A stretch of 64,000 bases of DNA from Patescibacteria group bacterium. GTDB lineage: Bacteria; Patescibacteriota; Patescibacteriia; PEXW01. The DNA is taken from contig JBAYJA010000001.1 of NCBI GenBank assembly GCA_041665345.1, forward strand, positions 137,206 to 201,205, written 5' to 3'. A program made the position numbers and the translations under genes. Below, piece after piece: positions 1-64,000 of the stretch. The notes beneath the pieces are model-generated. The model had not been told where the DNA came from. It made no database searches and was given only the letters and a program-made list of their open reading frames with translations. Positions within the stretch are counted from its first letter, which is position 1, and each line of letters starts with the position of its first letter.

Positions 1-2
1 AT

Positions 3-908
3 TTGCAAGCCCCGCCGCCAACCAAGGGGAAGAAGGTGAAAGCTGCGCCCACGGCCGCGGAGAGTCGGTTAGATTTGTCAGACATTTCTGGCGACTCCAT
101 TCAGATGTACCTCCGAGAAATCGGGAAGGTGCCGCTGCTCCGGCCGGGTGAAGAAATAACCCTGGCCAAGCGGAAGGAAGCCGGGGAAGTGGAAGCCGAG
201 AAGAAGCTAGTGGAAGCCAACCTCCGCCTCGTGGTTTCCATTGCCAAGAAGTTCACCGGTCGCTCCCTGTCCCTTCTCGACCTCATCCAGGAAGGGAACA
301 TTGGTTTGTTCCGCGCCGTGGAAAAGTTTGACTACCGGAAGGGTTACAAGTTTTCCACGTACGCCACCTGGTGGATTCGTCAGGCCATCACCCGCGCTTT
401 GGCTGATCAATCCCGCACCATCCGCATCCCCGTGCACATGGTGGAGACTATCAACAAGTTCCAGCAGATCGAGCGTCAGCTCATCCAAGACTTGGGCCGC
501 GAGCCCCTGCCTGAAGAAATTGCCGCGGAAATGGGCGAGCCCATTGAGAAGATTCATCACATCATTAAAATCTCCCAGGAGACGGTGTCCTTGGAAACGT
601 CCGTGGGCGAAGATGATGAAGACTCTACCTTGGGTGACTTCATTGAAGACCAGAAGACCATTAGCCCCGACCGCGCCGCGGCCATGCAGATCCTGCGGGA
701 TCATGTCAGGGATATTCTGGACACCCTCAGCCCCCGCGAGCAGAAGATTTTGGAAATGCGCTTTGGTCTCAATGACGGCGTGGCGCACACCCTGGAAGAA
801 GTCGGTCAGGAATTCGGCGTGACGCGTGAGCGTATTCGGCAAATTGAAGCCAAAGCCCTGGAGCGCATCAAAGACCACGAGGTGATGAAGAAGCTGAAGG
901 ATTACTAA
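3..908 (+). CDS. rpoD: RNA polymerase sigma-70 factor RpoD/SigA, N-terminus cut by window edge
   Basis: Translation carries sigma-70 regions 2-4 ([13 protein letters not shown]; [28 protein letters not shown]). The ORF runs off the 5' edge of the window. Confidence 0.95.
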
Positions 909-910
909 AG

Positions 911-990
911 TTACGAATAGGGTTACGAATTACGAAAAGATACTACGAAAATACGAATGTACGAATGGGTAGGGGAAGGAAAATACGGTA
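911..990 (+). repeat. TACGAAT iteron-like repeat element E, copy 1, immediately 3' of rpoD
   Basis: ttacgaatagggttacgaattacgaaaagatactacgaaaatacgaatgtacgaatgggtagggg holds six TACGAA(T) units at 8-14 nt spacing. Confidence 0.7.
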
Positions 991-1062
991 GGCAAGATAG
1001 TACAACTTCTCCCTCGCCCTCTGAGGGAGAGGGATCAAGGGAGAGGGTCGAGGGTTGATGAT

Positions 1063-1137
1063 TCCCAGGTAGCTCAGTGGTAGAGCGATCGGCTGTTAAC
1101 CGATTGGTCGTCGGTTCGAATCCGACCCTGGGAGCCA
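1063..1137 (+). tRNA. tRNA-Asn (anticodon GTT)
   Basis: Cloverleaf folded by hand: acceptor tcccagg/cctggga, D-arm agctcagtggtagagc, anticodon stem atcgg/ccgat with loop ctGTTaa, T-arm gtcgg-ttcgaat-ccgac, discriminator g, then CCA encoded. Confidence 0.9.
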
Positions 1138-1150
1138 CCAGCCCTTTTGT
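1124..1150 (+). repeat. direct-repeat copy 1: tRNA-Asn 3' end plus 13 nt (gaccctgggagccaccagcccttttgt)
   Basis: Matches 1696-1722 (gaccctgggagctatcagtcctttttc) at 22 of 27 positions, including a 12-nt perfect core. The pair brackets the deaminase gene. Confidence 0.6.
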
Positions 1151-1176
1151 TCGATTATTTTCCATTACTTTCTGTT

Positions 1177-1671
1177 ATGGATACAAGCCCTGAAGAGACA
1201 TTCATGAATCTAGCCATTCAGGAAGCACAGATTGCCAAAGCTGGTGGTGATTTTCCTTTTGGTGCAGTGATTACACACCATGGGAAAGTTATAGCAAGTG
1301 GTCATGCAGAAAATAATGCAAAAGGTGACGCGACTGCGCATGCGGAAATGCAGGCACTTCGAAAAGCTTGCACATTGTTGGGAACACATAATTTACGTGA
1401 TTGTACTATCTATTCAACTCATGAGCCTTGTATCATGTGTGCTGCGGCAATTTTTCAAGCAAAAATCCCGAAAGTTTTTTTCGGTGCTACAAGAGAGGAT
1501 TTACCTTGGCTCATGCGAGCCCGCAAGGTTCGAATCGACGATCTAGCGAAGGATTCAAATTTTTCAATCCAAATTGTTCAAGGAATCCTTAAAGATAAAG
1601 TTTTAGAATTATTTGTAGATTTAGAAGCAAAGTTCAGTTCGAATCAAGAGCGACTTCAGAAATTGAAGTAG
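1177..1671 (+). CDS. CDA-fold nucleoside/nucleotide deaminase (TadA/GuaD-like)
   Basis: Zinc-binding motifs HAE(MQALR) and PCIMC(AAA) match the cytidine/deoxycytidylate deaminase superfamily. Start moved to ATG 1177 because the ORF-track start at 1147 abuts the tRNA. The gene is AT-rich. Confidence 0.8.
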   Translation: MDTSPEETFMNLAIQEAQIAKAGGDFPFGAVITHHGKVIASGHAENNAKGDATAHAEMQALRKACTLLGTHNLRDCTIYSTHEPCIMCAAAIFQAKIPKVFFGATREDLPWLMRARKVRIDDLAKDSNFSIQIVQGILKDKVLELFVDLEAKFSSNQERLQKLK

Positions 1672-1695
1672 ATACTGATCGTCCCGCCACGGCGG

Positions 1696-1722
1696 GACCC
1701 TGGGAGCTATCAGTCCTTTTTC
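1696..1722 (+). repeat. direct-repeat copy 2 of the tRNA-Asn 3' end
   Basis: See copy 1. Lies just downstream of the deaminase stop codon and the hairpin gtcccgccacggcgggac. Confidence 0.6.
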
Positions 1723-1842
1723 CATAGTCTGCGTTTGCAGGGTTGTAACCGGATTGGAACGTCGTTGGTTGCTTTTTTGGATGTTGCAACGAGAATATTA
1801 TTGGAGTAAGCTAATGAATGCTCGATCTAGAAACAATTTTTT

Positions 1843-2283
1843 ATGGAAGCAAATAATTTTGAGAAACGAGAGTCACCTGTTTCTTCAATGAAAGCAAAAG
1901 AGTACTACCTCGCAGACGCAGAGCATGTAGATCGGAGTAAATTTAGAATGGACATTCTACGGTGCGCCCGTGAGCAGGGAGTTCCTGTTTCAACAGTTCT
2001 CGCAAGTTTTTTTGAAAATGGGCAGTTTACCAAAAAGGAAATGGGTACGTTTGCTTTAAATACTTCCTCTAGCGGGAATCTTGTGGAAGGGGCTGTGGCG
2101 CTGATGCACGCGCTTGGTGTCACGGAGGAAACCGCAGAAACGATGCGTATTTTGGAGGACTACATTGGGGTTAGCGAAACTGACCCACAAACCTGGGGCG
2201 CGTCGTGGGTAATTGATAGTGCAATGAATTGGCCACCAGGGACAAGTCTTGCTAGTTCACGAGCTCAGCTGGCAAAGCTGTAA
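1843..2283 (+). CDS. hypothetical protein (moderately low GC)
   Basis: 146-aa ORF with no motif I recognise. No clear SD sequence. About 46% GC. Confidence 0.4.
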   Translation: MEANNFEKRESPVSSMKAKEYYLADAEHVDRSKFRMDILRCAREQGVPVSTVLASFFENGQFTKKEMGTFALNTSSSGNLVEGAVALMHALGVTEETAETMRILEDYIGVSETDPQTWGASWVIDSAMNWPPGTSLASSRAQLAKL

Positions 2284-2558
2284 GCGAACGTCAATATTTT
2301 TGAATTTTAGCGTATACCCTTATCTGAAAAGGAGGGTTATCGGTTTGCCCGAGCCAGCATCTGTGCTCAAATGGAGAATCTCGAAGCGAAGCGAGATTCT
2401 GCTGAATGGCGGGACGGGCTTCTTCCAGGCCAGAGGTCGGAGCTAAAATGTGAAACGTCATCGGTTGCTTTCTGCATCCCAAAAAAAATGGTGGTATCGA
2501 CCAGTGTCGTTTTTTCTGCTACAGTGAATGACTCATTTCCCTTTCGATAACGTAAAGT

Positions 2559-3572
2559 ATGCGTACCAAAATTATTGCCACCCTGGGTCCAAAATCGGAG
2601 AGTCCGGAAGTCATTGCGCAGCTGGTGAAAGCTGGCATGGACATTGCCCGGATGAACTTTAGCCACTGCACGTACGATGAGTACCTGGCGCGGACCAAGC
2701 ACTTACGTGCTATCCAAAAGGAAGTTGGCCGACCCATCAAGATTATGCAAGACCTCCGCGGTCCCCGGTTACGCGTGAGCAATGTACCCAAAGATGGTTT
2801 GGAGTTGACCCACGGCATGATGGTGACGTTTTCTACCAGCACCAAAGATACCAAGGCATTGCATGTCAGTGATCCACATTTGCACAAGGACATTTCGGTT
2901 GATGATCCACTTTTCCTGGTCAATGGCGCGGTTGAACTCACTGTACGGAAGGTGACCGGTACTACTATCCAGGCTGAGGTGATCCACGGGGGCCGGATTT
3001 TTGAGAACACTGCAGTCAACGTGCCCAACACTCGTCTCACCACAGCTGGGTTAACGGCGAAGGATAAAGAGGATGTCCGTTTTGCCTTGGAGCACGGTGT
3101 GGATTACATTGCACTTTCCTTTGTCCAATCCGCAAAGGATGTTGAGGATTTGCGGAAGTTGGTGGGCACAAAAGCCAAGATTATTGCCAAGATCGAACGC
3201 CGAGTTGCCTTGGCGGACATTGATAGCATTATTCAAGCCGCAGACGGCATTATGGTGGCGCGAGGAGATTTGGGTACAGAAATGCCGGTGGAAGAAGTTC
3301 CGTTCATCCAGAAGAATCTCATTCGCCATGCTGCCTGGCACCGGAAGCCCTGCATTGTCGCCACGCAAATGCTGTTCAGCATGGTGGACACGCCGCATCC
3401 CACGCGCGCCGAAGTGTCCGACATTGCCAATGCCGTGTGGGAAGCAGCCGATGCGGTCATGCTTTCTGACGAAACTGCTTCCGGTCTGTACCCAGTGCAG
3501 GCGCTGCAGACCATGGCCAAAGTGGTGAAGCGTGCAGAGCACTTCCGCTACCAGACCGAGAATTTGCTGTAA
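2559..3572 (+). CDS. pyk: pyruvate kinase, short form lacking the C-terminal regulatory domain
   Basis: MRTKIIATLGP..NFSHC..MVARGDLG..ATQMLFSM..MLSDETASG match pyruvate kinase barrel motifs. Only 337 aa against about 470 typical. Confidence 0.9.
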   Translation: MRTKIIATLGPKSESPEVIAQLVKAGMDIARMNFSHCTYDEYLARTKHLRAIQKEVGRPIKIMQDLRGPRLRVSNVPKDGLELTHGMMVTFSTSTKDTKALHVSDPHLHKDISVDDPLFLVNGAVELTVRKVTGTTIQAEVIHGGRIFENTAVNVPNTRLTTAGLTAKDKEDVRFALEHGVDYIALSFVQSAKDVEDLRKLVGTKAKIIAKIERRVALADIDSIIQAADGIMVARGDLGTEMPVEEVPFIQKNLIRHAAWHRKPCIVATQMLFSMVDTPHPTRAEVSDIANAVWEAADAVMLSDETASGLYPVQALQTMAKVVKRAEHFRYQTENLL

Positions 3573-3679
3573 GATCGGCTTTGAGGAAGCTCATTGGAGC
3601 ACTTCGGTGTTTCTTTTTGTAAACCTCAATATTTGCTACCATTATCTCAACATAGAGAATCAGTAAAATTGGAGGAAAC

Positions 3680-3856
3680 ATGGTTTTGTACATTGCCTGT
3701 GGTCTGTGCCTCATTGGCCTGGGTATTCTCGCCTGGGGATATGCTAGTCTCCAGAAGAGTACATCTTTCAGAGAGTTCTTTCAGTCTCGGGCTGACAAGA
3801 AAATGATCTTTGGTGTCTGCATCGCGGTGGCTGGTTTACTTATCATGCCCCACTAG
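3680..3856 (+). CDS. small membrane protein (58 aa), absent from the ORF track
   Basis: ATG 3680 follows a GGAGG SD at 3671-3675. MVLYIACGLCLIGLGILAWGY...MIFGVCIAVAGLLIMPH gives two hydrophobic helices. Confidence 0.5.
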   Translation: MVLYIACGLCLIGLGILAWGYASLQKSTSFREFFQSRADKKMIFGVCIAVAGLLIMPH

Positions 3857-3867
3857 GAGGCGTAATC

Positions 3868-3891
3868 AGGAGCACTTCGGTGCTCCTTTTC
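3868..3891 (+). terminator. UUCG-tetraloop hairpin (ggagcac-ttcg-gtgctcc) plus T-run; first unit of the terminator-promoter cassette family
   Basis: Perfect 7-bp stem with ttcg loop, followed by tttt. Confidence 0.7.
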
Positions 3892-3897
3892 TTATCC

Positions 3898-3925
3898 TTG
3901 ACATTTGCCAAGCGTATGGTAGGGT
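3898..3925 (+). promoter_or_regulatory. sigma-70-like promoter (cTTGACAttt ... TAGGGT)
   Basis: TTGACA at 3898-3903, 16-17 nt spacer, TAnnnT -10. The same CTTGACATTT box recurs at 4280, 5967 and 7031. Confidence 0.5.
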
Positions 3926-3959
3926 ATTTTGAAAGAATAAATATACAAAGGAGTTTGAC

Positions 3960-4124
3960 ATGCCACAGCATTGGACGACGGATATTAGCAAGCGCGCATT
4001 TTCCATCGCCTTCCAAGCCGCGGAAAAAGTTTGGAAGCAGACAGGAGATTTTGAGGCATACAATGAAAGCTTCGAACGCGAGTACCAAGAAGCTCTTTCC
4101 ATGCTCGCCGGAGGTGGGCGGTAG
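3960..4124 (+). CDS. small hypothetical protein (54 aa)
   Basis: ATG 3960 follows an AAAGGAG SD. MPQHWTTDISKRAFSIAFQAAEKVWKQ... Lies downstream of the promoter at 3898. Confidence 0.4.
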   Translation: MPQHWTTDISKRAFSIAFQAAEKVWKQTGDFEAYNESFEREYQEALSMLAGGGR

Positions 4125-4250
4125 CAGAGTGATCGTATTGCTTAGTAGATTTTTACCCTCGTGAGGATGAGGCGGTCCATTTCAAGGAGGAGTTTCATGC
4201 ATTTCTGGAAGGCATATACTCCTAAGCGCTTTGGTTTGTAAACGTTCATT

Positions 4251-4273
4251 GGAGCACTTCGGTGCTCCTTTTT
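4251..4273 (+). terminator. UUCG-tetraloop hairpin plus T-run (cassette copy 2)
   Basis: tcattggagcacttcggtgctccttttt. The same 19 nt (tcattggagcacttcggtg) occurs at 3591-3609. Confidence 0.7.
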
Positions 4274-4279
4274 CTATTC

Positions 4280-4308
4280 TTGACATTTGTTCCAAGAGGT
4301 GGTAGGTT
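4280..4308 (+). promoter_or_regulatory. promoter cTTGACAtttg-17-TAGGTT; would give a leaderless or near-leaderless transcript for the 4318 gene
   Basis: The -10 ends about 9 nt before ATG 4318. Confidence 0.5.
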
Positions 4309-4317
4309 CTGACCAAC

Positions 4318-4722
4318 ATGTCCCTCGATTGGGAAATGCAACACAAACAATCAAGCCAGGAGGAAAAATTGGCAAAACAGGCAAAACCGATCTTCGAATT
4401 TACCGGCGAGCAGCTGTGCAATGTCATCGACAAGGGGCTCGGAGAACTTGGTGACAAAATTGTCGAACTGGTCAAAAAAGGCAGCGCGATTCGCGTTCGT
4501 CTCATCGCACCAGACGGTGATCAGAAATTTGAAACCACGCTGACCCTCGGGCTGGTATGGATTCTTCCAGGATTGCTTTTCGCCTCAATTTTTACGGCAA
4601 TCGCGCTCATTGTCGCCTCAACAGCCATTGCCTTGAGCGAATACCGACTCGTCTTTGAGGAAATGGTGGATGTCCCAGACGAGAAACCTGCTGAACCGGC
4701 AAAAGAGCAGCCGACGGCGTAA
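4318..4722 (+). CDS. hypothetical protein with a C-terminal transmembrane segment
   Basis: 134 aa. Charged N-terminal part, then LGLVWILPGLLFASIFTAIALIVASTAIAL, then an acidic tail. Confidence 0.6.
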   Translation: MSLDWEMQHKQSSQEEKLAKQAKPIFEFTGEQLCNVIDKGLGELGDKIVELVKKGSAIRVRLIAPDGDQKFETTLTLGLVWILPGLLFASIFTAIALIVASTAIALSEYRLVFEEMVDVPDEKPAEPAKEQPTA

Positions 4723-4744
4723 CGCCCAAACGCACATTTTTTTC

Positions 4745-4769
4745 AGGAGGTCAGTACTGACCTCCTTTT
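4745..4769 (+). terminator. hairpin aggaggtcagtactgacctcct plus tttt; TTGACA at 4774-4779 follows
   Basis: 6-bp perfect stem plus T-run. Confidence 0.65.
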
Positions 4770-4840
4770 GTATTTGACAAAAGTTTGTTTCACCGTGAAG
4801 ATACAAGACAAAGAAAACGCTTTTTGAAAAAGGAGAGTTT

Positions 4841-5902
4841 GTGAGTATCACGATGAAAGACCATTTGCAGGGAAGCTTGCTGGGGGTTCGCATTGGCGAC
4901 GCACTGGGTATGCCGGTGGAAACCATGTCACCGGCAGAAATTTTAGCGGCTACGGATGGTAAAGGTGTAACGGGATTTTTAGATGCCATTCAGACAAAGT
5001 ATCCCGATCAAGCTATGCTCAAAAAGGGTGATCCAACCGATGACTGGCAGTTTAATCGGATTGTCGCTAAGTCGCTGATTGCTTGTAGGGGTTACAACCA
5101 AGCAGATATGGCGCGTCGGCACGTGGCTGAAAAAGACGTGAATATGATCGGCTGGGGGAAAACCACACGGTCGGCCACCATGGAATTGGCAACCTATTTT
5201 GCCAGCGGAGGCCAGTATGGTCGAGATCCGAACAATTTGCCCGAAGCTAAACCCGATTTTGGTGGCGGGAACGGCGTGGGTATGAAAGTATTTTCACTTC
5301 CCTCGGCAATCCTCGCCGCGGAATATGGTGCCCAGTACCGTTACCCAGAGTACACGTTGTTCCGTTGGGTCGAGCAGCTGACCATGTTAACGCATAGTCA
5401 TAGTGACGCATTTTTTACCGCGTACGCATTGGCGGTTGCGTTTGATGCTTGTGTTCGTGATGCAGTTTATACGTCATCGGATGCGCAACGGCTGCTCCAA
5501 AAAATCGATTTCGAACTTGCTAAAGTTGAAAATGCATCGCGCTATCGAGACGTAAGTGCAACACGCAAACAGATTGGCCGTCTGATGTATTGCATTGGTA
5601 ACCCCGGTAAAGTCACTGAAAATTTCCCTCCATATGGGTTAGCGATTCAGTCTGTACCCTTTGCTTTAGGCATTTTTCTCACCTATCCTGGGGATGCGCG
5701 GAAAGCATTGTTGACCTGTGTAAATGCTGGGTACGATTGCGACACCACGGCAGCCATGTGCGGCAGCCTCCTTGGCGCGAATGGGGGAGTGGAGGCATTC
5801 CCGGCAGAGTGGCGGAACTTCCGACCCGACTTCCAGGAACCGCTGGAGTTGGGCGAAAGATTGTACCAAGCTTTTGCTCGGACGTCCCAACAAACCTCGT
5901 AA
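4841..5902 (+). CDS. ADP-ribosylglycohydrolase family protein (DraG/ARH-like)
   Basis: G(VRI)GDALGMPVE near the N-terminus and CDTTAAMCGSLLGANGG near the C-terminus are the two hallmark Mg-binding motifs. GTG start is 5 nt after an AGGAG SD. Confidence 0.85.
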   Translation: MSITMKDHLQGSLLGVRIGDALGMPVETMSPAEILAATDGKGVTGFLDAIQTKYPDQAMLKKGDPTDDWQFNRIVAKSLIACRGYNQADMARRHVAEKDVNMIGWGKTTRSATMELATYFASGGQYGRDPNNLPEAKPDFGGGNGVGMKVFSLPSAILAAEYGAQYRYPEYTLFRWVEQLTMLTHSHSDAFFTAYALAVAFDACVRDAVYTSSDAQRLLQKIDFELAKVENASRYRDVSATRKQIGRLMYCIGNPGKVTENFPPYGLAIQSVPFALGIFLTYPGDARKALLTCVNAGYDCDTTAAMCGSLLGANGGVEAFPAEWRNFRPDFQEPLELGERLYQAFARTSQQTS

Positions 5903-5926
5903 TTTGAAACTCTTGCACTTTGCATT

Positions 5927-5958
5927 CCACCCCTTGGGAAACTGAGGGGTGGTTTTTT
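5927..5958 (+). terminator. hairpin ccacccc-ttgggaaactga-ggggtgg plus tttttt
   Basis: 7-bp GC stem with a T6 run. Confidence 0.7.
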
Positions 5959-5966
5959 GTTTGGGC

Positions 5967-5995
5967 TTGACATTTCCTCCATTATTCGCTAGTGT
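5967..5995 (+). promoter_or_regulatory. promoter gggcTTGACAtttcc-17-TAGTGT
   Basis: Same GGGCTTGACA box as at 8704-8712 and 7704-7712. Confidence 0.5.
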
Positions 5996-6235
5996 ATTCC
6001 TTCGTGTTTCTGTACACTGTTTGGAGGTAGCTGAAGGCTCTTTTCCAATTTGCAGCGTTGAACCCAGAGTTGTGGTGGCTGGTGCCAGCATGGCTCTGGG
6101 TTCAAGTAGGTCAGCCGTAGGAAGGAGGCTTGAGACATCGGCCATCGACTTTTTGCCGCCCAGAAACAAGAAGTTTCTATTTGGTTGAAGTCCTGCGTTG
6201 CGCAGGCAGAAATCCAAAACCGTTAGGAGTTTACA
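5996..6235 (+). promoter_or_regulatory. about 240-nt structured 5' leader of the 6236 gene; candidate cis-regulatory RNA
   Basis: Non-coding stretch between the promoter and an AGGAG-preceded start. Contains a nested inverted repeat, gaacccagag...ctggtgccag...ctctgggttc, at 6060-6103. Confidence 0.35.
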
Positions 6236-6940
6236 ATGCAGCAATCAGTACTTGGGGGCTCAGTCTCTTTATCCGTGGTCGTCCATGGGAAAGAAGTTCG
6301 GGAGATTTTCCATGAGGAGAAAATGTTCATCGAGGCCCACCTCGGATCACGTTTTTCGCTTCGGATTAGCAATAATTCCCCGAAGCGCGTGCTCGCCGTT
6401 ATCACAGTCGATGGCCTGTCCGTCATGGATGGGAAAGTCGGCAAATTTGACTCAAGCGGTTATGTGTTGAGTCCGTGGAGTAGTCACGACATCCCAGGTT
6501 GGCGTCTGAGTGATGCTGCCGTCGCGAAGTTCTTCTTCGGCACACTCGACCAGGCGTATGCCACCCAGATGGATGCACCCACGAACATCGGCGTTATCGG
6601 ATGTGCAGTCTTCAACGAACCCGATAGAACGGCTTTCCGCCCACATGTCTTGTATAGCAAGGGACGGGATAGTGCACCTCAAACTTTCGGTGCCTTCAAT
6701 TCTTCCCTTGAAGGTCAGGGTACGGGCGTTGGTTTTGGTGAAGAAGCCACACACCATGTCGGCCGGACAACGTTCAATAAACTTCTGGAGCCGTCAGCCA
6801 TTTTCGCGATTTACTATGATACGCGGGAAAAACTGATTCAGAAGGGTGTGCCGGTGGACAAGCCGACTGTCGCCGTCGCTAACCCATTTCCGGGACAACC
6901 TGGATACTGTACTCCGCCGAAGAATTGGCCTCGCAGCTAG
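6236..6940 (+). CDS. hypothetical protein
   Basis: 234-aa ORF. SD ttaggag 8 nt upstream. No motif I recognise. Confidence 0.6.
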   Translation: MQQSVLGGSVSLSVVVHGKEVREIFHEEKMFIEAHLGSRFSLRISNNSPKRVLAVITVDGLSVMDGKVGKFDSSGYVLSPWSSHDIPGWRLSDAAVAKFFFGTLDQAYATQMDAPTNIGVIGCAVFNEPDRTAFRPHVLYSKGRDSAPQTFGAFNSSLEGQGTGVGFGEEATHHVGRTTFNKLLEPSAIFAIYYDTREKLIQKGVPVDKPTVAVANPFPGQPGYCTPPKNWPRS

Positions 6941-6975
6941 ACTGAACTTCCACGCTGCAAATTATGTACTTTCAA

Positions 6976-7001
6976 GGAGTCGCTTCGGCGACTCCTTTTT
7001 T
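6976..7001 (+). terminator. UUCG-tetraloop hairpin ggagtcgc-ttcg-gcgactcc plus tttttt (cassette copy 3)
   Basis: Perfect 8-bp stem. Confidence 0.75.
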
Positions 7002-7030
7002 GTATGGCATCAAATTCAAAATCCCTGATC

Positions 7031-7058
7031 TTGACATTTTCCGCAACGTTTGCTATTG
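7031..7058 (+). promoter_or_regulatory. promoter cTTGACAtttt-16-TATTGT
   Basis: Good -35 and -10 boxes. Precedes the 7102 gene. Confidence 0.55.
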
Positions 7059-7101
7059 TTATTCGTCAAATATAAAAATCAATACTTACAGGAGGTCTAT
7101 T

Positions 7102-7527
7102 GTGGCCGTACATTCATTAACAACAACCATACAGTTTGTCCAATGTGACTTTTGTGGAAGTGTGTACCACGACCACGAGAGCGCAAGAATCCATCATTGC
7201 ATGGCAGGTGACCCACCGCTCCCAGAAAATTTTCATGAAGGGGATACGGTTGTGGCCAGGCTGAAGCTTGGTTCCGGCTTGGAACATGTAGGGTTTGAAA
7301 GAGGAGAATGTAAGATTCTGCGCTTTCAAAAGCCCAATGCGGCCTATCCGTGGCAGCCGAAGTTCAATTTCGGTGGACTTGAAAGTCCGCCTACGGTACC
7401 TCATGAATGGCTCGTGGTTGTCCAACCAATTGGGAAACCAAAAAAAGAAGGGGCACACTTCCTGAGCCAAGAAGTCATTCGGGTGAGCTGCTTAGAGTTG
7501 AAGCCCGACGATAAAAGTCACAAGTGA
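7102..7527 (+). CDS. small protein with a C2H2/zinc-ribbon-like Cys/His cluster
   Basis: GTG 7102 follows an AGGAGG SD. CDFCGSVYHDHESARIHHC. The ORF-track start at 6964 was rejected because it spans the terminator and promoter. Confidence 0.6.
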   Translation: MAVHSLTTTIQFVQCDFCGSVYHDHESARIHHCMAGDPPLPENFHEGDTVVARLKLGSGLEHVGFERGECKILRFQKPNAAYPWQPKFNFGGLESPPTVPHEWLVVVQPIGKPKKEGAHFLSQEVIRVSCLELKPDDKSHK

Positions 7528-7542
7528 GTTTTGAACCTATCA

Positions 7543-7569
7543 AGGAGTCGTTTCGGCGACTCCTTTTTC
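7543..7569 (+). terminator. UUCG-tetraloop hairpin aggagtcg-tttcg-gcgactcct plus ttttt (cassette copy 4)
   Basis: Near-identical to the 6976 hairpin. Confidence 0.7.
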
Positions 7570-7706
7570 TTACCGAAGAATTCGGTGCGTTACTAGTACC
7601 GCTCCTCAAACCCACACCCTCCATCCATACTCGCTTCCAGCCCTGAGTTTATCGAAGGGCCGCCACGCCCAAACCTTTACCTCTCCAACCCTGTGGATAA
7701 CTTTGG

Positions 7707-7735
7707 GCTTGACGGCTTTTGTGAGCGGGTTTACT
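7707..7735 (+). promoter_or_regulatory. promoter gggcTTGACG-17-TACTAT upstream of the NrtR gene
   Basis: The ORF track proposes a TTG start at 7703 that falls inside this promoter-like box. I interpret the box as a promoter. Confidence 0.45.
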
Positions 7736-7759
7736 ATGTGTATATCTTACACTAAGTAT

Positions 7760-8434
7760 ATGGCCAAGGTTGCTCGGAAGTACAAATTTGCAGTCATTGC
7801 CTCGGATGTCGTCATGCTGACCGTCCGCGATGGAAAGCTGGAAGTGCTTTGCATTCAGATGCAGAAAGCGCCGTTTATTGGGAAATGGGCCGTGCCGGGC
7901 GGGTTAGTGCAGCCAACGGAATCTGTGGACGAAGCCGCACACCGGATTTTGGCGGAAAAAGCCGGAATCCATGGGGTATACCTGGAGCAGCTGTACACCT
8001 TTGGCAAAGTGCGCCGGGATCCTTTTGGCCGCGTGGTTTCTGTGGCGTACTTCGCGCTGGTGCCCAGTGACGCACTCCGTCTGAAGACCACCAAGGAGTA
8101 CAAGGATGTGCAGTGGTTTCCCGTGAAGAAACTGCCTGGCCTGGCTTACGATCACGCAGACATTGTAGCCACGGCTGTGCAGCGCCTGCAGGCCAAGCTG
8201 GGATACACCAACATTGTGTACAGTCTGCTGCCAAAAACCTTTACCCTTTCGGAACTGCAGGGTATGTACGAAACGATTTTGGGAAAAACACTGGACAAGC
8301 GAAATTTTCGGAAAAAAGTCATTGGTTTAAAGCTGGTGAAGCCGGCAGGGGAGCAGCGGAAAGGCCAGGCTAGCCGGCCAGCGGAGCTGTACCGTTTTGC
8401 CGCCACTGAACTGAAGAAAGTGGAGATTCTCTAG
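7760..8434 (+). CDS. nrtR: NrtR-family regulator (Nudix domain fused to a C-terminal winged helix)
   Basis: Nudix signature GKWAVPGGLVQPTESVDEAAHRILAEKAGI. The C-terminal TLSELQGMYETILGKTLDKRNFRKKV is typical of the NrtR DNA-binding domain. Start set at ATG 7760 (MAKVARKYKFAVIASD). Confidence 0.75.
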   Translation: MAKVARKYKFAVIASDVVMLTVRDGKLEVLCIQMQKAPFIGKWAVPGGLVQPTESVDEAAHRILAEKAGIHGVYLEQLYTFGKVRRDPFGRVVSVAYFALVPSDALRLKTTKEYKDVQWFPVKKLPGLAYDHADIVATAVQRLQAKLGYTNIVYSLLPKTFTLSELQGMYETILGKTLDKRNFRKKVIGLKLVKPAGEQRKGQASRPAELYRFAATELKKVEIL

Positions 8435-8706
8435 CAAAATTTTTTACCTTCATATAAGTGTAAATAATACACTAACTATATGAGCCTTCTCACCCAATTC
8501 TTTGATGTCAACGTTATTTTACAGACTTCGGGTCAATCATGAGGAGATCTTCCCTGAAGGTGCTTTCTTCGTAGGCCGCACTAAGGAGCGGAGGAAGCAG
8601 TTTGAAGGAAGTTCTGCTCAAAACCAGCAGATTAGCTTCCAAAATTGTAAAGCACTTTGACAATTCGAAACCACCATAGAGTATCAAGAATATGTTTTTT
8701 GTGGGC

Positions 8707-8735
8707 TTGACAAATTGTTGAAAGCCTGGTAGAGT
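8707..8735 (+). promoter_or_regulatory. promoter gggcTTGACAaa-17-TAGAGT for the four-gene operon
   Basis: Consensus -35, 17-nt spacer, TAnnnT -10. About 100 nt upstream of the first gene. Confidence 0.55.
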
Positions 8736-8838
8736 GCTTTTTCTTAGAACTGAAGTACTGGAAGAGCTGGGGGCACTTTGAAAACCTAGAAATGAAACAA
8801 TTATTAATGAGATGAATGTTTTTTTGGGAAAGGAGAGA

Positions 8839-9669
8839 ATGATGATTGTGGAAGGCTTGTCAGGTCGCTACACACTAGGCACGCAAGTAGCAGAAACTGA
8901 GAAGTACCGGCTCTACCTTTGTAGAGAAGAAAGCACAGGCCAAGAGTGCTTGCTGCAGATAGCCACAGACAATCAGCATGATGGCACACTATGCCGTTCT
9001 GCTGTTCGGCTAGAAGTACTCAAACGTGCAGCCGATGCACTTGAAGCCGAGTATGAAAAGGTTCGTGAGAACCCTGAGATGCGGCTGAATTACGCCATTG
9101 GTTTCCCTGAGTTGATTGACAGTTTTCCTTGCATTCCGCAAGGTTCACGTCAGATCAATATCCTTGCATTTAGAAATGTTGAGGATGTGAGACACATGGT
9201 GCCGCTGTGTAATATTACTGTTCGGGATCACCTCCGGGTTGATTTTCGAACCAGTGCATGGATCATGGGGAAATTATTAAAGCTCCTGGTCTTTGCGCAC
9301 AGTCAGGGCATTGCGGTTGGACGGCTGGATAGCGCGAACATTTTGATTGAGCCAAAGCAGCACTACGTGTTGTTCTTTGACTGGTCAGAAGCATTTGTCT
9401 ATCCCGAAACTGTTCCGACGGAAATTGCCCGCCAGGAAATTGCCCAGGCCGCCAACGCGGTGATTACTGTTGTTGGAGGAAATCTGGAAACAAGAACTTT
9501 CCCGGACGACGGCGATACTGCGCAAGATCGCTACACGGATTTTTTGCTGCAGCTGGCTGACGGACGTCAGCGGGATGCACAGCAGGCGCACACGGAATTC
9601 TACAAGCTCGTTGATGAGCTCTGGAAACGTGAGTATTACGAATTCACCACGCTACCCGTACACACGTAA
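8839..9669 (+). CDS. protein-kinase-like fold protein (divergent, possibly a pseudokinase)
   Basis: AHSQGIAVGRLDSANILIEPKQHYVLFFDWSEAF aligns with the kinase catalytic-loop/DFG region (HxxGIxHRDLKPxNILI...DFG). The N-terminal GRYTLGTQVAETEKYRLYL resembles a Gly-rich loop. The canonical VAIK Lys and HRD Asp are not conserved. Start at ATG 8839 follows an AAAGGAGAG SD. Confidence 0.55.
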   Translation: MMIVEGLSGRYTLGTQVAETEKYRLYLCREESTGQECLLQIATDNQHDGTLCRSAVRLEVLKRAADALEAEYEKVRENPEMRLNYAIGFPELIDSFPCIPQGSRQINILAFRNVEDVRHMVPLCNITVRDHLRVDFRTSAWIMGKLLKLLVFAHSQGIAVGRLDSANILIEPKQHYVLFFDWSEAFVYPETVPTEIARQEIAQAANAVITVVGGNLETRTFPDDGDTAQDRYTDFLLQLADGRQRDAQQAHTEFYKLVDELWKREYYEFTTLPVHT

Positions 9670-9690
9670 ACACAGGAAGGAGTTTGATTC

Positions 9691-10809
9691 ATGGGAAAAG
9701 AAACTTTCTCACGAACCACGTACAGCAAATCGTACGCGAAATTCGCGTCAAAAGATGGTCCGGCAACGTCAAAGGCTGAGCAAACAGCCCACAAAACTGG
9801 TAAGCTGAATCCGCTTGTTGATCCGCAGGGATTTGGCGTGATTCGGCGTTCACTGCTTCGTCTGGAGCAGCTCCCAAATAAACTTTGGGAAGTGACCGTC
9901 GGAAGTCCACTCCCTATCGAAACCCGAGTCGACACGACCGGCAGCATGGGGCATAACGTTGATATTGCTTTACGGGTTCTTCCGAATGCATTTGAGCAGA
10001 TCAGCGAGGTAACCCCGGGCTACGATCAGCAGGTTGCCACCGGTATTTTTGGTGACGTGCAGGACCGGTTTGTCCTGTGCCGTCCGCAGTTTGAAATGGT
10101 TGCGGAGAAAATCGTTGAGCAGCTAACCTTAATGGTTCCTGAGCGAGCCGGTGGTGATGCTGACGAAGATCCGCACTACGGCCTATTTGGAGCCGCTTAC
10201 CTGGTTGCCGCGTACATTAATCGGATCGGTCTGAAAAGGTACGATTTCACTGCTTCTGATGCGTCAGCGCGTGATCGACTTGATGAAAGTCAACTTATCC
10301 GAATATTCGGACCCGACGTTTTCGCCAAGGTCGCCGAAAATGGGCATCAAATGCGCGCCGATGATCTCCCCACAACAGCTGATGTTGTGCAAGATCTCCT
10401 CAAACGCGCACATGCCTTTTTCCTGCAGGTTGGCGACAATTCGGAGACCACCAGATTCTGGACAAGAATCTACGGTCGCGAACGCGTGGTCATTCTGCCA
10501 AGCACCGAGCTAATGCCTCAGGTGCAGGCAACGATCATTGGACTGACCGAAGGAACACTCGATCTGAAAGATGTGCCGGCATTCCTGAAGAAGCACAATG
10601 TGCAATTGGGGGATGCTGAGAAAATCGCCCGTTCGGTTGCCAATATTCCAATTGGCGCACAAGCCGCGTTGCCGAATTTTTCCAAGCGTCCCAAGAAGGG
10701 TGACCTCTTCCGTGAGAAGACCGACCTTTGGCCGGTTGATCCACAGGAGCTTGGAAAAGCTAAGCCCCATAAGGCAAAGCCAGGCGACAAAAAGACTGAA
10801 TGGCTGTAA
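9691..10809 (+). CDS. von Willebrand factor A (vWA) domain protein
   Basis: RVDTTGSMG MIDAS (DxSxS-like) motif after a beta strand. A later GGD segment is present. AGGAAGGAG SD 7 nt upstream. Confidence 0.6.
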   Translation: MGKETFSRTTYSKSYAKFASKDGPATSKAEQTAHKTGKLNPLVDPQGFGVIRRSLLRLEQLPNKLWEVTVGSPLPIETRVDTTGSMGHNVDIALRVLPNAFEQISEVTPGYDQQVATGIFGDVQDRFVLCRPQFEMVAEKIVEQLTLMVPERAGGDADEDPHYGLFGAAYLVAAYINRIGLKRYDFTASDASARDRLDESQLIRIFGPDVFAKVAENGHQMRADDLPTTADVVQDLLKRAHAFFLQVGDNSETTRFWTRIYGRERVVILPSTELMPQVQATIIGLTEGTLDLKDVPAFLKKHNVQLGDAEKIARSVANIPIGAQAALPNFSKRPKKGDLFREKTDLWPVDPQELGKAKPHKAKPGDKKTEWL

Positions 10810-10836
10810 ACCCCCTCTCACGACAAACCGAATGAG

Positions 10837-12228
10837 GTGATGATGACGAACAAAGTCTACGTTGTCACCGATCTCGGTCCAGGAGACGGTGGCAAAGGTG
10901 GTGTGGTGCACAAAATCTCCACGATGCAGTGCGCGCATACCATTATTAAAGTCGGCGGTGCGCAGGGAAGCCACGGTGTCTGCACCTCGCAGGGTGAAAG
11001 CTTTGCTTTCAGCCAGTGGGGTTGCGGGACGCTGGAAGGGGTGAAAACACACATCTCCTCAGAGATGGTTGTCATGCCCGAAGGTTTACTGAATGAAGCT
11101 GATACCCTGCGCTACAACTGTGGAGTGCACAATGCCTTTGATCTCCTCACGGTTGATGAAAGTGCGCTGTGCGCCACACCCTACCATGGTATTGCCTCAC
11201 GCCTGAAAGAGATGGCGTTGGGCGACCACCCGCGTGGAACCATTGGTACCGGCGTTGGCGAAGCGTTCCGCATAGCGGAACGCATGCCAGAGCTCGCACT
11301 ATACGTTCGTGATCTTTCACGAGCGCATTTGCGACAAAAATTAGCTGACTGCAGAGAGCAAATCCGTTCCGATCTTGCAGGAGTGATGCGCGGGGAATTT
11401 TCCGGTGCTGACCAGGAAGCTGCGCAGCAGGAAATGCATCTTCTGTATGATGATGATTTCCTGACGTATGTCTTCCAACGCTTCCAAACAGTTGGGAAAC
11501 GGGCAACAATTGTTGATCCTGGCTATCTTGGGAGGGAGATTCTCTCGCAAGACGGAGTAGCAATCGTGGAGAAATCCCACGGGGTGCTCACTGATCGCTA
11601 TCATGGTTTTCATCCCCATACCAGCGCTATTCGGACATTGCCATGCTTTGCCGAAGCAATGTTGAGGCGCGCTGGCTATGGCGGAAGTATTATCCACCTT
11701 GGTGTTACTCGGGCATACCAGATTCGCCATGGAGCCGGACCCATGCCAACTGCTGATCCAGCAATGGCAGAACACTTGCTTCCGGGTAGTCACAAGGAGG
11801 AGAATCGTTACCAAGGCAAGATTCGCGTTGGTCCGCTGGATCTTGTCCTGCTTCGCTACGCCCTAGCAGCCTGTGGAGGTCCAACCGCTTTCGATGGCCT
11901 TGCCGTCACGTGGTTTGATCAAATACAGGCAAATGGTGCTTGGCACCTGTGCGATGGGTACGAGGGCAGTATTGGGCAAGACTTTTTCACACCCCTGGGT
12001 GATATAAAAGTCCGGCACGGCAATGATGCGAACCAGCTTGCGTACCAAGAAGCTTTGGGGCAGCACCTCTTGTGCTGCACGCCCAAGCTGCAAACTGTCC
12101 ACTTTTCACCAACCGAAACGCGAGACAATTTGTTCGCGCTTTGTGCTGGTGTGTTACAAGAAAAATTAGGCATTACAACCAGAATGATCTCGTTTGGGCC
12201 AACTGAACGAGACAAAACGTGCAAGTGA
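10837..12228 (+). CDS. adenylosuccinate-synthetase (PurA) family paralogue, divergent
   Basis: P-loop VVTDLGPGDGGKGGVV (PurA GDEGKGK). GGAQGSHGV (PurA GGHNAGHT). HPRGTIGTGVGEAF (PurA TTGRGIGPAY). TRAYQIRHGAGPMPT (PurA GSGPFPTE). Overlaps the next gene, so translational coupling is likely. Confidence 0.8.
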   Translation: MMMTNKVYVVTDLGPGDGGKGGVVHKISTMQCAHTIIKVGGAQGSHGVCTSQGESFAFSQWGCGTLEGVKTHISSEMVVMPEGLLNEADTLRYNCGVHNAFDLLTVDESALCATPYHGIASRLKEMALGDHPRGTIGTGVGEAFRIAERMPELALYVRDLSRAHLRQKLADCREQIRSDLAGVMRGEFSGADQEAAQQEMHLLYDDDFLTYVFQRFQTVGKRATIVDPGYLGREILSQDGVAIVEKSHGVLTDRYHGFHPHTSAIRTLPCFAEAMLRRAGYGGSIIHLGVTRAYQIRHGAGPMPTADPAMAEHLLPGSHKEENRYQGKIRVGPLDLVLLRYALAACGGPTAFDGLAVTWFDQIQANGAWHLCDGYEGSIGQDFFTPLGDIKVRHGNDANQLAYQEALGQHLLCCTPKLQTVHFSPTETRDNLFALCAGVLQEKLGITTRMISFGPTERDKTCK

Positions 12229-12248
12229 AACTTGCAGGAGGACAAACA

Positions 12249-13247
12249 ATGTCAGGAGAAACCCTTGATCCGGTAACTGCTAAACTTCGCGAACTTGGCG
12301 TTGACGATGCAACGATCGGAAAAATTAAAGATGATCTCGGCGCGACGAGTGTTGAAGATCTTGCCGGTCTGACCGAAGCCGATCTCATCGGTACGGGCAT
12401 GAAGGTTTTGCAGGCAAGAAAATTACTTGCCGCGCTTGCCCCTACCGCCTCGCCTACTGCTGATCCTACCGCTGAATTAGCCGAAGGTGAGCAGCCTTCC
12501 AAAGCGCAGGTGAGTGGCTTTGCTGGCATGCTTGGCGCTGATCCTACCGCTCTGCTCCTGCTCATGAGCGGTAAGGGTGGTGATATGGATCTTACATCCA
12601 TGATATCTATTGCTAGCCTGGTCAACGGGTATAATCCCAAACGCCGAGACTTGTACTTGACGGTTATGGGTCAGGTTGAAGGTCGGCTTGGATTACCCAT
12701 TGTTGTTATCGACGGCGATGGCAGCATCAACCGCGAACTTACCATCGAGTACATTGAAGGACTCGAGGAAGGACGTGATTCTGCCGAAAACAACATCTAT
12801 TTCGATTCAACCGGCTCGCCGCATGAAGTCATTCGCGTTGGTGTTGATGCACAGAGCATCTACGACGCTGATCCGTTGAATCCAAGTCGGGCACTGCAGA
12901 AGAGTGGTATGGGTATTGGTCGCGTGAATTGGACCAACGTACCGCTGGAAGTTCGTCAGGTCGCATACTATGCGGTCACCAAAACGGGTGAAATCGACCC
13001 GAATAATGATGCGCATCAGTCGTGGCTCCGTGACAAAATGAAACCAGGCTCAACTCGTCTGGTCTTTCATGGGCAGGCTCCACGTGCAATCAGCGAATTC
13101 AACGAAGCGGCTCGTACTGGTTCGTTACCAACACTTCGGGTCATGCTTTCGCGTGGTCCGCGCCGTCCGGAGTTTATGCCGCGTCGCCGTCGATCATCGC
13201 CAGCCGACCTTACCGGCATTGGCGGACGTCGAGACGATGACATCTAG
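12249..13247 (+). CDS. hypothetical protein with N-terminal tandem HeH/SAP-like helix-hairpin motifs and an Arg-rich C-terminus
   Basis: LRELGVDDATIGKIKDDLGATSVEDLAGLTEADLIG resembles Rho-N/SAP/LEM HeH repeats. An Ala/Pro linker and an unknown C-terminal domain follow. ATG 12249 sits 6 nt after a GCAGGAGGA SD. The in-frame GTG 12219 overlaps the PurA-like stop. Confidence 0.5.
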   Translation: MSGETLDPVTAKLRELGVDDATIGKIKDDLGATSVEDLAGLTEADLIGTGMKVLQARKLLAALAPTASPTADPTAELAEGEQPSKAQVSGFAGMLGADPTALLLLMSGKGGDMDLTSMISIASLVNGYNPKRRDLYLTVMGQVEGRLGLPIVVIDGDGSINRELTIEYIEGLEEGRDSAENNIYFDSTGSPHEVIRVGVDAQSIYDADPLNPSRALQKSGMGIGRVNWTNVPLEVRQVAYYAVTKTGEIDPNNDAHQSWLRDKMKPGSTRLVFHGQAPRAISEFNEAARTGSLPTLRVMLSRGPRRPEFMPRRRRSSPADLTGIGGRRDDDI

Positions 13248-13280
13248 TCGTTAATCGTTCCTTTTTCCACTTTGGTGGGG

Positions 13281-13309
13281 TGGCCAGAAAGCATTACGCT
13301 TTCTGGCCA
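13281..13309. terminator. bidirectional terminator hairpin tggccagaaagc-attac-gctttctggcca
   Basis: Perfect 12-bp stem flanked by T/A runs, between convergent genes. Confidence 0.8.
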
Positions 13310-13315
13310 TTTATT

Positions 13316-15286
13316 TTACTTGATTTTTGGCAAGAATACCCGGTTCGCGTAGAGTTGGGTTGCTAGCTGGCGGTAGCCCGAATCCCAGAAGGTGCTCTGC
13401 CCGTCAATGCGATCAGCGTGTGGTGTTTGGATGCCGCCGTGTGCAGGAAAGAATCGTTCATAGCCCTTGTGCATCAAGCGGTACTGGAGGGTGTCGCGTT
13501 CCAGTTCTTCAATGTACAGTCCCCGCGCTTCTCGCCCATGCAGAGTTTTCTGCGTGTCATACATATACGGTGTTAGCAGTTTTTCGCGCAGTTCGCGAAT
13601 CTCGCTGGCGTTTCCTTCCCAGGCCGCGCCAAAGAGAATATGTGTCCAAGAGCTTTCGCCCAGGGATACTTCAGGACTGTTAAAGTCCTGTACACCTAGA
13701 CCCCCTTTCGTTTCCTCAAGCCAGAATGCAACAACATCACCCTGCAGGTGATTTTGGGTAAAAGTTTCTTTCAGCTGCTTCTGCAGTTTTTCGTGCTCAC
13801 TTGGGGCTACCCCTGGCCGCACGAAGACGCCGGTATCCACATCCGCACCGTTAGCGCCGTAACCCTTCAGCCGTGAACCGAAAAGCAATACCACCGGGTA
13901 GAGTTTTTGCGACAGTTCTGGGTTTGCTTCAATGGCCGCCACAATGTTCTGGGTGTCCTGCACCTCTGCTTTCAGCTCTGAGAGGTTCTTAGAAAACGGT
14001 CCGGCGAGCGCAGGGACGGAAATATCCAGCGCTTCAAGCTCCGACGTTGTAATAAGTTGTAGGCCATGGAGACGGAAGAAAGTTTTTTCTAGCTCCTCAT
14101 GTACTGCTGGCGCAGCTGTGTGCCAGAGAGCGGTGAGCGTATCCTGGTAGCGCTCAAAGAGCACCTGCGCTGCTTGGGGGTTGGTTCGTGTGATTGCTTC
14201 AATAGCCTTGCGGATGCCGTTGATGGCTGCTTGCTGGCTTTCTACGCTGGCCTTCGGGTCAAAATACTCCTCAAGGGTGTGCTGATTGAGTGCTCCATTG
14301 GCGATTGCAGTTTGTAGGGCATCCCCAAGCGTTTCCAGAATTTTGCGTTTTTTTTCGCGTGTTAGCCACGCTTCCCGTTTCTTGGTCATACCCGTGTACG
14401 TCTCAGCGTCAATTTGCTTAAATGCATTTTGGATTGTTTCTTGCAATGCGGAAGGGGATAGGGTTGATGCTGTTGTAGTTTCTTGCTTCTCTGAATGTTC
14501 AGAGGGTATAGAAATTTCTAGCGTCACGTTTCTGACAAAAGCATTGGAAGATGCATGCATTGCTTTCAGCTCTGCCTCATGAAGAAGGCCCAGATCTGCC
14601 AAAACCGGTAGCGTGTCTGCAATGCTCTGTTGCAGCGTTTCATCGTCACTAGATTCCAGAAGCTCCACCACCTCCTGGGTTGTCATGAGATTCCGCTCAA
14701 CGAGTTTGGGAATCAGGTGTGCAGCTTTCACAACCCGTGGTAGATCTCCCGCTCGTGATTCCACATCCAGTACGTCGCCGTCAACAAAGTTTGCCCGGAC
14801 ATCGTGCACCGACAAAAGTTTCTCCCACGCCCTACTGTACGCCTGGCGGAATTCCTCCGTAGCCTGTTGCAGCGCTGGAGAGTCTGGTTCCCAGGTCTTT
14901 GGCGGTAAAAATTCAAAGGGGAGGTAGAGTGCTATCCGTTGGTAATCCTCATCTTCAAGCAGGTATTGCAGTGAAGTGTAGAGTTCCGCCACTTCTGCCT
15001 CAGGAATGTTGCCGTTGGCCACTGCTTCTTCCAATGGAAGATCTGGCCGAGGCAGACGAGAGATGACTTCTTGCAACCTTTGATTCAGTTGCCGGCGCGA
15101 TTCAACCTGATTCTGGAATGCCTCATTTTTGGTGACATGGTCAGGCCAGACCTCTGCCGCATGAGCAAGATCCAGGAAGGATTCCACTGCCGGAGGGGCA
15201 ATAGGGTATCCTTCAGCTCGTTCATGTTCTCGTTTGTAGCCTTCATGGTTCATGTACGTAGCATAAAGTGAATACTCAAAACACAC
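13316..15286 (-). CDS. large protein with a C-terminal Pol-beta-type (minimal) nucleotidyltransferase domain
   Basis: LLFGSRLKGYGANGADVDTGVFV matches the GS-x9-13-DxD NTase motif at about residues 455-480 of 656. The 450-aa N-terminal region is helical and acidic, with no motif I recognise. Confidence 0.6.
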   Translation of the reverse strand: MCFEYSLYATYMNHEGYKREHERAEGYPIAPPAVESFLDLAHAAEVWPDHVTKNEAFQNQVESRRQLNQRLQEVISRLPRPDLPLEEAVANGNIPEAEVAELYTSLQYLLEDEDYQRIALYLPFEFLPPKTWEPDSPALQQATEEFRQAYSRAWEKLLSVHDVRANFVDGDVLDVESRAGDLPRVVKAAHLIPKLVERNLMTTQEVVELLESSDDETLQQSIADTLPVLADLGLLHEAELKAMHASSNAFVRNVTLEISIPSEHSEKQETTTASTLSPSALQETIQNAFKQIDAETYTGMTKKREAWLTREKKRKILETLGDALQTAIANGALNQHTLEEYFDPKASVESQQAAINGIRKAIEAITRTNPQAAQVLFERYQDTLTALWHTAAPAVHEELEKTFFRLHGLQLITTSELEALDISVPALAGPFSKNLSELKAEVQDTQNIVAAIEANPELSQKLYPVVLLFGSRLKGYGANGADVDTGVFVRPGVAPSEHEKLQKQLKETFTQNHLQGDVVAFWLEETKGGLGVQDFNSPEVSLGESSWTHILFGAAWEGNASEIRELREKLLTPYMYDTQKTLHGREARGLYIEELERDTLQYRLMHKGYERFFPAHGGIQTPHADRIDGQSTFWDSGYRQLATQLYANRVFLPKIK

Positions 15287-15407
15287 AACATATTTTATTA
15301 GCCTAGCACTTGCCTACGTAACACCCGTCTTCATCCCTTGAAAAAATGTTTATTTCACCTCTTGACAAGAGTAACAAAAAATGAGAAGGTTGCGGGTCTA
15401 AAAACCA

Positions 15408-15448
15408 GAGATTTGGGAGTGCAAAAGTGCATTTTCACTCCCAAATCT
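15408..15448. promoter_or_regulatory. 41-bp inverted repeat (agatttgggagtg-N14-cactcccaaatct) in the divergent promoter region between the NTase gene and pncA; candidate operator
   Basis: Perfect 13-bp arms. It lies between divergent starts, so it is not a terminator. Confidence 0.45.
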
Positions 15449-15532
15449 TTCCCCTCAATTTCTATTGGATTGAAGGGCAAAAAATGAATAAAAATAACCG
15501 AAATTGTTCACCATTTACAAGAAGGAGGTAGC

Positions 15533-16081
15533 ATGGGAAACCGTGCGCACATCACCATCGATGTGCAGAATGACTTTTGCCCTGAGGGAAGACTTGCGGT
15601 TACTGCGGGTGATGAAGTTGTACCCGTCATTAACCAGCGGGTGAAGAATCCTGCTTATAAACGCAAGTACAATTCCCGTGATTGGCATCCGCCCGGTTCG
15701 GAGCATTTTAAGAAATGGCCGACGCACTGTGTGGAAAAAACTTTGGGTGCAGCCTTTCATCCGGATTTGGATCTCACAGACGCAGTGATTATTACCAAAG
15801 GTCAAGACCCGGCGCTCGATGGTTACAGCGCCTTTGAGGGTACGACGTCCTGGGGAGCAATGCTGGAAGATGATCTTCGCGCACATGGAATCACCGACAT
15901 TGACATCGAAGGTTTGGCTACTGAATATTGCGTGAAGAAATCTGCTATTGATGGAGCCAAACGTGGTTTCAACGTTACGGTGTACCTCGATGGCTGCCGG
16001 GCAGTGAATATCAAGCCGGGCGACGAAGAAGCAGCGATTGTCGAAATGCGTGCCGCCGGCGTCAACGTTGTGGCCGCCTAA
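15533..16081 (+). CDS. pncA: nicotinamidase/pyrazinamidase (isochorismatase family)
   Basis: ITIDVQNDFC...RDWHPPGSEHF...TEYCVKKSAIDG fits the Asp/Lys/Cys triad pattern. AGGAGG SD. Confidence 0.75.
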   Translation: MGNRAHITIDVQNDFCPEGRLAVTAGDEVVPVINQRVKNPAYKRKYNSRDWHPPGSEHFKKWPTHCVEKTLGAAFHPDLDLTDAVIITKGQDPALDGYSAFEGTTSWGAMLEDDLRAHGITDIDIEGLATEYCVKKSAIDGAKRGFNVTVYLDGCRAVNIKPGDEEAAIVEMRAAGVNVVAA

Positions 16082-16161
16082 GCATAAACCGCTCATTCGC
16101 ACTTGGAGGTACGCGTTCAACTCGCGTACCTCCACCCAAAAAATTTCTTTTAGAGCTTTGT

Positions 16162-16232
16162 GACAGTCACCTGACTGTCCCATTCCTCTGGTCATAACAT
16201 AAGGTTGTGGCCTTGCACTTTCAGAAATACAC
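16162..16232 (+). promoter_or_regulatory. regulatory module copy 1: 8-2-8 palindrome gacagtca-cc-tgactgtc, 6 nt, then a 47-nt conserved element ctctggtcataacataaggttgtggccttgcac...
   Basis: Recurs at 16638-16708 with the same spacing, directly upstream of the next gene. The element can form a 9-bp RNA hairpin ggucauaac/guuguggcc using G-U pairs. Confidence 0.55.
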
Positions 16233-16255
16233 ATTCAATCAGAACGAGGTGAAAC

Positions 16256-16570
16256 ATGGTAAACGTACAAGCCTTTGAGTTGCGGAAGTTGATTCCCGAA
16301 CTTGAGGCACAACTCAAGCAAGCGAGACAAGCGCTTGAAGCGATTGAAGCACGGTGCTCGCATAGCTGGGGCCCAGTACAGTACGACCCCATCGAGCATG
16401 CTGCATATCACATTCCCGGCGACCCGCCGGAGTTTAGCGGCGCAGATCATCGATTTCCAATGGACGTGCCCGCCCGAACCGAGAAACGTTGGCGACGGGA
16501 TTGCATCCATTGCGGAAAACCAGAATACACAAACCATACAAAACCTGCTGGGGAAGAGCCAGTGTTCTAA
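16256..16570 (+). CDS. hypothetical small protein (Cys/His-rich)
   Basis: 104 aa. CSHSW...CIHCGKPEY. SD gaggtg upstream. Confidence 0.5.
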   Translation: MVNVQAFELRKLIPELEAQLKQARQALEAIEARCSHSWGPVQYDPIEHAAYHIPGDPPEFSGADHRFPMDVPARTEKRWRRDCIHCGKPEYTNHTKPAGEEPVF

Positions 16571-16637
16571 TGGATGTTGTGGGTGAAGTATGTGCTTGTT
16601 TGTGCATACTTCACCCCTTTCTCATGAAGAGACGAGA

Positions 16638-16708
16638 GATGATTATGTGATCATCTTCTATCTCTGGTCATAACATTAGGTTGTGGCCTTGCACCTTAAG
16701 AAAATGAA
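16638..16708 (+). promoter_or_regulatory. regulatory module copy 2: palindrome gatgatta-tg-tgatcatc, 6 nt, then the conserved element ctctggtcataacattaggttgtggccttgcacc...
   Basis: About 90% identical to copy 1 over 47 nt. A partial third copy (tgcaccttgaaaacatg) lies at 18256-18285 upstream of the Nudix/pncB genes. Confidence 0.55.
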
Positions 16709-16731
16709 TTTCATCCGAAAGTGAGGATACA

Positions 16732-18132
16732 GTGAAAGTCATCATGTATGGCTTAAGCGCTAATCCGCCTGGGATACACCATCGTTTATTGGTGCAGGAA
16801 ATGGCGAAGTATGCAGACCTGGTCATTGTGGTGCCGTGCGGTTTACGGCCGGACAAGTTGACCACGAATGATATCCCGCCGTTGTACCGTGCAGCAATGA
16901 CCGACATGACCTTTCAGGACATTCCAAATGTATGCGTGGATCTGTCTGACTTAGAACGATCAGTATTCACGCGAAGTTGGGAGTTGTTGCAAAGGTATGA
17001 GCGAGAATATCCTGGAGCGGAACTTTGCTTGGCAGTTGGTGGCGATCTTATTGCCAACGGTCGCTATGGTGAGTCAGCCATTCACCGCAAGTGGGAGCAG
17101 GGGAAAACACTGTGGGAAAATGCAAACTTCATTGTTTGCAATCGCCTGCACACTCCCTTTGATCCTGTGGATCTACCCCCACACTGCCAGTTTGTGCATG
17201 TAGACCTTGTCGGTTCCAGCACAGACATTCGGGATCGCGTGTTCGGACACAAACCAATTACCGGTTTGGTGATGCCGAGCGTGGAGACCTACATTCATCG
17301 GTACAATCTGTACCGGGGCATGATGGCGGCCACAACCGCGAAGCATGCCAGCTTAGATAATCCTCGCCTGCTCATACTGGCAGATGCTGAGACGCCACGA
17401 GCAATGGCAATCGCTTCGCAGTTCGCGCGGTTTGAGGATGCTGAAAATCCAAACGGCATTTTGGTCTGTGGCGGTGATGGCATGATGCTGCAAGCAATTC
17501 GGCAGGAGTGGCGCCGACGTTTGCCCTTCATCGGCATGAATGCTGGCCATTGGGGGTTCCTCATGAATAGCTTCGAAGAAATCACCGCAATGGATCACGC
17601 CTTTGATGACCTCTCTTTTGTCCAGTCGCCCATGCTGTACGTGGAGTCAGTGCGGCCAGATGGAACCACGGCAAATGCCTTGGCGTTCAACGACTGCTGG
17701 ACGCATTCGCAGAACAATGGGCAAGCAGCGAAATCTGAGGTTCGCGTGAACGGCAGAGTCTGCCTCAAGTCCGTGGTGTCAGATGGCATGCTGGTGAGTA
17801 CGGCCGCGGGATCAACCTCGTATGCGCGGGCAATGGGCGCTATGCCACTTCCGGTGGGCTCGAGTCAGCTTATCCTCGTGGGCAGCAATGTGTTTTCCCC
17901 CTTTGGGTGGCGGCCAGCGTACCTGCCAATTACCGATCGGATTTGCATCCGAACTTTGGAACCGGAGAAGCGTCCGGTAGATGCATTTGTTGATGGTATT
18001 TCCTTTGGGCAAACCATGCAGCTCGATGCCCGAACCAGCAATATTGCTTCCGTGGAAATTGGATTCTTCGGCGCACACGATTTGCAGGAGAAGATCCGCG
18101 CAATTCAGTTCGTTGAGCAGTATCTTCAATAG
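16732..18132 (+). CDS. bifunctional fusion: nicotinate/nicotinamide-mononucleotide adenylyltransferase (NadD-like) N-terminal, NAD kinase (NadK) C-terminal
   Basis: The N-terminus MYGLSANPPGIHHRLL matches the (H/T)xGH nucleotidyltransferase motif of NadD. The C-terminus has GGDGMML (NAD kinase GGDGT motif), NDxW and TAAGSTSYARAMGA (NadK GSTAYS motif). It is a single 466-aa ORF. Confidence 0.8.
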   Translation: MKVIMYGLSANPPGIHHRLLVQEMAKYADLVIVVPCGLRPDKLTTNDIPPLYRAAMTDMTFQDIPNVCVDLSDLERSVFTRSWELLQRYEREYPGAELCLAVGGDLIANGRYGESAIHRKWEQGKTLWENANFIVCNRLHTPFDPVDLPPHCQFVHVDLVGSSTDIRDRVFGHKPITGLVMPSVETYIHRYNLYRGMMAATTAKHASLDNPRLLILADAETPRAMAIASQFARFEDAENPNGILVCGGDGMMLQAIRQEWRRRLPFIGMNAGHWGFLMNSFEEITAMDHAFDDLSFVQSPMLYVESVRPDGTTANALAFNDCWTHSQNNGQAAKSEVRVNGRVCLKSVVSDGMLVSTAAGSTSYARAMGAMPLPVGSSQLILVGSNVFSPFGWRPAYLPITDRICIRTLEPEKRPVDAFVDGISFGQTMQLDARTSNIASVEIGFFGAHDLQEKIRAIQFVEQYLQ

Positions 18133-18302
18133 TCGCACTTTCCATTGTGCGGGGGCATGGTTCTACTCCATGCCCCCCGCATATTCCTTCAAAGCTTTGC
18201 AACGAACTTGGTTGGTTGCAGCGCTTTCATCCAGAAATAGTTCTGGGTGATGCACCTTGAAAACATGCAAGCAAATGAACATATATTTGAGAAAGGAACA
18301 TT

Positions 18303-18917
18303 ATGGTACAGCCAAAAGTGCGACCGCAAGGCAGTTTCGCCTTGGAGACTGTTGATATCAATGGTCGAAATTGGTCGGTGCTACACGCTTCAGACTCAGC
18401 CGGTTTATTGGTCTTTCTGAAAGATCGTAATGCCATTGTGCTGGTCCGGCAGCAGCGTGCGCCCATGGTTTCTGCACACAATCCGGAAGGTTCGATTACG
18501 GAACTTCTCGCTGGTCGGTTCGACAAAGACGAGACGCCAATCCAGTTGCTGGTTCGCGAGGCTTCAGAGGAAGCTGGAATCGCCATTGATGCCAGTCAGA
18601 TCAAAGTACTCAACTTTGGTCACCCGCTTGCCCTCTCAGCCGGCATTATTGATGAACTATGCTGGATTGGTTACGTGGAAATTTCCGATGACCAAATTGA
18701 CCCCAGCGGTAAGCTTTACGGACTGCACGAGGAAGGAGAGTTCATTGACCGGATCATGATTCCGGTTGAGCAACTTGAATCCCTGGTTTGTGAAGATGCT
18801 CGTGTCTTCGGCATGATCCAGTGGTTCCTGCGTTGGCAAATGGAACACCGTCTGCAAGCATTAACAGACCAGCTGGAGAAATTCGAACGCGAGATGAACG
18901 AAACGAAAACGATTTGA
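18303..18917 (+). CDS. Nudix hydrolase, likely ADP-ribose pyrophosphatase
   Basis: Nudix box GRFDKDETPIQLLVREASEEAGI. Sits between nadD-nadK and pncB. Confidence 0.7.
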   Translation: MVQPKVRPQGSFALETVDINGRNWSVLHASDSAGLLVFLKDRNAIVLVRQQRAPMVSAHNPEGSITELLAGRFDKDETPIQLLVREASEEAGIAIDASQIKVLNFGHPLALSAGIIDELCWIGYVEISDDQIDPSGKLYGLHEEGEFIDRIMIPVEQLESLVCEDARVFGMIQWFLRWQMEHRLQALTDQLEKFEREMNETKTI

Positions 18918-18926
18918 AGGGAGTGA

Positions 18927-20195
18927 TTGAAGGTGCTTACAACACGCTTTATTCGAAAAGATGAGGCGATCATCCAGTCGTTGCTTGACGTGGACTTCTA
19001 TAAGTTCACGATGAGCCACTTCATTTGGAAGTACTACCGGGACGTCGAGGTAACCTTCGGGATGAAGAACCGTACGAGTCACGTTCGCCTCGCGGAAATT
19101 ATTCCAGAAGGAGCTTTACGTGAGCAGCTGAACTACGTCCGGGATTACCTCAGATTCAACTTGAGTGAAATTTTTTACATGCGAGGTATGGATATCTACG
19201 GGAAGAACATGTTTTCGGAGGATTACCTGGATTTCCTGAAGGCACTCGCCATGAGTGATTATCAGTTACGCGTGGTTGATGGTCAGTTTGATCTACGCTT
19301 CACTTGTCTTTGGCCGGCCGTTACTTTCTGGGAGACAATTTCGCTGGCGATTGCCAACGAGTTGTACTACCTAGAAATCCTGAAGGAAGAAACTCGGTTC
19401 GATCGACAGGCAATCTATGCCGAAGGTATCAAGCGACTCCACGAGAAAATAAAAAAACTCAAGGAGCACCCTGACCTAACATTCATCGAGTTTGGTACAC
19501 GCCGGAGATTTGGCCGAGTTTGGCAGCGCGATGTCGTCTGTGCGTTAGCCGAAGAATTACCACCGACGCAATTCCGTGGTACGTCAAACACAAAGTTGGC
19601 GTTTGACCTTGGCTTAGTTCCCATGGGTACCAACGCGCATGAACTGCAAATGGTAGTTGGCGCCCTCGCTAAGGACGATGCTGCACTTCTGGCTTCCACT
19701 GACAAAGTGCTTGATCAGTGGTGGGAGTTGTACGGTTACGGTCTCTCTATCGCGCTACCGGACACTTTTGGCTCCGATTTCTTCTTTCAAACATTTGGTG
19801 AAGAGCGAGCAAAGAAGTGGAAAGGTGTGCGGGAGGACTCCCGTGATCCGTTTGTGGGCGGCGAGCAAGTTATTCAGTACTACCAGAGTCTAGGTATTGA
19901 CCCCAAGACGAAGCTCTGGTTGCCGAGTGATGGTTTAGACATTCAGAAGATCATCGCGCTTCACAATCAATTTTGTAACCGCATCGGCCTGTCATTTGGC
20001 TGGGGCACAACCCTCACGAATGATCTCGGTTTACCCACGCTCTCTCTTGTCGCCAAGACAATTGAAGCGAATGGCCGACCGTGTGTGAAGCTTTCGGACA
20101 ATTTGGCCAAGGCCATGGGTCCGAAAGATGAAGTCGAACGGTATAAACGCGTATTCGGCTATACGAATACGCATACCGAAGAGTGCAAAGTCTGA
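18927..20195 (+). CDS. pncB: nicotinate phosphoribosyltransferase
   Basis: 422 aa with NAPRTase-family motifs (FGTRR...; LPDTFGSDFF; VREDSRDP). TTG start is 4 nt after an AAGGGAG SD. Confidence 0.85.
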   Translation: MKVLTTRFIRKDEAIIQSLLDVDFYKFTMSHFIWKYYRDVEVTFGMKNRTSHVRLAEIIPEGALREQLNYVRDYLRFNLSEIFYMRGMDIYGKNMFSEDYLDFLKALAMSDYQLRVVDGQFDLRFTCLWPAVTFWETISLAIANELYYLEILKEETRFDRQAIYAEGIKRLHEKIKKLKEHPDLTFIEFGTRRRFGRVWQRDVVCALAEELPPTQFRGTSNTKLAFDLGLVPMGTNAHELQMVVGALAKDDAALLASTDKVLDQWWELYGYGLSIALPDTFGSDFFFQTFGEERAKKWKGVREDSRDPFVGGEQVIQYYQSLGIDPKTKLWLPSDGLDIQKIIALHNQFCNRIGLSFGWGTTLTNDLGLPTLSLVAKTIEANGRPCVKLSDNLAKAMGPKDEVERYKRVFGYTNTHTEECKV

Positions 20196-20327
20196 TTTGC
20201 TTGCATGGTATGTACATTCCGGTGGGAGATTTCAACTATCTCCCACCCCTCATTCTAGTTATGCAAGAGTTTGGATAATTGAAGTGAGGAAAACTGATCA
20301 TTATAAACATATTGCACAGGAGGAAAA

Positions 20328-20807
20328 ATGCGCGTCGTATACTGGCTTGAAACCTTTCCACCACCGAGTGACAAATCAATTTTTTTAGCCGGACCTACGC
20401 CACGGCATGAAGGAGTGCAAACCTGGCGTCCAAAGGCGCTGGAAACGTTGGAGCGGCTTGGGTATGACGGCGTGGTCTTTGTACCTGAGTATCGTAACGG
20501 CCAGTTGCCAAAGGTGGATATGGCAGCGTATACGGATCGGATTGACTGGGAAACCAGTGCCCTTGCGCGGGCTCAAGTTATTGCCTTCTGGGTACCACGT
20601 GTACTGGAGACCATGCCAGCCTTCACGACCAATATCGAATTTGGTGAATGGTTCAAGTCCGGCAAAATTGTTCTGGGTACGCCGCCAGAAGCGCGGAAGG
20701 TAAGTTACATGCGTTACCGCGCTGGTCAACATCTGGTGCCGCTGGCAGAAACGTTGGAAGACACGCTGAAACTGGCTTTGCGGAAGCTGGGCGATCTTGC
20801 AAAGTAA
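20328..20807 (+). CDS. nucleoside 2-deoxyribosyltransferase-like (Rossmann) protein
   Basis: IFLAGPTPR ... VIAFWVPR ... TNIEFGEW resembles the NDT/YtoQ family pattern. AGGAGG SD. Confidence 0.5.
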   Translation: MRVVYWLETFPPPSDKSIFLAGPTPRHEGVQTWRPKALETLERLGYDGVVFVPEYRNGQLPKVDMAAYTDRIDWETSALARAQVIAFWVPRVLETMPAFTTNIEFGEWFKSGKIVLGTPPEARKVSYMRYRAGQHLVPLAETLEDTLKLALRKLGDLAK

Positions 20808-20926
20808 AAAGGTTCTTTCGGTGGAGAAGCATTTCTCCACCGTTCCCTCCAGCATCCCACAAGTAGTGGGGGATTGGAGGGAAAGAAAAAAGTTAATTAA
20901 AAACTCAATAGAGAAAGGACATAGTT

Positions 20927-22588
20927 GTGAAAATCGCTTTGCTCCAACTGAATTTTACCGTGGGTGATTTAGAAGGAAACACCACGAAGATTATTGCTGG
21001 CTATCAGCAGGCGAAAGCGCAAGGTGCGCGGTATGCAGTGAGTTCGGAGTTGGCTATCTTTGGCTACCCGCCTCAGGATTTGTTGGAATTTCCAGAATAC
21101 TTGGAACGTCAAGATGCGCAAATTGAACGCCTCCGTCAGGAAGTGAAGGGCGAAACGAGCCTCATTGTTGGCATTGCGGAGCGGAATACCACCGGGACAG
21201 GGAAACCCCTGTTTAACAGTGTGATACACATCTACGATCAACAGGTGCTGGTTATTGGTCGGAAGTGTTTACTGCCGACGTACGATGTATTTGATGAGCA
21301 GCGGTATTTCACGCCTGCCGAACTCCCGCGTCCGATCAGGCGGGATAGGACATCCATCGCCACATTAGTATGCGAAGACATTTGGTACGGTTCTGAATTT
21401 GTCAGCGGTCATCATCTGTACAAAGATGATCCAGTCGGTCACCTTGAGGGTCTGGGTGTGGACTTCCTTTTCGTTCTCAACGGTTCGCCGTACACCTGGC
21501 ACAAAGGTCGGGAGCGGTTTACCCTAGTGCAGAATATCGCACAGCGTTGCAAGTGTAACGTAGTGTACGTCAATCAAGTTGGCGGCAATGACGACATTCT
21601 TTTTGACGGCCGGAGTTTCGTTGTCAATCCCCAAGGGGAATGCATTGGCGCTGCGGAGCCGTTCAAGGAGCAGGTTGTTATAGTCGATATGGACAACCCT
21701 ACTCCGGTTGCGTATCCGTTCGATGATAACCTGCGTGATCTCTACGATGCTTTGGTTATGGCCACCCGTGATTACATTGCGAAAGTTGGTTGTCAGCAAG
21801 GTGTGGTCATTGGCCTTTCTGGCGGTATTGACTCTGCGTTAACCGCGGCAATCGCAGTTGATGCGCTGGGCCCCGACAAGGTTGTAGGCATAACCATGCC
21901 CTCAGTGCTCTCTTCGAGCGGGAGCGTCAGTGACTCTCTGGCTCTCGCCAAGAATTTGGGAATACAGTGTTTCACCGTTCCCATTGGTTGTACGGTTGAT
22001 AGCTACGGGAAAGCGCTGGAGCCGATCATTGGTTGGTACCCAGCAACTGCACGACCGGGTGATGTGACCGAGGAGAACATCCAGGCCAGGACGCGGGGGA
22101 ATATACTCATGGCGCTTTCAAACCGGGTGGGAAAAATCGTTTTGACCACCGGCAACAAATCGGAAGTGGCTGTGGGCTACTGCACGTTGTACGGCGATAT
22201 GGCAGGTGGGTATGCGGTCATTTCCGACATTCCCAAGACTTTGGTGTATGCACTCTCAAGGTACGTCAATCGGTTTGGAGAAATCATTCCCGAAAGTACC
22301 CTCACCAAGCCGCCATCGGCCGAACTTCGACCGGATCAGAAAGACACTGATTCATTGCCGGCGTATGAGGTGCTGGATCCGATTCTGAAAGCCTACAATG
22401 AAGATCGGATGACGGTAGGGCAGATTATCGAGCTTGGTTTGGCGGATGCAGCCACAGTGCATCGGGTCATTCGCATGGTCAACACGAATGAGTTCAAACG
22501 GCGGCAACTTGCACCGGGTCCGAAGGTAACCTCCAAAGCCTTTGGGTCTGGTCGGCGCATGCCCATTGCTGCCAAAATGATTAGCTAG
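20927..22588 (+). CDS. nadE: glutamine-dependent NAD+ synthetase
   Basis: N-terminal CN-hydrolase domain (MKIALLQLNFTVGD...). C-terminal PP-loop SGGIDSALTAAIA. 553 aa. Confidence 0.9.
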   Translation: MKIALLQLNFTVGDLEGNTTKIIAGYQQAKAQGARYAVSSELAIFGYPPQDLLEFPEYLERQDAQIERLRQEVKGETSLIVGIAERNTTGTGKPLFNSVIHIYDQQVLVIGRKCLLPTYDVFDEQRYFTPAELPRPIRRDRTSIATLVCEDIWYGSEFVSGHHLYKDDPVGHLEGLGVDFLFVLNGSPYTWHKGRERFTLVQNIAQRCKCNVVYVNQVGGNDDILFDGRSFVVNPQGECIGAAEPFKEQVVIVDMDNPTPVAYPFDDNLRDLYDALVMATRDYIAKVGCQQGVVIGLSGGIDSALTAAIAVDALGPDKVVGITMPSVLSSSGSVSDSLALAKNLGIQCFTVPIGCTVDSYGKALEPIIGWYPATARPGDVTEENIQARTRGNILMALSNRVGKIVLTTGNKSEVAVGYCTLYGDMAGGYAVISDIPKTLVYALSRYVNRFGEIIPESTLTKPPSAELRPDQKDTDSLPAYEVLDPILKAYNEDRMTVGQIIELGLADAATVHRVIRMVNTNEFKRRQLAPGPKVTSKAFGSGRRMPIAAKMIS

Positions 22589-22612
22589 TTCTGAGTTTTG
22601 TACATTCTTTCA

Positions 22613-22645
22613 AACGCCCCTGGCTTTCCTGGGGGCGTTTTTTTA
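22613..22645 (+). terminator. nadE terminator acgcccctgg-ctttcc-tgggggcgt plus T7
   Basis: GC stem plus ttttttt. Confidence 0.75.
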
Positions 22646-22918
22646 TTGACAATTTTTTTGAAAAGCGTAGCCTTGGAAGTGGCCGGTTAAACTACAAAAG
22701 TCAGGCGGACACCGAGGTATGTGTAGGTACTATACCGGTTGGAAACAAAAAGTCGTGAACTCTTGTCCTGTGAATGGAGGGATCTCCACCCCGTGCCGAG
22801 GCCTGGAACGTCTCACGGTCATCACCGCCTGGAAGATGGCGGGTCACTGTTTTGCGGGGGAAATTCGTTTTTGCACTCATTTTGCTGTTTGGGCATCCCT
22901 CGGGGTGCCCTCTTTTTT
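22646..22918 (+). ncRNA. candidate about 240-nt non-coding RNA (promoter TTGACA 22646-22651 through terminator 22891-22918)
   Basis: GC-rich segment with multiple inverted repeats, bounded by a promoter-like box and a strong intrinsic terminator (gggcatccc-tcg-gggtgccc plus T7). The only ORFs run through the terminator. Confidence 0.3.
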
Positions 22919-22947
22919 CAAAGTACATTCACAAGTTATGTTAGAAT

Positions 22948-23811
22948 ATGAATATGAAGGTAGAAAATTTTTTTGGCATAACCAGTATCATTGCCATTTT
23001 GGTGCTAGTTTCTGCATTTACCGCTTCGTACCGTGAGCAGAAGCAGCAATTGCAGCTACTGAACCATAACCCTAGCGTGCAAGTCCTGACGTCGAACGCG
23101 AACATTACCGGGACGAGTATTCTAGATACGGCAACCATAGGCCAGCACAGCACGGCAGGGGATTGCTGGTTGCTGATTCAGGGAAGTGTTTACGACGCCA
23201 CTCAATACCTGCAATTACACCCGGGTGGCCAATCTATTGTTCTACCTTTTTGTGGTGCAGATGCAACCTCGGCGTTTCTGACAAAAGGTGGCCAAGGCTC
23301 ACACTCGCGCACCGCTTTTACCCAGTTGGGTGCGCTATACCTGGGTCAGCTGAACGAGGTCATTGGAAACAGCAATACCAACAGCACCAACACGAACACC
23401 GTGAGTGCGGTGAACACCAACACCGTGACGGTGAATGCGAATACTTCGGCCAGTGTGCCACAACCAAGCAGCACGGTGGTTCTGAATACGGCGACAGTAG
23501 CGAAACATAATACTGCTACCGATTGCTGGCTCATCATTTCTGGGAAAGTCTACGCCGTCAGTGGCTACCTCAGTGCGCACCCGGGTGGTCGTTCCACCAT
23601 TATTCCCTACTGTGGTCGGGATGCAACCCAGGCCTTTGCCACGCAAGGTGGGCAGGGTTCGCACTCCAACTTTGCCAGCCAGCAGCTCAGTGGTTTGGTC
23701 ATTGGCACTGTGGGCAGCACGACCACAACCACAAAAGTGCAGCAAATTGTAACACCATCACCAACTTCGCCCACCACGAATGGGCAGGAAGAAGAAAACG
23801 ATGATGACTAA
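22948..23811 (+). CDS. membrane-anchored protein with two tandem cytochrome b5-like heme-binding domains
   Basis: N-terminal TM helix, then two repeats of HxxxxDCWLxIxGxVYxxxxYLxxHPGGxxxIxxxCGxDATxAF...GGQGSHS, joined by an NTN-rich linker. Confidence 0.75.
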   Translation: MNMKVENFFGITSIIAILVLVSAFTASYREQKQQLQLLNHNPSVQVLTSNANITGTSILDTATIGQHSTAGDCWLLIQGSVYDATQYLQLHPGGQSIVLPFCGADATSAFLTKGGQGSHSRTAFTQLGALYLGQLNEVIGNSNTNSTNTNTVSAVNTNTVTVNANTSASVPQPSSTVVLNTATVAKHNTATDCWLIISGKVYAVSGYLSAHPGGRSTIIPYCGRDATQAFATQGGQGSHSNFASQQLSGLVIGTVGSTTTTTKVQQIVTPSPTSPTTNGQEEENDDD

Positions 23812-24118
23812 TACTTTTGTTTTCATGAAAAAGGTGCACCGGTACTTGGTGCTTGGCATCCTTGTGCTGGGTTTGGCAATGGCAATTACCGGACTGCTCC
23901 TGAAATTTCCAGTGATTGCTGCAGACTATCTAACGTTCGTTGACCAGGAGTACATCCGTTTCTTGCACAATAATCTCAGCACGTACTTTTCCGTCGTGTT
24001 TGTGCTCATGATATTCACTGGCATCTGGATGTACTTCTACCCAGATTGGGTAGCCAGGCGGCAACGACGGCAAAACGAGCACAATCATTTTCCGCAACCG
24101 GATTTGCGTAGACCCTAG
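23801..24118 (+). CDS. small membrane protein (2 TM)
   Basis: Two hydrophobic helices. Start overlaps the upstream stop by 11 nt. Confidence 0.45.
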   Translation: MMTNTFVFMKKVHRYLVLGILVLGLAMAITGLLLKFPVIAADYLTFVDQEYIRFLHNNLSTYFSVVFVLMIFTGIWMYFYPDWVARRQRRQNEHNHFPQPDLRRP

Positions 24119-24220
24119 CGGTGGTTATTGCTTTTTTGCATCTCACTCTGGCATCGCAGAGGGTTTTTTGACATTTAGGTTGTAGCTTGGTAGGGTCTGG
24201 TTATAACAAAGGAGAACAAA

Positions 24221-24430
24221 ATGTTGAAAAAAGTATTCTTACTACTCGGACTCGTTGTCCTGACCAGTACCACAGCGCTTGCTCTTTTGCCAGGTGATAA
24301 ACTTGTGGAACCCTATGTCTTTGATTGGCAAACCTTTACGCTGATTGTGGCTCTGGTAGGGCTCTGCATTTTTCTTTTCGTTATGAAGAGAAAGATAGGG
24401 AAGCGAAATACTGAAATTAAAAAGGAGTAG
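24221..24430 (+). CDS. 69-aa membrane mini-protein, paralogue 1 (signal peptide, short ectodomain with Trp, C-terminal TM, K/R tail)
   Basis: AAAGGAG SD. MLKKVFLLLGLVVLTSTTALA...DWQTFTLIVALVGLCIFLFVMKRKIGKR. Confidence 0.5.
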   Translation: MLKKVFLLLGLVVLTSTTALALLPGDKLVEPYVFDWQTFTLIVALVGLCIFLFVMKRKIGKRNTEIKKE

Positions 24431-24433
24431 ACC

Positions 24434-24643
24434 TTGAAAAAAGCATTCGTCTTTGTAGCAGGATTGTTGATGCTGAGTTTCACAACCGCGTTTACCCTGG
24501 TGGCGGGTGATTCACCCGCTTCACCGCCAGCCCAGTCTTCAGGATCGAGCTGGGGCGAAGCCATTGTTCTCGTTCCAGTCATTGGGCTCCTTCTTTTTTT
24601 CATCTTTACCAGACAAAAATCTGGAAAGCAGAAACAACCATGA
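24434..24643 (+). CDS. 69-aa membrane mini-protein, paralogue 2
   Basis: TTG start after an AAGGAG SD. Same architecture (SWGEAIVLVPVIGLLLFFIFTRQKSGKQKQP). Confidence 0.5.
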   Translation: MKKAFVFVAGLLMLSFTTAFTLVAGDSPASPPAQSSGSSWGEAIVLVPVIGLLLFFIFTRQKSGKQKQP

Positions 24644-24736
24644 TCATTCACAAAAGCGCCCCTGAGTAATCAGCGGCGTTTTTTTGACACCCCAGGCCGA
24701 ACTCGATAGGATGGATGTAACACAAAGGAGATCAAA

Positions 24737-24946
24737 ATGTTAAAAACAGCACTTATTCTATTTGGGGTTCTTGGAGTGCCCATCCTTTTTGCTTTTTATA
24801 TCTTGGACAATCCTGCGAGTCCGCTAGCACATTTTCTTGATTCCCTGCCATCTGATTGGGGAAGATCGCTGTTCCTTATAGCTATCGTGGGCCTCGGTAT
24901 TTACTTCATCATAACTCATAGAAACGCCAGGAAGAAACAACCGTGA
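24737..24946 (+). CDS. 69-aa membrane mini-protein, paralogue 3
   Basis: AAAGGAG SD. Same architecture. Followed by a duplicated terminator aaaagcgcccc...ggggcgctttttt. Confidence 0.5.
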
Positions 24947-24964
24947 TCATTCACAAAAGCGCCC

Positions 24965-24995
24965 CCTCGACACAGTCGGGGCGCTTTTTTCGTCG
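24965..24995. terminator. hairpin aaagcgccccctcgacacagtcggggcgcttt plus T-run; shared by the convergent mini-protein and sod genes
   Basis: Stem gcgcccc/ggggcgc with flanking A/T runs. Confidence 0.7.
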
Positions 24996-25008
24996 AATAA
25001 ATTCGTGC

Positions 25009-25623
<615 letters not shown>

Positions 25624-25736
25624 ATGGTAATGGTTAGCGGAGAGTGTCTGTAGTAAAGGCGTGTTGGGCTGGATTGTCAACTCGTGCTTTTTTGGGCGGA
25701 GTTTTCGGGAGCGGGGAGTCATGGTACACTCGGGGT

Positions 25737-26399
25737 ATGAAAAAAGCTTTACGCGTGGTCACGATGCTCGTCTGGCTGGCTATCGCCATTGCCCCAGCCT
25801 ACGTTTTTTTCCAGGAACGGGACGGTTTGGTTTTTCTGGAAGGCCTAACCTTCACAGATGCCTGCCGAGAACTTTTCCCCTTAGTGGGTTTGTATGCCTT
25901 CACCCTGGTGTGGACCCAGGTGCTGTTGGGTTCGATGATGTCCAAGTGGACCAAGTGGGTGGGCTTGGGTTTTGCGCAGCACCGCGTGGTGGGGCCCACG
26001 GTCTTACTCTTCGCGCTTATCCATCCTGTCCTCCTGTTGGTGGGCGTGGGTTGGACTGACTACCTGAACCGTTCATACGTGGAGCCCACGCAGCAGGTCT
26101 TCATCTACTTTGGTTTGACGGCGCTCCTGCTGGTGCTGCTTACTGCCTTATCCGCCCTGCTTCGGACGCGCCCCTGGGTGCAGCGCTGGTGGCGGAAAGT
26201 GCACGTCTTCAACTACATCGTGTTTGCCAGCGCCTGGATTCACTCGTGGAATTTAGGCACCGATATTCAAAGTACCGGCTTACGTTTTCTGTGGATTGGC
26301 TTTGGGATCACCGGCGCCATTGCCATGACTGTCCGCGTGGTGCACCTCTGGCGCCGTCACCTGGCCGCGGCAGTTGACGTCCACCCCACGCAGCCGTAA
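25737..26399 (+). CDS. ferric-reductase-like transmembrane (di-heme) domain protein
   Basis: Multi-TM protein with paired His residues in helices (HRVVG...LIHP; [16 protein letters not shown]). Divergent from sod. Confidence 0.5.
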
Positions 26400-26438
26400 G
26401 GTAGGAGGAACAATGTCCATTTGAAGAAAGGAGTAGGG

Positions 26439-26840
26439 ATGATCACCGTCATCAATGCTTTTGCGGTTAGCAAAGGGAAGGTCTTGCTGGTTCAGAAAGG
26501 CGAGTTTTGGATTTTACCCGGTGGAAAATTGGAACCCGATGAAACCGACGGGGAAGGTTTGCACCGGGAATTCCATGAAGAGCTGCCGCTGGCAACGTTG
26601 CACATACAAGTTGCACTCGGTAAGGTTATAGGCCTCACTCCGGGAAGCGGCCAACGGGCTTGTGTCTACATCTACGGTTGCAGTGTTGAAGGTGACATTA
26701 CTCCTGCGGCAGAGATTGCTACAGCTGGATGGTTTACCTTGCTGGAAGCACGACTGTTGCCACTTTCACCAATCACGCAGGCCATCCTTACTCAGCACGA
26801 ATCGTTCCTTCTGGCTTCCAAACCCCTTACGAAATCGTGA
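26439..26840 (+). CDS. Nudix hydrolase (MutT-like)
   Basis: GGKLEPDETDGEGLHREFHEELP Nudix box. AAAGGAG SD. Confidence 0.7.
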   Translation: MITVINAFAVSKGKVLLVQKGEFWILPGGKLEPDETDGEGLHREFHEELPLATLHIQVALGKVIGLTPGSGQRACVYIYGCSVEGDITPAAEIATAGWFTLLEARLLPLSPITQAILTQHESFLLASKPLTKS

Positions 26841-27048
26841 GGGGTTTTTCTTCAACGCGCAGTGCGACAAAGCAGCCATTGACAAAAACTATGGCCAGCA
26901 GTAGGCTTTTTTGATGTTTGGCACCTTGAAAAAAGAACGTGGTCATAGCCATTAGATCCTCATCGGTGAGTAGCTAGTGGCTATGACCACTACAGTGGTG
27001 GTTTTTGGCAAACAACAACGGCACATGTGCCAAAACAAGGAGGAAGAC

Positions 27049-27672
27049 ATGTCTTCTTACTTAGAAGGTCAAACCCATCAGTTGATGGACAGACTTGAAG
27101 CAGAAGGCTTCAAACCTCATGACATCACGCTTCTTGGGCAGTCAACGCAACTGCCCGACATTCTCAAGGTACTTCACGGCCGCGCAAAGATCGTCCCGAT
27201 TGCACCTAAGGAAGAAATTCCATTGGACACCATCGTCCACATTGTTCGTTCCATCAAGCCGGTCTACCCCGACTTTGTTAAAAAAGTCATGCATTCAGAG
27301 CTTGAGAAAACCGGTCCGCTTATATACGACATTGCCAGTGCAGTTTCGCTGTGGCTGCACGACAAGCAGAAGAACAGCGGTGTCGTCGACGGCAAAGTCA
27401 TCTACGACTACCTCAAGCAGAACAACATGCTTGCGTCGTGCGGCAATCTGCAAGACGCTCTCGCAATCCAAAAGCTGGGCGTTGCTGCCTTTCAGAAAGC
27501 CTTCGGCAATAATGTCGTGTACTTCTGGAAGTCAGTCGTGCAGTACCGCGATGGCCGCCTGCTCGTCCCGTCCCTTTGTGTGGAGGGTGGCCAGGTCGCG
27601 TTGGGTTGGCGCTGGCTCCGCGATGACTGGCATGACGGCCGGCCCGCGGTTCGCTTCGCAAGTAGCAAATAG
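27049..27672 (+). CDS. hypothetical protein
   Basis: AGGAGG SD then ATG 27049. No motif I recognise. Confidence 0.5.
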   Translation: MSSYLEGQTHQLMDRLEAEGFKPHDITLLGQSTQLPDILKVLHGRAKIVPIAPKEEIPLDTIVHIVRSIKPVYPDFVKKVMHSELEKTGPLIYDIASAVSLWLHDKQKNSGVVDGKVIYDYLKQNNMLASCGNLQDALAIQKLGVAAFQKAFGNNVVYFWKSVVQYRDGRLLVPSLCVEGGQVALGWRWLRDDWHDGRPAVRFASSK

Positions 27673-27821
27673 TCCTTAGGTTTTGGAACCTTTGGTCCTT
27701 GGTTTTAGCCCTTTGGACTAACATATAAAAACCCTGCATCTTCATTTCGTTACAAACGAATGATGAATGTGGGGTTTCTTTTTTTGTATAAAAAAGCCCC
27801 AACCGAAGTTGGGGCGGAATC

Positions 27822-28805
27822 CTACTGATTCAGGATTGTACTGGCGATAATGCGTGCGGCAACTGCTTTCGCTTGCAGTGCTTCAGGGCTAGGGGCGACC
27901 AGAATGACAAAGTCAAGTTGGGTGGACTGGCCAGGCGGAAGTTGCGGAACCATGGCGTACTGGTAGTACACGCAGTCGTAGTTTTGTTTGGTGAGTGGGA
28001 GGTTTTCCATATCACCATTGAAGATATCACGGGAGCTCCAGTGTCCAAAATTTCCAAATTCACCAATGCGACTTTGACTTTCGGTAAATGGGTTGGCAAT
28101 GAACGATCCAATGACTCCAGGCGTAACCGTGCTGCCCCATGCTTGATCATACCCATCAACATCGTAGGTGTAGAGCAGCCCAGGAAATGCTCCAACCGCA
28201 TCATCAAGCCGACCGGCGTCGGTGAAGCCATGTGATTCTCCAATATCAGCATCCAGGTACAGGCCAAGCGAGAGCGGGGAGAAGTTTTCCGTTCCGCAGT
28301 TCACCACGGTGAGCCGAAGGAAGAGGCAGCCGGTAAATAACGGCGCATCCGTGGTGCTGGTCCGCAGGGTGCAGAGAAACGTAGACCCATGCGACTGATC
28401 GTTGAGGATGGTTTCCGTTTGCTCCAACATGAACGACGTGAGTGTGTCATTCAGGATGAGCGGGGCACGGCGGAGGGAAACCGGTTTTTGCGTACCATCA
28501 GGTTGCACCACACCCATCAACTCATTTGTCGTTGAGGCGATGTACTCGTGATTTTTCGTCGCGCCGTTCAGGAGGAACCCGCACTCACCCAGGTAATTCC
28601 GGCCAGAACCCGCGGGCCATTCAAATGATGGGAGATCAAGGCCGGGGTAGCCACCAATGGCGCCCCAGGCGGCAACCGTTGTTCGGAAACCAGCGTGGTC
28701 GAGGATCGTTGGCGTTGGCGGCGTGGTATACCAGGCCAGTGCGGTTTGAAACAGGAGTGTGCTGAGAGCCAGCAAACGAAGGCAGAAATGGAATGAGCGT
28801 TTCAT
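27822..28805 (-). CDS. secreted hypothetical protein (signal peptide)
   Basis: MKRSFHFCLRLLALSTLLFQTALA signal peptide, then 300 aa of unknown domain. Confidence 0.6.
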   Translation of the reverse strand: MKRSFHFCLRLLALSTLLFQTALAWYTTPPTPTILDHAGFRTTVAAWGAIGGYPGLDLPSFEWPAGSGRNYLGECGFLLNGATKNHEYIASTTNELMGVVQPDGTQKPVSLRRAPLILNDTLTSFMLEQTETILNDQSHGSTFLCTLRTSTTDAPLFTGCLFLRLTVVNCGTENFSPLSLGLYLDADIGESHGFTDAGRLDDAVGAFPGLLYTYDVDGYDQAWGSTVTPGVIGSFIANPFTESQSRIGEFGNFGHWSSRDIFNGDMENLPLTKQNYDCVYYQYAMVPQLPPGQSTQLDFVILVAPSPEALQAKAVAARIIASTILNQ

Positions 28806-28985
28806 GCGATTTTCCTTTCTTGAGGGTTTTTGGTGTTCTCCACACTGTAGATGCAGGAAACCTCCGCGTCAAGCCATAAGGCACTGCAGGGCAGATTGAA
28901 AACTATCAGTGGAGGGTGTGGGACATTTGCACAAAAAAACGGCACACCAGAATAGGTGTGCCGAAAGTGACGCAGGCGGTGTTTG

Positions 28986-29417
28986 TTAGAGTGCCTGACT
29001 CGTTCGTAGGTGTAGGTACTTCACCATTTGCCGCAGGGCTACGGGGGTCAGCGCAGTTTCTTCAATAACAATTGCAGTGCCACACGGGAAGTTGATATGG
29101 TATTGCCCCCGGTGCGGGACAAAGCCAATGCCTGGGTGTGCCTGCATGATTTGCTTCCAGAAGTCGCTGCGCTCCAGGAGCAGGACAATGAGTTGCCGCC
29201 GGAGCTGGGTTTCCGGGTGAGACCAGGAGTACACTTTGGTTTGCCGGCGCGCCTGGAGAAAGGCAAAAATTGCCACACAGTCTGCTGTGGTCAGCCGACC
29301 TCTCATTTCCCCAAATGTCTCCAAGACAATTTTAATGGAACCCCTAGCAATATCTTCCATAATAAGGGCTGAGAGCGGGGTTGCCAAAAGTTGCTTTCGC
29401 TGTTTATTCTTGTTCAC
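28986..29417 (-). CDS. hypothetical protein
   Basis: 143-aa ORF with no motif. Confidence 0.45.
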   Translation of the reverse strand: MNKNKQRKQLLATPLSALIMEDIARGSIKIVLETFGEMRGRLTTADCVAIFAFLQARRQTKVYSWSHPETQLRRQLIVLLLERSDFWKQIMQAHPGIGFVPHRGQYHINFPCGTAIVIEETALTPVALRQMVKYLHLRTSQAL

Positions 29418-29543
29418 GTCCTCCCTCCAAAGAAAATTTCCGGTGTGGTAAAAGAGCTATCCTTTGCAATGCGATTCTGGCATGTGGCAGCCCTGGCGTC
29501 AACTGAGGGCTGGCCGCAGAGCGCTGATCTTTTGTGCTAAAGT

Positions 29544-29951
29544 ATGGATATGCAGGACAGACCAGCCATTCCAACTCCCCATCCCCGCCCGCTCCGGCTG
29601 TTCTTTTTCTGGTCGGGTGTCATTGCCACAATTTGCTACCGGGCGATTATCTTTTTCAGTGACGCCAATCCCGCACTTTTGAAAGGCTCCTGGTACATTG
29701 GTACCGTCGGTTTTATTATTTACTTTGCCCACCGGTTCCAAATTGCCCAGCGGCGAAGTATGGTGCTCCAAAAATACAATCTCGCACAGAAAGTCCCTCA
29801 GCTTGCTGAGTTGTCAGCTGAAGAGCGGCAAGCCATGACCTACGTTTTTCAAACCCTGGGTTCCAGCCGAGAGAAGTGGAACTACATTCTCATCTTCGTT
29901 TCCTCGGGTGTCGCCTTGCTCGCTGGGGTGTACCTGGACTTCTTGCGGTAA
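29544..29951 (+). CDS. hypothetical membrane protein
   Basis: 3-4 hydrophobic helices. Confidence 0.45.
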   Translation: MDMQDRPAIPTPHPRPLRLFFFWSGVIATICYRAIIFFSDANPALLKGSWYIGTVGFIIYFAHRFQIAQRRSMVLQKYNLAQKVPQLAELSAEERQAMTYVFQTLGSSREKWNYILIFVSSGVALLAGVYLDFLR

Positions 29952-30004
29952 AGGACTTGACCGGAATATATTAGCTGCTAAACTATGTAGCAGCGACCTT
30001 TTGT

Positions 30005-30433
30005 ATGACCAATCTCCAATCACGCCAGCAACTCATTGAGCAATTCCAGGAAGGCATTCGGGCCATTGGCCGGAAACTCTGGAGTGGGGTTGGCCACACC
30101 TTGGCAAAATGCACGCTTCATCCGGGGCAGGCGCGTTTGCTCTACCTCATGCACCAGCAGGGCACAACAACCACCAAAGTGCTGGCTACCGTTCTGGGCA
30201 CCACGCCCAGTGCGGCAACGCAGCTGGTGGAAAGCCTGGTACAGCTTGGCTTGGTTGCGCGGAAGGCTGATACACGGGACCGGCGGGTTGCTTGGCTCAC
30301 CCTATCACCGAAAGGGAGGAAGACCTTTGCGACTTTCCACCGTGCGCACCTCCGCCGTCTCGCCAAGCTTTTGCAGCCGCTCACCAATGCAGAACTAGCG
30401 CAGTTCACTTCTCTCCAACGTAAACTCCTCTAA
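30005..30433 (+). CDS. MarR-family transcriptional regulator
   Basis: wHTH pattern (LLYLMHQQG...TTKVLATVLG...LVESLVQLGLVARKADTRDRRV). Immediately upstream of the ABC exporter. Confidence 0.8.
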   Translation: MTNLQSRQQLIEQFQEGIRAIGRKLWSGVGHTLAKCTLHPGQARLLYLMHQQGTTTTKVLATVLGTTPSAATQLVESLVQLGLVARKADTRDRRVAWLTLSPKGRKTFATFHRAHLRRLAKLLQPLTNAELAQFTSLQRKLL

Positions 30434-30438
30434 CCTTT

Positions 30439-31365
30439 ATGCACATGGCCGAGCATATTATCCAAGTACAGAATCTCAAGAAGCAGTATGGTGATTTTAC
30501 TGCCGTTGACGGCATTTCCTTTACCGTTGAAAAAGGTGAGACGTTTGGGATTTTAGGTCCGAACGGGGCTGGGAAAACCACGACGCTGGAAATGATGGAA
30601 GGTTTGAAAGGCATCACGGGTGGTACGGTTCTCCTTGATGGGAAAGATGTGAGTAAGCTGACTCGGGAGGTTAAAGCGGTGATTGGTGTGCAACTCCAGT
30701 CCTCAGCTTTCTTTGACGGGCTAAACTTGAAAGAGTTGGTGGAAACTTTTGGCGCGTTGTACGGCAAAGAAGTTGATGCCATGAAATTACTTCGTGAGGT
30801 CCAGCTTGAGGAGAAATGGAAAAGTAAAGTAAAGGAGTTGTCTGGCGGGCAGAAGCAGCGGCTGTCCATTGCCGTGGCTTTGGTCAACCAACCCAAGGTG
30901 CTGTTCCTGGACGAACCAACCACGGGGTTGGATCCGCAAGCTCGGCGGAATTTGTGGGATTTGATTAACCAGATAAAAGGCCGCGGTGTCACCATTATCC
31001 TCACCACGCACTACATGGAAGAAGCCGAAGTGCTCTGCGACCGGATTGCAATTATGGATCATGCCAAGATCATGACGCTGGATACGCCGCACAACCTTCT
31101 GAAGCTCGCGGATGTTGGGACCACGGTGCAATGCAATGTGGATCGTGCGATTTCCGTGGAAACATTGGGGCAACTTCCGGAGATCTCCGGTGTGGAGGTG
31201 ATGGACCATATGTTCACCTTTAAAACCAAGCAGCCAGAGAAAGCGTTGCCCGCGCTCTTTACCCTGGCGCAGCAGCAGGGGGTTGCTTTGCACGATGTGC
31301 AGGTGCACCAGGCGACGTTGGAAGATGTCTTCCTGAAGCTCACCGGACGGAAACTCCGCGAGTAA
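30439..31365 (+). CDS. ABC transporter ATP-binding protein
   Basis: Walker A GPNGAGKTT, signature LSGGQKQR, Walker B LFLDEPTTGLD. Confidence 0.9.
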   Translation: MHMAEHIIQVQNLKKQYGDFTAVDGISFTVEKGETFGILGPNGAGKTTTLEMMEGLKGITGGTVLLDGKDVSKLTREVKAVIGVQLQSSAFFDGLNLKELVETFGALYGKEVDAMKLLREVQLEEKWKSKVKELSGGQKQRLSIAVALVNQPKVLFLDEPTTGLDPQARRNLWDLINQIKGRGVTIILTTHYMEEAEVLCDRIAIMDHAKIMTLDTPHNLLKLADVGTTVQCNVDRAISVETLGQLPEISGVEVMDHMFTFKTKQPEKALPALFTLAQQQGVALHDVQVHQATLEDVFLKLTGRKLRE

Positions 31366-31390
31366 ATCCCGCGACACTCACTCTACACCT

Positions 31391-32491
31391 ATGACCATTC
31401 GCAAACTCACCATCGCTTCTCTAAAGATGTTCGTGCGGAATAAGCAGGCGCTGTTCTTCACCATTTTCATGCCCTTCATTTTCATTGGCATCTTTGGTCT
31501 CATTGGCTTTGACAAGCCACAGACCATTGATTTGGGCATTGTCACGGAGAACCCATCTCCAGCCACGCAGACGTTCGTAGATTCTTTAAACGACATTTCG
31601 GTTTTTAAAGTTCATAGCGGGACTGAGACGGGTGAACGTGCTGAACTGCAGAACGGGAAACGAGCGGTTGTGGTGCTGATCCCAGACAATCTTTTCCCAG
31701 ACCCAAAGAGCAAAACAGTCCCAGCACCAAAGCAGGTCGTCATCTTGAAGAATGTAGCGTACGAGCAGCAGGGACAGACCGCCATTAGCATTCTGAACCA
31801 GCTCTTTGACAAGACCACGCTGCAGGTGACCAAGGCACCCACGCTCTTCAACCTCGATGTGCAATCCATCAACGCCAAGAAAGTGCGGTACATTGATTTC
31901 CTGCTCCCGGGCATTGTAGCTATGTCCATTATGCAAATGGCCGTCTTCTCCGTCGCCTTTGTGTTCACGGATTATAAAGAGAAGGGGATTCTGAAGCGCT
32001 TGCTGGCCACGCCCATGAAACCGCAGGATTTTGTAGCGTCCCAAGTTATCACTCGGTTGATTGTGGCCGTTGCTCAGTCTGCCATACTGCTGGCTGTGGG
32101 CGCGCTCATCTTCAAGTCGCATATTTACGGTAATCCACTGCTCATTTTGCTGACGGTACTCCTGGGGAGCATTATGTTCCTCGGTCTTGGTTTCACCATC
32201 TCCGGTCTGTCCAAAACCGTGGAGGCTGTGCCGGCAATCGCAAACATCATTATCTTCCCCATGCTTTTCCTCTCTGGGATTTTCTTTCCCACCACCAGCA
32301 TGCCGGGCTGGTTGCAGCATGTGGTGGAGTACCTACCATTGCAACCTTTTGCCAATGCGTTGCGATCTATTGTGGGGGAAGGCGCGAGTTTCAACGCTAT
32401 CAAAGGTGACCTGGCGTGGGTCTTTGGCTGGGCCGTGGTTCTGGTCGTGCTCGCTGTGGTCACCTTCCGCTTTGAGGAAAAACGAGTGTAG
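31391..32491 (+). CDS. ABC-2 family transporter permease
   Basis: 6-TM permease. The first TM is followed by a long periplasmic loop. Confidence 0.8.
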   Translation: MTIRKLTIASLKMFVRNKQALFFTIFMPFIFIGIFGLIGFDKPQTIDLGIVTENPSPATQTFVDSLNDISVFKVHSGTETGERAELQNGKRAVVVLIPDNLFPDPKSKTVPAPKQVVILKNVAYEQQGQTAISILNQLFDKTTLQVTKAPTLFNLDVQSINAKKVRYIDFLLPGIVAMSIMQMAVFSVAFVFTDYKEKGILKRLLATPMKPQDFVASQVITRLIVAVAQSAILLAVGALIFKSHIYGNPLLILLTVLLGSIMFLGLGFTISGLSKTVEAVPAIANIIIFPMLFLSGIFFPTTSMPGWLQHVVEYLPLQPFANALRSIVGEGASFNAIKGDLAWVFGWAVVLVVLAVVTFRFEEKRV

Positions 32492-32540
32492 GGGAGAAGC
32501 CATAAAGCCATAGAGCCGTAAGCCATAGGCCGTAAACTAG
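32491..32540 (+). repeat. octamer/heptamer tandem array (GCYRTAAR-like: gccataaa gccataga gccgtaa gccatag gccgtaa) directly after a stop codon
   Basis: Family members also at 34594-34633, 41549-41580, 63631-63668, plus variant 58905-58960. All abut the stop codons of + strand genes. Confidence 0.7.
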
Positions 32541-32556
32541 GGAGTCAGCTATAATA

Positions 32557-32625
32557 CCGCTCCGAAGATTCGACGGGGTCGAATGTCGGAGCTCCAAGTG
32601 CGTTAGACGAATCGAGGGGTAGAGA
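32557..32625 (+). repeat. intergenic hairpin repeat D, copy 1 (ccgctccgaagattcgacggggtcgaatgtcggagctcc...)
   Basis: About 90% identical to 41486-41524. Both sit next to octamer arrays. Confidence 0.7.
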
Positions 32626-32678
32626 CTATGTGGTTGTTGTTCCAGAGCGGCTTTTCCTCATGCTATACTCTTTTGCAT

Positions 32679-33527
32679 ATGAAACAACGAATGCTTGGTT
32701 TTATTGTGTTAGGATTTTTGCTTGGTATTGTGAGCATGCCGCAGCTGAGTTTTGCAGCGTCCGATCGCATCGTGCATTCCAATTCTTCTTGGCGAAAGTA
32801 TACTGACCTCGTTACCTCCCGTGGCAAGTTTACGGTCCAGGTGGTTGCCGTCAATTTGCAGAACCCAAAACTTCGGATCGCCACCCTGACGAATACGAAA
32901 GGGGACTGCAAAGACAACTGTCCGGTAGCCCCGCTCATCAAGTACGTCCAACGGCTCCAAGGTTTTGCAGGTATTAACGGCACGTACTTCTGTCCAGCAG
33001 ACTACGCCGCTTGCCGGAATCAAGACGGTTCCTACTTTTGGATGGTCTACAATTCCATTCACGGGACCTTTGTGAACCAAACCCAGAATAAATTTAACCA
33101 TGGTCCGTTACTCGCTTTTGATACCGAGAACCACTGGCACTTCTGGCGGGAAGCGAAAGACTGGCCCGGGCTAGCCGGGTTTGAAGCGCAGTACGATACC
33201 AGGTTGACGGCGCTCATCTCCAATGGCCCTGCATTGGTCATCAATAAGCAGGTAGTAGTGACTGCAAGTGAATTAGATAGTAAGCAGCGCACAGTGAAGA
33301 GCGCACGAAGTGCTATCGCTTTGAAAGGTCGCAACATTTACTTCTTGGTTGGCAGCAGCGCGACAGTCCTGGACATGGGTGCCATTGCTGCTGCGTTCAA
33401 TATGGAGTACGCCATAAACCTGGACGGCGGCGGTTCATCCGCCTTGGTCTTTGATAACCAGTACCGCGTGGGACCGGGGCGAAATATCCCGAATGCCATT
33501 GTGCTGACGGAAAATCCTGTCCGCTAA
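32679..33527 (+). CDS. phosphodiester glycosidase family protein, secreted
   Basis: Signal peptide. AINLDGGGSSALVF motif typical of the NAGPA-like phosphodiester glycosidase family. Confidence 0.6.
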   Translation: MKQRMLGFIVLGFLLGIVSMPQLSFAASDRIVHSNSSWRKYTDLVTSRGKFTVQVVAVNLQNPKLRIATLTNTKGDCKDNCPVAPLIKYVQRLQGFAGINGTYFCPADYAACRNQDGSYFWMVYNSIHGTFVNQTQNKFNHGPLLAFDTENHWHFWREAKDWPGLAGFEAQYDTRLTALISNGPALVINKQVVVTASELDSKQRTVKSARSAIALKGRNIYFLVGSSATVLDMGAIAAAFNMEYAINLDGGGSSALVFDNQYRVGPGRNIPNAIVLTENPVR

Positions 33528-33562
33528 GCACATTGCTCCAGGTGGGATGAAAGTGGTATAGT

Positions 33563-34591
33563 ATGCCCATGAAGAAAGCCTTCCTCCTTGCCGTCTGTGC
33601 CCTTGCGTTGAGCGTGGGCGTTGCAGCATGTGGGAAGCAGCCGGTGGCAAACACCAATGCAAATCAAAACGCAAACGGGAATGAGAACGTGAATGCCGAA
33701 TTGCCAAATGTGAATGGCGATGCAAATGCGAACGCGAATATCGACCTGAACACGAATGCGAACACCAATGTCAATACAGATACGGATTTTGACGATGACG
33801 GGCTTACCAACGACCAAGAGCGGGAGTACAAGACCGACCCGTTGAACCCCGACTCTGATGGCGATGGGTATACGGATGGCGATGAAGTGCGTACTGGATA
33901 CGATCCAACCAAAATCCCCTCTGAAGATCCAAAGGTCATTAGCCAGCTCCGGCCGGTGAATACCCCCGGGGTACCCGCGCCCATTGTGCGGAATGTGCCG
34001 TTGAAGGCGGTGCAGAGTTTTCCCTTCCGGGTCCGGCGGGATGAAGGCGGGGTGACGTTACGATTAGAGTCGCGGACTGCACTTCCGAATGCCAATTTCG
34101 TGATGGATTTTGCGGGAGGTGAAGACAACCATGGACCGAGTTACGCTTTAGATGGACGCTACAATATCCTCCGCGGAGGTTATGATAAAGGGAAAGTGTG
34201 GGGCGTCTTGAAGGACTTCACGAAAGGCGCACACTTTGCAGCCACGGCAAACATTTCTGGAACCATGACGGTCTACCCAGCGCCAACGCCGCCATTTTCC
34301 ATTAGCGGAACTGGTGAAGGTGGCGTGGAGGATGCTGCGCTGACCTACGATAATCAACTCATTGCGGATTTTCCAAAGAGCGGCTCCTACATTTTTGAAC
34401 TTGGGATAACCAAAGGGAAGATGAAGATATCAATGGAGAATACCAACCTGACGGTTGGGGACAAAGTGTACCAGGCGTATGAGGCAATTAGTAGTACGAG
34501 AATAAAAGCTGACGTAACCGAAGGTCTGCATATTATCAACCTCCAGGCAATTGGATTGACTAGCTGGTCGTTGCGCGTGTCGAAAGGATAG
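33563..34591 (+). CDS. lipoprotein with N-rich linker, thrombospondin-type-3-like Ca-binding Asp repeats and an unknown C-terminal domain
   Basis: Lipobox VAAC. NANQNANGNENVN low-complexity linker. DDDGLTNDQE...DSDGDGYTDGDE repeats. Confidence 0.6.
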   Translation: MPMKKAFLLAVCALALSVGVAACGKQPVANTNANQNANGNENVNAELPNVNGDANANANIDLNTNANTNVNTDTDFDDDGLTNDQEREYKTDPLNPDSDGDGYTDGDEVRTGYDPTKIPSEDPKVISQLRPVNTPGVPAPIVRNVPLKAVQSFPFRVRRDEGGVTLRLESRTALPNANFVMDFAGGEDNHGPSYALDGRYNILRGGYDKGKVWGVLKDFTKGAHFAATANISGTMTVYPAPTPPFSISGTGEGGVEDAALTYDNQLIADFPKSGSYIFELGITKGKMKISMENTNLTVGDKVYQAYEAISSTRIKADVTEGLHIINLQAIGLTSWSLRVSKG

Positions 34592-34770
34592 TGAGGGGAG
34601 AGCCGTAAGCTATAGAGCTATAAGCTGTAAGCCTTTTTTCTTGTTATTGCGAGCTCCAGTAGGAGCGTGGCCTGTCTGCCGACGAGGCAGGCAATCTTGC
34701 GGTAATACGGAACCAAGAAGACTGACCGTGCTCTTTTTTCGCGCCTGGTTTATATAATAATGTCTCCTCG

Positions 34771-34830
34771 GTAAGGGTTACCACCCCCTACCCCCTCCTT
34801 ATGCAAGGAGGGGACAAGTTTGCGGTTCAT
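34771..34830 (+). repeat. intergenic repeat B, copy 1 (cggtaagggttacc...cccctcctt-atgc-aaggagggga...gtttgcggttcat)
   Basis: Copies at 41691-41750 and 59078-59204; the latter is an inverted pair forming a roughly 125-nt hairpin. Confidence 0.7.
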
Positions 34831-34938
34831 CCCAAACCCCACCTTCTAATTCCACTCGCCGCTACACCCAAACCCTCAACCCTGTTCGTAACAGGGTTGA
34901 CGGGATGAGCGGGAACTCCTATCCTGTATGTACGAGTT

Positions 34939-35331
34939 ATGGCGCTTTTTTCTACCCGAACTGACTACGCACTAGTGCTCCTCACTGCATTGGCACGCGA
35001 GGACGGTTTTGCGTCCCTGCGGGTGATTGCCAAACGGCATCGCTTACCCTACCGCTACGTCAGCCGATTAGCTGGGTCTTTGAAGCGGGCAAAAATTTTG
35101 AAAAGTCGGGAAGGGGTGTTGGGTGGGTACGCCCTGGCCAGGCCAGCCAAGAGTATTCGGGTAGCGGAAATTATTGAGCTCTTTGAAGGAAATTTTGGTC
35201 CTGTCCGGTGCATTCACTCGCCCGGTTCGTGTCCATTGGCCAAGGAGTGCACGTTGAAGCCACACTGGAAAGCAATGCACCAGCAGCTGATTGCCACGCT
35301 GCAGAAGTACACCATCGCGGATTTCGCCTAG
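34939..35331 (+). CDS. iscR: Rrf2-family regulator (IscR/SufR-like)
   Basis: N-terminal HTH (DYALVLLTALARE). Three-Cys cluster CIHSPGSCPLAKEC. Heads the suf operon. Confidence 0.8.
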   Translation: MALFSTRTDYALVLLTALAREDGFASLRVIAKRHRLPYRYVSRLAGSLKRAKILKSREGVLGGYALARPAKSIRVAEIIELFEGNFGPVRCIHSPGSCPLAKECTLKPHWKAMHQQLIATLQKYTIADFA

Positions 35332-35339
35332 GCGCGGCT

Positions 35340-36074
35340 ATGGCGCTCGTCGTCACCAAACTCCGTGCCGGGGTGGAGGGTCGGGAGATTCTCCGCGATT
35401 TGTCGTTGACCATTCCCAGCGGGGAAGTGCACGCGCTCATGGGTCCTAATGGTTCTGGCAAATCGACCCTGGCAAATGTGCTCATGGGTCACCCAGGCTA
35501 CACCCAAGCCGGCGGTATCATTGCGCTGGATGGAGTGTTACTCCAGGAGCTGAGCGCCGAAGAGCGTGCCAAGGCCGGACTTTTCCTCTCCTTTCAATAC
35601 CCAGTAGAAATTCCGGGGGTGTCGTTTCTGCATTTGCTCCGTACAGCGTACGCTGCTTTGCATGGGGAAGGGATGTCAGCGGTGGAATTGCGGAAGCGAG
35701 CAGAAGCAGCCATGGAAGCCCTGGGTATGCCCGCGGCATTTTTGAAGCGGAGTGTGAACGAAGGTTTTTCGGGTGGAGAGAAGAAGCGCGCGGAAATTGT
35801 GCAGCTGGCTGTGCTGCAACCCAAGTACGCAATTTTAGACGAAACTGACTCTGGTCTGGATGTGGATGCTTTACGGACGGTGGCCGCCGGAGTAGAAAAG
35901 TTACGGGGGAGCATGGGGGTCTTGGTCATCACCCACTACTCCCGCATTTTGACGCACCTGAAACCCGACGCAGTGCACGTGATGGCGGACGGGCAGATTG
36001 TCCAAAGTGGCGGACCAGACCTGGCGCAGACCATTGAGCGGGAGGGGTATGAAAAGTACGTGCCCAAGACCTAA
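35340..36074 (+). CDS. sufC: Fe-S cluster assembly ATPase SufC
   Basis: GPNGSGKST, FSGGEKKR, ILDETDSGLD. The ORF-track start at 35208 overlaps iscR, so I start at ATG 35340. Confidence 0.9.
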   Translation: MALVVTKLRAGVEGREILRDLSLTIPSGEVHALMGPNGSGKSTLANVLMGHPGYTQAGGIIALDGVLLQELSAEERAKAGLFLSFQYPVEIPGVSFLHLLRTAYAALHGEGMSAVELRKRAEAAMEALGMPAAFLKRSVNEGFSGGEKKRAEIVQLAVLQPKYAILDETDSGLDVDALRTVAAGVEKLRGSMGVLVITHYSRILTHLKPDAVHVMADGQIVQSGGPDLAQTIEREGYEKYVPKT

Positions 36075-36076
36075 CC

Positions 36077-37480
36077 ATGAGTACCGCGCCAACCTTTACC
36101 GACGTCGCTAGCCAGCAACTGGCGCCCAACGCGACTGACAAGTACACGTACCTTAGCGAACCCGGCCTGTCCATACGGACTGTGGAGGCGATTTCCCATT
36201 TGAAAAATGAACCCGCCTGGATGCTGGAGATTCGGAAGCGCGCCTTGGCGACGTTCAACGCAAAAAACCTTCCCGCCTGGGGTGGACACTTAGCCGATTT
36301 AGATTTTCAAGCCATCCACTACTACATGCGGCCAACAGATGGGGTAGTGGGGAAGTGGGCCGACGTCCCCGCAGACATTCGGAAAACCTACCAAGCGCTA
36401 GGCATTCCCCAAGCGGAGCAGAAGTACTTAGCCGGGGTGATGGCGCAGTATGAGTCCGAAGCCGTGTACCACTCTTTGCGAACAAACCTTTCGGAAAAAG
36501 GTGTCATCTTTTTGGACATGGATACTGCGCTACGTGAACATCCGGACATTGTCCGGCAGTACTTTGGGACGGTGGTCCCGGCGGGGGATAACAAGTTTTC
36601 CGCTTTGAACACTGCCGTGTGGAGCGGCGGCAGTTTTGTCTACATACCCAAAGGTGTGAAGGTAGATATTCCACTGCAAGCGTACTTCCGCATCAATGCA
36701 GAGCGGGTTGGGCAGTTCGAGCGTACGTTGATTATTGCGGAGGAGGGGAGTTCGGTGCACTACGTGGAGGGTTGCACTGCACCGGTGTACGCTGCGGACA
36801 GTTTGCATAGCGCAGTGGTGGAAATTATTGTGAAACGGGGCGCACGCGTGCGATATACCACGGTGCAGAACTGGTCCAAGAATGTGTACAACCTGGTCAC
36901 CAAGCGCGCCTTTGCGTACGAAGAGGCGACCATGGAATGGATTGATGGCAACCTGGGCTCCAAGCTCACCATGAAGTACCCCAGTATTTACTTGCTTGGC
37001 GAAGGTGCCAAAGGAGACGTTCTCTCTATTGCTTTTGCCGCTGATGGGCAGCATCAAGACGCTGGCGGGAAAGCTATCCATGGCGCACCAAATACCAGCT
37101 CCACCATCATTTCCAAATCCATTGCAAAAGGCAAAGGCCGCACCAGCTACCGCGGCATGATTCGCGTCCCCGTCGGCATGCGCGGGTGCAAATCTTCTGT
37201 GGTGTGCGATGCTTTGCTTTTGGATGAGCATTCTCGATCTGACACTTACCCAACCATGGATATTCGAGAATCGGACACGGCAATTTCGCACGAAGCCAGT
37301 GTGGGGAAGATTGGCGAAGAGCAACTCTTCTACTTACAATCCCGAGGCATTCCGGAAAATGTTGGACGGAGTTTGATTGTCCAAGGGTTCATTGAACCCA
37401 TTGCCAAGGAACTTCCCCTGGAGTACGCCGTGGAACTTAATCGGCTTATCCAGATGGAGATGGATGGGAGTGTTGGTTAG
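36077..37480 (+). CDS. sufB: Fe-S cluster assembly protein SufB
   Basis: 467 aa with SufB family conservation throughout the C-terminal beta-helix region. Confidence 0.9.
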   Translation: MSTAPTFTDVASQQLAPNATDKYTYLSEPGLSIRTVEAISHLKNEPAWMLEIRKRALATFNAKNLPAWGGHLADLDFQAIHYYMRPTDGVVGKWADVPADIRKTYQALGIPQAEQKYLAGVMAQYESEAVYHSLRTNLSEKGVIFLDMDTALREHPDIVRQYFGTVVPAGDNKFSALNTAVWSGGSFVYIPKGVKVDIPLQAYFRINAERVGQFERTLIIAEEGSSVHYVEGCTAPVYAADSLHSAVVEIIVKRGARVRYTTVQNWSKNVYNLVTKRAFAYEEATMEWIDGNLGSKLTMKYPSIYLLGEGAKGDVLSIAFAADGQHQDAGGKAIHGAPNTSSTIISKSIAKGKGRTSYRGMIRVPVGMRGCKSSVVCDALLLDEHSRSDTYPTMDIRESDTAISHEASVGKIGEEQLFYLQSRGIPENVGRSLIVQGFIEPIAKELPLEYAVELNRLIQMEMDGSVG

Positions 37481-37481
37481 T

Positions 37482-38201
37482 ATGTCAGATACCCTACTCA
37501 TCAAAGCAGGAGAAAGCATTTCCCGCATTGTGCCGCTGGTGGCGGGGGAAAAAGTTTTGACCATTGTGGTCGCCGAAAGTGCCGCCTTGGTACTCTCTCT
37601 ACCAGGTGCAGTGGCAAATGGTGAAACGGCAAAGTGGCGCATTGAAGCGAAGGTTGGGAAGGACGCACAGCTCCACTGCATCACCTCACTTCTCCACGGC
37701 GCGGCAGTTGAAGTGGAAATCGTTATTCACCTCATGCAACCAGGAGCCGCTGCAAAAGTCACGGCTATGGCGCACTGCCGAGAAATGGAAACGCAAGTGT
37801 TCAATGTAACCATGCACCACCAGGCGCCGCACACCACCGGTGACATTGCCATTCGGGGGGTGGCCGAAGGGAAATCCAAAGCTACATTTTCTGGTTTAAT
37901 AAAAATTGATCCAGTGGCGCAGCAGACCAAAAGCTACTTTCGGGATGATGTATTACTTTTGGATCAAGCGTTTGCTCGGTCACTTCCAACCTTGGAAATT
38001 GAAGCCAACGACGTGCGCGCCTCGCATGGATCCACCACCAGCCGGATCAATGCGGACCAACTTTTCTACTTGCAAAGCCGAGGGTTGGATGTGCTAACGG
38101 CTCGGCGGATGATCGTCAACGGCTTTGTGGCGCCAGTGCTGCAGCGCGTGCCAGAGGCTTTTTGCACGCCTTTTCAGGTGGTGACTGAAATTGGAATATA
38201 A
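37482..38201 (+). CDS. sufD: Fe-S cluster assembly protein SufD (short)
   Basis: SufB/D beta-helix homology. ATG 37482 starts right after the sufB stop. Confidence 0.8.
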   Translation: MSDTLLIKAGESISRIVPLVAGEKVLTIVVAESAALVLSLPGAVANGETAKWRIEAKVGKDAQLHCITSLLHGAAVEVEIVIHLMQPGAAAKVTAMAHCREMETQVFNVTMHHQAPHTTGDIAIRGVAEGKSKATFSGLIKIDPVAQQTKSYFRDDVLLLDQAFARSLPTLEIEANDVRASHGSTTSRINADQLFYLQSRGLDVLTARRMIVNGFVAPVLQRVPEAFCTPFQVVTEIGI

Positions 38202-38233
38202 AAAAGCAGGCCTGGAGTTAGCCTGCTGTAGGA

Positions 38234-38731
38234 TTACGAGAGTTCTATTTGCAACGCGGCTCGTGCGTCACGCGGGGTTCTTGCAGTACGGACGGTGCCC
38301 TTGAGTATTTTTTGGAAGAAGTTGAGAGCTTCGTCGGTAGGCCTAAGCAAAATGACTGGTACACCAGCCTTTATTGCGAAGCACACCTCTGAAGCCGTGC
38401 CTGGGCACATGCCGACCACCAAGATGACCTTGCAGGAAAAGGCGTTGATGAGGTTACGCCCTTCGCCAAAAGTCGTGATGATGGGGATGTCAACGTACTC
38501 TGAAATGGGATGCGTTTCTGAAGGGAGTTTATGGGGTAAGATGCCAATCGTCATCCCACCTCTTTCTCGTGCACCCTTGCAGGCAGCATCCATAACCCCG
38601 TGCGCCACTCCACCGGTGAGGAGGATGCACCCGAGTTCAGCAACAATTGTGCCTAGCGCATGTGCGTCAGCTTGCTCTTCTTGCGTCGCGCTCCTTCCAG
38701 GTCCCATAATTCCAATGATCGGTTTTTGCAT
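38234..38731 (-). CDS. LOG-family (TIGR00725-like) Rossmann protein, putative nucleotide 5'-monophosphate phosphoribohydrolase
   Basis: IIGIMGPGRSATQEE...LLTGGVAHGVMDAACKGARERGG...PIITTFGEG. GGAGG SD. The upstream in-frame extension in the ORF track was rejected. Confidence 0.7.
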   Translation of the reverse strand: MQKPIIGIMGPGRSATQEEQADAHALGTIVAELGCILLTGGVAHGVMDAACKGARERGGMTIGILPHKLPSETHPISEYVDIPIITTFGEGRNLINAFSCKVILVVGMCPGTASEVCFAIKAGVPVILLRPTDEALNFFQKILKGTVRTARTPRDARAALQIELS

Positions 38732-38906
38732 TTTGTCCTCCAAGTGTTTTGTACTCTTTTGCTTTTTTAGTGAATGAAGGTGCAGGATAGCAGTGTCATC
38801 GCGTGAGGTCAAACCTGGTAAAAAAGCCCCGGTTCTCGCTAGCTTTGACGGCTGGCGAGACAAGGAGTAGGTTGGAGTCAAAGAGCTATTTTTCAAGGAG
38901 GTACTC

Positions 38907-39398
38907 ATGGGAGTCCCAAAATCTCTTGCAGCACACGCGCTTGTCCTGGGGGAAATGCCTGAGCCCGCGGTTCGGCCAACGTATGCCACAATCACGCAGT
39001 GGCACTGGCACCTGCCGTCAGCTCCTCAGCGCATTGCAGAGATCGTCGAACAAGTGGAAGCAACCCTGCAGAAGTTGCCTTTTGACACTTGGGCGATGAG
39101 CGATTTTGTCATCGCGGTTTCTGAACTCATTCAAAATGCTTTTCTGCACGCACCCGCGAATACGGAAACGCAGATTGAGGTGAGCGTGCTGTACGTCCCT
39201 ACCGTTGGGGTGTTTGTGGGAGTCAGTGACGCGCTGGGCCCGGTTCCCCCAGAGGTCTTCACCCAGGATTTGCAGACGATGGATAGGATGGCAGAGCACG
39301 GCCGTGGCTTCCCCATCATGCGTACCTTTTCCTCGCTCCTGTTTTATAACCCGCACGGAGAGTGGAAGGAAATTATTTTAGGCCTTGCGCAAACGTAA
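38907..39398 (+). CDS. GHKL-type anti-sigma factor / Ser kinase (RsbW/SpoIIAB-like)
   Basis: N-box AVSELIQNAFLHA. G-boxes GVSDALGP / GRGFPIMRTF. Confidence 0.65.
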   Translation: MGVPKSLAAHALVLGEMPEPAVRPTYATITQWHWHLPSAPQRIAEIVEQVEATLQKLPFDTWAMSDFVIAVSELIQNAFLHAPANTETQIEVSVLYVPTVGVFVGVSDALGPVPPEVFTQDLQTMDRMAEHGRGFPIMRTFSSLLFYNPHGEWKEIILGLAQT

Positions 39399-39496
39399 AG
39401 TCATGAAGAGTACCGGTTGTCATCAGTGACGGCCGGTTTTTTGTAAATGAAAAGCCCTTCGGAAAGGAAGGGCCTGAAGAGCGTAGGATGAGCGAG

Positions 39497-40162
39497 CTAG
39501 CAGCTAAAAGTTGCATCCGCAAAAGTCAGATTTGCCTCGGCCAGGCGGGGCGTCAGGAAGGTAGCCAGCAGCTGGCGGAAAGTCGCTTGTTGCTTTTCGT
39601 CCAAGGGATTGTACAGTGCGCCCAATTCGACGCTGTGCTGCTCGTTGAAGTCGTAGCACTGCTGCCGGACAAACGCATCAAGGTTATCTTGGACGGTTCC
39701 TTTGGAGCGCCAAATTTTTCTGATGCTTGCGGCTAGGATAGGGACTACCATGGGAGTTCGCACCGTTACCTTGTAGGTTATTTCCCGCACCTTTGGGTTT
39801 GGCGTAATTGGCCGGACGGTCATCATTTTTGTCGTCATGCAAGCGCCCAAGGAAATGAAGGAATTATCTCTCCATGTCTTGTCTGAAACTTGAGTTTTTT
39901 TCTTGTATGTACGAATGAATTCACCACTCTGATTGAATTGGGCCGTGTTTGCTGGGGCCACTTCAGGGTCGAGGGTAGTAAAAAAACATACAAGAAAACC
40001 AAATAAACTGGCTACACACACGCTAAGCGCGATTGGCGTAATCAGACTCTCCTTCAGGCACATTGCTATGAACAATCCACCGAAAGCACAAAGGAACACC
40101 CATTGTGCTTGCCAAATTCTGTGAAATAGCATTTTTCCTCCTATATTTTTAGGTTTTTTCAA
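39497..40162 (-). CDS. hypothetical membrane protein
   Basis: Two N-terminal TM helices, then a 150-aa soluble domain. Confidence 0.45.
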   Translation of the reverse strand: MKKPKNIGGKMLFHRIWQAQWVFLCAFGGLFIAMCLKESLITPIALSVCVASLFGFLVCFFTTLDPEVAPANTAQFNQSGEFIRTYKKKTQVSDKTWRDNSFISLGACMTTKMMTVRPITPNPKVREITYKVTVRTPMVVPILAASIRKIWRSKGTVQDNLDAFVRQQCYDFNEQHSVELGALYNPLDEKQQATFRQLLATFLTPRLAEANLTFADATFSC

Positions 40163-40245
40163 TTCCGCTGAACCTATCTTAAGGCTAAACCCTTATTTGT
40201 CAAGAGAGTTGCCAGTCCTGGATTATTCGCTACACTACTACCAGT

Positions 40246-41478
40246 ATGTCTGATCTTACTGCACTTCACCAAGATTTTCCCATCCTTTCCCGTGTCATCA
40301 ACGGCAAGCCTTTGGTCTACTTGGATTCCGCCGCAACCTCGCAGCGGCCAGAAGCTGTGCTGAAGGCAATGGACGATCTGCAGCGCCACCACAACGCCAA
40401 CGTGCACCGCGGCATTTACCAACTTTCCGAAGAAGCCACGGCTTTGTACGAAGGCAGCCGGGAGCGGATTGCCAAGTTCATCAACGCCAAGAGCACGCAG
40501 GAAATAATCTTCACCCGAAATGCCACCGAATCCATCAACTTGGTGGCCTTAAGCTGGGCACGCCAAAACCTAAAGACTGGGGATGAAGTGCTGACCACGG
40601 AAATGGAACACCACTCCAACATCGTGCCCTGGCAAATGCTGGCCAAGGAGCAGGGGATTGTTCTCAAATTTTTGCCAGCATTACCTGAGGCAGGAATTTT
40701 GGATATGGCCAGCCTGGATAGCCTACTCTCAGCAAAAACCAAGCTCGTCTGCGTTGGGCACATGTCAAACTTGCTGGGCACCGTCAATCCAATTAAAGAA
40801 ATTGTGCAAAAGGCGCATGCCGTGGGCGCGAAAGTTTTGGTGGATGGTTGCCAGTCTGCGCCGCACATGCCCGTGGATGTCCAAGATCTTGGTTGTGATT
40901 TTTATGCGTTCTCCGGGCATAAAATGCTGGGCCCTTCTGGCATTGGCGTGCTGTGGGCACGGCAGGAAATAATGGAAAAGACGGAGCCAATTTTGGGCGG
41001 CGGGGACATGATTAAAGAAGTGACGAAAGAAGCGTCCACGTGGAATGATTTACCTTGGAAATTTGAAGCCGGGACACCGAACATTGTGGGCGTAGTGGGA
41101 TTAGGCGCGGCTGTGGATTACCTTACGGAAATCGGTATGCAAAATGTTTGGCAGCATGAGCAGGACATAGCTGCGTACGTTTTACCGAAGCTTACGGCCA
41201 TTGCCGGCGTTCGATTATTTGGCATTTCGCAACCAGACCCAAATCGCGGTGCTGCATTTTCTATTTGGATTGACGGCATGCACCCGCACGACATTGCCAG
41301 CATTTTTGACGAGCGGGGGATTGCCATCCGCGCCGGCCACATGTGCGCCCAACCCATGCTCGCCCGCTTGGGCAAACCCGCAGCAGCCCGGGCAAGTTTC
41401 TACCTGTACAACACCAAGGAAGAGGCTGATGCGTACTTGAACGCTATTGAAGATGCGAAGAAGGTGTTTGGAATGTAG
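40246..41478 (+). CDS. sufS: cysteine desulfurase SufS (class V aminotransferase)
   Basis: PLP-lysine motif SGHKMLGPSGIGVLWAR. Catalytic Cys region RAGHMCAQP. Confidence 0.9.
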   Translation: MSDLTALHQDFPILSRVINGKPLVYLDSAATSQRPEAVLKAMDDLQRHHNANVHRGIYQLSEEATALYEGSRERIAKFINAKSTQEIIFTRNATESINLVALSWARQNLKTGDEVLTTEMEHHSNIVPWQMLAKEQGIVLKFLPALPEAGILDMASLDSLLSAKTKLVCVGHMSNLLGTVNPIKEIVQKAHAVGAKVLVDGCQSAPHMPVDVQDLGCDFYAFSGHKMLGPSGIGVLWARQEIMEKTEPILGGGDMIKEVTKEASTWNDLPWKFEAGTPNIVGVVGLGAAVDYLTEIGMQNVWQHEQDIAAYVLPKLTAIAGVRLFGISQPDPNRGAAFSIWIDGMHPHDIASIFDERGIAIRAGHMCAQPMLARLGKPAAARASFYLYNTKEEADAYLNAIEDAKKVFGM

Positions 41479-41485
41479 AGGGAAG

Positions 41486-41551
41486 CCGCTCCGACGATTC
41501 GACGGGGTCGAATATCGGAGCCCCGACATCTCGCAAAGCGAGATCGTCGGG
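41486..41551 (+). repeat. intergenic hairpin repeat D, copy 2
   Basis: ccgctccgacgattcgacggggtcgaatatcggagcccc, followed by the octamer array ggggtaagccgtaaagctgtaggccgtaagcc. Confidence 0.7.
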
Positions 41552-41690
41552 GTAAGCCGTAAAGCTGTAGGCCGTAAGCCAAGACCATCAAAACATCCAG
41601 AGCGGCTTTTCTAAGCCGCGGTGGTTATTTATTTCACAGAGCAGCAGAAATTTTGGTTCTCTAAAATACTTGGTTCGTGCAGACATAGTC

Positions 41691-41750
41691 CACCCGGTAA
41701 GGATTACCTCCCCGAACCCCTCCTTCGAAAGGAGGGGACGTGTTAGTGGT
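41691..41750 (+). repeat. intergenic repeat B, copy 2
   Basis: ccggtaaggattacctccccgaacccctccttcgaaaggaggggacgtgttagtggtggg. Confidence 0.7.
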
Positions 41751-41800
41751 GGGATCCCAGCTCCGCCGGACGTGCTGGCACGTTGGTGGGGGAAAAATTT

Positions 41801-41960
41801 TGTGGGTAGTCCAAAGCCCTCGCTTTGGGTATTTGTTATGCAGTTTGAATGGGGACGTGGGTAGGTGAGGTCCCCCGCCTGCATCGCTTCTACGATTACG
41901 GCGGACAGGCTTGACCTCGCCTCACGGAGAACGCCCGGGTCAAGGGACCCGGGCTACCCA
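41801..41960 (+). repeat. GC-rich structured intergenic element F, copy 1 (ccaaagccctcgctttgg ... acgcccgggtcaagggacccgggctaccc)
   Basis: Shares three blocks with 43390-43510. Two of the blocks are in inverted orientation. Confidence 0.55.
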
Positions 41961-42067
41961 TTTTTATTGACGTTTGTTCATGCTCGCACTATTCGTCCTT
42001 GACGGGACGCTTTTGATTGTGTAGATTCATGTGAATGCTCGTTGAAAATTTGTAAGGAAGGTATGGC

Positions 42068-42688
42068 GTGGAAAGTGGTTTTTTCTTTGGCTGGAATGCA
42101 GCGACTGTTGGTTTCATTGGGCTACTCTCGTGCACCGTCATTGAGGTATGGGGGTTGCTCCTGCAGGCGAAAACGATTTGGCGAAATCAGTCCGTACAGT
42201 CATTGTCTGTGTACATGTTGGGCTACCAGTTCATCTTTCTCATTATTGGGCTGGTGTACGGGTTTGCCATCGCGGATATTGGTGTAACCATCAACTCATT
42301 TTTGCTGGCTTTGTGCATGGCCATCATTCTCTGGGGTGTGCAGCTATTCCGAGGTTTTAGTGTAGGAGAAATTTTGTACCTCGCGGGTCTCATCGTCATA
42401 CTTGTTGGTGTTACGTTACTGCCGCAGAAGGATATTTCCTTCTTCGTTTGCTCTATCGGTAGCATCCTCACCTTCTTTGCTCAACCGTACAAGATTTGGC
42501 GATGCAAGGATGCAGGTGTCGTAGAGGTGAAGCTGCTCTGGGTACTTTTCATCAGCACCGTGTTTTGGACGCTCTACGCATATGGAACCGATAACTGGGT
42601 GCTGAAAATCACTAGCCCAAGCTTCTTAGTTGTCTTGGGTCTTACTATTGGTATCTGGATTCGGTATCGCAATCCAAAGTACCGGTAG
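42068..42688 (+). CDS. 7-TM membrane protein with two PQ-loop-like repeats
   Basis: LLQAKTIWRNQSVQSLS and FAQPYKIWRCKDAGVVEV resemble the PQ-loop motif at the start of each 3-TM repeat. Confidence 0.45.
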   Translation: MESGFFFGWNAATVGFIGLLSCTVIEVWGLLLQAKTIWRNQSVQSLSVYMLGYQFIFLIIGLVYGFAIADIGVTINSFLLALCMAIILWGVQLFRGFSVGEILYLAGLIVILVGVTLLPQKDISFFVCSIGSILTFFAQPYKIWRCKDAGVVEVKLLWVLFISTVFWTLYAYGTDNWVLKITSPSFLVVLGLTIGIWIRYRNPKYR

Positions 42689-42771
42689 ACGATGTACTAC
42701 TGTTCCGTCATGTAACGGTACTACCGCGATCCCGACGGTTTCGGGTAAAACATGAACAATGGAGGTGTGCG

Positions 42772-43335
42772 ATGAGTAATCGCATGTCTGCTGGTTGGCG
42801 ACCGGACGCCCCGTCACCTGATCAGCTCAAAGAGTTCTACGCGCAGATTGCGTCTGGGCGAATCACCGCTGTTCGGTTACAGCGATTGCTAGCGGAGAAG
42901 GTTTATCAGTTTACCGTTGACGGCACTGAACCAAGTATGGATGAGCTGTTATCCAATGGTTTACAAAGCCCTCACTATCTTGGGTATACTTGTCCTTCTG
43001 CATTTCGGAAAGAGTGGGGGAAGGTTAGGGTTACCGCAATCCTGCATGAACCCAAGCGGCAGACGACGCTGCAAAGGCAGCGCGAGGAGTGCGAGGACTT
43101 AGGGCTGCCTGAACTTGATCTGGCAATGAGCGTACAATTTTTTAAGAGTTTTCGACATCAACTGCGAAAGGGGTTAGTGATTTGCCAGTGTCAAGGAGTC
43201 GGAAGTCACGCTGGTAATGACTATCAGTGTATTGTGCAGAAGAACGAAGGGTTGATGGTCATTCAGTCAACAAGTCTCGGAGTGGATTTTCCTCAGGGAG
43301 CAAGATTTGTTCGCCTCCTGGCATTATCCCTCTAA
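42772..43335 (+). CDS. hypothetical protein
   Basis: 187-aa ORF with a GGAGG SD. No motif. Confidence 0.45.
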   Translation: MSNRMSAGWRPDAPSPDQLKEFYAQIASGRITAVRLQRLLAEKVYQFTVDGTEPSMDELLSNGLQSPHYLGYTCPSAFRKEWGKVRVTAILHEPKRQTTLQRQREECEDLGLPELDLAMSVQFFKSFRHQLRKGLVICQCQGVGSHAGNDYQCIVQKNEGLMVIQSTSLGVDFPQGARFVRLLALSL

Positions 43336-43389
43336 AGGATAAGTAGAATAGTATATTTTCCGCATCAACAAACGTTGGTGCGGTTTTTT

Positions 43390-43510
43390 ATACTTGTGCA
43401 TTTGGTTCGGGCCAAAGCGAGGGCTTTGGCCTACCCACGGGTGTGGCGCGTTAAGTAGACGCCCGGGTCAAACCTGCCTCGCCGGCGGGCGGGGGATCCG
43501 GGCTACTCAT
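43390..43510 (+). repeat. GC-rich structured intergenic element F, copy 2
   Basis: gggccaaagcgagggctttggcctacccacg...acgcccgggtcaa...cccgggctactc. Confidence 0.55.
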
Positions 43511-43667
43511 CTGCGTACCCTAGAAAGGGCGCTCTGGGGGTGGTAAGGTAGGAGAGTCCCTTCATGGCCTCCTTCGCTGCAGCAGCTTCGGAGGCCGAGC
43601 AAGTTCCCATCGTTGACTAGCATTCGTGTGCATCGGCGCTGAAAGGTAATCTATAACTCAATGTATT

Positions 43668-44033
43668 ATGTATGACTCTTTGTTGTTAGATCACTACCAC
43701 CACCCGCGGAACACGGGCAAAATAGACCCGGCTGATGCCCAGCACCGCGAACCTAATCCGCTGTGCGGAGATGTGATTGAAGTTTTTCTGAAGTTTGATG
43801 CAGACGGTAAAGTATTGGAAGTAAAATGGACGGGCGAAGGCTGCGCCGTGAGCCAAGCTAGTATGTCAGTAGTGTCGGATACGTTGGTTGGAAAAACCAA
43901 GACTGAATTGGGTAAGCTTGGTGTGCGTGATGTTGAGCAGGCTTTGGAAACGACCATCAACCCAGCGCGGCTGAAGTGTGCGACATTGGGTGTGGTCGCG
44001 GTGCAGAAAGCAGTGGAAGGGAAGAAGGGGTAG
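43668..44033 (+). CDS. sufU: SUF-system sulfur-transfer protein SufU (NifU/IscU-like)
   Basis: LLLDHYHHPRN...NPLCGD...GEGCAVSQASMS...KCA match SufU Zn-ligand positions. Confidence 0.8.
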   Translation: MYDSLLLDHYHHPRNTGKIDPADAQHREPNPLCGDVIEVFLKFDADGKVLEVKWTGEGCAVSQASMSVVSDTLVGKTKTELGKLGVRDVEQALETTINPARLKCATLGVVAVQKAVEGKKG

Positions 44034-44231
44034 AGGTTTTTGTTTTTGGTGGAGGTATAGATGAATGGTTTTGGTTGATGGGTTGTATGCGGGGTCCGCT
44101 TGCTTAAAATGAATACCTCTATCCATACATCTATCTAGACCCAAACCCTCTATCTCTTTTGTACCCTGTATTGCACGCATCGGGTACATTCGCTATCCTT
44201 ACCGTACTATCTCACCCTATTCGTTACATGT

Positions 44232-44450
44232 ATGCCATTCAAGAGCATTGTGGTTGACCGGGAAAAGTGCATTTCTGCTGCAAGCTGCGTGGCCGTGGCG
44301 CCAGAAGTATTTGAATTAGATGGCGAAGGCAAGGCGATTATTAAAAATGCTACGGGGAATGATGACCAAACCATCATTGATGCGGCAAAGGCTTGTCCGA
44401 CCCAAGCAATTATCATTGTTGATGAAGCTGGGAAGCAAATAGTTCCGTAG
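44232..44450 (+). CDS. small ferredoxin (single Fe-S cluster type)
   Basis: 72 aa. CISAASC ... ACP spacing typical of Thermotoga-type monocluster ferredoxins. Confidence 0.7.
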   Translation: MPFKSIVVDREKCISAASCVAVAPEVFELDGEGKAIIKNATGNDDQTIIDAAKACPTQAIIIVDEAGKQIVP

Positions 44451-44473
44451 TTTCACTCTATCCTTCACCGCAT

Positions 44474-44977
44474 ATGCGTACGACCGCGCGTTTTGCCGCC
44501 GTACTCGTGGTTGGGAGCGTACTCTTGGTTGGCTGTACTGCAGCGAACACGAATTCGGCAACGAACACCATTGTTGTTTTGGATTTGGTCAATGAACCTG
44601 TAGTGAACGTGAATAGCCAGGTAAATGTGAATGCTGCGCTAGGGAACGCTAACAGCAGCGCGCAGAATAGCAATGTGCATGCAACAAACGTGAATTCTGC
44701 CCTGCAGAGTACAAAGAAAGTGACCATCACCGCTACAGGTTTTTCTCCTGCATCACTCACAATCGCGAAGGGCACGGCTATCACGTGGACCAACCGTTCA
44801 GGATCGCCCGCAAAGGTTGCGTCAAATCCTCACCCAACGTCTACAGACTTGCCTGGGCTTGTTTCCGCCATCCTTGCTGATGGTGAAACGTACAGCTATA
44901 CTTTTACGCAAGTGGGCACCTGGGGGTATCATGATCATGAACATCCTACAGTGAAGGGGAGTATCATCGTTGAGTAA
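44474..44977 (+). CDS. lipoprotein with N-rich linker and C-terminal cupredoxin-like domain
   Basis: Lipobox LVGC. NTN/NVN-rich low-complexity region. C-terminal TITATGFSPASLTIAKGTAITWTN...YHDHEHPTVKGSIIV beta-sandwich pattern. Confidence 0.5.
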   Translation: MRTTARFAAVLVVGSVLLVGCTAANTNSATNTIVVLDLVNEPVVNVNSQVNVNAALGNANSSAQNSNVHATNVNSALQSTKKVTITATGFSPASLTIAKGTAITWTNRSGSPAKVASNPHPTSTDLPGLVSAILADGETYSYTFTQVGTWGYHDHEHPTVKGSIIVE

Positions 44978-45160
44978 GTACTTCGTCACTAACCCAACGC
45001 CTATGGCATGCATCGACTGCGGCCACGAGCATGAAGCAGGAACACCGTGCACAGTAGAGGGGTGTACTTGCGGGAGTTAAGCGAAACGAACGAAAAGTGC
45101 TACGTTCCTTGGTGGACGTAGCCTTTTTTATCTCGTCGCATTGCCTTTACATGGTATACT

Positions 45161-46666
45161 TTGCACATGTTCATCCTTCGAGCCAAGCGTTTTGATTTGA
45201 GCACCGGCGGCCAACCTTTTGTGGTTGTACTGCGGAACGAGGACGGGAAGAATTTTGGCATTCACGCGGGTGATCGTATTGTCCTGCAGGTGGATGGGCA
45301 GAAGCTTACGGCGCAGGCTGACCTGACGCACCGGCGCGTGCGCGTGGGGGAAATTGGGTTATTCCGCGAAGTGTGGAAAGCGGGCAAGGTGAAAAATGGC
45401 CAACCCATTCGCATTGCCCCGCAAGGACGCCCGGCATCTATTGAAGCCATTAAAGCCAAGCTGTTGGGTAAGCACCTGCGGGAGCAGGACATGTTTGCCA
45501 TTGTGCAGGATATCGTCAACCATCGAATTGGGACAACGGAACTCACGTACTTCGTTGCCTCCAGTTTCTTCCGGGAGTACACGCATGCAGAGCTGTACGC
45601 GTTGACGAAGGCAATTGCCGAAACCGGGGATCAGCTGCGCTTTGGACCCAAGATTGTGGCTGACAAGCACTCGGTGGGAGGTCTGGCTGGAAATCGGACG
45701 ACCATGGTTGCCATTCCCATCATTGCTAGCTTGGGTATTTGCATTCCCAAGACATCGTCGCGCGCTATCACTAGCCCATCCGGCACAGCAGATACCATGG
45801 AAGTACTGGCCCCGGTTTCGCTGAGCTTGGAAAAAATTCACCGAGTGGTGAAGCAGCATCACGGCTGCCTTGTTTGGGGTGGGGGGTTGCAGCTCGCACC
45901 GGCAGACGACATTATCATCAAAGCCTCCCGCGCACTTTCCTTGGAACCGTACTCCAAGATGATTGTTTCCATTATGGCGAAGAAGGTTGCAATGGGCGTG
46001 ACGCACTTGGTGATTGATATGCCGTATGGCCCAACCACCAAGATTCCTGACCTGCGTACTGCGCAACGTTTGGGGACAAAGTTCCGGTACCTGGGCAAGC
46101 GTTTTGGCATAAAGGTCCGCGTGGCAATGATTGAAGCACGGCAGCCGGTTGGCCAGGGGATTGGCCCAGCCCTGGAAGCGCGTGACGTACTCCGCGTGCT
46201 GCAGCAGAAAGAGTACCGACCCAAAGACTTGGAAGAGAAAGCCATTACCCTGGCGGGTATGCTCATTGAATTGGTTGGCATGGCGCGGAAGGGCACGGGC
46301 GCTAGCGTTGCTCGGGATCAGCTGGTGAGCCTCAAAGCCTGGAAGAGCATGCAGGGCATTATTAAGAGCCAGGGTGGGAAGGCGGATTTGGATTCTGAAG
46401 ACGTGACGTTGGGAGCGAAGCGTTTGCGCGTGCACGCCACCCGTAGCGGGAAAATTCGTGCCATGAATAATCGAGCAATCGATGAACTAGCGCGCAGCTT
46501 GGGTGCGCCAGATGACAAGGTCGCTGGGCTGCACCTGCGCCATCGGTTGGGGGACAAGGTTGTGGCTGGTGAGGTGCTCTACACCTGCTACGCCAGTACC
46601 GCTGCTCGCCTGCAGTTAGCCGCTGCAGCAATGAAGCACGTGCGCGTGTATACCCTGGGGAAGTAG
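45161..46666 (+). CDS. AMP phosphorylase (archaeal-type, thymidine-phosphorylase family with N-terminal extension)
   Basis: 501 aa. KHSVGGLAGNRTTMVAIPIIAS, KTSSRAITSPSGTADTME, CLVWGGGLQLAPADD. The roughly 80-aa N-terminal extension is characteristic of AMPpase rather than thymidine phosphorylase. Confidence 0.7.
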   Translation: MHMFILRAKRFDLSTGGQPFVVVLRNEDGKNFGIHAGDRIVLQVDGQKLTAQADLTHRRVRVGEIGLFREVWKAGKVKNGQPIRIAPQGRPASIEAIKAKLLGKHLREQDMFAIVQDIVNHRIGTTELTYFVASSFFREYTHAELYALTKAIAETGDQLRFGPKIVADKHSVGGLAGNRTTMVAIPIIASLGICIPKTSSRAITSPSGTADTMEVLAPVSLSLEKIHRVVKQHHGCLVWGGGLQLAPADDIIIKASRALSLEPYSKMIVSIMAKKVAMGVTHLVIDMPYGPTTKIPDLRTAQRLGTKFRYLGKRFGIKVRVAMIEARQPVGQGIGPALEARDVLRVLQQKEYRPKDLEEKAITLAGMLIELVGMARKGTGASVARDQLVSLKAWKSMQGIIKSQGGKADLDSEDVTLGAKRLRVHATRSGKIRAMNNRAIDELARSLGAPDDKVAGLHLRHRLGDKVVAGEVLYTCYASTAARLQLAAAAMKHVRVYTLGK

Positions 46667-46729
46667 GGAATTTGACAAGCCGGTTGAGCTGCTACATAAT
46701 GTAGTAGGCCTCTTCACTATTGCACACCT

Positions 46730-47116
46730 ATGCAGGGAAAACGCACAGTTCCAGGGCTAGGTTCACTCGAAACCGTCATAATGGAAGCCCTGTGGAAAAC
46801 CCAGGAAGCTTCGGTGCGGGACGTGCTGGAAGCAATTGGGAATGGGTATGCGTACACCACCGTCATGACCGTCATGCAACGCCTGCAAGAGAAGGGCGTG
46901 CTGCGTCGACGGCTGGTGGATGGTGCCTACCTCTACCAGGCAGTAGCAGCGCGTGACCAGTATGCGAAGGAGACGGTGCAGAAGATGCTCGACCAGCTCG
47001 TTGATGGTTTTGGTGATGTTGCCCTAGCACAATTCTTAGATACCCTAGACGAAGTATCACCCGAACGTTTGCAACGCTTGCGGACAAAGCTGCAGCAAGA
47101 AAAACGACGCAAATGA
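46730..47116 (+). CDS. BlaI/MecI/CopY-family transcriptional repressor
   Basis: wHTH LETVIMEALWKTQEASVRDVLEAIGNGYAYTTVMTVMQRLQEKGVL. Overlaps the next gene by 4 nt. Confidence 0.8.
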   Translation: MQGKRTVPGLGSLETVIMEALWKTQEASVRDVLEAIGNGYAYTTVMTVMQRLQEKGVLRRRLVDGAYLYQAVAARDQYAKETVQKMLDQLVDGFGDVALAQFLDTLDEVSPERLQRLRTKLQQEKRRK

Positions 47117-48090
47117 AGAGTACGCGTATACTCACATTGCAAGTCATGAGTGCTGGGTTACTACTCGGCACACTGCTTTGGTTGCTTGTGCAGTTTGTAC
47201 CTCATGCTTGGACGACGCTACAGGATGTGTCGCACGGCATTGCGTACGCTTGTACTGCTGCGTGGGCGACAATCACCCAGCAGCAACTGATCTTCACCAT
47301 TGTCGGCCTCAGCCTCATTGGACTTCTTGGTATTCGATTGGTAGTACAAGGATGGCAAGCAACCCGTCAGCAGCGAAAAGCATCCCCTGCGGAAGTTCCA
47401 CCATCTGTTGATGTGCTGTCCGTTGCTGCTGATGCAGGTTTGGATGTGAGTCGGCTGGGCATTGTGGACGACGAGCGGCCATACGCGTACACGCGCGGCA
47501 TTCGGTATCCAGAAGTTATGGTGTCTGTGGGCGCGTTGCAGCGTTTGACCCGGTCAGAATTGCGCGCTGTGTTGGAGCATGAAGGCCACCATCTACGAAC
47601 TCGGGAGCCACTTCGACGTTTGCTCATTCACCTGGCAACCCGTTGGTTGCCAGTGCGTCCACTCCGGCGGCAGCTGCTCACCAGTTACGTCATTGCATCT
47701 GAGGTGGAAGCTGATCTCCAGGTCCACAACCAGCAAGCTCTGGGTGAAGCGATTCTACGTTTGGGTCAATTGCCCGGCATAGCAACAGTTACGGTTGCGG
47801 GTTTCAGCCCACTGGATGCCAGAATTGAACGGTTACTCGATGCAACGTACCGGCCATCTTCGGCACTTTCCATACGTTACGTCTTTGGGGCACTGGCTAT
47901 TGCTATTGCGCTTGTCGTGGCTACTCCTAGTACACTGGCCGCATGGTTTGGCGGACAGCATATGCAGCAGACCTCTGCGCATTTGGCAGTCTGCAAGCAG
48001 GAGCATGAGCGGGCGCTCCAGTCCCAAGAGCGTGTGCAGACGTGTGGTCCGCAATCCACCCCACAATCTTGCATGGGTGTGCTTCACTAA
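47113..48090 (+). CDS. BlaR1/MecR1-like M56 zinc-metalloprotease sensor, membrane
   Basis: TM helices. HExxH motif LEHEGHHL. Confidence 0.75.
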   Translation: MKSTRILTLQVMSAGLLLGTLLWLLVQFVPHAWTTLQDVSHGIAYACTAAWATITQQQLIFTIVGLSLIGLLGIRLVVQGWQATRQQRKASPAEVPPSVDVLSVAADAGLDVSRLGIVDDERPYAYTRGIRYPEVMVSVGALQRLTRSELRAVLEHEGHHLRTREPLRRLLIHLATRWLPVRPLRRQLLTSYVIASEVEADLQVHNQQALGEAILRLGQLPGIATVTVAGFSPLDARIERLLDATYRPSSALSIRYVFGALAIAIALVVATPSTLAAWFGGQHMQQTSAHLAVCKQEHERALQSQERVQTCGPQSTPQSCMGVLH

Positions 48091-48110
48091 TTTCACTACA
48101 CTTTCTGCGC

Positions 48111-49721
48111 ATGCCTACAATTTTTAAACTCTCTGTTGGCAACCTGCACGATGCTGACCACGCAAAACGCATTGTTGAGCACCTACAACAGATGCCAGGG
48201 ATCATGCGGGTTGATGTGAATGCCAGCAAAGGCTTGCTCCGCGTTGTCGCTGCAGCAGACGTGGTTTTTACGCAGGTGGAGCAGCGCCTCCAATCCATCG
48301 GAGTTGTGGCTACACTATTTGCATCGCCAGATATTGGTGAGCATCCCTCGCAAAAACTGGAAGTACGTATTGCCGGCATGCACTGCCGTAGCTGTGAGCT
48401 TCTGGTGGAGCGGGAATTTAAGCAGCTGCCGGGCGTGCAGAAAGTGCAGGTAAACGCAGATCGGGGGTACGCCCGTTTGACCTGTGATGCAGCTATTTTG
48501 CCTTCTCGAACTACGCTGAACAGCGTCATTGAGAAGCATGGCTACAAAGTCGCGGCGAAGCAGATTCAAAGCGAAGGACTTCCAGAAACAGAACGTCCGC
48601 GTTTTGGCCAGTTGCTTGGCATCTTTGCCTTGGTATTCGTCATTGGATTCATTCTGTCAAAAACCGGACTACTCCGCTTCAATGCTGATGTTGGCAACTC
48701 AACCGGGCTGCTCGCTATTTTCTTCCTTGGCCTCGTCGCTGCCACAAGTTCCTGCCTTGCTGTGTCGGGTGGGCTCATGCTATCGGTGGTGGCAAATTTT
48801 CGGGAGCGGTACAACCTCCAGGGTCGCGCCAGGCTTATCCCCACTGTAAGTTTTGTTGCGGGTCGAATCATTGGGTATGCCGTCTTGGGTGGAGTGATTG
48901 CTGGTATTGGTAAAGTGCTCTCGCCGTCACCACTCTTCACCGCCGTGATTACGATTATCGCGGCACTGTACATGTTCATTATGGGTTTGGATATGCTGCG
49001 CTTGGCGCCGAGTTGGCTGAAAGCGATTCTCCCCCGGATGCCCAAGGCTTTGGGTCACCGGGTCATGGACAGCAACAAGAATGTTCACTGGTTTTCCCCA
49101 TTTCTCCTGGGGGCACTCACCTTCTTTTTGCCGTGTGGGTTCACGCAGTCCCTCCAGCTGTACGTCCTGACTACCGGAAACGTGCTTACTGGAGCATTGA
49201 CGATGTTCGCCTTTGCTTTGGGAACTGCGCCGGCATTGCTCGCTCTCGGCTGGGTGTCACATTCACTCAAGGGCAAAGCGGGTCAGTTCTTCTTCCGGCT
49301 GGCTGGCGCAGCCGTTATCGTTCTGGGGCTGTACAATTTCAGTAATGGCTTGGCCATTGCCGGCTACCCAATTTCTTTTTCCCGTGGGTCAAGTCCTGAA
49401 ACTGTGGTGCAAGGCAATGTCGCCGATCCGAACGTGATCTTTGATGGTACACGCCAAAATGTGAAGACGACCTTTACCGACTTTGGGTATAGTCCAAGCA
49501 CCTTCACCGTGAAGGCTGGCGTGCCTGTGCACTGGGAAGTGGATTCTGCTGGGAAAGCGGGTGGATGTCGGTCATCTTTCCTAGTACCAAAGTTAAAGAT
49601 TTCTGAATCGGTGGTGAATGGGGTAAGCATTTTTGACTTTACCCCAGACACGCCCGGCACGTACGCCTTCAGCTGTGGTATGGGCATGTACCGTGGCAGC
49701 TTCTCCGTGGTTTCTACCTAA
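48111..49721 (+). CDS. heavy-metal-associated (HMA) domain protein with a CcdA/DsbD-like TM domain and C-terminal cupredoxin-like domain
   Basis: Degenerate HMA 1, then HMA 2 with GMHCRSC. TM core with conserved Cys (ATSSCLAVSGG; FLPCGFTQSL). C-terminal FSCGMGMYRGSF beta-domain. Confidence 0.6.
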   Translation: MPTIFKLSVGNLHDADHAKRIVEHLQQMPGIMRVDVNASKGLLRVVAAADVVFTQVEQRLQSIGVVATLFASPDIGEHPSQKLEVRIAGMHCRSCELLVEREFKQLPGVQKVQVNADRGYARLTCDAAILPSRTTLNSVIEKHGYKVAAKQIQSEGLPETERPRFGQLLGIFALVFVIGFILSKTGLLRFNADVGNSTGLLAIFFLGLVAATSSCLAVSGGLMLSVVANFRERYNLQGRARLIPTVSFVAGRIIGYAVLGGVIAGIGKVLSPSPLFTAVITIIAALYMFIMGLDMLRLAPSWLKAILPRMPKALGHRVMDSNKNVHWFSPFLLGALTFFLPCGFTQSLQLYVLTTGNVLTGALTMFAFALGTAPALLALGWVSHSLKGKAGQFFFRLAGAAVIVLGLYNFSNGLAIAGYPISFSRGSSPETVVQGNVADPNVIFDGTRQNVKTTFTDFGYSPSTFTVKAGVPVHWEVDSAGKAGGCRSSFLVPKLKISESVVNGVSIFDFTPDTPGTYAFSCGMGMYRGSFSVVST

Positions 49722-49729
49722 GCATAGGT

Positions 49730-50698
49730 ATGAAAATGCTTACCTTTCATGGAGAGTACTCGTACAACAAAGCAACCACGTATGAAGGTTTTGTCGCCCT
49801 TTGTCACTTTGAACCCTTTGATGATATTGATTTGATTCGGAAAGCCGCATTGGCGCTTGTGAAAAAAGCTGGTCGGGAGCAAATTATTGTTGTCCCATTT
49901 GCACATTTGCATAGCAAAGTTGCACCAAGCAAGGAAGGGAAATTTCTTTTTCAAACACTAGTGCACAGCATTTCTTCTCAACATCCGAAAACGGTGTCGG
50001 CACCATTTGCTGTAGAAAAAGCGTTGCATATATCTGTTCCAAAAAAAGATTCACTAATAAATTTTCTCAATTTTAAACCTACATACCTTCATGAAGTTCG
50101 GAGGCTCTATGAGGTCTACGCGGAAGATTACGATTTGCACATGATGAAAACCGGGCATTACAAAGCGCAAGAGAGAATTTATGAGGCCGTGAAGGCACAC
50201 ATTTATGAGCCGGTCATCGATGTTGCTTGTGGTCCTGGTTTTTTACTGACGCAAATAATGCGAGATTATTCAAAAGTGTACGCGAACGACATTTCCGAAG
50301 CAATGATTGCTCTTGCAAAAGCGCGAGTGAAAGGAAAGCATATTGCATTTTCAAAAGATGATGCGATGACCCTTGATTCTTTTGGTGGCAAAAGATTTGG
50401 AACAATTATTTCATCTAATCTTTTTTACTATATAAAAGACAGAGAAAAGGCAGTACAAGGGTGGAAAAAGTTTTTACAGGATAGTGGGAGCATTATTTTT
50501 ATTGAGGAGTACCCGTTTATAAACACAAAATCGAAATATTTTGAGGGAAAAAGAAGCGGGATTACCAGTATTCTCTCACCAGTTTCACCCGATGAAATCA
50601 CCGCGCTCATGAAGCACAATGGCTTTACACTGACGCTGAATACAAAAACCGCAATAGATAAACGACATGATTTATTTGGGTTGGTATTTAAAAAATAA
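49730..50698 (+). CDS. class I SAM-dependent methyltransferase with an unknown N-terminal domain; low-GC, likely horizontally acquired
   Basis: Motif I VIDVACGPGFLL. About 40% GC against about 58% in flanking copper genes. Confidence 0.7.
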   Translation: MKMLTFHGEYSYNKATTYEGFVALCHFEPFDDIDLIRKAALALVKKAGREQIIVVPFAHLHSKVAPSKEGKFLFQTLVHSISSQHPKTVSAPFAVEKALHISVPKKDSLINFLNFKPTYLHEVRRLYEVYAEDYDLHMMKTGHYKAQERIYEAVKAHIYEPVIDVACGPGFLLTQIMRDYSKVYANDISEAMIALAKARVKGKHIAFSKDDAMTLDSFGGKRFGTIISSNLFYYIKDREKAVQGWKKFLQDSGSIIFIEEYPFINTKSKYFEGKRSGITSILSPVSPDEITALMKHNGFTLTLNTKTAIDKRHDLFGLVFKK

Positions 50699-50880
50699 TC
50701 TATGCCTTCACATATTCCCTTTGACCCTGATTTTGACCAACCTGCACGCACGCCTTTCCCTGGGTTTCTCCGGGGCACAAGTGCACGAGTTGCGCTCATC
50801 CTCGGTATGACCATCGGAATGTCGGCCTTGAGTTTCATTGGCATTGTGCTTTTTCTGCTCTTGAAGCGTAACGGTTAGGT

Positions 50881-51075
50881 ATGTATGTACAGCTTGTTCC
50901 ATTACTGAACATGCACTGCGCGTCCTGCACAACATTGGTGCGGCTTACTTTGGAAGAAATGCCTGGCGTTATCAGTGCACAGGTTGATGAACGCGAAGCC
51001 AGGGTAGAGTTCGACCAGACGAAAGTTCGTCCAGAACAAATTACTTCTGCAGTCAAAGCGCTTGGCCACGCCTAA
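50881..51075 (+). CDS. copZ: copper chaperone CopZ (HMA domain)
   Basis: 64 aa with MHCASC metal-binding motif. Confidence 0.8.
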   Translation: MYVQLVPLLNMHCASCTTLVRLTLEEMPGVISAQVDEREARVEFDQTKVRPEQITSAVKALGHA

Positions 51076-51077
51076 GT

Positions 51078-51443
51078 ATGCAAATCCTAGGCATCATTCT
51101 CATTATTGTCATCGCTGGTCTCTTCTTCCTTTGGTTGCGTTTTCAACGTCAGCAGGAAGCAGCAGTGCAAACTTCGTCTGGGGTTCAGCAGCAAACAATT
51201 GTCGTACGTGCTGCATACAAACCGAACGTCGTATCCATTCGAACTGGCACACCTATCGAGCTCATTTTTGATCGTCAGGAGGACACGGAGTGTTCACGCT
51301 TCGTCACGTTTGAAGATTTGCACATCCGGCAAGATCTCCCCGCTTTTCAAAAAACGATCGTCAATTTACCCGCCTTACCAAAAGGGGAAGTCCTCTTTAC
51401 TTGCGACATGGGTATGTACCAGGGAAAGCTCGTCATTTCTTAA
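51078..51443 (+). CDS. membrane-anchored cupredoxin-like domain protein
   Basis: N-terminal TM. C-terminal FTCDMGMYQGKLVI, similar to the C-terminus of the 48111 gene. Confidence 0.5.
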   Translation: MQILGIILIIVIAGLFFLWLRFQRQQEAAVQTSSGVQQQTIVVRAAYKPNVVSIRTGTPIELIFDRQEDTECSRFVTFEDLHIRQDLPAFQKTIVNLPALPKGEVLFTCDMGMYQGKLVIS

Positions 51444-51462
51444 ACCAATGCAATCTTGCACC

Positions 51463-51495
51463 CTCTCACTTCGTGGTATGCACTGTGCTAGCTCG
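51463..51495 (+). pseudogene. remnant duplicate of the copA 5' end (HMA fragment [10 protein letters not shown])
   Basis: tctcacttcgtggtatgcactgtgctagctcg against copA 51650-51682 tctcacttcgtggcatgcactgtgcaagttg. Confidence 0.35.
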
Positions 51496-51630
51496 TTTCG
51501 AGCTGCACCCTTCGTGCCCGAGCTGCTGCTCGGTCACTCCGGGTTCCGCTCGAATCCTCGCTTGACCCCACAAACCCGTGCTCACTTCGTTCCGCTTCGT
51601 GTTTGTGGGGACCCGGAAGAATTTTAATAT

Positions 51631-53844
51631 ATGGCTGAGCAAATTGTACTCTCACTTCGTGGCATGCACTGTGCAAGTTGTAGTCAGTTGATTGAGTTGG
51701 CATTGCGGAAAACACCTGGCGTGCAAACAGCAACCGTGAATGTGGCTACCGAGCAAGCACACGTGGAGTACGATCCAGCTGCCGTTGACGTACCAACTTT
51801 AGAATCCGCAGTGCAGAAGATTGGTTACGGCGCTGAACGGGTAGTTGCAGCGGGGGTGGCCGCCAGTCACCAACGTGACCGTGTAGCGGAGCAGCGGAAT
51901 CAAGATATGCGTCGGTTGCAGCGCTTTTTCTGGCTTGCCCTCAGCTTTTCCATCCCGGTCTTTGTCTTGAGCATGGGCATGTCGGTCTTGCCGGTTATTG
52001 AGGACATTCCTGGCCGTGCGTGGATTGTGCTTGGGCTGACGTTGCCAGTGCAGTTCTACGCGGGTTGGCAATTTTTCGTTGGGTTCTGGGGCGCCCTGCG
52101 TGCGCGAACGGCGAACATGGATTCGCTCATTGCTATTGGAACATCCGCAGCTTTTCTGTACTCACTCTTCGTGACGGTTGGTGTGGTGGAAGGGGAGCTG
52201 TACTTCGAAATTGCCGCTATTCTCATAACGTTTGTTCTCCTGGGGAAAATGTTGGAAGGCCGGGCAAAGGGGAAGGCGAGTGAAGCCATTCGGAGTCTAG
52301 CCGGCTTGCAAGCCAAGACTGCGATCGTCATCAAGAACGGGCAAGAGGTTGCGGTGCCAGTTGAAGCGGTGCAGGTTGGTGATGTGCTGCGGGTGAAGCC
52401 AGGCCAAAAAATTCCCGTGGATGGTATTGTCGAATCCGGTACGTCCAGCGTGGATGAGTCTATGGTTACCGGAGAAAGTTTGCCGGTGGAAAAGGGTGAA
52501 GGGGATGCCGTCATTGGTGCGACCATCAACGTCAACGGTAGCTTCACCTTCCGGGCAACCAAAGTCGGCGCTGCAACGATGCTCGCGGGTATTATGAAAC
52601 TCGTGGAAGAAGCACAAGCAAGCAAGGCACCAATCCAGCGATTTGCCGATCGCGTGTCGGCGTACTTTGTTCCGGCGGTGATCGCGCTTGCTTTCATTAC
52701 CTTTGTCAGTTGGTTTTTTCTGGCTGGTGAACCCTTTGTGGAAAGCCTGCTGGCGTTTGTCGCTGTCTTGGTCATTGCCTGCCCATGCGCTCTGGGACTA
52801 GCCACACCCACGGCGATTATTACTGGCACTGGCTTGGGCGCGCAGCGGGGGATCCTCATCAAAGGTGGTGAAGCATTGGAAGCCGCCCGGAAAATTGACG
52901 TGGTGGTGTTTGATAAAACCGGGACGCTGACGCATGGCAAGCCGGAAGTCACCGACACCCTCACTTTTTCCTCGCTGTTCACCAGTGCACAAGTCTTACG
53001 TTACGCTGCTGCGGTTGAAAAGCTATCGAGCCATCCCTTGGCTACCGCCATAGTCCGTGCCGCTGGGGAGTCTGCGTTGACACCGGAAGATTTTCAAACA
53101 GTACCTGGCCAAGGCGTGAAGGCAATTGTTGATGGACAGCACGTACTGCTTGGTAATCGGACAATGCTCTCCTCAGCACATATCGTGGTATCGTCTGAAG
53201 CCGAAACGCGCATCCAACACCTTGAGCAGGCCGGCAAGACCGTCATGCTCTTGGCTGTCGATAAGCACCTCGCAGGGAGTATCGCCGTTGCTGATACAGT
53301 AAAACCCTCGGCAAAGCCTGCCCTGGCAGCACTCCATGACTTGGGTATTCGGACCGTGATGATCACCGGTGATAACCAACGGACAGCCGAGGCAATTGCG
53401 GCATCGTTGGGGATCGGTGATGTGCAAGCCGAAGTCCTGCCCCAGCAGAAGGAGCAAGCCGTGGCGAAGTACCAAGCTCAGGGAAAGCGGGTGGCGTTTG
53501 TGGGTGATGGGATCAATGACGCGCCGGCGTTGGCGCGCGCAAACCTGGGCATTGCCATTGGCTCTGGGACAGATGTGGCAATGGAGACCGGGCAAATTGT
53601 GCTGGTGCGTGATGACTTGATGGACGTCGTCCGTGCCATCAAACTTGCCCGGGCAACCTTCCGAAAAATAGTCCAAAATTTTTTCTGGGCCCTGGGGTAC
53701 AACGTCGCCGGCATTCCCATTGCCGCCGGCGCGTTTGCCTGGGCTGGCCTTACCCTGCGGCCTGAGTTTGCGGGTTTGGCAATGGCATTGTCGTCTGTGT
53801 CCGTGGTGAGTAATTCGCTGCTCCTGAAGCGTTGGAAAGGGTGA
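51631..53844 (+). CDS. copA: copper-translocating P1B-type ATPase CopA
   Basis: HMA MHCASC, CPC motif [24 protein letters not shown]-terminal [10 protein letters not shown]. Confidence 0.95.
53816..53842 (+). repeat. 27-bp direct repeat, copy 1 (cgctgctcctgaagcgttggaaagggt) at the copA 3' end
   Basis: Identical 27-mer at 56093-56119. Brackets a 2.28-kb GC-rich segment. Confidence 0.75.
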
Positions 53845-56092
53845 GAGGAAATGAAAATATAAACAATACTAGTAACCCTTTTGAGTAAAAGGATACTATT
53901 AGTATGGGGTTAGTATTTCTGTTAAAATGAGGCTGTTATGCACACCGAAAACCCCGGTTTCCTCAAGGAGAAGTACAGTAATTTCCACACCAGTGAGGAG
54001 GTGGAACGTGCTGCCGTGCGCACGGAAGGGCGAACCGGTGAGAAAGTCCCGCAAGACCCTGCAGCAAAGATCCAGAACTACCTTGGCCGTCTGGAACGAC
54101 TGGCCATGGACTCGGAGAAGACCCAAGGCAAGAAGATGGTGGCGGGGAAATCCCGCCCCCGTGCTCTGTCTCTGCTGCGAGACATGGTCATGGAGAAGTA
54201 CGTCCGCGCCAACAAGGACAAGCTGGCCGAAGGTGCGGCCCGGGTGGAAGAGCGGGCTGCCCGGAACCTAGGCATGGATGTACGGTACAACGAAGAAGCA
54301 CTGGAACAGCGTGGTGAGATCGCCGTGGAAGACCTGGAGAAGTCCCTGGACAACTGGCTGCTGTACCTGTCTGATGCTAACGAGCCCTACCCCACCTGGT
54401 TCCGCTACTACGCCTTCCGGAATGTCCTGGAGATGGGTGACTTTGACAAGGACAAAGGTGAGTTCACGAAGCGTTCCCCTGGCACCACCCGTCTGTTCCC
54501 CGATGTGGACCACGGAGCCTTGGCGCACGTACAGCAGATGATCGAGGCCGCGAAAGACCCAGCTATGCTGGCACGCCTCCAGGACGCCCAGCGTGCTGCC
54601 GCGAATAACAACCTCCCCGCCGGTGAACTCCTCACCAAGGAGAAGGTCGCAGCCTTTGCCAAGCTCTCCTTTGCCAAGCAGTACGCCGAGGGTATCCGTC
54701 AGGCCGGAGAGATTACCCCAGAGATGAAGGAAGAAACCCAAGGCAAGTGGGTCACCTACCAAAAGGGCACTGACCCTACCGCCCTCTGGGCCTCCCTGCA
54801 GAATAAAGGCACGGCCTGGTGCACGAAAGGTTACGCGACGGCAGCAAAGCAGCTTGAAACAGGCGACTTCCACGTGCACTACACCCTAGACAGCCAAGGC
54901 AAGCCCACCATTCCTCGGATTGCCATTCGTATGGATGGTGACCAGATCGGCGAAGTCCGCGGTGTAGCAGACAACCAGCAAAATTTGGAAGGCAACATGA
55001 TCACAATTGCCGAAGAAAAAATGGCTGGACTCCCAGGGGCAGAGGGGTACAAGAAAAAGTCTGCGGACATGAAAGCTCTCACAGAAATTGAGCAGGCAGT
55101 GAAAGCAAACAAACAGCTTACCAGCACCCAGCTCCGCTTTCTCTACGAAGTTGATTCGCCAATTGAGCAATTTGGTTTTAAACGTGACCCCCGCATCAAT
55201 GAGTTGCTCGCTACAAGGAACCCTGAGGAGGATATACATCTTTACGGGTATGACATTGCACATCCAGACACGCAGGCGCTGAAGTTTATTTACGATATCG
55301 GTGATAAGCGCGTCCCTCGATCATTCCTTCCAACAATAGAAATACTTCGCCGAAGTCGTAACATCGAAGCAGACCTGCCTGTGGTGTTCGAGTGCATACC
55401 TGATCAAATCGCCCGAGATGCAGAGCATATTACCGAGGACACCAAAGCATACGTAGGGAAGCTCGTCCCCGGTATCTTCCAGATGCTCCCTGAAGGAATT
55501 GAGCATATTTACACTGCTTTCCCTGAAGGTCGGATTCGCCAAGATCCCGTGAACATTGGCGGCACAACGAAAGCAGACCTCCAACGCCAGCTGGAGGAGC
55601 AAGGTATTGGAAAAACATCCTTCGCCGATTACATGTTAGACAGTCGGGACTTTACCACGGGTACAGAAACCGAAACCGCTAACTTGGTTCGTCTTACTGT
55701 GGAGATGCTGGGCTTCCCGAAAGGCGCAACCACGAAGGAAATTTACGAGCGTGCAGAGGAGTTGGGCTTGGAACTCTGCCCTGCAGAAGTCGGCCCGCAG
55801 TACCGGCTGAAAAATACAAATCAACCGATGAATGAGTCGATTGTTATTGGCATGAAGCAAATTACAAGTTGGAACGGCAACCCGCACGTTTTCAACCTGG
55901 AGCGCGACGAAAACGGTCTGTGGTTGTACGAGAACTATGCGAAGTCTAACAAGGAGTGGAATCCGAAGTCCGAGTTTGCCTTCCGCCTCCGCAAGAAAAA
56001 GAAGGAAGCTGTGGATCAATCCGAGGTGGAAAAGTAACCCATGTCAAAAATCATTGTCGGTCTCTCAGGTGGAGTTGATTCGTCCGTAGCCG
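53843..56092 (+). mobile_element. 2.3-kb insertion flanked by 27-bp direct repeats; carries one large ORF and an mnmA 5' fragment
   Basis: Perfect direct repeats. Internal GC and codon usage are distinct. The right end carries a truncated MnmA N-terminus. No recombinase was identified. Confidence 0.45.
53938..56037 (+). CDS. large hypothetical protein (699 aa), GC-rich relative to neighbours
   Basis: Continuous ORF with no motif I recognise. Confidence 0.55.
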   Translation: MHTENPGFLKEKYSNFHTSEEVERAAVRTEGRTGEKVPQDPAAKIQNYLGRLERLAMDSEKTQGKKMVAGKSRPRALSLLRDMVMEKYVRANKDKLAEGAARVEERAARNLGMDVRYNEEALEQRGEIAVEDLEKSLDNWLLYLSDANEPYPTWFRYYAFRNVLEMGDFDKDKGEFTKRSPGTTRLFPDVDHGALAHVQQMIEAAKDPAMLARLQDAQRAAANNNLPAGELLTKEKVAAFAKLSFAKQYAEGIRQAGEITPEMKEETQGKWVTYQKGTDPTALWASLQNKGTAWCTKGYATAAKQLETGDFHVHYTLDSQGKPTIPRIAIRMDGDQIGEVRGVADNQQNLEGNMITIAEEKMAGLPGAEGYKKKSADMKALTEIEQAVKANKQLTSTQLRFLYEVDSPIEQFGFKRDPRINELLATRNPEEDIHLYGYDIAHPDTQALKFIYDIGDKRVPRSFLPTIEILRRSRNIEADLPVVFECIPDQIARDAEHITEDTKAYVGKLVPGIFQMLPEGIEHIYTAFPEGRIRQDPVNIGGTTKADLQRQLEEQGIGKTSFADYMLDSRDFTTGTETETANLVRLTVEMLGFPKGATTKEIYERAEELGLELCPAEVGPQYRLKNTNQPMNESIVIGMKQITSWNGNPHVFNLERDENGLWLYENYAKSNKEWNPKSEFAFRLRKKKKEAVDQSEVEK

Positions 56093-56121
56093 CGCTGCTC
56101 CTGAAGCGTTGGAAAGGGTAG
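56041..56121 (+). pseudogene. mnmA: truncated 5' fragment of tRNA 2-thiouridylase gene mnmA (26 codons), fused to the direct repeat
   Basis: MSKIIVGLSGGVDSSVAALLL is the MnmA PP-loop N-terminus. The reading frame ends in the repeat (KRWKG stop). Confidence 0.5.
56093..56119 (+). repeat. 27-bp direct repeat, copy 2
   Basis: See copy 1. Confidence 0.75.
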
Positions 56122-56246
56122 GGCATAGTGGTACACTGAGGGCTGTGGAGACCAACACCGACAACCAACGCCACCCACAGCACGCCCAGATTCACCAAGA
56201 ACTGCGGGGTGCCAGCGCGCAAGGAGGACCCGATAGTTCCGTGCTC

Positions 56247-56960
56247 ATGCCCCCGCACGTGCACTGGTTCAAGCCGCTCATGCTTGGGTTGGCACTTTTT
56301 ATCATTGTCTTCTTAGGTACAGTCATTGCCGTGGATGCCTACCGGGCGCGCCAGCAGAATGCAGATCCTTTTGCGGCTGCCACAAGCGGAACGGATGGGC
56401 AATCGACCGTGAGCAACATTCAGACTACCAATCGTTCAGCAATTCCAAAACTGGAAACCGCAGACGATCCGTTCCTGGGTCCGGAGAATGCGTCAGTCAT
56501 TGTGGTGCTCTTTGCGGATTTCCAATGTCCATTTTGCAAAGAGTTTTACTCCACTTACCGGGAAGTTGCCGTGCAGTACCAAAACCGTGTGAAGTTCATT
56601 TTCCGGGACATGCCGCTTACGGATATTCACGACCGTGCGCAAGCAACGGCTGAAGCTGCAGGGTGTGCATTTGCGCAGAGTAATGAAAAATTTTGGGCAT
56701 ACCACGACCGGCTCTACCAAAATCAGGACGATTTGTCCGATGCCGCACTGCTCCGTGCGGCCACGCAAGTGGGTCTGGATGAAAAGCAATTTTCTGCCTG
56801 CGTTGCTTCGCATGAACGGAAAACTGAAGTGGACGAAGACTACCTGGATGGTGCGTCTGCCGGAGTTCGCGGCACGCCCACCCTGTTCTTCAACGGTCGG
56901 CGGGTGCAAGGGGTTATCCCAAAAGACAAGTTCACCAAGGCGCTGGATTTACTCTTATAA
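56247..56960 (+). CDS. membrane-anchored DsbA-family thiol:disulfide oxidoreductase (paralogue 1)
   Basis: TM anchor, then thioredoxin fold with CPFC active site. The start is uncertain (ORF-track start 56109 overlaps the repeat). Confidence 0.65.
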   Translation: MPPHVHWFKPLMLGLALFIIVFLGTVIAVDAYRARQQNADPFAAATSGTDGQSTVSNIQTTNRSAIPKLETADDPFLGPENASVIVVLFADFQCPFCKEFYSTYREVAVQYQNRVKFIFRDMPLTDIHDRAQATAEAAGCAFAQSNEKFWAYHDRLYQNQDDLSDAALLRAATQVGLDEKQFSACVASHERKTEVDEDYLDGASAGVRGTPTLFFNGRRVQGVIPKDKFTKALDLLL

Positions 56961-56981
56961 TTGTAATGCTATACTGCACGC

Positions 56982-57428
56982 ATGCTTTTCATCGGCGCTG
57001 ATCACGCAGGTTTCGCCCTCAAAACCCACCTGAAAAAATTTCTCACCCGTCTGGAATACCAGGTGGAGGATGTTGGCGCGCATGCGTTAACGCCAGGAGA
57101 TGATTACCCAAATTTTGCCACTGAGCTGGCCAAGCGCGTGCGCCGTACCACCGGCAGCATGGGCATTCTCATCTGCGGCAGCGGGGTGGGTATGAGCATT
57201 GTGGCGAATAAGTTCGCTGGCATCCGCGCGGTGAATGTGTGGACAGAACGGGTGGCGAAAATGGCGCGGGAAGAAGAAGATGCAAATGTGCTTGTCTTGC
57301 CCGCAAAGTTAGTGCCTCGCGCAACAGCAGAAGCAATTTGTCGGGTTTGGCTGCGCACGTCGTTCCGGCGGATTCCACGCTACCGTCGTCGCCTTAGTGA
57401 ACTCGCCCGGATTGAGAATACAAATTAA
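56982..57428 (+). CDS. rpiB: ribose-5-phosphate isomerase B
   Basis: MLFIGADHAGFALK...ILICGSGVGMSIVANK match the RpiB/LacAB family. Confidence 0.9.
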   Translation: MLFIGADHAGFALKTHLKKFLTRLEYQVEDVGAHALTPGDDYPNFATELAKRVRRTTGSMGILICGSGVGMSIVANKFAGIRAVNVWTERVAKMAREEEDANVLVLPAKLVPRATAEAICRVWLRTSFRRIPRYRRRLSELARIENTN

Positions 57429-57433
57429 ACTGT

Positions 57434-58060
57434 ATGCAAATTACACCAGCGATTTTGGAAACAGAAGCAGAAGAGTTGAAGCAGAAAGTTGCAATGGTGG
57501 AACACGCGGTGGACTTGATTCAGATTGATGTTGGTGATGGTACGTTCGTGCCAACAGTGACGGTTTTGCCGCGCGCATTGGGGGAGTTTCGACCGCTCAC
57601 AGCTTTGGAAGTGCATTTGATGGTCCAACGACCAGACCGGTTTGCTGCAGACTGGGTGAACCTGGGTGCGACGAAATTCATTTTCCATGTGGAAGCGGAT
57701 GGTGACTTGGAACGTTTCATTGCGCAGTGTCGGGAATTGGACTGCGACGTGGCCATTGCCTTGAATCCTGGGACGCCATTGGAGAAATTGGAACCATTCC
57801 TTGACCTGGTGGATGAAGTGTTTTTTTTGGGTGGGAAGCCTGGTGCCCAGGGGAATCCGTTCCAACCCGACGTGTTGGATGCCATCAAAGAATTTCACGC
57901 CTCGTTCCCCAGTATGCCCATTGCCTTGGATATCGGGGTGAATGAGGAAAATATACCAATGATTGCGGCAGCCGGGGTAACGCGAGTGTGCGTGGGTTCC
58001 ACCCTCTGGAAGAGCGCAGACCCCGTGGCAGAATTGCAGAAGCTCAGCGCTATTCAGTAA
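57434..58060 (+). CDS. rpe: ribulose-phosphate 3-epimerase-like TIM-barrel protein
   Basis: IQIDVGDGTFVP, HLMVQRP, final GG...G phosphate-binding loop. Confidence 0.7.
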   Translation: MQITPAILETEAEELKQKVAMVEHAVDLIQIDVGDGTFVPTVTVLPRALGEFRPLTALEVHLMVQRPDRFAADWVNLGATKFIFHVEADGDLERFIAQCRELDCDVAIALNPGTPLEKLEPFLDLVDEVFFLGGKPGAQGNPFQPDVLDAIKEFHASFPSMPIALDIGVNEENIPMIAAAGVTRVCVGSTLWKSADPVAELQKLSAIQ

Positions 58061-58063
58061 TCT

Positions 58064-58909
58064 ATGCTCGCAACCTACCGTAACTATATCCAACGTGCAT
58101 TCCGCCGACACTGGGCTGTGGGTGCGTTCAACATTTCTAACTTGGAGCAAGCCCAAGGGGTCATTTGGGCTGCCGAGAAGCTCAAAGCTCCGGTGCTGGT
58201 GAACGCCAGCGAGAAAGCGCTGGACTATGCTGGTTTGCAGCCGCTGACGGATATGGTTCGTGCGCTGGCAAAGTTGGCAAAAGTGCCGGTGACCCTCAAC
58301 CTTGACCATGGCCGAACCTACGGTGTGGCCGTGCGCTGCGCCAAAGCTGGGTTTACCAGTTTGATGCTGGACGGCTCACGTTTTGGGTATAAGCAGAATG
58401 TGGCCATTACGCGGAAAGCAGTTGCGCTGGGTAAGAAGTACGGTATTCCCGTGGAAGGGGAACTGGGCGCATTGGGCGGCAAGGAAGATTACATTTCTGG
58501 ACACGTGCAAATGACCGACCCCCAGCAGGCCGTAGACTTTGTGAAGCAAACTGGGGTGGACATATTGGCCGTGGCTATTGGCAATGCGCACGGCATTCAA
58601 CCCGGCGAGCGCTTGGACTTTCCGCGTCTGCACGCCATTCATAAAGCCTTGCCCAAAATGCCCTTGGTGCTGCACGGAGCTTCTGGTACGCCGCCAGCAG
58701 ACATTCGTCACGCCATTCGCCTGGGGGTGGTGAAAATCAACATTGACACTGACCTACGCCATGCCTTTAGTGATGCGCTGCGGAAAACTTTGGCGCATGA
58801 CAAAAAAGTCTGGGATCCACGGGAGGTTGTGGCTCCAGCCCGGGAAGCCGTACAGAAAATTGTGGAGCAGAAAATCACCCTGTTTGGGAGTAAGGGGAAG
58901 GGGAGGTAG
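58064..58909 (+). CDS. fba: class II fructose/tagatose-bisphosphate aldolase
   Basis: AVGAFNISNLEQ...LNLDHG...HGASGTP motifs of class II aldolase. Confidence 0.85.
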   Translation: MLATYRNYIQRAFRRHWAVGAFNISNLEQAQGVIWAAEKLKAPVLVNASEKALDYAGLQPLTDMVRALAKLAKVPVTLNLDHGRTYGVAVRCAKAGFTSLMLDGSRFGYKQNVAITRKAVALGKKYGIPVEGELGALGGKEDYISGHVQMTDPQQAVDFVKQTGVDILAVAIGNAHGIQPGERLDFPRLHAIHKALPKMPLVLHGASGTPPADIRHAIRLGVVKINIDTDLRHAFSDALRKTLAHDKKVWDPREVVAPAREAVQKIVEQKITLFGSKGKGR

Positions 58910-59077
58910 GTGTAAAGGTGTAGAGGTATAAAGCGGTAGAGATCCTGGAAGCCTGTAACAATCTGTCATTGCGAGGAACGAATCCGCGAGTGACGTGGCA
59001 ATCCCGTTGTAACAAGGAACCAAGATGACTATCTGCGCTCTTTTTGCATTCCTGGTCATTTGATCCACGTCACCCCA

Positions 59078-59204
59078 TCAGGGTTACCTCCCCCCACCCC
59101 CTCCTTGGAAAGGAGGGGAGGAGTTTGAGGTTCATTACAGACCAAAGTCTGTTTGTATCTGTCCTCCCCTTTCCAAGGGGAGGTAAGGAGGGGTAACCCT
59201 TACC
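59078..59204. repeat. intergenic repeat B, inverted pair (copies 3a/3b) forming a roughly 125-nt imperfect palindrome
   Basis: gggttacctccccccaccccctccttggaaaggagggga...tcccctttccaaggggaggtaaggaggggtaaccc. Confidence 0.7.
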
Positions 59205-59261
59205 GGCTAAATGTTTGTACAATATGAACCTGGCTTTTTTCAAATCAAAGCTACTTCCTCA

Positions 59262-59331
59262 ATTTTCCCCCTCCCATTCCTATATTCGTAGCATTTTTTC
59301 GTAATTCGTAACCGTATTCGTAGAATTATAA
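59262..59331 (-). repeat. TACGAAT iteron-like repeat element E, copy 2 (minus strand), immediately 3' of the 59380 gene
   Basis: Reverse complement tctacgaatacggttacgaattacgaaaaaatgctacgaatataggaatgggaggggg aligns with 911-990. Confidence 0.7.
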
Positions 59332-59379
59332 AAAGGCACCCAGGTGAGTGGATGCCTTACGAATGATCGAATCTACTAC

Positions 59380-59919
59380 TTAGCCAAAGGTGACTTCGAC
59401 GTAATGATGTCTGTTTTTTCCCTTACCCCCATACTCCTCTACGAACCATTTGCAAGTTTTCTTATCCCAGCAAACGTGCACCAGATCCTGCAACATTATT
59501 GGTAACGTCGTCAGGTAGTCGAGGTACCTGTGAAGATGAATCGCAAATAGGTATCTGTTTCCATCCTCAAGCGCTGCCCAATGTACTGTCCCGGAGAGTT
59601 CCTTTGTTGACATACGAGGAATATCCGGAAACTTGACGAACACTGGCCGTCCAGCGGTGGGGAGGACGATATTGCACGTTGCTGGAACGAAGTCATCGTC
59701 CGAAACCTTTTTCAAGGCCCAATGCTGATTACAGCTATCGCAGATGAGAACGTCCCACTCTTCAGATGGGTGCTCCATTTTATCCATTGGTAACATAGCA
59801 ATTTCAATCCTCATGCCGGGATTCTTATCAGAGCACCCTACCACTCTATACTCCGATAATGAATCATGTACAACTAGCACATGTTCACCTGGCAATGGAA
59901 CATTCAATACCCAAACCAT
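59380..59919 (-). CDS. hypothetical protein (Cys-rich)
   Basis: 179-aa ORF with no motif I recognise. Confidence 0.5.
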   Translation of the reverse strand: MVWVLNVPLPGEHVLVVHDSLSEYRVVGCSDKNPGMRIEIAMLPMDKMEHPSEEWDVLICDSCNQHWALKKVSDDDFVPATCNIVLPTAGRPVFVKFPDIPRMSTKELSGTVHWAALEDGNRYLFAIHLHRYLDYLTTLPIMLQDLVHVCWDKKTCKWFVEEYGGKGKNRHHYVEVTFG

Positions 59920-59994
59920 CTTTCCTCCTTAGGATTTTTTTCGTTGTATTTTGAATAGCTGACTGTACCATGTATACTTGGAAACGTCAAGCCT

Positions 59995-60966
59995 ATGCCG
60001 CATTTCGACATCATCACCATTGGTTCAGCCACGCAAGACGTGTACTTGTTTGGCAAAGCCCTGCGCGTCAAACGTGATGCCACATCACCGACGGGTAGTA
60101 CGTTGGCTGTTCCATTTGGGGCGAAAATTGAACTGGATCGGATGCTGGTGGAAGTTGGTGGTGGCGGTACGAATACTGCTGTCACGTTCTCTCGCCTGGG
60201 TCTGCGCACGGCTTGCGTGGTGAAAGTGGGTAATGATGCTGCTGGGGATCATGTGATCCGCATTCTACGAGAGCACAAAGTGTCGTCTCGGTTTGTGATA
60301 CGGGACCATGATGATCCTACTGCTATGTCCACGTTCTTCCTGGCGCCAAATGGTGAGCGGACGGTGTTCGTTTTCCGGGGAGCCAGTGCAGACTTCCACG
60401 AGCGCATGGTGCCCTGGGCAGACCTGGCCGCACGTTGGTACTACGTGAGCTCCGTGGGCGGGGAACTCAATTTTATTCGACGAGCTATTGCCCATGCCAA
60501 GAAAACCCACGCGCACATTGCAGTGAATCCGGGCAAGCGTGAGTTGCAGCAACGGAGTGCAGCAATGCGCGTGCTGCGTGATGCAGACGTGCTGCTGGTG
60601 AACCAAGAAGAAGCACAGCTGTTCTTCCAGAAGAAAGGCCACGCACTCGTCAAAGCGATTTCTGCATGGCGGAAGGGGATTGTGGTGGTGACGAATGCGG
60701 AGAAGGGCTCCTGGGCGGTTACAGAGCGTGGCATGTGGCAGGTGCGCATCAAGCCGGTGAAAGCCGTGGATACCACTGGAGCCGGTGATGCCTTTGGCTC
60801 AGGCTTCGTTGCGGGTTTGGCAAAGCGGCCAGGGGATATTGCGTATGCATTACGTCTGGGTTCCATCAATGGCGCTTCGGTCGTCACGCAGCTGGGTGCC
60901 AAGCATGGTCTGATTACCCATCATATTCCACATGGTCCGTGGATGCGTGTAGTAGAACCAAAGTAA
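59995..60966 (+). CDS. PfkB-family carbohydrate/nucleoside kinase (ribokinase-like)
   Basis: GGGGTN near the N-terminus. DTTGAGDAFGSGFVAGL anion-hole motif. Confidence 0.8.
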   Translation: MPHFDIITIGSATQDVYLFGKALRVKRDATSPTGSTLAVPFGAKIELDRMLVEVGGGGTNTAVTFSRLGLRTACVVKVGNDAAGDHVIRILREHKVSSRFVIRDHDDPTAMSTFFLAPNGERTVFVFRGASADFHERMVPWADLAARWYYVSSVGGELNFIRRAIAHAKKTHAHIAVNPGKRELQQRSAAMRVLRDADVLLVNQEEAQLFFQKKGHALVKAISAWRKGIVVVTNAEKGSWAVTERGMWQVRIKPVKAVDTTGAGDAFGSGFVAGLAKRPGDIAYALRLGSINGASVVTQLGAKHGLITHHIPHGPWMRVVEPK

Positions 60967-60969
60967 GCA

Positions 60970-61362
60970 ATGGAAATCCTCATTATCGACATTCTGAATT
61001 TCCTCCTGAATCTAGTTGGTGCTGCAATCATAGTTTTTGGCGCTGGTGAAGCTCTCGTCAGGCTAGTGACCCAACGTCCAGCACCGTTGCAGCTTCCGCA
61101 ACTTCCGCTGTTGGAAAATCTCCGCATCGCCTTTGGCCAGCGGATAATCTTTGGCTTGGAATTTTTGGTGGCAGCCGATATCCTGCGCACCCTTGAATCA
61201 CGCACCTTGTCTGACTTGGCACAGCTGGGCATTCTGGTGGCTATCCGCACAACCCTGAGCTTCTTCCTGAACCATGAGACGCGTCACGCGCATACCCGGG
61301 TTATGGGTGGTTTGGCTCAGGCAACCCAGCGAAAGCCAAAGAAAAGCGGCCGGAAGCGCTAA
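60970..61362 (+). CDS. small membrane protein (DUF1622-like)
   Basis: Two TM helices. Starts 4 nt after the pfkB stop. Confidence 0.45.
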   Translation: MEILIIDILNFLLNLVGAAIIVFGAGEALVRLVTQRPAPLQLPQLPLLENLRIAFGQRIIFGLEFLVAADILRTLESRTLSDLAQLGILVAIRTTLSFFLNHETRHAHTRVMGGLAQATQRKPKKSGRKR

Positions 61363-61419
61363 CTTGCGTGAATGCTACAGGGTGTAGTAGACTAACTGCA
61401 TCGCATTTACCATACCCTT

Positions 61420-62169
61420 ATGGACACGCCTCAGTTGCCGGAAAATCAGAGCATTTTCAACGCCCCACCCCGCACCATGTTTGCCCTGGGGATCATGGTT
61501 GGCGTTGCACTCATTAGTTTGCTTGGGTTTATCCTCTCTTTCTCCGCGTACCGCAATGCCACGTCTGACGGCACGAAGAAGGTAGCCGGCGCAGCAACGA
61601 ATACGAACACTGCGGTTGCGAATACGAACACCGCTCCAGCCGGGCCAGTGGATGTTGAAGTGAAGAGCGACGACTGGATTCGTGGCAACAAGAATGCCAA
61701 AGTAACCTTGGTTGAGTTTTCTGACTTCGAATGCCCCTTCTGCGGACGTTTCAATCCAACCGTGGACCAGGTGCTGAAGGACTACAAAGATGACGTACGG
61801 GTGGTATTCAAGCACTACCCACTGACAACCATTCACCCCCAAGCGCAGAAAGCCGCGGAAGCAGCAGAATGCGCTGGCGCGCAAGGGAAGTTCTGGGAAA
61901 TGCATGATAAAATGTTCACCAATCAGGCAACGCTTTCTTTGGAGAATATGAAGAAGTGGGCAAAAGAAGTTGGCGTGAAAGAAAGCACGTTCAATACATG
62001 CTTGGACAAAGGTGAAATGGCCAGCAAGGTCAGTGAAGACGTGCAAGTTGCAAACGGTTTGGGTGTTTCTGGTACGCCCACCAGCTTTGTGAACGGCATT
62101 GAAGTGTCTGGCGCGCAGACCTTTGACTACGTGAAGAGCATCATCGACCAGCAACTCGCCGCGACGTAA
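61420..62169 (+). CDS. membrane-anchored DsbA-family oxidoreductase (paralogue 2)
   Basis: TM anchor, NTN linker, FECPFCGRF active site. Confidence 0.7.
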   Translation: MDTPQLPENQSIFNAPPRTMFALGIMVGVALISLLGFILSFSAYRNATSDGTKKVAGAATNTNTAVANTNTAPAGPVDVEVKSDDWIRGNKNAKVTLVEFSDFECPFCGRFNPTVDQVLKDYKDDVRVVFKHYPLTTIHPQAQKAAEAAECAGAQGKFWEMHDKMFTNQATLSLENMKKWAKEVGVKESTFNTCLDKGEMASKVSEDVQVANGLGVSGTPTSFVNGIEVSGAQTFDYVKSIIDQQLAAT

Positions 62170-62186
62170 GATTTCTTCAGCGGAAG

Positions 62187-62993
62187 TTGCACCCTATGCT
62201 TGCTGCACCCCCAAGCGCGGAAATTCTCACGCTTGGTTCGGTGAGCATCCGGTGGTATGGCCTCATCCTCGCTGTCGCCCTACTCAGCGGTGTACTCCTG
62301 GCGCAACGGTTGGGAAAACGGGTGGGGATTGCTCCTGAGAAACTGGTTGACCTTGCCATCATCGCAGCCGTGTTGGGGGTTGTTGGCGCGCGGCTGGCCC
62401 ACGTTGCCCAAACCTGGGGGTACTACCAAACGCACTTGCTAGAAATTCTGCAGCTTTGGAAAGGCGGGCTTGCATTCCATGGGGTTCTGGCAGGTGGACT
62501 CCTTGCGCTCTGGTTGTACAGTCGGCGACAAAGAATACCGTGGCGAACGCTTCTGGATATTTCGTTTCCCGCCTTGGCCTTGGGTCAGGTCATTGGCCGG
62601 TGGGGGAACTGGGTGAACCAGGAGCTCTACGGGCGACCAACATCCGTTCCCTGGGCACTGAACATTGATCCTGCTCACCGTTTGCCCGGGTACGAAGCCT
62701 TCAGTACTTTCCACCCACTGTTCTTGTACGAATCGCTTGCAAACGGCATAATTCTCATTATCCTGTTACTCATGTGGCGGAAGAAGGGTTTGCAGCCCGG
62801 CACAGTTGCCGCGGTGTATCTCATTCTCTCACCCAGTGTCCGGTTTGGCCTGGATTTCCTCCGCTTGCAGCAAACGCAGATCGGCACATTCACGGTTGCA
62901 CAAATCCTTAGCCCCGTCCTCGTTGCTGCGGGTGTAGCGCTTCTCCTTTCGAATCGCTCCCATTCCAAAGATCAACTCTATGTCCAAAAGTAA
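62187..62993 (+). CDS. lgt: prolipoprotein diacylglyceryl transferase
   Basis: Lgt signature GRWGNWVNQELYG. Multi-TM. Confidence 0.9.
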   Translation: MHPMLAAPPSAEILTLGSVSIRWYGLILAVALLSGVLLAQRLGKRVGIAPEKLVDLAIIAAVLGVVGARLAHVAQTWGYYQTHLLEILQLWKGGLAFHGVLAGGLLALWLYSRRQRIPWRTLLDISFPALALGQVIGRWGNWVNQELYGRPTSVPWALNIDPAHRLPGYEAFSTFHPLFLYESLANGIILIILLLMWRKKGLQPGTVAAVYLILSPSVRFGLDFLRLQQTQIGTFTVAQILSPVLVAAGVALLLSNRSHSKDQLYVQK

Positions 62994-63630
62994 TTCCACA
63001 TCACAATTTCGTTGGAAAGTTTGGGGGCCAGTCATCATCATTGTCCTCTTGGTGGGTGGCGGCATTGCTTGGGCAAGTACGCGCTCGGGTCCAGTGTATG
63101 ACAATCCAGATAGTGCCCGGCCATTCCTGGGCAAAGCCGATGCGCAAGTAGTGTTGGTTGAGTTTTCTGATTTTCAATGTCCTGCTTGTGGGTCTGTGCA
63201 ACCTGTGGTGAAGCAAGTGGTGGAGAAGTATGGAGACAAAATTCGTTTTGAGTACAAGCACTACCCGCTAACGAAGATTCACGTGAATGCCTACCGAGCA
63301 GCATTAGCCAGCGAATGTGCAAATGACCAAGGGAAGTTTTGGGAACTGCATGACAAAATGTTCGCCAACCAGAATGCGCTGGGGGTGGGGGATGTGAAAA
63401 CCTACGCGAAAGACCTGGGTCTGGATACAGCAAAGTTTGATGCCTGTTTAGACAGCCGGGCAGAGAAGAAGATTGTGGACGCCGATATTAGCGAAGGGAA
63501 TACCAAGAAAGTTGGCGGGACACCAAGCTTCTTCCTCAATGGACAGTACCTCCAGCTTGCTGCGTTCACAGATTTAGACAAAGCCGTCCAAGCTGCCTTG
63601 GGCGGGGTGCAGCAAGGGCCCGTGAAGTAG
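62980..63630 (+). CDS. membrane-anchored DsbA-family oxidoreductase (paralogue 3)
   Basis: FQCPACGSV active site. Overlaps the lgt 3' end by 14 nt. Confidence 0.7.
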   Translation: MSKSNSTSQFRWKVWGPVIIIVLLVGGGIAWASTRSGPVYDNPDSARPFLGKADAQVVLVEFSDFQCPACGSVQPVVKQVVEKYGDKIRFEYKHYPLTKIHVNAYRAALASECANDQGKFWELHDKMFANQNALGVGDVKTYAKDLGLDTAKFDACLDSRAEKKIVDADISEGNTKKVGGTPSFFLNGQYLQLAAFTDLDKAVQAALGGVQQGPVK

Positions 63631-63730
63631 GAGAAGAGAGCCGTAAAGCCATAGAGCTGTAAGCTGCCTGCCCGCCGAAGCCTCCGGGCGTAGGAGGGTA
63701 GAGGTCTTTACGGTTACTTACGGCTTTTCC
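63631..63730 (+). repeat. octamer array (gccgtaaa gccataga gctgtaa gctg) plus a downstream inverted partial copy, forming a long hairpin
   Basis: agccgtaaagcc ... ggctttacggttacttacggctt are mutually complementary. Confidence 0.6.
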
Positions 63731-64000
63731 TTAGAGACTTAGTTAGTTCTGTTGAACAGGAAAAAGCCCCAACGGTCGTTGGTTGGACAGGATTCTGATT
63801 TGGTGCAGTATTTTTGAATTAGTCCGAACGCAATTCGCCGCCTGTGGCGGCGAGGAAATCCCCCTACGAAGATTCGGAAATGTGGCGGAGCCGCACCGCT
63901 AACAATTTCAAATTTTCTTTGGTGGTATTTAAAACAATTTCAAAGGAAAGAACAAAGTGCTTTTAAAAATTTATTTCTGAAAAGGTGCAAGTATTCTGCG

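Follow-up and report, generated by a model that had tools for sequence, protein, structure and literature searches.

A divergent PurA-like protein encoded with a vWA-fold partner in Patescibacteria and large phages

Here, we describe a clade of PurA homologs whose members carry a divergent active-site signature and are encoded next to a vWA-fold protein. Taken as a whole, the evidence is in our judgment best explained by an active, vWA-coupled branch of the PurA superfamily that is neither a true adenylosuccinate synthetase (AdSS) nor PurZ; we regard this reading as probable on balance, not as settled. The PurA-like protein is most likely a GTP-dependent ligase that uses a nucleophile other than aspartate, an activity that is inferred, with no biochemical data available for any member. 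The gene studied here lies in a 64-kb window, by which we mean the whole stretch of DNA analyzed, of a Patescibacteria (CPR) genome of 1.08 Mb (Table 1).

Table 1. Features of the window around the PurA-like gene.
Feature	Position	Strand	Remarks
ADP-ribosylglycohydrolase	4841..5902	+	Upstream of NrtR; context
NrtR-type regulator	7736..8434	+	NUDIX sensor domain and NrtR winged helix; directly upstream of the cassette
Promoter-like site	8707..8735	+	TTGACA-17-TAGAGT, extended by TG; precedes the pseudokinase/vWA/PurA-like/SAM-like operon
Protein-kinase-fold partner	8842..9669	+	275 aa; alternative start 8812 gives 285 aa
vWA-fold partner	9691..10809	+	372 aa; MIDAS-type motif D81-T-T83-G-S85 intact; ends 27 nt before the PurA-like ORF
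PurA-like enzyme gene	10837..12228	+	463 aa from GTG
SAM/HhH-like partner	12249..13247	+	332 aa; CPR-specific; N-terminal SAM/helix-hairpin-helix-like domain, helical C-terminal part
Hairpin	13278..13312		15-bp stem and T-tract; strong; between the convergent SAM-like and NTase genes
NTase partner	13316..15253	−	CPR-specific; N-terminal HEAT-like helical repeats, C-terminal MNT-type Pol-beta nucleotidyltransferase
PncA-type isochorismatase	15533-16081	+	Flanking NAD salvage cluster
Atypical NAD-kinase-like gene	16732-18132	+	Flanking NAD salvage cluster
NUDIX gene	18303-18917	+	Flanking NAD salvage cluster
NAPRTase PncB	18933-20195	+	Flanking NAD salvage cluster
Nucleoside 2-deoxyribosyltransferase-like gene	20328-20807	+	Flanking NAD salvage cluster
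Glutamine-dependent NadE	20927-22588	+	Flanking NAD salvage cluster

Homology to PurA and divergence from adenylosuccinate synthetases

In public records, the ORF starts at the ATG at 10843 and encodes 461 aa, which is the probable start. An initial annotation, made without database searches, had described the gene as a divergent member of the PurA family, and this is borne out. Pfam PF00709 (Adenylsucc_synt) matches the ORF with an E-value of 5.2e-32 (111.6 bits), and the profile of the clade aligns with E. coli PurA (1ADE) at full length, over residues 6–463, with 194 bits. Judged by these profile comparisons, homology to PurA is far above chance. Identity to E. coli PurA amounts to 25%, and the ORF reaches 81.1 bits with the NCBIfam equivalog NF002223 (cut-off 402) and 68.8 bits with TIGR00184 (cut-off 395.6).

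The three substituted motifs on which that annotation was built are all present and align with their E. coli PurA counterparts in both HMMER and MAFFT: GDGGKGG (residues 16–22) with GDEGKGK, GGAQGSHGV (residues 40–48) with GGHNAGHT, and GTIGTGVGEAF (residues 134–144) with GTTGRGIGPAY. These substitutions are not private to the window gene but fixed clade-wide. Their interpretation as changes in substrate contacts is right in general, except that E14G and K18G concern residues of the P-loop. The most telling changes, in the aspartate loop T300–R305 and V273H, had not been listed.

The end-to-end homology to bacterial PurA could mean that the protein is a very divergent but genuine AdSS, which uses IMP, L-aspartate, and GTP for purine salvage in genome-reduced CPR and whose neighbors are unrelated. 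CPR bacteria rely on salvage, and public records name the homologs adenylosuccinate synthetase. However, a score of 81 bits where the equivalog requires 402 speaks against this assignment.

Conservation of active-site residues

Conservation was assessed in a residue table of 279 homologs in E. coli PurA numbering, which includes 81 CPR-group sequences, 24 phage sequences linked to a kinase/vWA/PurA-like triad, and 134 representative sequences. D13, K16, H41, G127, G274, R306, D333, S414, and G416 are retained clade-wide. D13, K16, and H41 are kept in all 81 CPR-group and all 24 triad-linked phage sequences, and Asp occupies position 13 in all CPR and viral-locus sequences as well as in 123 of the 134 representatives. 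What is preserved for GTP binding and γ-phosphate transfer to a substrate oxygen comprises the P-loop Gly and Lys, the Asp13 base, the His41 acid, and the guanine readers Asp333 and Ser414. The nucleoside-monophosphate cradle is largely kept as well (T128, T239, and the R-x-G-A-G-P motif), and position 224 is Gln or His across the clade.

The window protein follows this pattern. Its P-loop retains G16, D17, K20, and G21; D17, K20, and H46 correspond to PurA D13, K16, and H41, while Thr135 matches T128, Asp361 matches D333, and Ser452/Gly454 match S414/G416. The motif R297-H-G-A-G-P is also intact. Among the guanine-specificity residues, D361 and S452 are kept and K331 is replaced by Trp. GTP use by the enzyme, as inferred from these residues, is likely.

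In contrast, the substrate contacts differ. The L-aspartate loop, R131, and three contacts to the IMP 5′-phosphate are lost clade-wide: N38Q is invariant, T129 is replaced (T129I/V/C), and R143 is not conserved, leaving only T239 (Ser or Thr) and T128. Further replacements fixed in the clade are V273H, T301W/Y, G302Q, R303G, R305V/F, and K331W/H/C. As a result, the loop T300-T301-G-R303-R-R305 becomes R-[W/Y]-Q-G-x-[V/F]. In the window protein, it reads N323-R-Y-Q-G-K-I-R330, with one residue deleted; R324, Y325, G327, I329, and T138 occupy the positions of PurA T300, T301, R303, R305, and R131. We define the clade signature as Q38, H273, [W/Y]301-Q302-G303, and a hydrophobic residue at 305, with D13, H41, and D333 kept, and the window protein bears it as Q43, H298, Y325-Q326-G327, and I329.

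The residue table thus supports the earlier view that fold and GTP-binding elements persist while substrate contacts differ. That view would have fallen if the IMP and aspartate contacts had proved conserved once gaps were placed correctly, but they are unconserved in both the HMMER and the MAFFT alignment. The pattern is consistent with the neofunctionalization proposed at the outset, which remains an inference without biochemical demonstration. A genuine AdSS would fit the retention of D13, K16, H41, and the GTP readers, and also the invariance of one Arg of the RRRR run, but is at odds with the identical replacement of T300, T301, R303, R305, and R131 in more than 270 sequences.

Retention of D13 and H41 could in part reflect ancestry instead of current catalysis. 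Likewise, the invariant R330, which aligns with PurA R306, might still bind a carboxylate, leaving room for aspartate or a different amino acid as substrate. Pocket geometry was inferred from the sequence alignment only, in which the aspartate loop contains the one-residue deletion.

Comparison with PurZ

PurZ had been put forward as a precedent, which holds only in principle: as a phage-borne PurA homolog with altered specificity, PurZ (phiVC8, S-2L) shows that the fold can be retargeted (PMC8342488), but the clade is without every PurZ hallmark and, by its sequence, is an independent offshoot of the long bacterial-type PurA. An actual PurZ-type enzyme, which would turn dGMP into the precursor of 2-aminoadenine (Z) for a Z-DNA genome, is suggested by database names, since the best PHROG match is phrog_1211, which carries a PurZ-type name, and RefSeq calls the mycobacteriophage homologs “2-aminooxy adenylosuccinate synthetase”. 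PurZ, however, has Ser in place of PurA Asp13 (S23 in S-2L, S14 in phiVC8), uses ATP/dATP via Asn/Gln at the position of Asp333, keeps the aspartate loop, is of archaeal-type origin with a length of ~340–370 aa, and is encoded with DatZ/MazZ/DpoZ (PMC8342488; 10.1101/2025.10.22.683976).

None of these distinguishing features applies to the PurA-like clade. The diagnostic Ser occurs in 0 of 279 sequences, the guanine-specifying D333 is retained (D361 in the window) without an ATP/dATP-type base pocket, and the protein of 461 aa lacks the archaeal-type deletions. The clade profile, which scores 194 bits on 1ADE, reaches only 35 bits on phiVC8 PurZ (6FM1) and 23 bits on S-2L PurZ (7ODX). Moreover, the gene sits in a bacterial chromosome. 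Neither the genes called up to 10 kb to its left and right in the window nor the 11-kb region around the phage Rizal gene include DatZ, MazZ, or DpoZ. On diagnostic residues, profile scores, and neighborhood, PurZ identity was rejected and is effectively refuted.

The vWA partner

The protein encoded upstream of the PurA-like enzyme belongs to no Pfam family and is “hypothetical” in all annotations. Member-wise Pfam scans returned weak VWA_4 matches only, and its sequence profile had no significant match in the PDB. Because sequence-profile searches gave nothing significant, the fold was set by structure prediction. The AF2 model (pLDDT 84, pTM 0.86) has integrin beta I-like/vWA domains as top Foldseek matches (E-value 1e-6, probability 1.0), and D81, T83, and S85 are invariant.

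The vWA gene adjoins the PurA-like gene in 79 of 80 CPR loci and in 52 of 65 viral loci. Among the divergent viral loci, it lies upstream within 3.5 kb in 46 and farther away in the locus in 4, while 2 were not evaluable; none of the 8 evaluable viral loci with a canonical PurA signature has a vWA gene. The reciprocal search, starting from the vWA partner, recovered a PurA-like gene in 8 of 9 cases, the ninth contig being truncated. The divergent signature tracks the vWA partner gene, and the vWA protein is an obligate partner, encoded directly upstream throughout the clade. This co-occurrence, never seen for phage PurA with a canonical signature, is a further point against a genuine AdSS. The pairing has not been described before for the PurA fold; our literature searches found no paper on a PurA-like/vWA module, and two surveys of the Aravind lab, on jumbo phages and on viral NAD/ADP-ribose systems, do not mention PurA.

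Further cassette proteins

The CPR cassette consists of five genes, encoding a predicted pseudokinase, the vWA protein, the PurA-like enzyme, a SAM/HhH protein, and a HEAT-repeat MNT-type nucleotidyltransferase (NTase). In the 80 CPR species loci, vWA is present in 79, the pseudokinase in 75, and the SAM-like protein and the NTase in 73 each; the pseudokinase gene also occurs in 26 of 65 viral loci.

The profile of the kinase-fold partner matches CK2 alpha in the PDB (E-value 1e-7), and the protein matches phrog_3043 (“kinase”). Its HRD Asp is replaced by Arg in CPR or Ala in phages and the β3 Lys by Gln in the window copy, while the DFG-like Asp is kept, a combination from which we predict a pseudokinase. 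The SAM-like protein of the window is a short variant of a family with a usual length of ~390 aa. Pfam SAM_TNK is matched by 37 of 41 members and HHH_5 by 16 of 41, and its profile gave no informative match in the PDB. The NTase retains its catalytic motif (G459-S460 ... D471-x-D473) and has the NTase fold. A natural fusion protein (P0161) joins the PurA-like enzyme to the NTase as a Rosetta stone, which again disfavors a genuine AdSS with unrelated neighbors.

In known systems, vWA proteins typically act as NTPase adaptors. By analogy to the described MoxR-vWA pairs (PMC7824862) and to GTPase metallochaperones of the SIMIBI class, the PurA-like protein might be a GTP-driven switch or chaperone that performs no ligation, and the vWA protein an adaptor to a target protein. 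A partner kinase that is predicted to be catalytically dead, and hence scaffold-like, would suit such a role, as would the lost aspartate site. Yet residues that serve chemistry only are invariant (the D13 base, the H41 acid, T128, T239, RxGAGP, and Q/H224), and the intact NTase active site suggests an enzymatic pathway; a switch without ligation is, in our view, distinctly unlikely.

The helical domains of the partners also bear on a possible enzyme acting on G or I, as 6-oxopurines, in a DNA or RNA strand, where nucleic-acid binding would fall to the SAM/HhH protein and to the HEAT-like repeat that the NTase carries. In line with this are the HhH-like and AlkD-like HEAT repeat domains themselves, the loss of contacts to a free 5′-phosphate monoester (T129, R143; N38Q), and a polynucleotide kinase or Thg1-like tRNA repair gene nearby in two phage lineages. 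We regard action on a polymer as very improbable.

When the five cassette proteins were searched against PADLOC-DB v2, no defense system was matched, and only the NUDIX domain of NrtR weakly resembled a candidate model. A known anti-phage defense system was rejected on this ground.

Operon structure and NAD/ADP-ribose context

The pseudokinase, vWA, PurA-like, and SAM-like genes are separated by only ~20–27 nt, and the hairpin downstream of them probably serves both convergent genes as terminator and marks the end of the cassette. The NrtR-type protein (Pfam NrtR_WHD 1e-24, NUDIX 7e-18), whose Nudix catalytic box is degenerate, is the probable cassette regulator. NrtR abuts the cassette in 16 of 80 CPR loci, spread over 12 lineages, where 2% would be expected (binomial P 5e-12), and also in jumbo-phage contigs; one jumbo phage encodes NrtR, vWA, PurA-like, and kinase-like genes consecutively. 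In an unbiased clustering of neighbors, NrtR ranks first after the cassette genes, followed by NadE, ADP-ribosylglycohydrolase, and PncB. NrtR and NAD/ADP-ribose genes are the only recurrent extra neighbors, in CPR as well as in large phages.

The NAD salvage cluster of the window (15533..22588) is context, outside the conserved cassette; another locus (L003) has NadA and NadB in its NAD cluster in addition. ADP-ribosylglycohydrolase is found near the cassette in ~6 CPR loci. Only ~20% of CPR loci and a subset of phage lineages show the NAD/ADP-ribose link, which is not universal, as no NAD genes were found beside the most divergent phage branch. When 11 intergenic regions of the window were scanned for k-mers and palindromes, the only elements to emerge were promoters, terminators, and one unexplained 31-nt repeat, without an operator common to the cassette and the NAD genes. 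An Rfam search of the window for a riboswitch returned only a tRNA-Asn.

NaMN, which the initial annotation had listed among assay substrates, gains some interest from the place of the gene in an NAD cluster, though purely by position. The same context also raises the question of whether the module rebuilds NAD+ or a precursor, as a PurA-based analog of the NARP pathways, by joining GTP-phosphorylated ADP-ribose to nicotinamide or nicotinate or by amidating nicotinate nucleotide. The ADP-ribose-sensing NrtR is the commonest extra neighbor in CPR and jumbo phages, the window cassette is embedded in a PncA/PncB/NadE/NUDIX cluster, to which L003 adds NadA and NadB, and an aromatic, uncharged pocket (W/Y301, V/F305) takes the place of the aspartate site. 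In addition, phages with NAD+ reconstitution pathways are known (10.1101/2024.02.11.579819; PMC13464706). On the other hand, the conserved Asp13 base and the nucleoside-phosphate cradle indicate a purine lactam as substrate, and the link to NAD is confined to a minority of loci and absent in one phage branch. The cluster already contains NadE and PncB, and the chemistry is without known precedent in the PurA fold. We consider NAD formation by this module decidedly unlikely.

Distribution in CPR and phages

The clade comprises 1,299 representatives at 50% identity (E ≤ 1e-30). CPR homologs are 60–71% identical across classes, which indicates strong constraint. The ordered kinase/vWA/PurA-like triad also occurs in jumbo-phage contigs and in Mycobacterium cluster C phages, and more than 200 isolated cluster C phages of Mycobacterium smegmatis carry it. 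CPR fragments may be present among the IMG/VR “viral” contigs that carry all five cassette genes (L090, L161). In a Rhizobium phage, HAD, PRTase_3, and NUDIX genes lie upstream of the vWA/PurA-like pair.

No PurB was encountered in the 64-kb window, nor did the 20-kb loci contain one, which counts against a genuine AdSS within the limits of the DNA searched. A second, impaired AdSS would also bring little gain to phages whose hosts possess PurA and PurB. With the replaced aspartate site and the vWA pairing, we consider a genuine AdSS unlikely.

Proposed function

The preferred reading, an active vWA-coupled PurA branch, can be outlined as follows, each step being inferred. GTP would phosphorylate the oxo group of a purine-type nucleotide, and a nitrogen nucleophile other than free L-aspartate would displace the phosphate. 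Since the nucleophile would not be free L-aspartate, the product would be AMP-like in the case of ammonia or otherwise an N6-substituted adenylate, without a lyase step. The cassette proteins may assemble with one another, the partners either supplying or retaining the second substrate or else acting as regulators of the enzyme. The module may be switched on by, or serve, ADP-ribose/NAD-linked nucleotide metabolism in organisms that depend on the nucleotide pools of a host.

In a more specific and tentative form, which is possible but doubtful, C6 of a purine nucleotide would be activated with GTP and coupled to a non-aspartate amine, either a metabolite or a protein or peptide amine at the vWA MIDAS, to give a stable N6-substituted adenylate without a lyase. 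CPR and large phages would make this product depending on ADP-ribose/NAD status, and in CPR the NTase, whether fused or encoded next door, would handle it further. If true, the N6-substituted adenylate would be a new nucleotide derivative or a covalent nucleotide tag.

Relation to known systems

With E. coli PurA (PDB 1ADE/1GIM), the clade shares the fold, the length class, the P-loop, Asp13, His41, Asp333/Ser414, and RxGAGP and, probably, a mechanism in which GTP phosphorylates an oxygen of the substrate before a nitrogen nucleophile attacks. It differs in the replaced aspartate loop and R131, the three changed IMP 5′-phosphate contacts, His at V273, and Trp at K331. It is also always encoded with the vWA partner, which canonical PurA lacks.

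ToyG-type PurA homologs of deazapurine nucleoside antibiotic pathways act on a non-IMP nucleotide and cluster with a phosphoribosyltransferase and a HAD phosphatase, recalling the PRTase_3, HAD, and NUDIX set beside the Rhizobium phage pair. Those pathways, however, include an adenylosuccinate-lyase homolog and presumably use aspartate, whereas here no lyase is seen and the aspartate loop is missing. We know of no vWA partner in ToyG-type pathways.

CTP synthase and dethiobiotin synthetase, which are amidoligases of the SIMIBI class, use an NTP to place a phosphate on a carbonyl oxygen, and this phosphate then leaves upon attack by an amine, which is ammonia in the case of CTP synthase. They belong to a related P-loop class and follow the same chemical logic, so that a nucleophile other than an amino acid is feasible. 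Nevertheless, their families differ from that of the PurA-like protein, and CTP synthase draws its ammonia from a glutaminase fused to it, while the cassette encodes none.

The MoxR-vWA pairs and the TerY-P triad (vWA, kinase, and PP2C) resemble the cassette in the tight genomic coupling of a MIDAS vWA protein with both an NTP-using enzyme and a kinase fold; descriptions of related systems are given in PMC7824862 and PMC7159879. In the cassette, by contrast, the NTPase has the PurA fold and is not AAA+, the kinase is without its catalytic Asp, and PP2C is absent. The NARP modules of large phages are NARP1 (Adps and Namat), NARP2 (Nampt and Nmnat), and NARP3 (PnuC and NadR) (10.1101/2024.02.11.579819; PMC13464706). 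They are likewise tied to NAD+/ADP-ribose status, a regulatory theme that the cassette shares through its adjacency to NrtR, but no component is common to both, and no NAD-forming activity has been shown or can be predicted for the PurA-like enzyme.

Implications

Database labels such as “adenylosuccinate synthetase”, “PurA-like”, or PurZ-type names lead to wrong purine-salvage steps when CPR metabolism is reconstructed and to wrong calls of DNA modification in phage genomes. The function of the PurA-like protein is directly testable, since the cluster C phages that bear the triad are isolated and engineerable. The clade, which counts ~1,300 clusters at 50% identity and whose second-substrate pocket, as deduced from sequence, is fixed and different, would represent a third functional branch of the PurA superfamily, whose function is inferred. 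Two host-dependent groups, the episymbiotic CPR and large lytic phages, have this branch in common, and its genes come repeatedly under the apparent control of an ADP-ribose-sensing regulator. As NAD+/ADP-ribose metabolism is a central battlefield between phages and their hosts, this placement of NrtR is suggestive.

Superfamily membership and distribution

Judged by its sequence, the product of the PurA-like ORF belongs beyond doubt to the adenylosuccinate synthetase (AdSS) superfamily (Pfam PF00709, 111.6 bits, E 5e-32). The three motifs that the initial annotation named as substituted active-site elements, GDGGKGG, GGAQGSHGV, and GTIGTGVGEAF, are found at residues 16-22, 40-48, and 134-144, where they align with the P-loop and with the GGHNAGHT and GTTGRGIGPAY segments of E. 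coli PurA. Identity to E. coli PurA amounts to 25%, and the scores against two curated PurA equivalog models stay far below threshold (81 bits vs 402 and 69 bits vs 396). Public gene calls place the start two codons downstream, at ATG 10843, yielding 461 aa.

A protein identical to that of the window is found on a 1.08-Mb contig from a metagenome-assembled genome of the Patescibacteria (CPR). Homologs in CPR bacteria number in the hundreds, are 60-71% identical, and all comprise ~461 aa; their genomes are labeled Saccharimonadia, Paceibacterota, Uhr-, Falkow-, Moran-, Wildermuth-, Davies-, and Spechtbacteria. When 1.84 billion representatives were scanned exhaustively with HMMER, 1,299 clusters (50% identity) passed E <= 1e-30 and 3,108 passed E <= 1e-10. 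Among isolated phages, the 'PurA-like' genes carried by ~200 Mycobacterium cluster C (Bxz1-type) myoviruses come closest (33% identity), and further homologs occur in Rhizobium, Vibrio, Listeria, Salmonella, Staphylococcus, and Enterococcus phages; no phage record showed similarity at the DNA level. In a neighbour-joining tree, the proteins linked to a vWA gene form one clade, separate from E. coli PurA and the canonical viral proteins, within which the CPR proteins are a monophyletic branch.

A separate vWA-linked sub-branch is found on IMG/VR gut-type phage contigs (L121-L153; e.g. L121 9082-11107). Its proteins have ~370 aa and carry D333N and K18L, so that they may use ATP rather than GTP. 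Genes for a LemA protein and for a Thg1-like tRNA repair enzyme, not NAD genes, are found among their neighbours.

The GTP machinery is retained while the substrate sites are rebuilt

Every functional PurA position was read from an alignment of 279 sequences. Of these, 81 belong to the CPR group (79 from CPR species loci and two from CPR-like IMG/VR contigs), 62 come from viral contigs in IMG/VR, and 134 are representatives at 50% identity; the window protein and E. coli PurA complete the set. In PurA, D13 acts as catalytic base, H41 as catalytic acid, and D333 and S414 as guanine readers. As the initial annotation had proposed, the GTP-binding elements persist, and so do the catalytic ones: G12, D13, K16, G17, H41, G127, G274, R306, and G416 are conserved in both the CPR and the viral group, and at least 88% of the representatives share them. 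D333 and S414 are kept in the CPR group, the representatives, and those phages that encode the triad of kinase-like, vWA, and PurA-like proteins, while position 333 is Asn in roughly half of the other viral homologs. At T128 and T239, Ser or Thr is maintained. On this alignment, the GTP-binding and phosphoryl-transfer machinery is under strict constraint.

In E. coli AdSS, L-aspartate is held by T300, T301, R303, R305, and R131, and the IMP 5'-phosphate by N38, T129, and R143'. The divergence of substrate contacts claimed at the outset extends to the whole clade, in which both sets of positions are changed in the same way. N38 is replaced by Q and V273 by H, both invariantly, and position T129 is I/V in CPR and C in phage. 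In the aspartate loop, A299 is deleted, T301 becomes W/Y, G302 Q, R303 G, and R305 V/F; the dual role of R303 in PurA has been restated (PMC8342488). Further clade-wide changes affect K331 (W/H/C) and R131 (T/M/V), R143 is not conserved, and Q224H, L228T, D21H, G40S, and T42G are specific for CPR. As far as residues can tell without a predicted structure of the PurA-like protein, an uncharged, aromatic pocket has taken the place of the aspartate site, and the nucleotide site is remodelled at its phosphate end.

Since the replacements themselves are strongly conserved, they point to a change of substrate rather than to decay. This is the pattern of neofunctionalisation originally envisaged, inferred here from conserved replacements and not from biochemistry. 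The window protein is probably not a conventional AdSS. A merely divergent true AdSS would agree with the retained catalytic residues and not with the altered aspartate contacts, and we regard it as unlikely. No PurB or other purine interconversion gene occurs within the 64 kb, the rest of the genome being outside our scope.

The clade is distinct from PurZ

Four features define PurZ: Ser replaces Asp13, a base pocket of the ATP type replaces Asp333, the architecture is short and archaeal-type, and DatZ/MazZ/DpoZ genes lie in the neighbourhood (PMC8342488; 10.1101/2025.10.22.683976). A PurZ making the Z precursor is what the product name '2-aminooxy adenylosuccinate synthetase', given to phrog_1211 and to mycobacteriophage RefSeq entries, would imply. 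Ser at position 13 is present in 0/279 sequences, D333 is retained in the window protein and across the CPR group, and a clade-only profile scores 194 bits on full-length E. coli PurA vs 35 on phiVC8 PurZ (6FM1) and 23 on S-2L PurZ (7ODX). Moreover, no Z-cluster genes (DatZ/MazZ/DpoZ) lie near the window gene or the phage Rizal gene. Because residues, profile scores, and neighbourhood all speak against PurZ, the PHROG and RefSeq names are, by these comparisons, misleading, and PurZ identity can be virtually discounted.

A conserved cassette couples the enzyme to a vWA protein

In the window and three further CPR contigs, the PurA-like gene is embedded in a fixed cassette, in which genes for ~275-aa and ~372-aa proteins precede it, and genes for a ~330-400-aa and, usually convergent, a ~645-aa protein follow. 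Profile HMMs built from 41-42 members per family recover each partner in most of 80 CPR species-representative loci (Table), and most absences reflect contig ends. The four co-directional genes of the window are separated by only ~20-27 nt.

Features of the window and presence of the cassette partners in CPR loci
Feature	Position	Strand	Size	CPR loci
ADP-ribosylglycohydrolase to NrtR	4841-8434	+		
Terminator hairpin, first copy	6974-6997	+		
Terminator hairpin, second copy	7542-7565	+		
Promoter-like site (good) ahead of four-gene operon	8707-8735			
Predicted pseudokinase	8842..9669	+	275 aa	75/80
vWA protein	9691..10809	+	372 aa	79/80
PurA-like ORF	10837..12228	+	463 aa	
SAM-like protein	12249..13247	+		73/80
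Probable terminator common to SAM-like and convergent NTase genes	13278-13312		15-bp stem	
HEAT-repeat NTase	13316..15253	-	645 aa	73/80
31-nt element, first copy	16188-16218	+	31 nt	
31-nt element, second copy	16664-16694	+	31 nt	
NAD-kinase-like gene	16732-18132	+	466 aa	
Tandem ORF 1	24221-24430	+	69 aa	
Tandem ORF 2	24434-24643	+	69 aa	
Tandem ORF 3	24737-24946	+	69 aa	
Thymidine/AMP-phosphorylase-type gene	45161-46666	+	499 aa	
ORF without Pfam match	53938-56037	+	699 aa	

The 372-aa protein has no Pfam family and no PDB relative detectable by sequence. Its AlphaFold2 model (pLDDT 84, pTM 0.86) matches integrin beta I-like/vWA domains in Foldseek (E 1e-6, probability 1.0), and the MIDAS motif D81-x-T83-x-S85 is invariant. 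The 275-aa protein has a protein-kinase fold (CK2 alpha, E 1e-7; phrog 'kinase'), in which the HRD catalytic Asp is missing in all lineages and the beta3 Lys in the window copy; it is therefore predicted to be a pseudokinase. An N-terminal SAM/helix-hairpin-helix (HhH)-like domain occurs in 37/41 members of the ~330-400-aa family. PADLOC contains no model for any cassette protein.

Rizal/Bxz1-type phages display the same order, with the 'kinase' gp250, gp251 of the vWA family, the small gp252, and the PurA-like gp253; names given by phage annotators are 'serine/threonine kinase', 'hypothetical protein', and 'PurA-like adenylosuccinate synthetase'. Among 65 IMG/VR loci, 52 have a vWA homolog next to the PurA-like gene on its upstream side, and 26 contain a pseudokinase. 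This linkage follows the active-site signature: viral proteins with Q38 and H273 have a vWA gene within 3.5 kb in 46 cases and further off, but inside the locus, in 4 (2 not evaluable), whereas none of the 8 evaluable proteins with canonical N38, V273, and R303, which are 49% identical to E. coli PurA, has one. Conversely, a search starting from the vWA partner finds a PurA-like gene immediately downstream in 8/9 viral loci, the ninth contig ending at the vWA gene. Further, a natural 1,129-aa protein, P0161 (L157 3421-6810), fuses the PurA-like enzyme to the HEAT-repeat NTase; it is immediately preceded by the pseudokinase and vWA genes, and a SAM-like gene was not detected in this locus.

Cassette conservation, signature-vWA co-occurrence, reverse search, and fusion agree, and together they argue that the cassette proteins act as one unit. 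Its universal core is the vWA and PurA-like pair, to which a pseudokinase is often added; the SAM-like and NTase proteins are extras of the CPR cassette. A non-ligating GTP switch with a vWA adaptor would fit the lost aspartate site and the predicted pseudokinase, but not the invariance of D13, H41, and other residues that serve only chemistry on a bound nucleotide; we consider it improbable.

A 408-kb IMG/VR contig classed as viral (L161 4082-10626) carries all five genes of the CPR-type cassette, the NTase gene being co-directional, not convergent. Either this contig belongs to CPR and has been misclassified, or it represents a megaphage of CPR-like origin, and some 'viral' contigs with the full cassette may be CPR DNA.

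The cassette is recurrently linked to NAD and ADP-ribose genes

The window cassette is flanked by an ADP-ribosylglycohydrolase and an NrtR regulator on one side and by PncA, an atypical NAD-kinase-like gene, NUDIX, PncB, a nucleoside-deoxyribosyltransferase (NDT)-like gene, and NadE on the other. In a Paceibacterota genome it is inserted between NrtR-NadB-NadA and NadE-NadK-NUDIX-NadD-PncB-PncA, while another CPR genome has it without any NAD context. Once the five cassette genes are set aside, NrtR is the top-ranked neighbour in an unbiased clustering (16 loci), followed by NadE, ADP-ribosylglycohydrolase, and PncB with 5-6 loci each, the rest being lineage synteny. In most of these loci, NrtR is the gene adjoining the cassette, located either immediately before the pseudokinase gene or immediately past the NTase gene. 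The 16 loci represent 12 lineages (PurA-like proteins < 70% identical), and the co-location has a binomial P of 5e-12, given an expectation of ~2% for a single-copy gene in a 20-kb locus of a ~1-Mb genome. The loci are not fully independent phylogenetically, though the 12 lineages support the link.

Among phages, a 407-kb jumbo-phage contig encodes NrtR (NUDIX and NrtR wHTH), vWA, PurA-like, and Pkinase-like proteins in a row, with an NDT-like gene nearby. Its NrtR-type protein (L094 8222-8998) has an intact Nudix catalytic box (RELREE, vs RILAEK in the window NrtR) and may both hydrolyse and sense ADP-ribose. In Rhizobium phage RHph_TM61 (203 kb; L159 918-6900), HAD hydrolase, ComF-like PRTase_3, NUDIX, and HIRAN genes lie <=5 kb upstream of the vWA and PurA-like pair, and the PRTase and HAD combination recalls Ter-type 'nucleoside-like metabolite' modules. 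The most divergent gut-phage branch has no NAD/ADP-ribose-type neighbours, and the NAD link is not universal.

NrtR proteins sense ADP-ribose (PMC9503650). As NrtR adjoins the cassette in many independent lineages, we infer that expression of the module probably responds to ADP-ribose/NAD status; no operator common to the cassette and NAD genes was found in the window. A reaction that rebuilds NAD+ draws on the same neighbourhoods, is not matched by the loci lacking NAD genes, and deserves little credence.

Upstream of the cassette, the stretch between the ADP-ribosylglycohydrolase (ARG) and NrtR genes encodes two small proteins of unknown identity (234 aa and 141 aa). The layout resembles the ARG, Nudix-TF, and vWA neighbourhoods predicted to counter viral ADP-ribosylation (PMC9503650, section 3.8). 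Near-identical terminator hairpins, AAGGAGTCG[C/T]TTCGGCGACTCCTT, follow two consecutive small genes ahead of NrtR, which suggests local duplication or a reused terminator module. In the NAD cluster, the NAD-kinase-like protein matches NAD-kinase domains only weakly and in part (E 1e-5 and 2e-3); its long N-terminal half has no assignment, and it may not be a standard NadK. The element CTGGTCATAACAT[A/T]AGGTTGTGGCCTTGCAC occurs twice, with zero copies expected by chance, upstream of a 104-aa ORF and of the NAD-kinase-like gene. It has no Rfam family match and may serve the NAD cluster as a common operator, promoter, or leader RNA.

The window as a whole (G+C ~51%, one tRNA-Asn) has typical CPR content, including the NAD salvage cluster, Suf genes, a Cu-ATPase, the AMP/thymidine-phosphorylase-type gene, and pentose-phosphate genes. 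The phosphorylase-type gene (Glycos_transf_3 and PYNP_C), with RpiB, Rpe, FBA, and PfkB further downstream, fits a CPR nucleoside-to-pentose salvage route. The three tandem ORFs have no Pfam family and adjoin Cyt-b5, PepSY_TM, Fe/Mn superoxide dismutase, and ferric-reductase genes. The 699-aa ORF lies between Cu-transporting P-type ATPase and DsbA-like genes and coincides with the strongest AT skew of the window (+0.19 at 54001-56000).

Proposed function

By inference from PurA-type chemistry, GTP would phosphorylate a purine-type nucleotide at its oxo group, Asp13 would be the base acting on the lactam N-H, and a nitrogen nucleophile other than free L-aspartate would displace the phosphate. 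CTP synthase uses ammonia as nucleophile. Because no lyase is encoded with the PurA-like gene, ammonia would lead to an AMP-like product and any other such nucleophile to a stable N6-substituted adenylate. Bringing in or retaining the second substrate, or controlling the enzyme, may be the task of the vWA MIDAS site and the pseudokinase, joined in CPR by the NTase and SAM/HhH proteins. We lean slightly toward this general scheme of PurA-type GTP chemistry with a non-aspartate nucleophile and partner assistance, which is inferred without biochemistry for any member. None of the specific substrate proposals has more than contextual support. Modification of purines within nucleic acids, to which the SAM/HhH protein and the HEAT-like repeat of the NTase might bind, is regarded as improbable.

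No description of a vWA-coupled PurA-like module was found in the literature, including the Aravind-lab surveys of jumbo phages and of viral NAD/ADP-ribose systems, nor is one described in the S-2L PurZ paper, the 2025 PurZ metagenomic survey, or the NARP3 paper. We regard the module as a functional branch not previously recognised in a well-known enzyme superfamily; its partner architecture is unreported for the PurA fold. Its recognition would correct the annotation of CPR and phage genomes, and the cluster C phages of Mycobacterium smegmatis are a system in which it is testable now. The module may represent an unrecognised nucleotide transformation tied to NAD/ADP-ribose status.

Follow-up and report, generated by a model that had tools for sequence, protein, structure and literature searches.

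A nucleotidyltransferase family of Patescibacteria encoded tail-to-tail with a PurA-like operon of a predicted NrtR regulon

Introduction

Much of bacterial diversity belongs to Patescibacteria, which obtain nucleotides and cofactors from hosts; among them, Saccharibacteria are epibionts of Actinobacteria. To our knowledge, most conserved lineage-specific genes of Patescibacteria are without known function. One gene of a Patescibacteria group bacterium poses this problem in a concrete form: what does a large protein with a C-terminal nucleotidyltransferase (NTase) domain do, and on what does it act? The gene, hereinafter designated NT656, lies in a 64,000-nt stretch of contig JBAYJA010000001.1 (hereinafter the window), of which an annotation made from the letters and their translations (the sequence-only reading) was available.

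Results

The NT656 open reading frame is real, with the position (13316..15286) and length (656 aa) that the sequence-only reading described; it is on the minus strand and begins with GTG. The deposited protein has 645 aa, so that translation probably begins at Met12 (15253); up to residue ~25, homologues do not align and the model shows disorder. NT656 is the founding member of an NTase family. Specifically, a full-length profile search of 1.84 billion proteins retrieved 565 representatives with a sharp boundary, and the 150 of these 565 matches that are listed have the length of the family or are fragments thereof. Full-length homologues, with 27-59% identity, occur in hundreds of genomes. 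Nearly all members belong to Patescibacteria, and a minority of Patescibacteria genomes hold the family. The feature is far beyond chance, and the 565 representatives, together with the absence of matches outside the family among those listed, argue for a dedicated function. Homologues of 780-826 aa, considered as possible carriers of extra domains, carry helical insertions instead.

The C-terminal part of NT656 contains a Pol-beta/MNT-type NTase alpha/beta core (13607..13906, minus strand; residues ~461-560). Sub-threshold Pfam matches (Polbeta), profile matches to the PDB and Foldseek agree on this assignment, in line with the minimal (MNT-like) Pol-beta NTase that had been proposed for the C-terminus. 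Specifically, NT656 scores 18.9 bits against PF18765 (cut-off 26.9) and 14.5 against PF01909 (cut-off 21), which is below the gathering thresholds, and some homologues have a precomputed match to PF18765 or PF01909. The NT656 profile matches HI0073, GLD-2, and LinB in the PDB. The best Foldseek matches are 2rff (prob 0.99), MntA, and HI0073, with E-values of 0.02-0.2 and TM-scores of 0.24-0.56 that vary with normalisation. In the AF2 model (pLDDT 83 and pTM 0.84 for the whole protein), the core runs helix-strand-helix-strand and resembles the alpha/beta core of solved NTases.

The catalytic motif (13835..13879, minus strand) reads G470-S471-x10-D482-V-D484. The sequence-only reading had the motif and its position at about residue 470 right and the spacer, given as x11, wrong. 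The motif has the form of the Pol-beta superfamily active-site pattern hG[GS]-x9-13-Dh[DE]h and is conserved in sequences down to 27% identity (G470 and S471, 65/65; D482, 64/65; D484, 63/65). A third catalytic carboxylate is not evident in the usual, neighbouring strand: the FWLEE residues E524 and E525 are not conserved, and the invariant E596 and D635 are in the tail. Judged from its intact active-site motif, NT656 is predicted to be a catalytically competent Pol-beta/MNT-type NTase, and apparently it is an active, uncharacterised nucleotide-transferring enzyme. The core is followed by a helical tail (13319..13606, minus strand) with the invariant segments ERDxLQYRLMHxGY (E596, R603, H606, and Y609), FWDSGYR (D635 and R639), and RVFLPK. 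AF2 gives a confident, ordered model of this tail only in the full-length context, i.e. with the N-terminal domain present.

The NTase core is preceded by an acidic, all-helical domain (13907..15211, minus strand; residues ~26-460; AF2 pLDDT 83). The long acidic helical stretch announced before the motif is indeed helical in AF2, and residues 12-460 have a pI of 4.8 and a net charge of -32. Such acidity, as read from the sequence, disfavours nucleic-acid binding. The domain, ~435 residues in size, is specific to the NT656 family; homology searching of this part, which had been put forward as a check, gave no relative by sequence or fold in Pfam, the PDB, or BFVD. R164, K187 (64/65), H190, R304, and W307 are its invariant residues; it also has a conserved loop, DVRANFxDGD, and a variable linker at ~257-300.

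Residues 191-260 have a TALE-like 34-aa hairpin periodicity, with ~1.5-2 repeat-like hairpins. TALE homology of residues 164-260 was rejected: the E-value of 2e-5 is a sum of ~2-bit matches over a repetitive target, NT656 has no match to Pfam TAL, and the tandem array of 33-35-aa repeats that marks TAL-effector-like proteins is absent. A fused HEPN domain was also rejected. Specifically, R184-x5-H190 resembles the Rx4-6H motif, but just 44/65 sequences have R184 and Pfam gives no HEPN signal. The search for a HEPN partner or fused domain, likewise proposed earlier, found no HEPN Pfam match in NT656 or its neighbours and no small HEPN gene in 84 loci.

NT656 converges on a plus-strand operon of four genes, which encode, in this order, a protein-kinase-like protein of 285 aa (8812..9669), a MIDAS-like protein of 372 aa (9691..10809), a PurA-like enzyme of 463 aa (10837..12228), and a SAM-like protein of 342 aa (12219..13247). 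The 285-aa protein is classed as a pseudokinase because the conserved catalytic residues are absent. The 372-aa protein has an invariant MIDAS-like motif, D81-x-T83-x-S85, and a weak vWA match. The PurA-like enzyme retains the P-loop, the catalytic His, and the guanine-specifying Asp; its IMP-phosphate ligands and aspartate-binding loop are replaced. Relative to the E. coli reference, D333 is kept, whereas other residues stand in place of N38, T129, R143, and the TTGRxRR loop. The enzyme scores 112 bits against the Pfam family and 69-81 bits against NCBIfam purA, whose cut-offs of 395-402 place it outside the equivalog. It is thus predicted, from its residues, to be non-canonical and GTP-dependent. 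In the fourth protein, the N-terminal domain is SAM-like and the C-terminus varies; its gene comes in a 398-aa type (51 loci) and a rarer 337-aa type (9 loci), to which the window belongs, and is absent from some loci. Profile searches of the PDB gave no match for either the 372-aa family or the fourth gene.

The arrangement recurs in relatives, where the sequence-only reading had advised looking for it. NT656 lies tail-to-tail with the same operon in 73/84 non-redundant loci, i.e. nearly all of those having enough flank, at a median gap of 70 nt. The convergent synteny with NT656 holds for the PurA-like gene in 73/84 loci and for the 372-aa protein gene in 72/84, across many Patescibacteria classes. 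The module proteins are highly conserved (45-70% identity across classes) and the gene order is rigid; the flanks differ between loci, and adjacency of pncA to NT656 is not conserved (8/84). Two architectures exist. In type A, the pseudokinase and the SAM-like protein accompany the PurA-like/372-aa pair; in type B, the pair is joined by three other proteins (PK-barrel, AAA ATPase, and His-rich). In type-B modules, which are without the pseudokinase and the SAM-like protein, NT656 is still full-length, and the PurA-like and 372-aa proteins are therefore its constant partners. An apparent kinase-372-aa fusion in one locus (L036) was discarded, as a stop codon is present.

Protein-interaction modules (pseudokinase, SAM-like, vWA-like, and AAA) abound among the partners. 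PADLOC gave no match for any module protein, and the module contains no recognisable toxic effector (nuclease, TIR, SIR2, or pore). A literature search found no description of the NT656 module or of the phage trio described below. Within this conserved and previously undescribed gene module, NT656 is the fourth core component, one specific to Patescibacteria.

Upstream of the operon, the window encodes NrtR (7703..8434, plus strand), an ADP-ribose-responsive regulator with a Nudix domain and an NrtR winged helix. An NrtR-type box, TAAGTGTAAATAATACACTAA (8455..8475), lies 347 nt upstream of the first gene of the operon, and a second box (7735..7755) lies directly upstream of the likely nrtR ATG (7760). 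The NrtR motif class is defined by a length of 21 bp and a GT-N7-AC core (Rodionov et al. 2008, PMC2330246). The operon site has this length and core and is common to NAD genes and nrtR, with the palindrome TTAGTGT-N7-ACACTAA found at the operon, nrtR, pncA, and nadE. Overall, there are 50 NrtR-type sites versus ~8 expected. The kinase-like gene alone is preceded by 15 sites (12/56 loci) versus 0.12 expected, and the motif also precedes nrtR in 6/21, pncA in 5/8, and nadE in 3/6 loci. The partner operon is predicted to belong to the ADP-ribose-sensing NrtR regulon.

NT656 itself, by gene layout, is transcribed separately from the operon on which it converges. In the window, no NrtR site within 3 mismatches lies upstream of NT656; NrtR-type boxes precede it in 3/79 loci, of which at least two (L032 and L079) have the box in a region common with an adjacent NAD gene. 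The suggested tie to the neighbouring NAD genes is therefore borne out for the module, through the NrtR-type boxes and the NAD-salvage genes in 24/84 loci, and not for NT656 as such, which has no box in the window and seldom adjoins pncA. NAD-salvage clusters surround the module in the window, L032, L039, L051, and L095; in L096, such a cluster surrounds the NTase-less form. The NAD-cluster genes found with it are those for ADP-ribosylglycohydrolase (ARG; 4/84 loci), nrtR, pncA, nadD-nadK, Nudix, pncB, and nadE. The Preiss-Handler route (pncA, pncB, nadD, nadE, nadK) is complete in the window without the module; replacement of NadE by the module was rejected, since the window and 8 loci have nadE. 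NT656 and the NrtR-boxed PurA-like operon together point to an undescribed NAD/ADP-ribose-linked system.

Both sides of NT656 carry a hairpin. The 68-bp gap to the operon holds one (13278..13312; perfect 12-nt arms at 13281-13292 and 13298-13309), likely a bidirectional terminator, which agrees with the shared terminator assigned there before. Between NT656 and pncA lies the palindrome that had been described as 41 bp with perfect arms; it is a 40-bp hairpin (15409..15448) whose 17-nt arms are 94% complementary, the outer 13 nt being perfect. It was rejected as an NrtR-type box, having the wrong half-site spacing and no recurrence elsewhere: among the inverted repeats listed for 21 NrtR-linked loci, none matches it. 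Nor is this palindrome a conserved feature. GGTCATAAC-N5-GTTGTGGCC was rejected as a shared operator because its occurrences are confined to the regions upstream of orf104 and nadD-nadK.

Cluster C mycobacteriophages and one NAD cluster of Saccharimonadaceae have the kinase/372-aa/PurA-like trio without the NTase, and homologous trios or pairs are also found on IMG/VR phage contigs. Between Saccharimonadaceae and actinobacteriophages, the core trio reaches 70% identity. In Cluster C mycobacteriophages, gp251-254 are a Ser/Thr kinase, a hypothetical protein of 339 aa, a hypothetical protein of 88 aa, and a PurA-like protein. The kinase-like, 372-aa-like, and PurA-like proteins are homologous to those of the module and in the same order, and the PurA-like pocket is equally non-canonical. 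Other than that, the phage kinase differs in its J-domain and above-threshold Pkinase match, and the phages have no NT656 homologue. NT656 homologues were found neither in GenBank phages nor by pattern scan of IMG/VR. NT656 is present on two contigs of IMG/VR to which the 372-aa protein led; these may be Patescibacteria contigs and not phage. Because the trio works without NT656 in phages and Saccharimonadaceae, NT656 is dispensable for the core chemistry.

Discussion

We tentatively propose that NT656 is a dedicated NTase acting on the PurA-like/372-aa pair or its product. Specifically, the helical domain would dock on the pair, and the NTase would transfer a nucleotide, most likely AMP, onto the PurA-like or the 372-aa protein and so set its activity, much as GlnE acts on glutamine synthetase and MntA on HepT. 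Docking and AMP transfer are supported by the invariant GS-x10-DxD motif, the minimal NTases among the nearest structures, including the protein-AMPylating MntA, the ordering of the tail in AF2, the synteny (73/84 and 72/84), the interaction-rich partners, the acidic N-terminal domain, and the NrtR-type boxes. They are weakened by the Pfam score (18.9 versus 26.9 bits), the Foldseek E-values (0.02-0.2), the lack of an evident third carboxylate in the usual strand, the NTase-less trio, and the scarcity of NrtR boxes at NT656 (3/79). A small-molecule acceptor for NT656 fits the data about as well. The wider picture, in which the system would be NrtR-controlled and ADP-ribose-responsive, an AMPylating NTase would gate a PurA-like ligase that no longer makes adenylosuccinate, and the NTase-less core trio would represent a new NAD/ADP-ribose-linked activity, is rather doubtful as a whole. 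Such a core activity would serve both sides of a phage-host conflict, or nucleotide homeostasis.

A metabolic role for NT656, unlikely in our estimate, would have it nucleotidylate a small molecule or nucleotide that the PurA-like enzyme makes or uses, in an NrtR-controlled, NAD/ADP-ribose- or purine-linked pathway by which nucleotide-auxotrophic Patescibacteria recycle or rebuild adenine/NAD-type nucleotides. The embedding of the module, with or without the NTase, in NAD-salvage clusters, the boxes common to pncA and nadE, and a PurA-like enzyme with its catalytic residues retained and its substrate pocket altered are consistent with such a role, as are the pyruvate-kinase-barrel protein of type B, the resemblance of the NTase to ANT(3'')(9), LinB, and CdnC, and the many invariant Arg, Lys, and His residues that fit phosphate binding. 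However, the window has the full Preiss-Handler route even without the module, non-catalytic interaction modules account for half of the module proteins, the family is confined to a minority of Patescibacteria genomes, and the fourth gene is variable. This variability, or outright absence, of the fourth gene and the two architectures would suit a conflict system (anti-phage or anti-ADP-ribosylation) switched by ADP-ribose via NrtR. NT656 would then be an MntA-like neutraliser or an NTase that produces a signal or effector, and phages would hold the trio as a counter-measure or takeover tool. We regard this as quite unlikely. The patchy yet phylogenetically wide distribution, the variable flanks, the homologous trios or pairs in Cluster C mycobacteriophages and on IMG/VR phage contigs, and the MntA antitoxins among the nearest structural neighbours speak for it; so do the ARG-centred predictions (PMC9503650), with ADP-ribosylglycohydrolase and His_Phos genes flanking some loci. 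Yet PADLOC is negative, there is no toxic effector or HEPN partner, and 45-70% identity in rigid order is unlike fast-evolving defence islands.

Weak profile matches to GLD-2 and poly(A) polymerases and the solenoid- or TALE-like helical N-terminal domain recall RNA 3'-tailing enzymes (poly(A)/TUTase-like) in which helical repeats guide the NTase to RNAs. With an N-terminal net charge of -32, no PAP-central or RNA-binding domain or Pfam PolyA_pol match, a TALE-like signal of ~2 bits per repeat, and synteny with enzymes and not RNA genes, this is very improbable for NT656. Equally, a diverged GlnE/GlnD, CCA-adding, or aminoglycoside/lincosamide NTase is barely credible. It would account for the generic NTase fold and the weak likeness to LinB and ANT(3'')(9) only, but clear homology to a housekeeping NTase, named beforehand as what would refute the sequence-only reading, was found neither in Pfam nor in NCBIfam, and the profile search gave only family members among the matches listed. 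The 565 family proteins stand apart, the synteny is with the PurA-like operon and not with glnA/glnB or tRNA genes, and in NT656 a unique 435-aa domain precedes the NTase, which is C-terminal.

The NTase-domain protein is now part of a testable module. Its four constant genes occur in two architectures, NrtR is its predicted regulator and ADP-ribose the predicted inducer, operator sites can be named, and mycobacteriophages, well studied and open to genetics, hold relatives of it. Should the PurA-like enzyme act on a new substrate under the control of NT656, as our proposal of a dedicated NTase would have it, this would be a new branch of NAD/ADP-ribose or purine homeostasis, and it could explain why actinophages and Saccharibacteria share the genes.

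Among known NTases, the layouts of CD-NTases, GlnE/GlnD, and CCA-adding enzymes had been judged unlike that of NT656, and no Pfam, NCBIfam, or PADLOC match contradicts this. Specifically, GlnE, GlnD, CCA-adding enzymes, and PcnB gave no match up to E 0.1 (Pfam) and E 0.01 (NCBIfam), and their NTase is an N-terminal head, whereas that of NT656 is C-terminal. For CBASS/CD-NTases, there is no PADLOC match, the neighbourhoods contain no effector genes, and CdnC is a weak fold match (prob 0.41-0.72). The MNT NTases (HI0073, SSO 2rff, and MntA) have the Pol-beta core and hG[GS]-x9-13-DxD in common with NT656. However, MNTs are 100-150 aa long and HEPN-paired, while NT656 has 645-656 aa with a unique 435-aa N-terminal domain and a conserved tail, no HEPN gene or conserved Rx4-6H, and a PurA-like enzyme and a MIDAS-like protein as partners. 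MntA, of the MntA-HepT type VII toxin-antitoxin system, AMPylates its partner protein and neutralises HepT. GlnE nucleotidylates glutamine synthetase reversibly, controlling its activity. As a large NTase with helical regions, GlnE is conceptually like NT656, without similarity in sequence, domain order, or Pfam.

The NrtR regulon (PMC2330246) resembles the module in its 21-bp palindrome and NAD clusters, although the module proteins are not known NAD enzymes. Published predictions combine ARG, a phosphatase, a Nudix/WYL transcription factor, and a vWA protein or chaperone into anti-ADP-ribosylation immunity (PMC9503650). That description is without a PurA-like enzyme, a kinase-like protein, or a large NTase; the ARG systems and the module have in common a Nudix-wHTH regulator and a vWA-like protein, with ARG and His_Phos as occasional neighbours of the module.

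Rigid linkage of NT656 to a PurA-like enzyme and a MIDAS-like protein

The link between NT656 and the operon that converges on it is the strongest result of the analysis. In a first survey, comprising two relatives looked up individually and tblastn of 84 loci (four of them duplicates), NT656 faces the same set of converging genes, identically arranged. When all ORFs from 84 non-redundant loci (83 fetched plus the window) were clustered without bias, NT656 was placed in 82 loci, the PurA-like gene in 73, the 372-aa gene in 72 and the kinase-like gene in 57, while the fourth gene takes a 398-aa form in 51 and the 337-aa form of the window in 9. Truncated contigs account for most loci without operon partners. 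The median tail-to-tail gap is 70 nt, and 61 of 71 gaps do not exceed 150 nt. Thus, NT656 stands beside the operon in relatives, where the sequence-only reading had suggested looking.

In eight or nine distant loci (L033, L041, L043, L052, L053, L062, L074, L081), the module is of type B: the kinase-like and SAM-like genes are missing, and their place is taken by a 310-aa pyruvate-kinase-barrel protein, a classic AAA ATPase of ~650 aa and a His-rich protein of 235 aa. The constant set of the module is NT656, the PurA-like enzyme and the 372-aa protein, and NT656 is rigidly linked to the latter two.

NT656 joins a novel acidic helical domain to an intact-looking MNT-type NTase

The NT656 ORF is real (13316-15286, minus strand, GTG start, 656 aa), and an identical protein of 645 aa is deposited as hypothetical from a Patescibacteria MAG, on a 1.08-Mb contig. 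Since the first ~25 residues are disordered in the model and unaligned in homologues, the true start is probably Met12 at 15253.

The AlphaFold2 model of full-length NT656 (pLDDT 83, pTM 0.84) contains an all-helical region (residues 26-460), an alpha/beta NTase core and a helical tail. Two loops are of low confidence, 165-184, which includes the conserved DVRANFxDGD loop, and 262-270. The tail probably packs on the N-domain, because the last 48 residues lose confidence when the C-terminal 229 aa are modelled alone. Consistent with the long acidic helical stretch described from the sequence, residues 12-460 are helical in the model, with a computed pI of 4.8 and net charge of -32. The NTase motif is G470-S471-x10-D482-V-D484; its position near residue 470 is as first read, and the spacer is x10 rather than x11.

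Foldseek against the PDB matches the C-domain best to minimal NTases, namely 2rff (probability 0.99), MntA antitoxins and HI0073, followed by poly(A) polymerases, ANT(3'')(9) and CdnC. A sequence profile searched against the same database agrees, with E 0.025-0.17 for HI0073, GLD-2 and LinB. In Pfam, the NTase matches all fall below threshold (PF18765, E 0.0017, residues 465-519), and PHROGs and PADLOC yield none. An NCBIfam match to the exonuclease VII small subunit is spurious and sub-threshold (17.7 bits vs a cut-off of 107).

The full-length model retrieves only ARM/HEAT solenoid noise from the PDB and nothing from BFVD, and member-wise Pfam scans of the N-domain pick up nothing beyond scattered noise. 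The sole match of the N-domain profile is to TAL effectors, via one stretch of ~52 aa at ~2 bits per repeat. Residues 191-260 (14507-14716, minus strand) show a 34-aa periodicity that is TAL-effector-like in register, LIPKLVERNLMTTQEVVELLESSDDETLQQSIADT / LPVLADLGLL..., and that is probably a convergent helical hairpin, since the signal is statistically weak per repeat.

The NT656 family is sharply bounded

More than 326 full-length relatives, 570-690 aa long, came out of a word-indexed search; the 120 listed are 43-59% identical to NT656, with 87-100% of the query aligned. When 1.84 billion representatives were searched exhaustively with an HMMER profile, only 565 proteins passed E<=1e-3, of which 468 passed E<=1e-30. 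All 150 matches listed are of NT656-family length or fragments thereof, with the N-terminal domain seen in no other architecture among them. The family is thus sharply bounded, and it comes almost wholly from Patescibacteria MAGs. Eighty NT656 loci are from GTDB species representatives across many lineages (Uhr-, Falkow-, Moran-, Pacei-, Woese-, Davies-, Kaiser-, Ryan-, Yanofsky- and Nomurabacteria, and Saccharimonadia); a few NT656-bearing MAGs have other automatic taxonomic labels.

Among 65 sequences, down to 27% identity, R164, H190, G470, S471, D635 and R639 are invariant; K187, D482, E596, R603, H606 and Y609 are conserved in 64, and D484, R304 and W307 in 63. Longer homologues have helical insertions in the linker and no new domains.

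Operon partners

The kinase-like protein is related to phage 'Ser/Thr kinases', and its phage homologue matches Pkinase. Because the Patescibacteria family has no HRD Asp and conserves neither the VAIK Lys nor the DFG Asp, its sequence identifies it as a pseudokinase. The 372-aa family has more than 1100 members, all unnamed, with an invariant, MIDAS-like D-x-T-x-S motif; three of 32 members weakly match VWA_4, and no PDB relative was found by sequence. The PurA-like enzyme matches Pfam Adenylsucc_synt, far under the purA equivalog cut-offs. Compared with E. coli PurA, it retains D333, the catalytic His and the GDxGKG loop but has other residues in place of the IMP-phosphate ligands and the TTGRxRR aspartate loop, a pattern also seen in the mycobacteriophage homologue. 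The fourth protein has a SAM-like N-terminus and alternative C-termini.

NAD genes and NrtR-type boxes

In the window, the module (8812-15286) sits within a full NAD-salvage cluster, comprising an ADP-ribosylglycohydrolase (4841-5902), nrtR (7703-8434), pncA (15533-16081), a nadD-nadK fusion (16732-18132, plus strand), a Nudix gene (18303-18917), pncB (18927-20195) and nadE (20927-22588). Across the 84 loci, nrtR lies within 10 kb in 21, and 24 have at least one NAD gene, against a chance expectation of ~2% per gene by rough arithmetic (20 kb flank in a ~1-Mb genome).

Upstream regions yielded the 21-bp palindrome TTAGTGT-N7-ACACTAA, which has the same symmetry and GT-N7-AC core as published NrtR operators (PMC2330246). 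At up to 2 mismatches, 1.41 Mb of sequence holds 50 occurrences, vs 4-13 in shuffles. Specifically, boxes lie upstream of the kinase-like gene (15 sites in 12 of 56 loci; 0.12 expected from shuffles), nrtR (6 sites, 6 of 21; 0.02), pncA (9 sites, 5 of 8; 0.03) and nadE (4 sites, 3 of 6; 0.02). NT656 has such a site in only 3 of 79 loci, and in at least two of these, L032 and L079, the stretch that holds the box is common to NT656 and pncA or nadE. Because boxes are found upstream of the operon and rarely upstream of NT656, the operon is a predicted NrtR target and NT656 is predicted to be expressed separately. The proposed tie to neighbouring NAD genes thus stands for the boxes common to the operon, pncA and nadE and for NAD genes near the module, and falls short for pncA itself, which is near NT656 in only 8 of 84 loci.

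In the window, boxes at 7735-7755 and 8455-8475 flank nrtR, whereas NT656, pncA and the remaining NAD genes have none upstream. The former box falls inside the TTG-started nrtR ORF call, which points to the ATG at 7760 as the real start and suggests autoregulation of nrtR.

One strong hairpin (13278-13312) lies in the 68-bp gap between NT656 and the operon, in line with the terminator read there earlier. The palindrome between NT656 and pncA, described as 41 bp with perfect arms, measures 40 bp (15409-15448), with 17-nt arms that are 94% complementary. A TTGACA hexamer (15362-15367), spotted by visual inspection and absent from the promoter-scan calls, precedes the palindrome by ~45 nt, and the start of pncA follows 85 nt further on; the palindrome could be a 5'-UTR structure or operator of pncA. 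No Rfam family matches it; the sole Rfam gathering-threshold match in the entire window is a tRNA gene (1063-1134, plus strand).

A 33-nt element, CTCTGGTCATAACATWAGGTTGTGGCCTTGCAC, has two copies (16186-16218 and 16662-16694, plus strand) and occurs nowhere else in the 64 kb. Its core is an imperfect palindrome, GGTCATAAC-N5-GTTGTGGCC, and the copies lie ~40 bp upstream of orf104 and the nadD-nadK fusion, one each. The element differs from the NrtR-type box and may provide the NAD genes with a second site of regulation. The fusion encodes one 466-aa protein, with a NadD-type NaMN/NMN adenylyltransferase (1-200) and an NAD kinase (223-461), and tblastn finds homologues in only two of the surveyed loci. 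Between pncA and nadD-nadK, orf104 (16256-16570, plus strand, 104 aa) has Cys/His residues (CSHSW...CIHCGKPEY) and no family match.

A trio without NT656 in phages and Saccharibacteria

In Cluster C mycobacteriophages (Bixzunavirus), the gene order is J-domain kinase, 339-aa protein, 88-aa protein and PurA-like. This block (L085, Mycobacterium phage Caravan, OQ995436.1, 150077-153850 of the record) is homologous to the window operon, and the J-domain of the kinase is N-terminal, with an HPD motif. The 339-aa protein has more than 2000 relatives, and IMG/VR phage contigs carry the 339-aa/PurA-like pair. NT656 was found neither in GenBank phages nor by a pattern scan of IMG/VR; two IMG/VR contigs reached via the 372-aa protein carry a homologue.

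A Saccharimonadaceae genome (L096, JBMDUW010000001.1) has a phage-type trio without NT656 at 7764-11504, placed between pncA/pncB/His_Phos and nrtR/nadE/nadD. Because this NTase-less trio sits amid NAD genes, the NAD association of the trio is repeated independently, and NT656 is accessory to it. The L096 351-aa protein is 70% identical to the mycobacteriophage 339-aa protein, which suggests gene exchange between Saccharibacteria and actinobacteriophages.

Discussion

We infer that NT656 would dock on its constant partners and nucleotidylate one of them. A protein target is favoured because many partner modules are non-catalytic and interaction-type, the N-domain is acidic and NT656 is predicted to be transcribed separately. 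Nearly as plausible is an acceptor that is a small molecule in a pathway linked to NAD or ADP-ribose, the ligand to which NrtR responds. Almost equal weight goes to the module being a conflict system, in view of its patchy distribution, variable fourth gene, phage homologues and likeness to the ARG/Nudix-TF/vWA systems predicted in PMC9503650. NT656 is unlikely to be a housekeeping NTase, and unlikely to tail RNA.

The literature searched holds no description of the NT656 family, the module or the phage trio. For the complete module, no counterpart is described there, while the kind of enzyme is already known. By analogy, nucleotidylation of a constant partner by NT656 would resemble the action of GlnE on glutamine synthetase and of MntA on HepT.

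Follow-up and report, generated by a model that had tools for sequence, protein, structure and literature searches.

Two classes of NAD+ riboswitch are known: class I (the nadA motif), which is built of tandem bulged stem-loops, and class II (the pnuC motif). Hairpins between cistrons can serve in processing or stabilization, as do the RNase III sites of phage T7 and the 5′ and 3′ hairpins of the pap and puf operons. Other leader hairpins are bound by proteins, such as the PyrR binding loops and the RAT hairpins of BglG/SacY-type antiterminators, and the pyr operon carries several protein-binding hairpin copies. Patescibacteria (CPR) have tiny genomes and rely on scavenged precursors, and to our knowledge almost nothing is known about gene regulation in them. 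NrtR sites are palindromes of about 21 bp with a conserved GT-N7-AC core, and the characterised NrtR homologues sense ADP-ribose (PMC2330246).

Our results showed that an element first noted as a duplication upstream of two consecutive genes is one of four copies of an undescribed two-hairpin leader of about 80 nt, which occurs upstream of NAD-salvage genes in bacteria with small genomes (Patescibacteria-type); all four are placed before such genes in the 64-kb stretch of DNA that was analyzed (the window). A covariance model (R1), run over the window with the speed filters off, gave four sense-strand copies, all in the NAD cluster, preceding pncA, a small Cys/His ORF, nadD-nadK, and Nudix-pncB (Table 1). 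The pncA copy was absent from the R1 training set and was still found. The unit is larger than first noted: P1, a long irregular hairpin, carries the 8-2-8 palindrome at its tip and has a base (A-R-A-G...C-U-Y-U) that is conserved in sequence, together with a conserved UUG. P1 is directly adjoined by P2, a hairpin of 8-10 bp that corresponds to the G·U hairpin of the earlier note. After P2 comes a (U)GCAC-like tail, which is loosely conserved, and then an A-rich tract and a Shine-Dalgarno sequence (SD). The sequences of both P1 and P2 differ between copies within the window (W1/W2 versus W3 versus the pncA copy). Weak R1 matches in the related locus L031, at 7559-7621(-), and in the window, at 27779-27835(-), were rejected as plain terminator hairpins. 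A Pfam search gave no annotation for the module-associated proteins of unknown function.

The window is cellular DNA from a Patescibacteria MAG; among its products are a full sigma-70, pyruvate kinase, SufBCD/SufS, ABC transporters, a Cu-ATPase, DsbA/DsbD, and a tRNA. A huge-phage origin, suggested by terminator/promoter cassettes and by the 697-kb contig, was rejected on the grounds of these cellular genes and of the match of the small ORF to a Patescibacteria MAG protein encoded on a 1.08-Mb contig, and phage nucleotide and IMG/VR searches found nothing related.

Direct reading and a pattern count agreed with the earlier description of a palindrome and a conserved element repeated with identical spacing. 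In copy 1, the palindrome GACAGTCA-CC-TGACTGTC (16162-16179) is followed after 6 nt by CTCTGGTCATAACATAAGGTTGTGGCCTTGCACTTTCAGAAA (16186-16227); in copy 2, GATGATTA-TG-TGATCATC (16638-16655) is followed, also after 6 nt, by a near-identical 42-nt element (16662-16703) with three mismatches. The two 8-2-8 palindromes differ in sequence, and the distance from their centre to the element is 15.5 nt in both; in copy 2, the palindrome includes a single T:G position and could be lengthened to 9-2-9 (16637-16656). A search with a 36-nt pattern, in which up to 3 mismatches were allowed, hit the window exactly twice; the expectation from 100 shuffles was 0.00. The conserved block exists, at a size of about 42-43 nt rather than the 47 nt first given, because the repeat search of the window returned a 42-nt block at 93% identity (family D11). 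Both elements stop 28 nt short of a start codon (ATG 16256 and GTG 16732), and the GTG start is backed by homologous ribosome-binding site spacing in the relative L001. The proposed hairpin of 9 bp with G-U pairs, GGUCAUAAC/GUUGUGGCC with two U·G pairs, was recovered as the predicted centroid structure in both copies. What had been taken for a partial third copy before the Nudix/pncB genes, TGCACCTTGAAAACATG, is present at 18251-18267, and the module at that place is complete, with other stems (18187-18265).

Table 1. Features of the NAD cluster and of the nrtR locus in the window
Feature	Positions	Strand	Evidence and remarks
nrtR promoter TTGACG-N17-TACTAT	~7711-7739		NrtR box 1 directly after
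NrtR box 1 ACTATGTGTATATCTTACACTAAGT	7733-7757	.	31.3 bits, box weight matrix; before nrtR ATG 7761
NrtR box 2 TATAAGTGTAAATAATACACTAACT	8453-8477	.	28.9 bits; just past nrtR stop
Sigma-70-type pncA promoter	15362-15390	+	TTGACA 15362-15367, 17-nt spacer, GAAGGT 15385-15390
Module copy 0 (pncA leader)	15403-15493	+	R1 match 30.6 bits, E 5e-7; fold
Copy 0 P1 AGAGAUUUGGGAGUG...CACUCCCAAAUCUUU	15407-15450	+	Starts ~17 nt after -10 hexamer
Copy 0 P2	~15451-15477	+	A-rich tract follows
GC-rich hairpin after pncA stop	16105-16133	+	GGAGGUACGCG-loop-CGCGUACCUCC; read directly
Module copy 1 (W1)	16148-16228	+	R1 match 70.6 bits
Copy 1 P1	16152-16189	+	AGAG...CUCU base; apical stem is the 8-2-8 palindrome 16162-16179
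Copy 1 P2	16190-16212	+	GGUCAUAAC-AUAAG-GUUGUGGCC, two U·G pairs; no linker to P1
Copy 1 tail UUGCACUUU, A-rich tract, SD GAGGUG	16213-16255	+	Up to ATG 16256
104-aa Cys/His ORF	16256-16570	+	Exact match to NCBI hypothetical protein of Patescibacteria MAG
GC-rich terminator-like hairpin after small ORF stop	16581-16616	+	15 pairs, tail CTTTCTCATG
Module copy 2 (W2)	16624-16704	+	R1 match 70.7 bits; folds
Copy 2 P1	16628-16665	+	AGAGA...UCUCU; apical palindrome 16637-16656
Copy 2 P2	16666-16688	+	Fold
Copy 2 tail UUGCACCUU	16689-16697	+	SD GUGAGGA, then GTG 16732
nadD-nadK	16732-18132	+	Pfam NAD_kinase and homologues with CTP_transf_like
GC-rich hairpin after nadD-nadK stop	18149-18180	+	GCGGGGGCAUGG...CCAUGCCCCCCGC; near-identical in L001, loop included
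Module copy 3 (W3)	18187-18265	+	R1 match 71.1 bits; consensus fold and pair counts for its class
Copy 3 P1 AAAGCUUUGCAAC...GUUGCAGCGCUUU	~18191-18227	+	Fold
Copy 3 P2 UCAUCCAGAA-AUAG-UUCUGGGUGA	18227-18250	+	Fold
Copy 3 tail UGCACCUU	18251-18258	+	
Genes after copy 3	Nudix 18303-18917; pncB 18927-20195	+	Position

The search in relatives with R1 revealed 29 sense-strand copies in about 14 related genomes. All 29 were upstream of NAD-salvage cluster genes and consistent in orientation; the genes behind them were pncA-type, nadD or nadD-nadK, Nudix(-pncB), a conserved cluster gene of ~300 aa, and the small ORF. Antisense R1 matches were palindromic shadows of the sense-strand sites. Both helices covary strongly.

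Covariation was evaluated in an alignment (A6) of 21 modules from about 11 genomes, in which 84.3% of the cells were paired, against 36-45% for slid registers. Compensatory changes occurred at 24 of the 27 pairs (16 of 18 in P1, columns 6-23/28-45; 8 of 9 in P2, columns 46-54/61-69). Double changes were seen in 109 cells versus 43 ± 5 in shuffles, and none of 500 shuffles reached the observed values. The signal holds inside each gene class separately, and near relatives display double compensatory swaps (e.g., CGAAAA/UUUUCG to CGAACC/GGUUCG). The P2 loop ranges from 3 to 11 nt across copies, and in a copy-3-type module of L001, 48 nt are inserted exactly at the apical loop of P1, whose two arms are intact; R1 still scores that copy at 55.6 bits. 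The intergenic cassette is ~95% identical between the window and L001, whereas the flanking proteins are only 37-59% identical. Recent exchange, as opposed to selection, may be the source of this identity, which includes the loops.

Nearly every position that carries 1 bit of information or more belongs to a stem; the P1/P2 junction is 0-1 nt, the tail is weakly conserved, and the invariant basal P1 pairs sit beside the junction, where they might still form part of a ligand pocket. That the conserved nucleotides lie in stems, and not in loops or junctions, is consistent with a protein or an RNase as the reader of the element. P2 occurs in at least four unrelated sequence types. The GC content of the element varies from 21% to 56% across lineages, and the motif is kept in lineages with an unfused nadD and very different base composition (L112, L129, L137, and L138). 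No copy was found by R1 in the Verrucomicrobiota, Planctomycetota, and Acidobacteriota loci that carry the fusion gene. A cmscan of window positions 15000-23000 against Rfam 15 (E up to 10) gave only chance-level matches to unrelated families, and six related loci gave no Rfam 15 match at E up to 1. The element pattern had no match in a metagenome collection, from which the window's contig is itself absent, and a text search of two papers on viral and jumbo-phage NAD systems found no mention of the element.

The pncA promoter is the only housekeeping-type promoter seen in the stretch from pncA to nadE, and it fits the window promoter family CTTGACA-N16/17-TAGnGT (repeat families D1/D2). It lies below the threshold of the promoter scan. 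Equivalent pncA promoters were TTGACA-N17-TAAGGT (L020), TTGACA-N17-TACTCT (L041), TTGACA-N17-TAGTAT (L002), and TTGACA-N17-TAAAGT (L177). The pncA-type copies begin ~14-40 nt after the -10 of such canonical TTGACA-N17-TAnnnT promoters in the window, L002, and L020; in L041 and L177, the same kind of promoter is followed by hairpins undetected by R1. The promoter scan and reading found no such promoter between the upstream hairpin and the remaining start codons, and no CTTGACA-type promoter lies within the modules. This lack of internal promoters suggests that the intercistronic copies are transcribed.

The hairpin after pncA is followed by ACCCAAAAAAUUUCUUUU, so its U-tract does not abut the stem, and the scan does not call a terminator; it is a candidate terminator-like hairpin or 3′ stabiliser. 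Equivalent GC-rich hairpins precede all intercistronic modules in relatives, and the terminator-like hairpins upstream of modules have U-tracts offset by 3-8 nt. If those before the intercistronic copies terminated efficiently, the downstream genes would need promoters, and none were found. In the module itself, P1 is followed by P2 and P2 by the GCAC tail; no U-tract comes after either hairpin, which speaks against an intrinsic terminator and against a classical attenuator.

An RNA-level leader, possibly bound by protein, had been suggested on the basis that the hairpin forms only with G-U pairs. The RNA-level reading is the best fit to the comparative data (helix covariation, variable loops, the 48-nt insertion, fixed position and orientation, and some copies downstream of promoters); the strand argument from G-U pairs failed as a general rule. 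Fold energy was better on the + strand for 13 modules and on the - strand for 10, with a mean difference of 0.07 kcal/mol. Sense-strand A·C mismatches occur in these same stems in the L017-L020 clade, where they are inherited and make the antisense strand fold 2-12 kcal/mol better. The partners of the conserved G13 were about equally C (10) and U (9). The paired columns pooled gave 46 G·U versus 25 A·C, a count that leans toward RNA with a moderate bias only. Covariation of inverted repeats is also expected from DNA-level hairpins. The asymmetric operator, another earlier suggestion, is not supported, as the stem sequences differ between copies within one genome.

We consider it about an even chance (roughly 0.5) that the element is a cis-acting RNA leader or intercistronic element read by a protein or an RNase. 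The cluster would be transcribed from the sigma-70-type promoter upstream of pncA, with the element folding both in the 5′ leader and in the RNA between cistrons. A factor acting in trans, most likely a protein or an endoribonuclease, would read the conserved basal helix and the P1/P2 stack, and by acting on every copy it would coordinate the processing, stability, or translation of the NAD-salvage cistrons. That the element acts as RNA and that the cluster forms one transcript are inferences, as is what kind of factor and output is involved. The module is like the PyrR and RAT hairpins in its conserved stem nucleotides and, as in pyr, in its several copies per operon. Each of those hairpins has its own pathway-specific RNA-binding protein, for which no candidate was found in the case of the module; unlike them, it has no overlapping terminator/antiterminator after it, and there is no sequence similarity. 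With processing and stabiliser hairpins it shares the intercistronic position, the order of parts (first a stable hairpin, next an AU-rich linker, last a hairpin that would stand at the new 5′ end), and the freedom of helix sequence to vary while pairing is kept. It differs from them in its invariant basal pairs, its fixed polarity, its restriction to one metabolic operon, and its conservation across genera.

Other pairings of the module were tried. The tail as an anti-SD was ruled out, since tail-SD pairing (mean z -0.1) was no better than with shuffled or swapped tails. A closing helix that would join the U/C-rich 5′ flank to a 3′ purine tract and so make a three-way junction had a mean z of +0.39, no better than composition-matched controls. 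Neither showed a link of the element to the SD. A pseudoknot between the P2 loop and the tail was inconsistent between copies, and so was an alternative helix in which the tail pairs with the 3′ arm of P2.

A metabolite-sensing riboswitch is unlikely; in it, a metabolite of the NAD pathway (NAD+, NaAD, NaMN, ADP-ribose, or niacin) would be bound at the P1/P2 junction and the tail, with a change in the translation or stability of each downstream cistron. It would agree with the strict NAD-salvage association across lineages of such different GC content, the covariation-supported helices, the leader position 28-55 nt before start codons, and the invariant basal pairs beside the junction; no Rfam family accounts for the element, and canonical NrtR boxes do not cover these genes, which leaves them without recognised feedback control. 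As in the NAD+ riboswitches, two consecutive stem-loops form a leader before NAD-biosynthesis genes, and a feedback role is plausible. However, conserved nucleotides are nearly all in stems and not in bulges or loops, with poorly conserved loops, junction, and tail, unlike known aptamers; P2 is replaced by unrelated sequences; and no expression platform was found, with neither a terminator after P2 nor an SD-sequestering pairing. The module also differs from the NAD+ riboswitches in its taxon, Patescibacteria, and in its targets, the salvage genes pncA, pncB, and nadD. We give little credence to its being a new riboswitch class, the first with NAD salvage (Preiss-Handler) genes and in Patescibacteria, that would gate the cistrons separately through a pocket to which the tail, the P1/P2 stack, and the invariant base pairs of P1 all contribute. 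It is rather improbable that the module is a structural cassette, either generic or mobile, that carries no signal specific to NAD (intercistronic stabiliser or processing hairpins, or REP/PeSL-like palindromes spread by recombination among related genomes) and whose gene association comes from the shared ancestry of one cluster. Paired adjacent hairpins are frequent in this genome's intergenic DNA, so the two-hairpin shape alone is not distinctive, and ahead of every intercistronic copy come first a GC-rich hairpin and then an AU-rich linker (often CCAAUUUUUU), the classic layout of 3′ stabiliser, cleavage site, and 5′ stabiliser. The near-identity with L001, which includes loops and an indel while neighbouring coding DNA is unalignable, suggests exchange, and the P2 types are shuffled among different genes in different genomes. 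Yet the motif (A-R-A-G...C-U-Y-U, UUG, P2, and polarity) occurs only in the NAD cluster across the exhaustively searched 64 kb, it is kept at very different base composition and with unfused nadD, its compensatory changes show long-term selection for pairing, and NDT, nadE, and prs of the same cluster carry other hairpins without this motif.

The palindromes might instead be bound as DNA, in duplex or cruciform form, by a transcription factor that blocks or roadblocks RNA polymerase; this reading, with NrtR in a non-canonical mode or another regulator as the factor, appears distinctly improbable. Inverted repeats before NAD genes in NrtR-encoding genomes, which resemble the situation of NrtR operators, the absence of an overall strand bias, the placement of conserved positions in helices, and a conserved nadD-class P2 half-site, GG[CT]C[AG][CT]AAC, with transitions only and in both arms, are compatible with such an operator. 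P2 also spans 20-23 bp, similar to NrtR palindromes of 21-23 bp (PMC2330246). On the other hand, the helices vary in sequence and covary as hairpins, the distance between half-sites differs among copies by 3-8 nt for P2 and by 48 nt for P1, and the stems are unrelated in sequence within one genome, so that several regulators would be needed. There is also no promoter to overlap, and the pncA copies are downstream of the predicted start site. A different palindrome, which the modules lack, forms the NrtR box of this genome, and the centre of P2 is AAC-N4-7-GTT as opposed to the GT-N7-AC core of NrtR sites (PMC2330246). A non-housekeeping promoter inside the module, dependent on an alternative sigma or on the hairpin and giving each gene its own start, is very improbable. 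In its favour, a terminator-like hairpin stands before each module and no sigma-70 promoter is visible for the downstream genes; P1 has a conserved TTG 8-9 nt from its start, and the tail TTGCA resembles a sigma-54 -12 element, with a correctly spaced GG in W1 and W2. But the GG-N10-GC geometry fails in W3, L001, L017, and L027, elements spanning P1 or P2 are incompatible with the variable helix lengths, a start from a promoter wholly after P2 would fall inside or past the SD, and the pncA-type copies stand downstream of a normal promoter. A sigma-54 or sigma-70 promoter within the module was ruled out by this geometry and by the variable helix lengths.

The earlier note had also linked the palindromes to NrtR, a connection that the analysis did not support. 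The Nudix gene of the cluster encodes no DNA-binding domain, and the true NrtR is encoded elsewhere in the window, at 7761-8434. Its predicted operator is ACTATGTGTAnnnnnTACACTAAGT, a 25-bp palindrome with the core GT-N7-AC. A weight matrix made from seven boxes in five genomes scored the boxes flanking nrtR at 22-31 bits in the five genomes, versus 0.9, 2.0, and -6.6 bits for the modules; the 99.99th percentile over the window was 4.4 bits. The modules were accordingly rejected as NrtR operators. The tips of P1 read GT-N6-AC in W1 and contain no GT/AC in W2. Two misreadings are corrected: the locus is cellular and not from a huge phage, and the palindromes are not NrtR sites. A covariation-supported, operon-specific element before each cistron of the NAD-salvage cluster is found apart from a recognisable NrtR system in the same genome. 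This suggests that NAD is controlled in two layers: NrtR would act at nrtR and its neighbour, and the leader element at the salvage genes. If confirmed, the element would be a rare handle on post-transcriptional control in Patescibacteria. In the window, GTGT-N7-ACAC occurs at 7738 and 8458 only, and a second box just downstream of nrtR is also present in L020, L035, L028, and L002.

An 8-2-8 palindrome stands upstream of the Cys/His ORF and again upstream of the nadD-nadK fusion (Table), and in both copies CTCTGGTCATAACATWAGGTTGTGGCCTTGCACYTT starts 6 nt past it. The 36-nt pattern had exactly two matches within the 64 kb at ≤3 mismatches, and none was expected in shuffles; direct reading and this count bear out the equally spaced duplication claimed in the earlier note. 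The repeat spans 42 nt (93% identity between the copies) rather than the 47 nt first proposed, with a start codon 28 nt past the end of each copy (ATG 16256 and GTG 16732). The centroid fold of both copies was the 9-bp hairpin described earlier, in which two pairs are U·G. A third, "partial" copy had been noted before Nudix-pncB, and TGCACCTTGAAAACATG is indeed found at 18251, but the unit described was too small, the palindrome being merely the tip of a larger hairpin, P1.

The nadD-nadK fusion is a large family, and in Verrucomicrobiota, Planctomycetota and Acidobacteriota chromosomes nothing comparable was found upstream of it. The cluster is syntenic in a small-genome clade (L001, L002, L017-L020, L027, L033, L035, L041, L177 and L184, loci fetched from other genomes), throughout which a common fold precedes nadD-nadK and Nudix-pncB. 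P1 is a long irregular hairpin with the base AGAG...CUCU or AAAG...CUUU; P2, the G·U hairpin of the earlier note, has 8-10 bp and lies 0-1 nt from P1; a (U)GCAC-like tail comes next, then an A-rich tract, then the SD. The proposed covariation analysis of homologous loci was done on 21 modules aligned with MAFFT (87 columns). Paired cells amounted to 84.3%, against 36-45% with slid partners, and 24 of the 27 pairs showed compensatory changes. Both sides had changed in 109 cells versus 43 ± 5 in shuffles, 0 of 500 shuffles attained the observed values, and the two gene classes taken separately gave the same outcome. By position (28 members, effective number 22), conservation is concentrated in the stems: the basal P1 helix has invariant A5, A7, U40 and U42, G13 and parts of P2 are also among the most conserved, and loops, junction and tail are weakly conserved.

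Features of the window discussed in the text
Feature	Position	Remark
Sigma-70, full-length	3-908	
tRNA-Asn	1063-1137	
Pyruvate kinase	2559-3572	
nrtR promoter	~7711-7739	TTGACG-N17-TACTAT; overlaps 25-bp palindrome
NrtR box 1, ACTATGTGTATATCTTACACTAAGT	7733-7757	25-bp palindrome directly 3′ of promoter, in front of nrtR
nrtR	7761-8434	real start ATG 7761
NrtR box 2	8453-8477	just past nrtR stop
pncA promoter	TTGACA 15362-15367, GAAGGT 15385-15390	upstream of pncA
pncA	15533-16081	
First palindrome, GACAGTCA-CC-TGACTGTC	16162-16179	read from sequence
104-aa Cys/His ORF	16256-16570	
Second palindrome, GATGATTA-TG-TGATCATC	16638-16655	one T:G position
nadD-nadK fusion	16732-18132	
Nudix hydrolase	18303-18917	without DNA-binding domain
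pncB	18927-20195	
Deoxyribosyltransferase-like gene	20328-20807	
nadE, glutamine-dependent	20927-22588	
CCCC(N)ACCCCCTCCTT hairpin copies	34786-34838, 41710-41750, 59091-59143	
SufC/SufBD/SufS	35208-41478	
DsbD/HMA/cupredoxin	48042-49721	
Cu P-type ATPase	51631-53844	
DsbA-like	56109-60966 region	

With speed filters disabled, a covariance model built from the 21-module alignment was applied to the entire window. The three training copies were re-found at 70.6-71.1 bits, and the pncA leader (15403-15493) was a non-training match (30.6 bits, E 5e-7); no further sense-strand match fell below E 0.01 in the 64 kb. Searching 184 fetched loci gave 29 sense-strand members in about 14 genomes, and the element is present upstream of orthologous genes in relatives. 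The genes 3′ of it are pncA-type, a conserved ~300-aa cluster gene, the small ORF, nadD-nadK, unfused nadD (L138) and Nudix (L129, L137); some members come from lineages that differ considerably in base composition (L112, L137). Two moderate-scoring matches elsewhere were rejected as plain terminators.

The ~300-aa protein is encoded between pncA and nadD-nadK (L002 6926-7840, L019 3930-4823, L177 2981-3880), the position that the Cys/His ORF occupies in the window; it has the motifs MNGYS, GASDxGVD and LIATGGRE and no Pfam match. Its gene has the same leader element in front, which makes a role in the NAD pathway, or in controlling it, probable. The deoxyribosyltransferase-like gene, nadE and prs of the cluster have other hairpins, without this motif. 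Long conserved hairpins lie 3′ of the upstream terminator before the first two of these genes (20196-20327, 20808-20926; L017 ~9100-9200; L001 ~5200-5340). One, UUCCCUCCAGCAUCCCAC...GUGGGGGAUUGGAGGGAAAG, is common to the window, L001 and L017, and a second type, UUAUCYGAGUUACU..., occurs in L019, L027, L184 and L017; both are candidates for additional leader classes of this operon.

NrtR, like the NAD-synthesis cluster, is well known. A genuine copy is encoded in the window (Pfam NUDIX 8e-18, NrtR_WHD 1.4e-24), with a complete circuit of its own at 7708-8477. Sites of this family were reported to have a GT-N7-AC core (PMC2330246), which box 1 has. Both boxes also flank nrtR in L020, L035 and L028, and L002, whose locus begins inside nrtR, shows the post-stop box. 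With a weight matrix built from the nrtR-flanking boxes, true boxes scored 22-31 bits and the best sites in the three modules 0.9, 2.0 and -6.6 bits, none of the latter above the 99.99th percentile of the window (4.4). The modules were therefore rejected as NrtR operators; the link to NrtR drawn in the earlier note is not supported, since the Nudix protein of the cluster lacks the DNA-binding domain and the NrtR boxes are elsewhere. An ATG and 20-codon ORF come after box 2, and a separate promoter at ~8706 lies ahead of a 285-aa gene at 8812. Another ADP-ribose-related gene near the NAD cluster, for an ADP-ribosylglycohydrolase (4841-5902), is located ~2 kb upstream of nrtR; past its stop come TTGCACTTTG and a terminator (5914-5950), and GCACTT is also seen past the stops of pncA (~16097) and nadD-nadK (~18136).

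The window has a clear housekeeping promoter type, CTTGACA-N16/17-TAGnGT. Because a promoter lies upstream of pncA and none was found, by scan and inspection, in the gaps from the terminator-like hairpins to the start codons of later genes, pncA to nadE looks like a single transcription unit with long structured intercistronic regions. Ahead of each intercistronic module copy comes a GC-rich hairpin and then an AU-rich linker, in many cases CCAAUUUUUU; by analogy, the order is that of a 3′ stabiliser, then a cleavage site, then a 5′ stabiliser.

The argument from G·U pairs to an RNA-level element does not generalise: when each module is set against its reverse complement, 13 fold better in sense and 10 in antisense (mean difference 0.07 kcal/mol), and A·C mismatches tip the L017-L020 clade toward the antisense strand. 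The pooled paired columns hold 46 G·U versus 25 A·C. Of the A·C cells, nine fall in two P2 columns and another five in one column that mostly belongs to an internal loop, whereas G·U turns up repeatedly, at several columns and in many lineages; the partner of the conserved G13 is C in ten cases and U in nine. These counts lean moderately toward a sense-strand RNA, and are not proof. In the window, L002 and L020, a canonical promoter has its -10 hexamer about 14-40 nt ahead of the start of the first-gene copy, a position that would place such copies inside the leader transcript and appears to support the RNA reading independently. L041 and L177 have the same promoter kind before pncA, and then hairpins undetected by the covariance model. 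Polarity relative to the downstream gene is identical in all copies. Covariation, leader position and this fixed polarity favour an RNA-level element, without the G·U argument.

The P1 and P2 sequences are unrelated between copies of one genome; P2 loops vary from 3 to 11 nt, and close relatives differ by double compensatory swaps (e.g., CGAAAA/UUUUCG vs CGAACC/GGUUCG). The most telling case is the whole Nudix intergenic cassette, ~95% identical between the window and L001 while the flanking coding DNA is unalignable (proteins 37-59% identical); L001 has a 48-nt insertion exactly in the P1 apical loop with both arms intact, and its score is nevertheless 55.6 bits. Such variation would be tolerated by a hairpin and not by a dimeric operator, which, with the low NrtR-box scores, makes a DNA-level operator improbable. 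The same length variation excludes promoters with elements spanning P1 or P2. A promoter wholly 3′ of P2 was rejected, as transcription would start inside the SD, and sigma-54 spacing fits only the copies before the Cys/His ORF and nadD-nadK. A non-standard promoter is the least credible reading.

The best account, to which we give a probability of about one half, is that the module works in cis as a leader or intercistronic RNA and is used by a trans-acting protein or RNase. Such a factor would act on the element in leader or intercistronic RNA, and through it the NAD-salvage cistrons would be coordinated in their processing, stability or translation. The stem-centred conservation resembles that of helices read by proteins or RNases, and the weakly conserved loops, junction and tail set the element apart from typical aptamers. 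A metabolite riboswitch is unlikely; a passive or mobile hairpin cassette is slightly less likely still, marginally ahead of the DNA-level operator. Two pairings were rejected: the GCAC/CACCUU tail looks like an anti-SD, but shuffled or swapped tails paired at least as well with the SD (mean z -0.1), and for a closing helix of the U/C-rich 5′ flank with a purine tract, composition-matched controls were at least as good (mean z +0.39). P1 and P2 are followed by no U-tract. Rfam 15 gave no family match (window region, E up to 10; six related loci, E up to 1), and a narrow check of the literature on viral and jumbo-phage NAD systems found no mention of the element. It would be an operon-specific structured cis-regulatory mRNA leader, supported by covariation, in a poorly understood bacterial group where it coexists with a separate NrtR circuit.

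A huge-phage origin of the locus was rejected, as the window carries cellular genes (Table) as well as ABC transporters, and the Cys/His ORF has an exact match, annotated as a hypothetical protein, on a 1.08-Mb contig of a MAG listed by NCBI as "Patescibacteria group bacterium". The nearest loci are from MAGs labelled Patescibacteria, Parcubacteria or Komeilibacteria.

Other repeat families (D numbers) occur in the window. Terminator-hairpin cassettes, GGAGCACTTCGGTGCTCC or GGAGTCGCTTCGGCGACTCC plus a T-run, are repeated at 3596-7568, with CTTGACATTT-N-TAGnGT promoters ~10 nt 3′ of the hairpins, ahead of several small genes (D1, D2, D4, D13); they resemble promoter/stem-loop cassettes. Three copies of a conserved hairpin CCCC(N)ACCCCCTCCTT-NNN-AAGGAGGGGA are each followed by a conserved GTTTGNGGT(TCAT) flank (D5, D9). 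The non-coding stretches 41480-41960, 43400-43640 and 47200-48060 are dense in very stable adjacent stem-loops on both strands (e.g., 41488-41550, about -36 kcal/mol) and may be structured RNAs or repeat elements; a near-identical 39-nt repeat lies at 32557 and 41486 (D6). A tandem pair of small paralogous genes, whose N-termini resemble signal peptides (ACAAAGGAGAnCAAAATGTTrAAAA..., D8), occupies 24206-24965, and a 33-nt repeat is found at 24630 and 24933 (D12).
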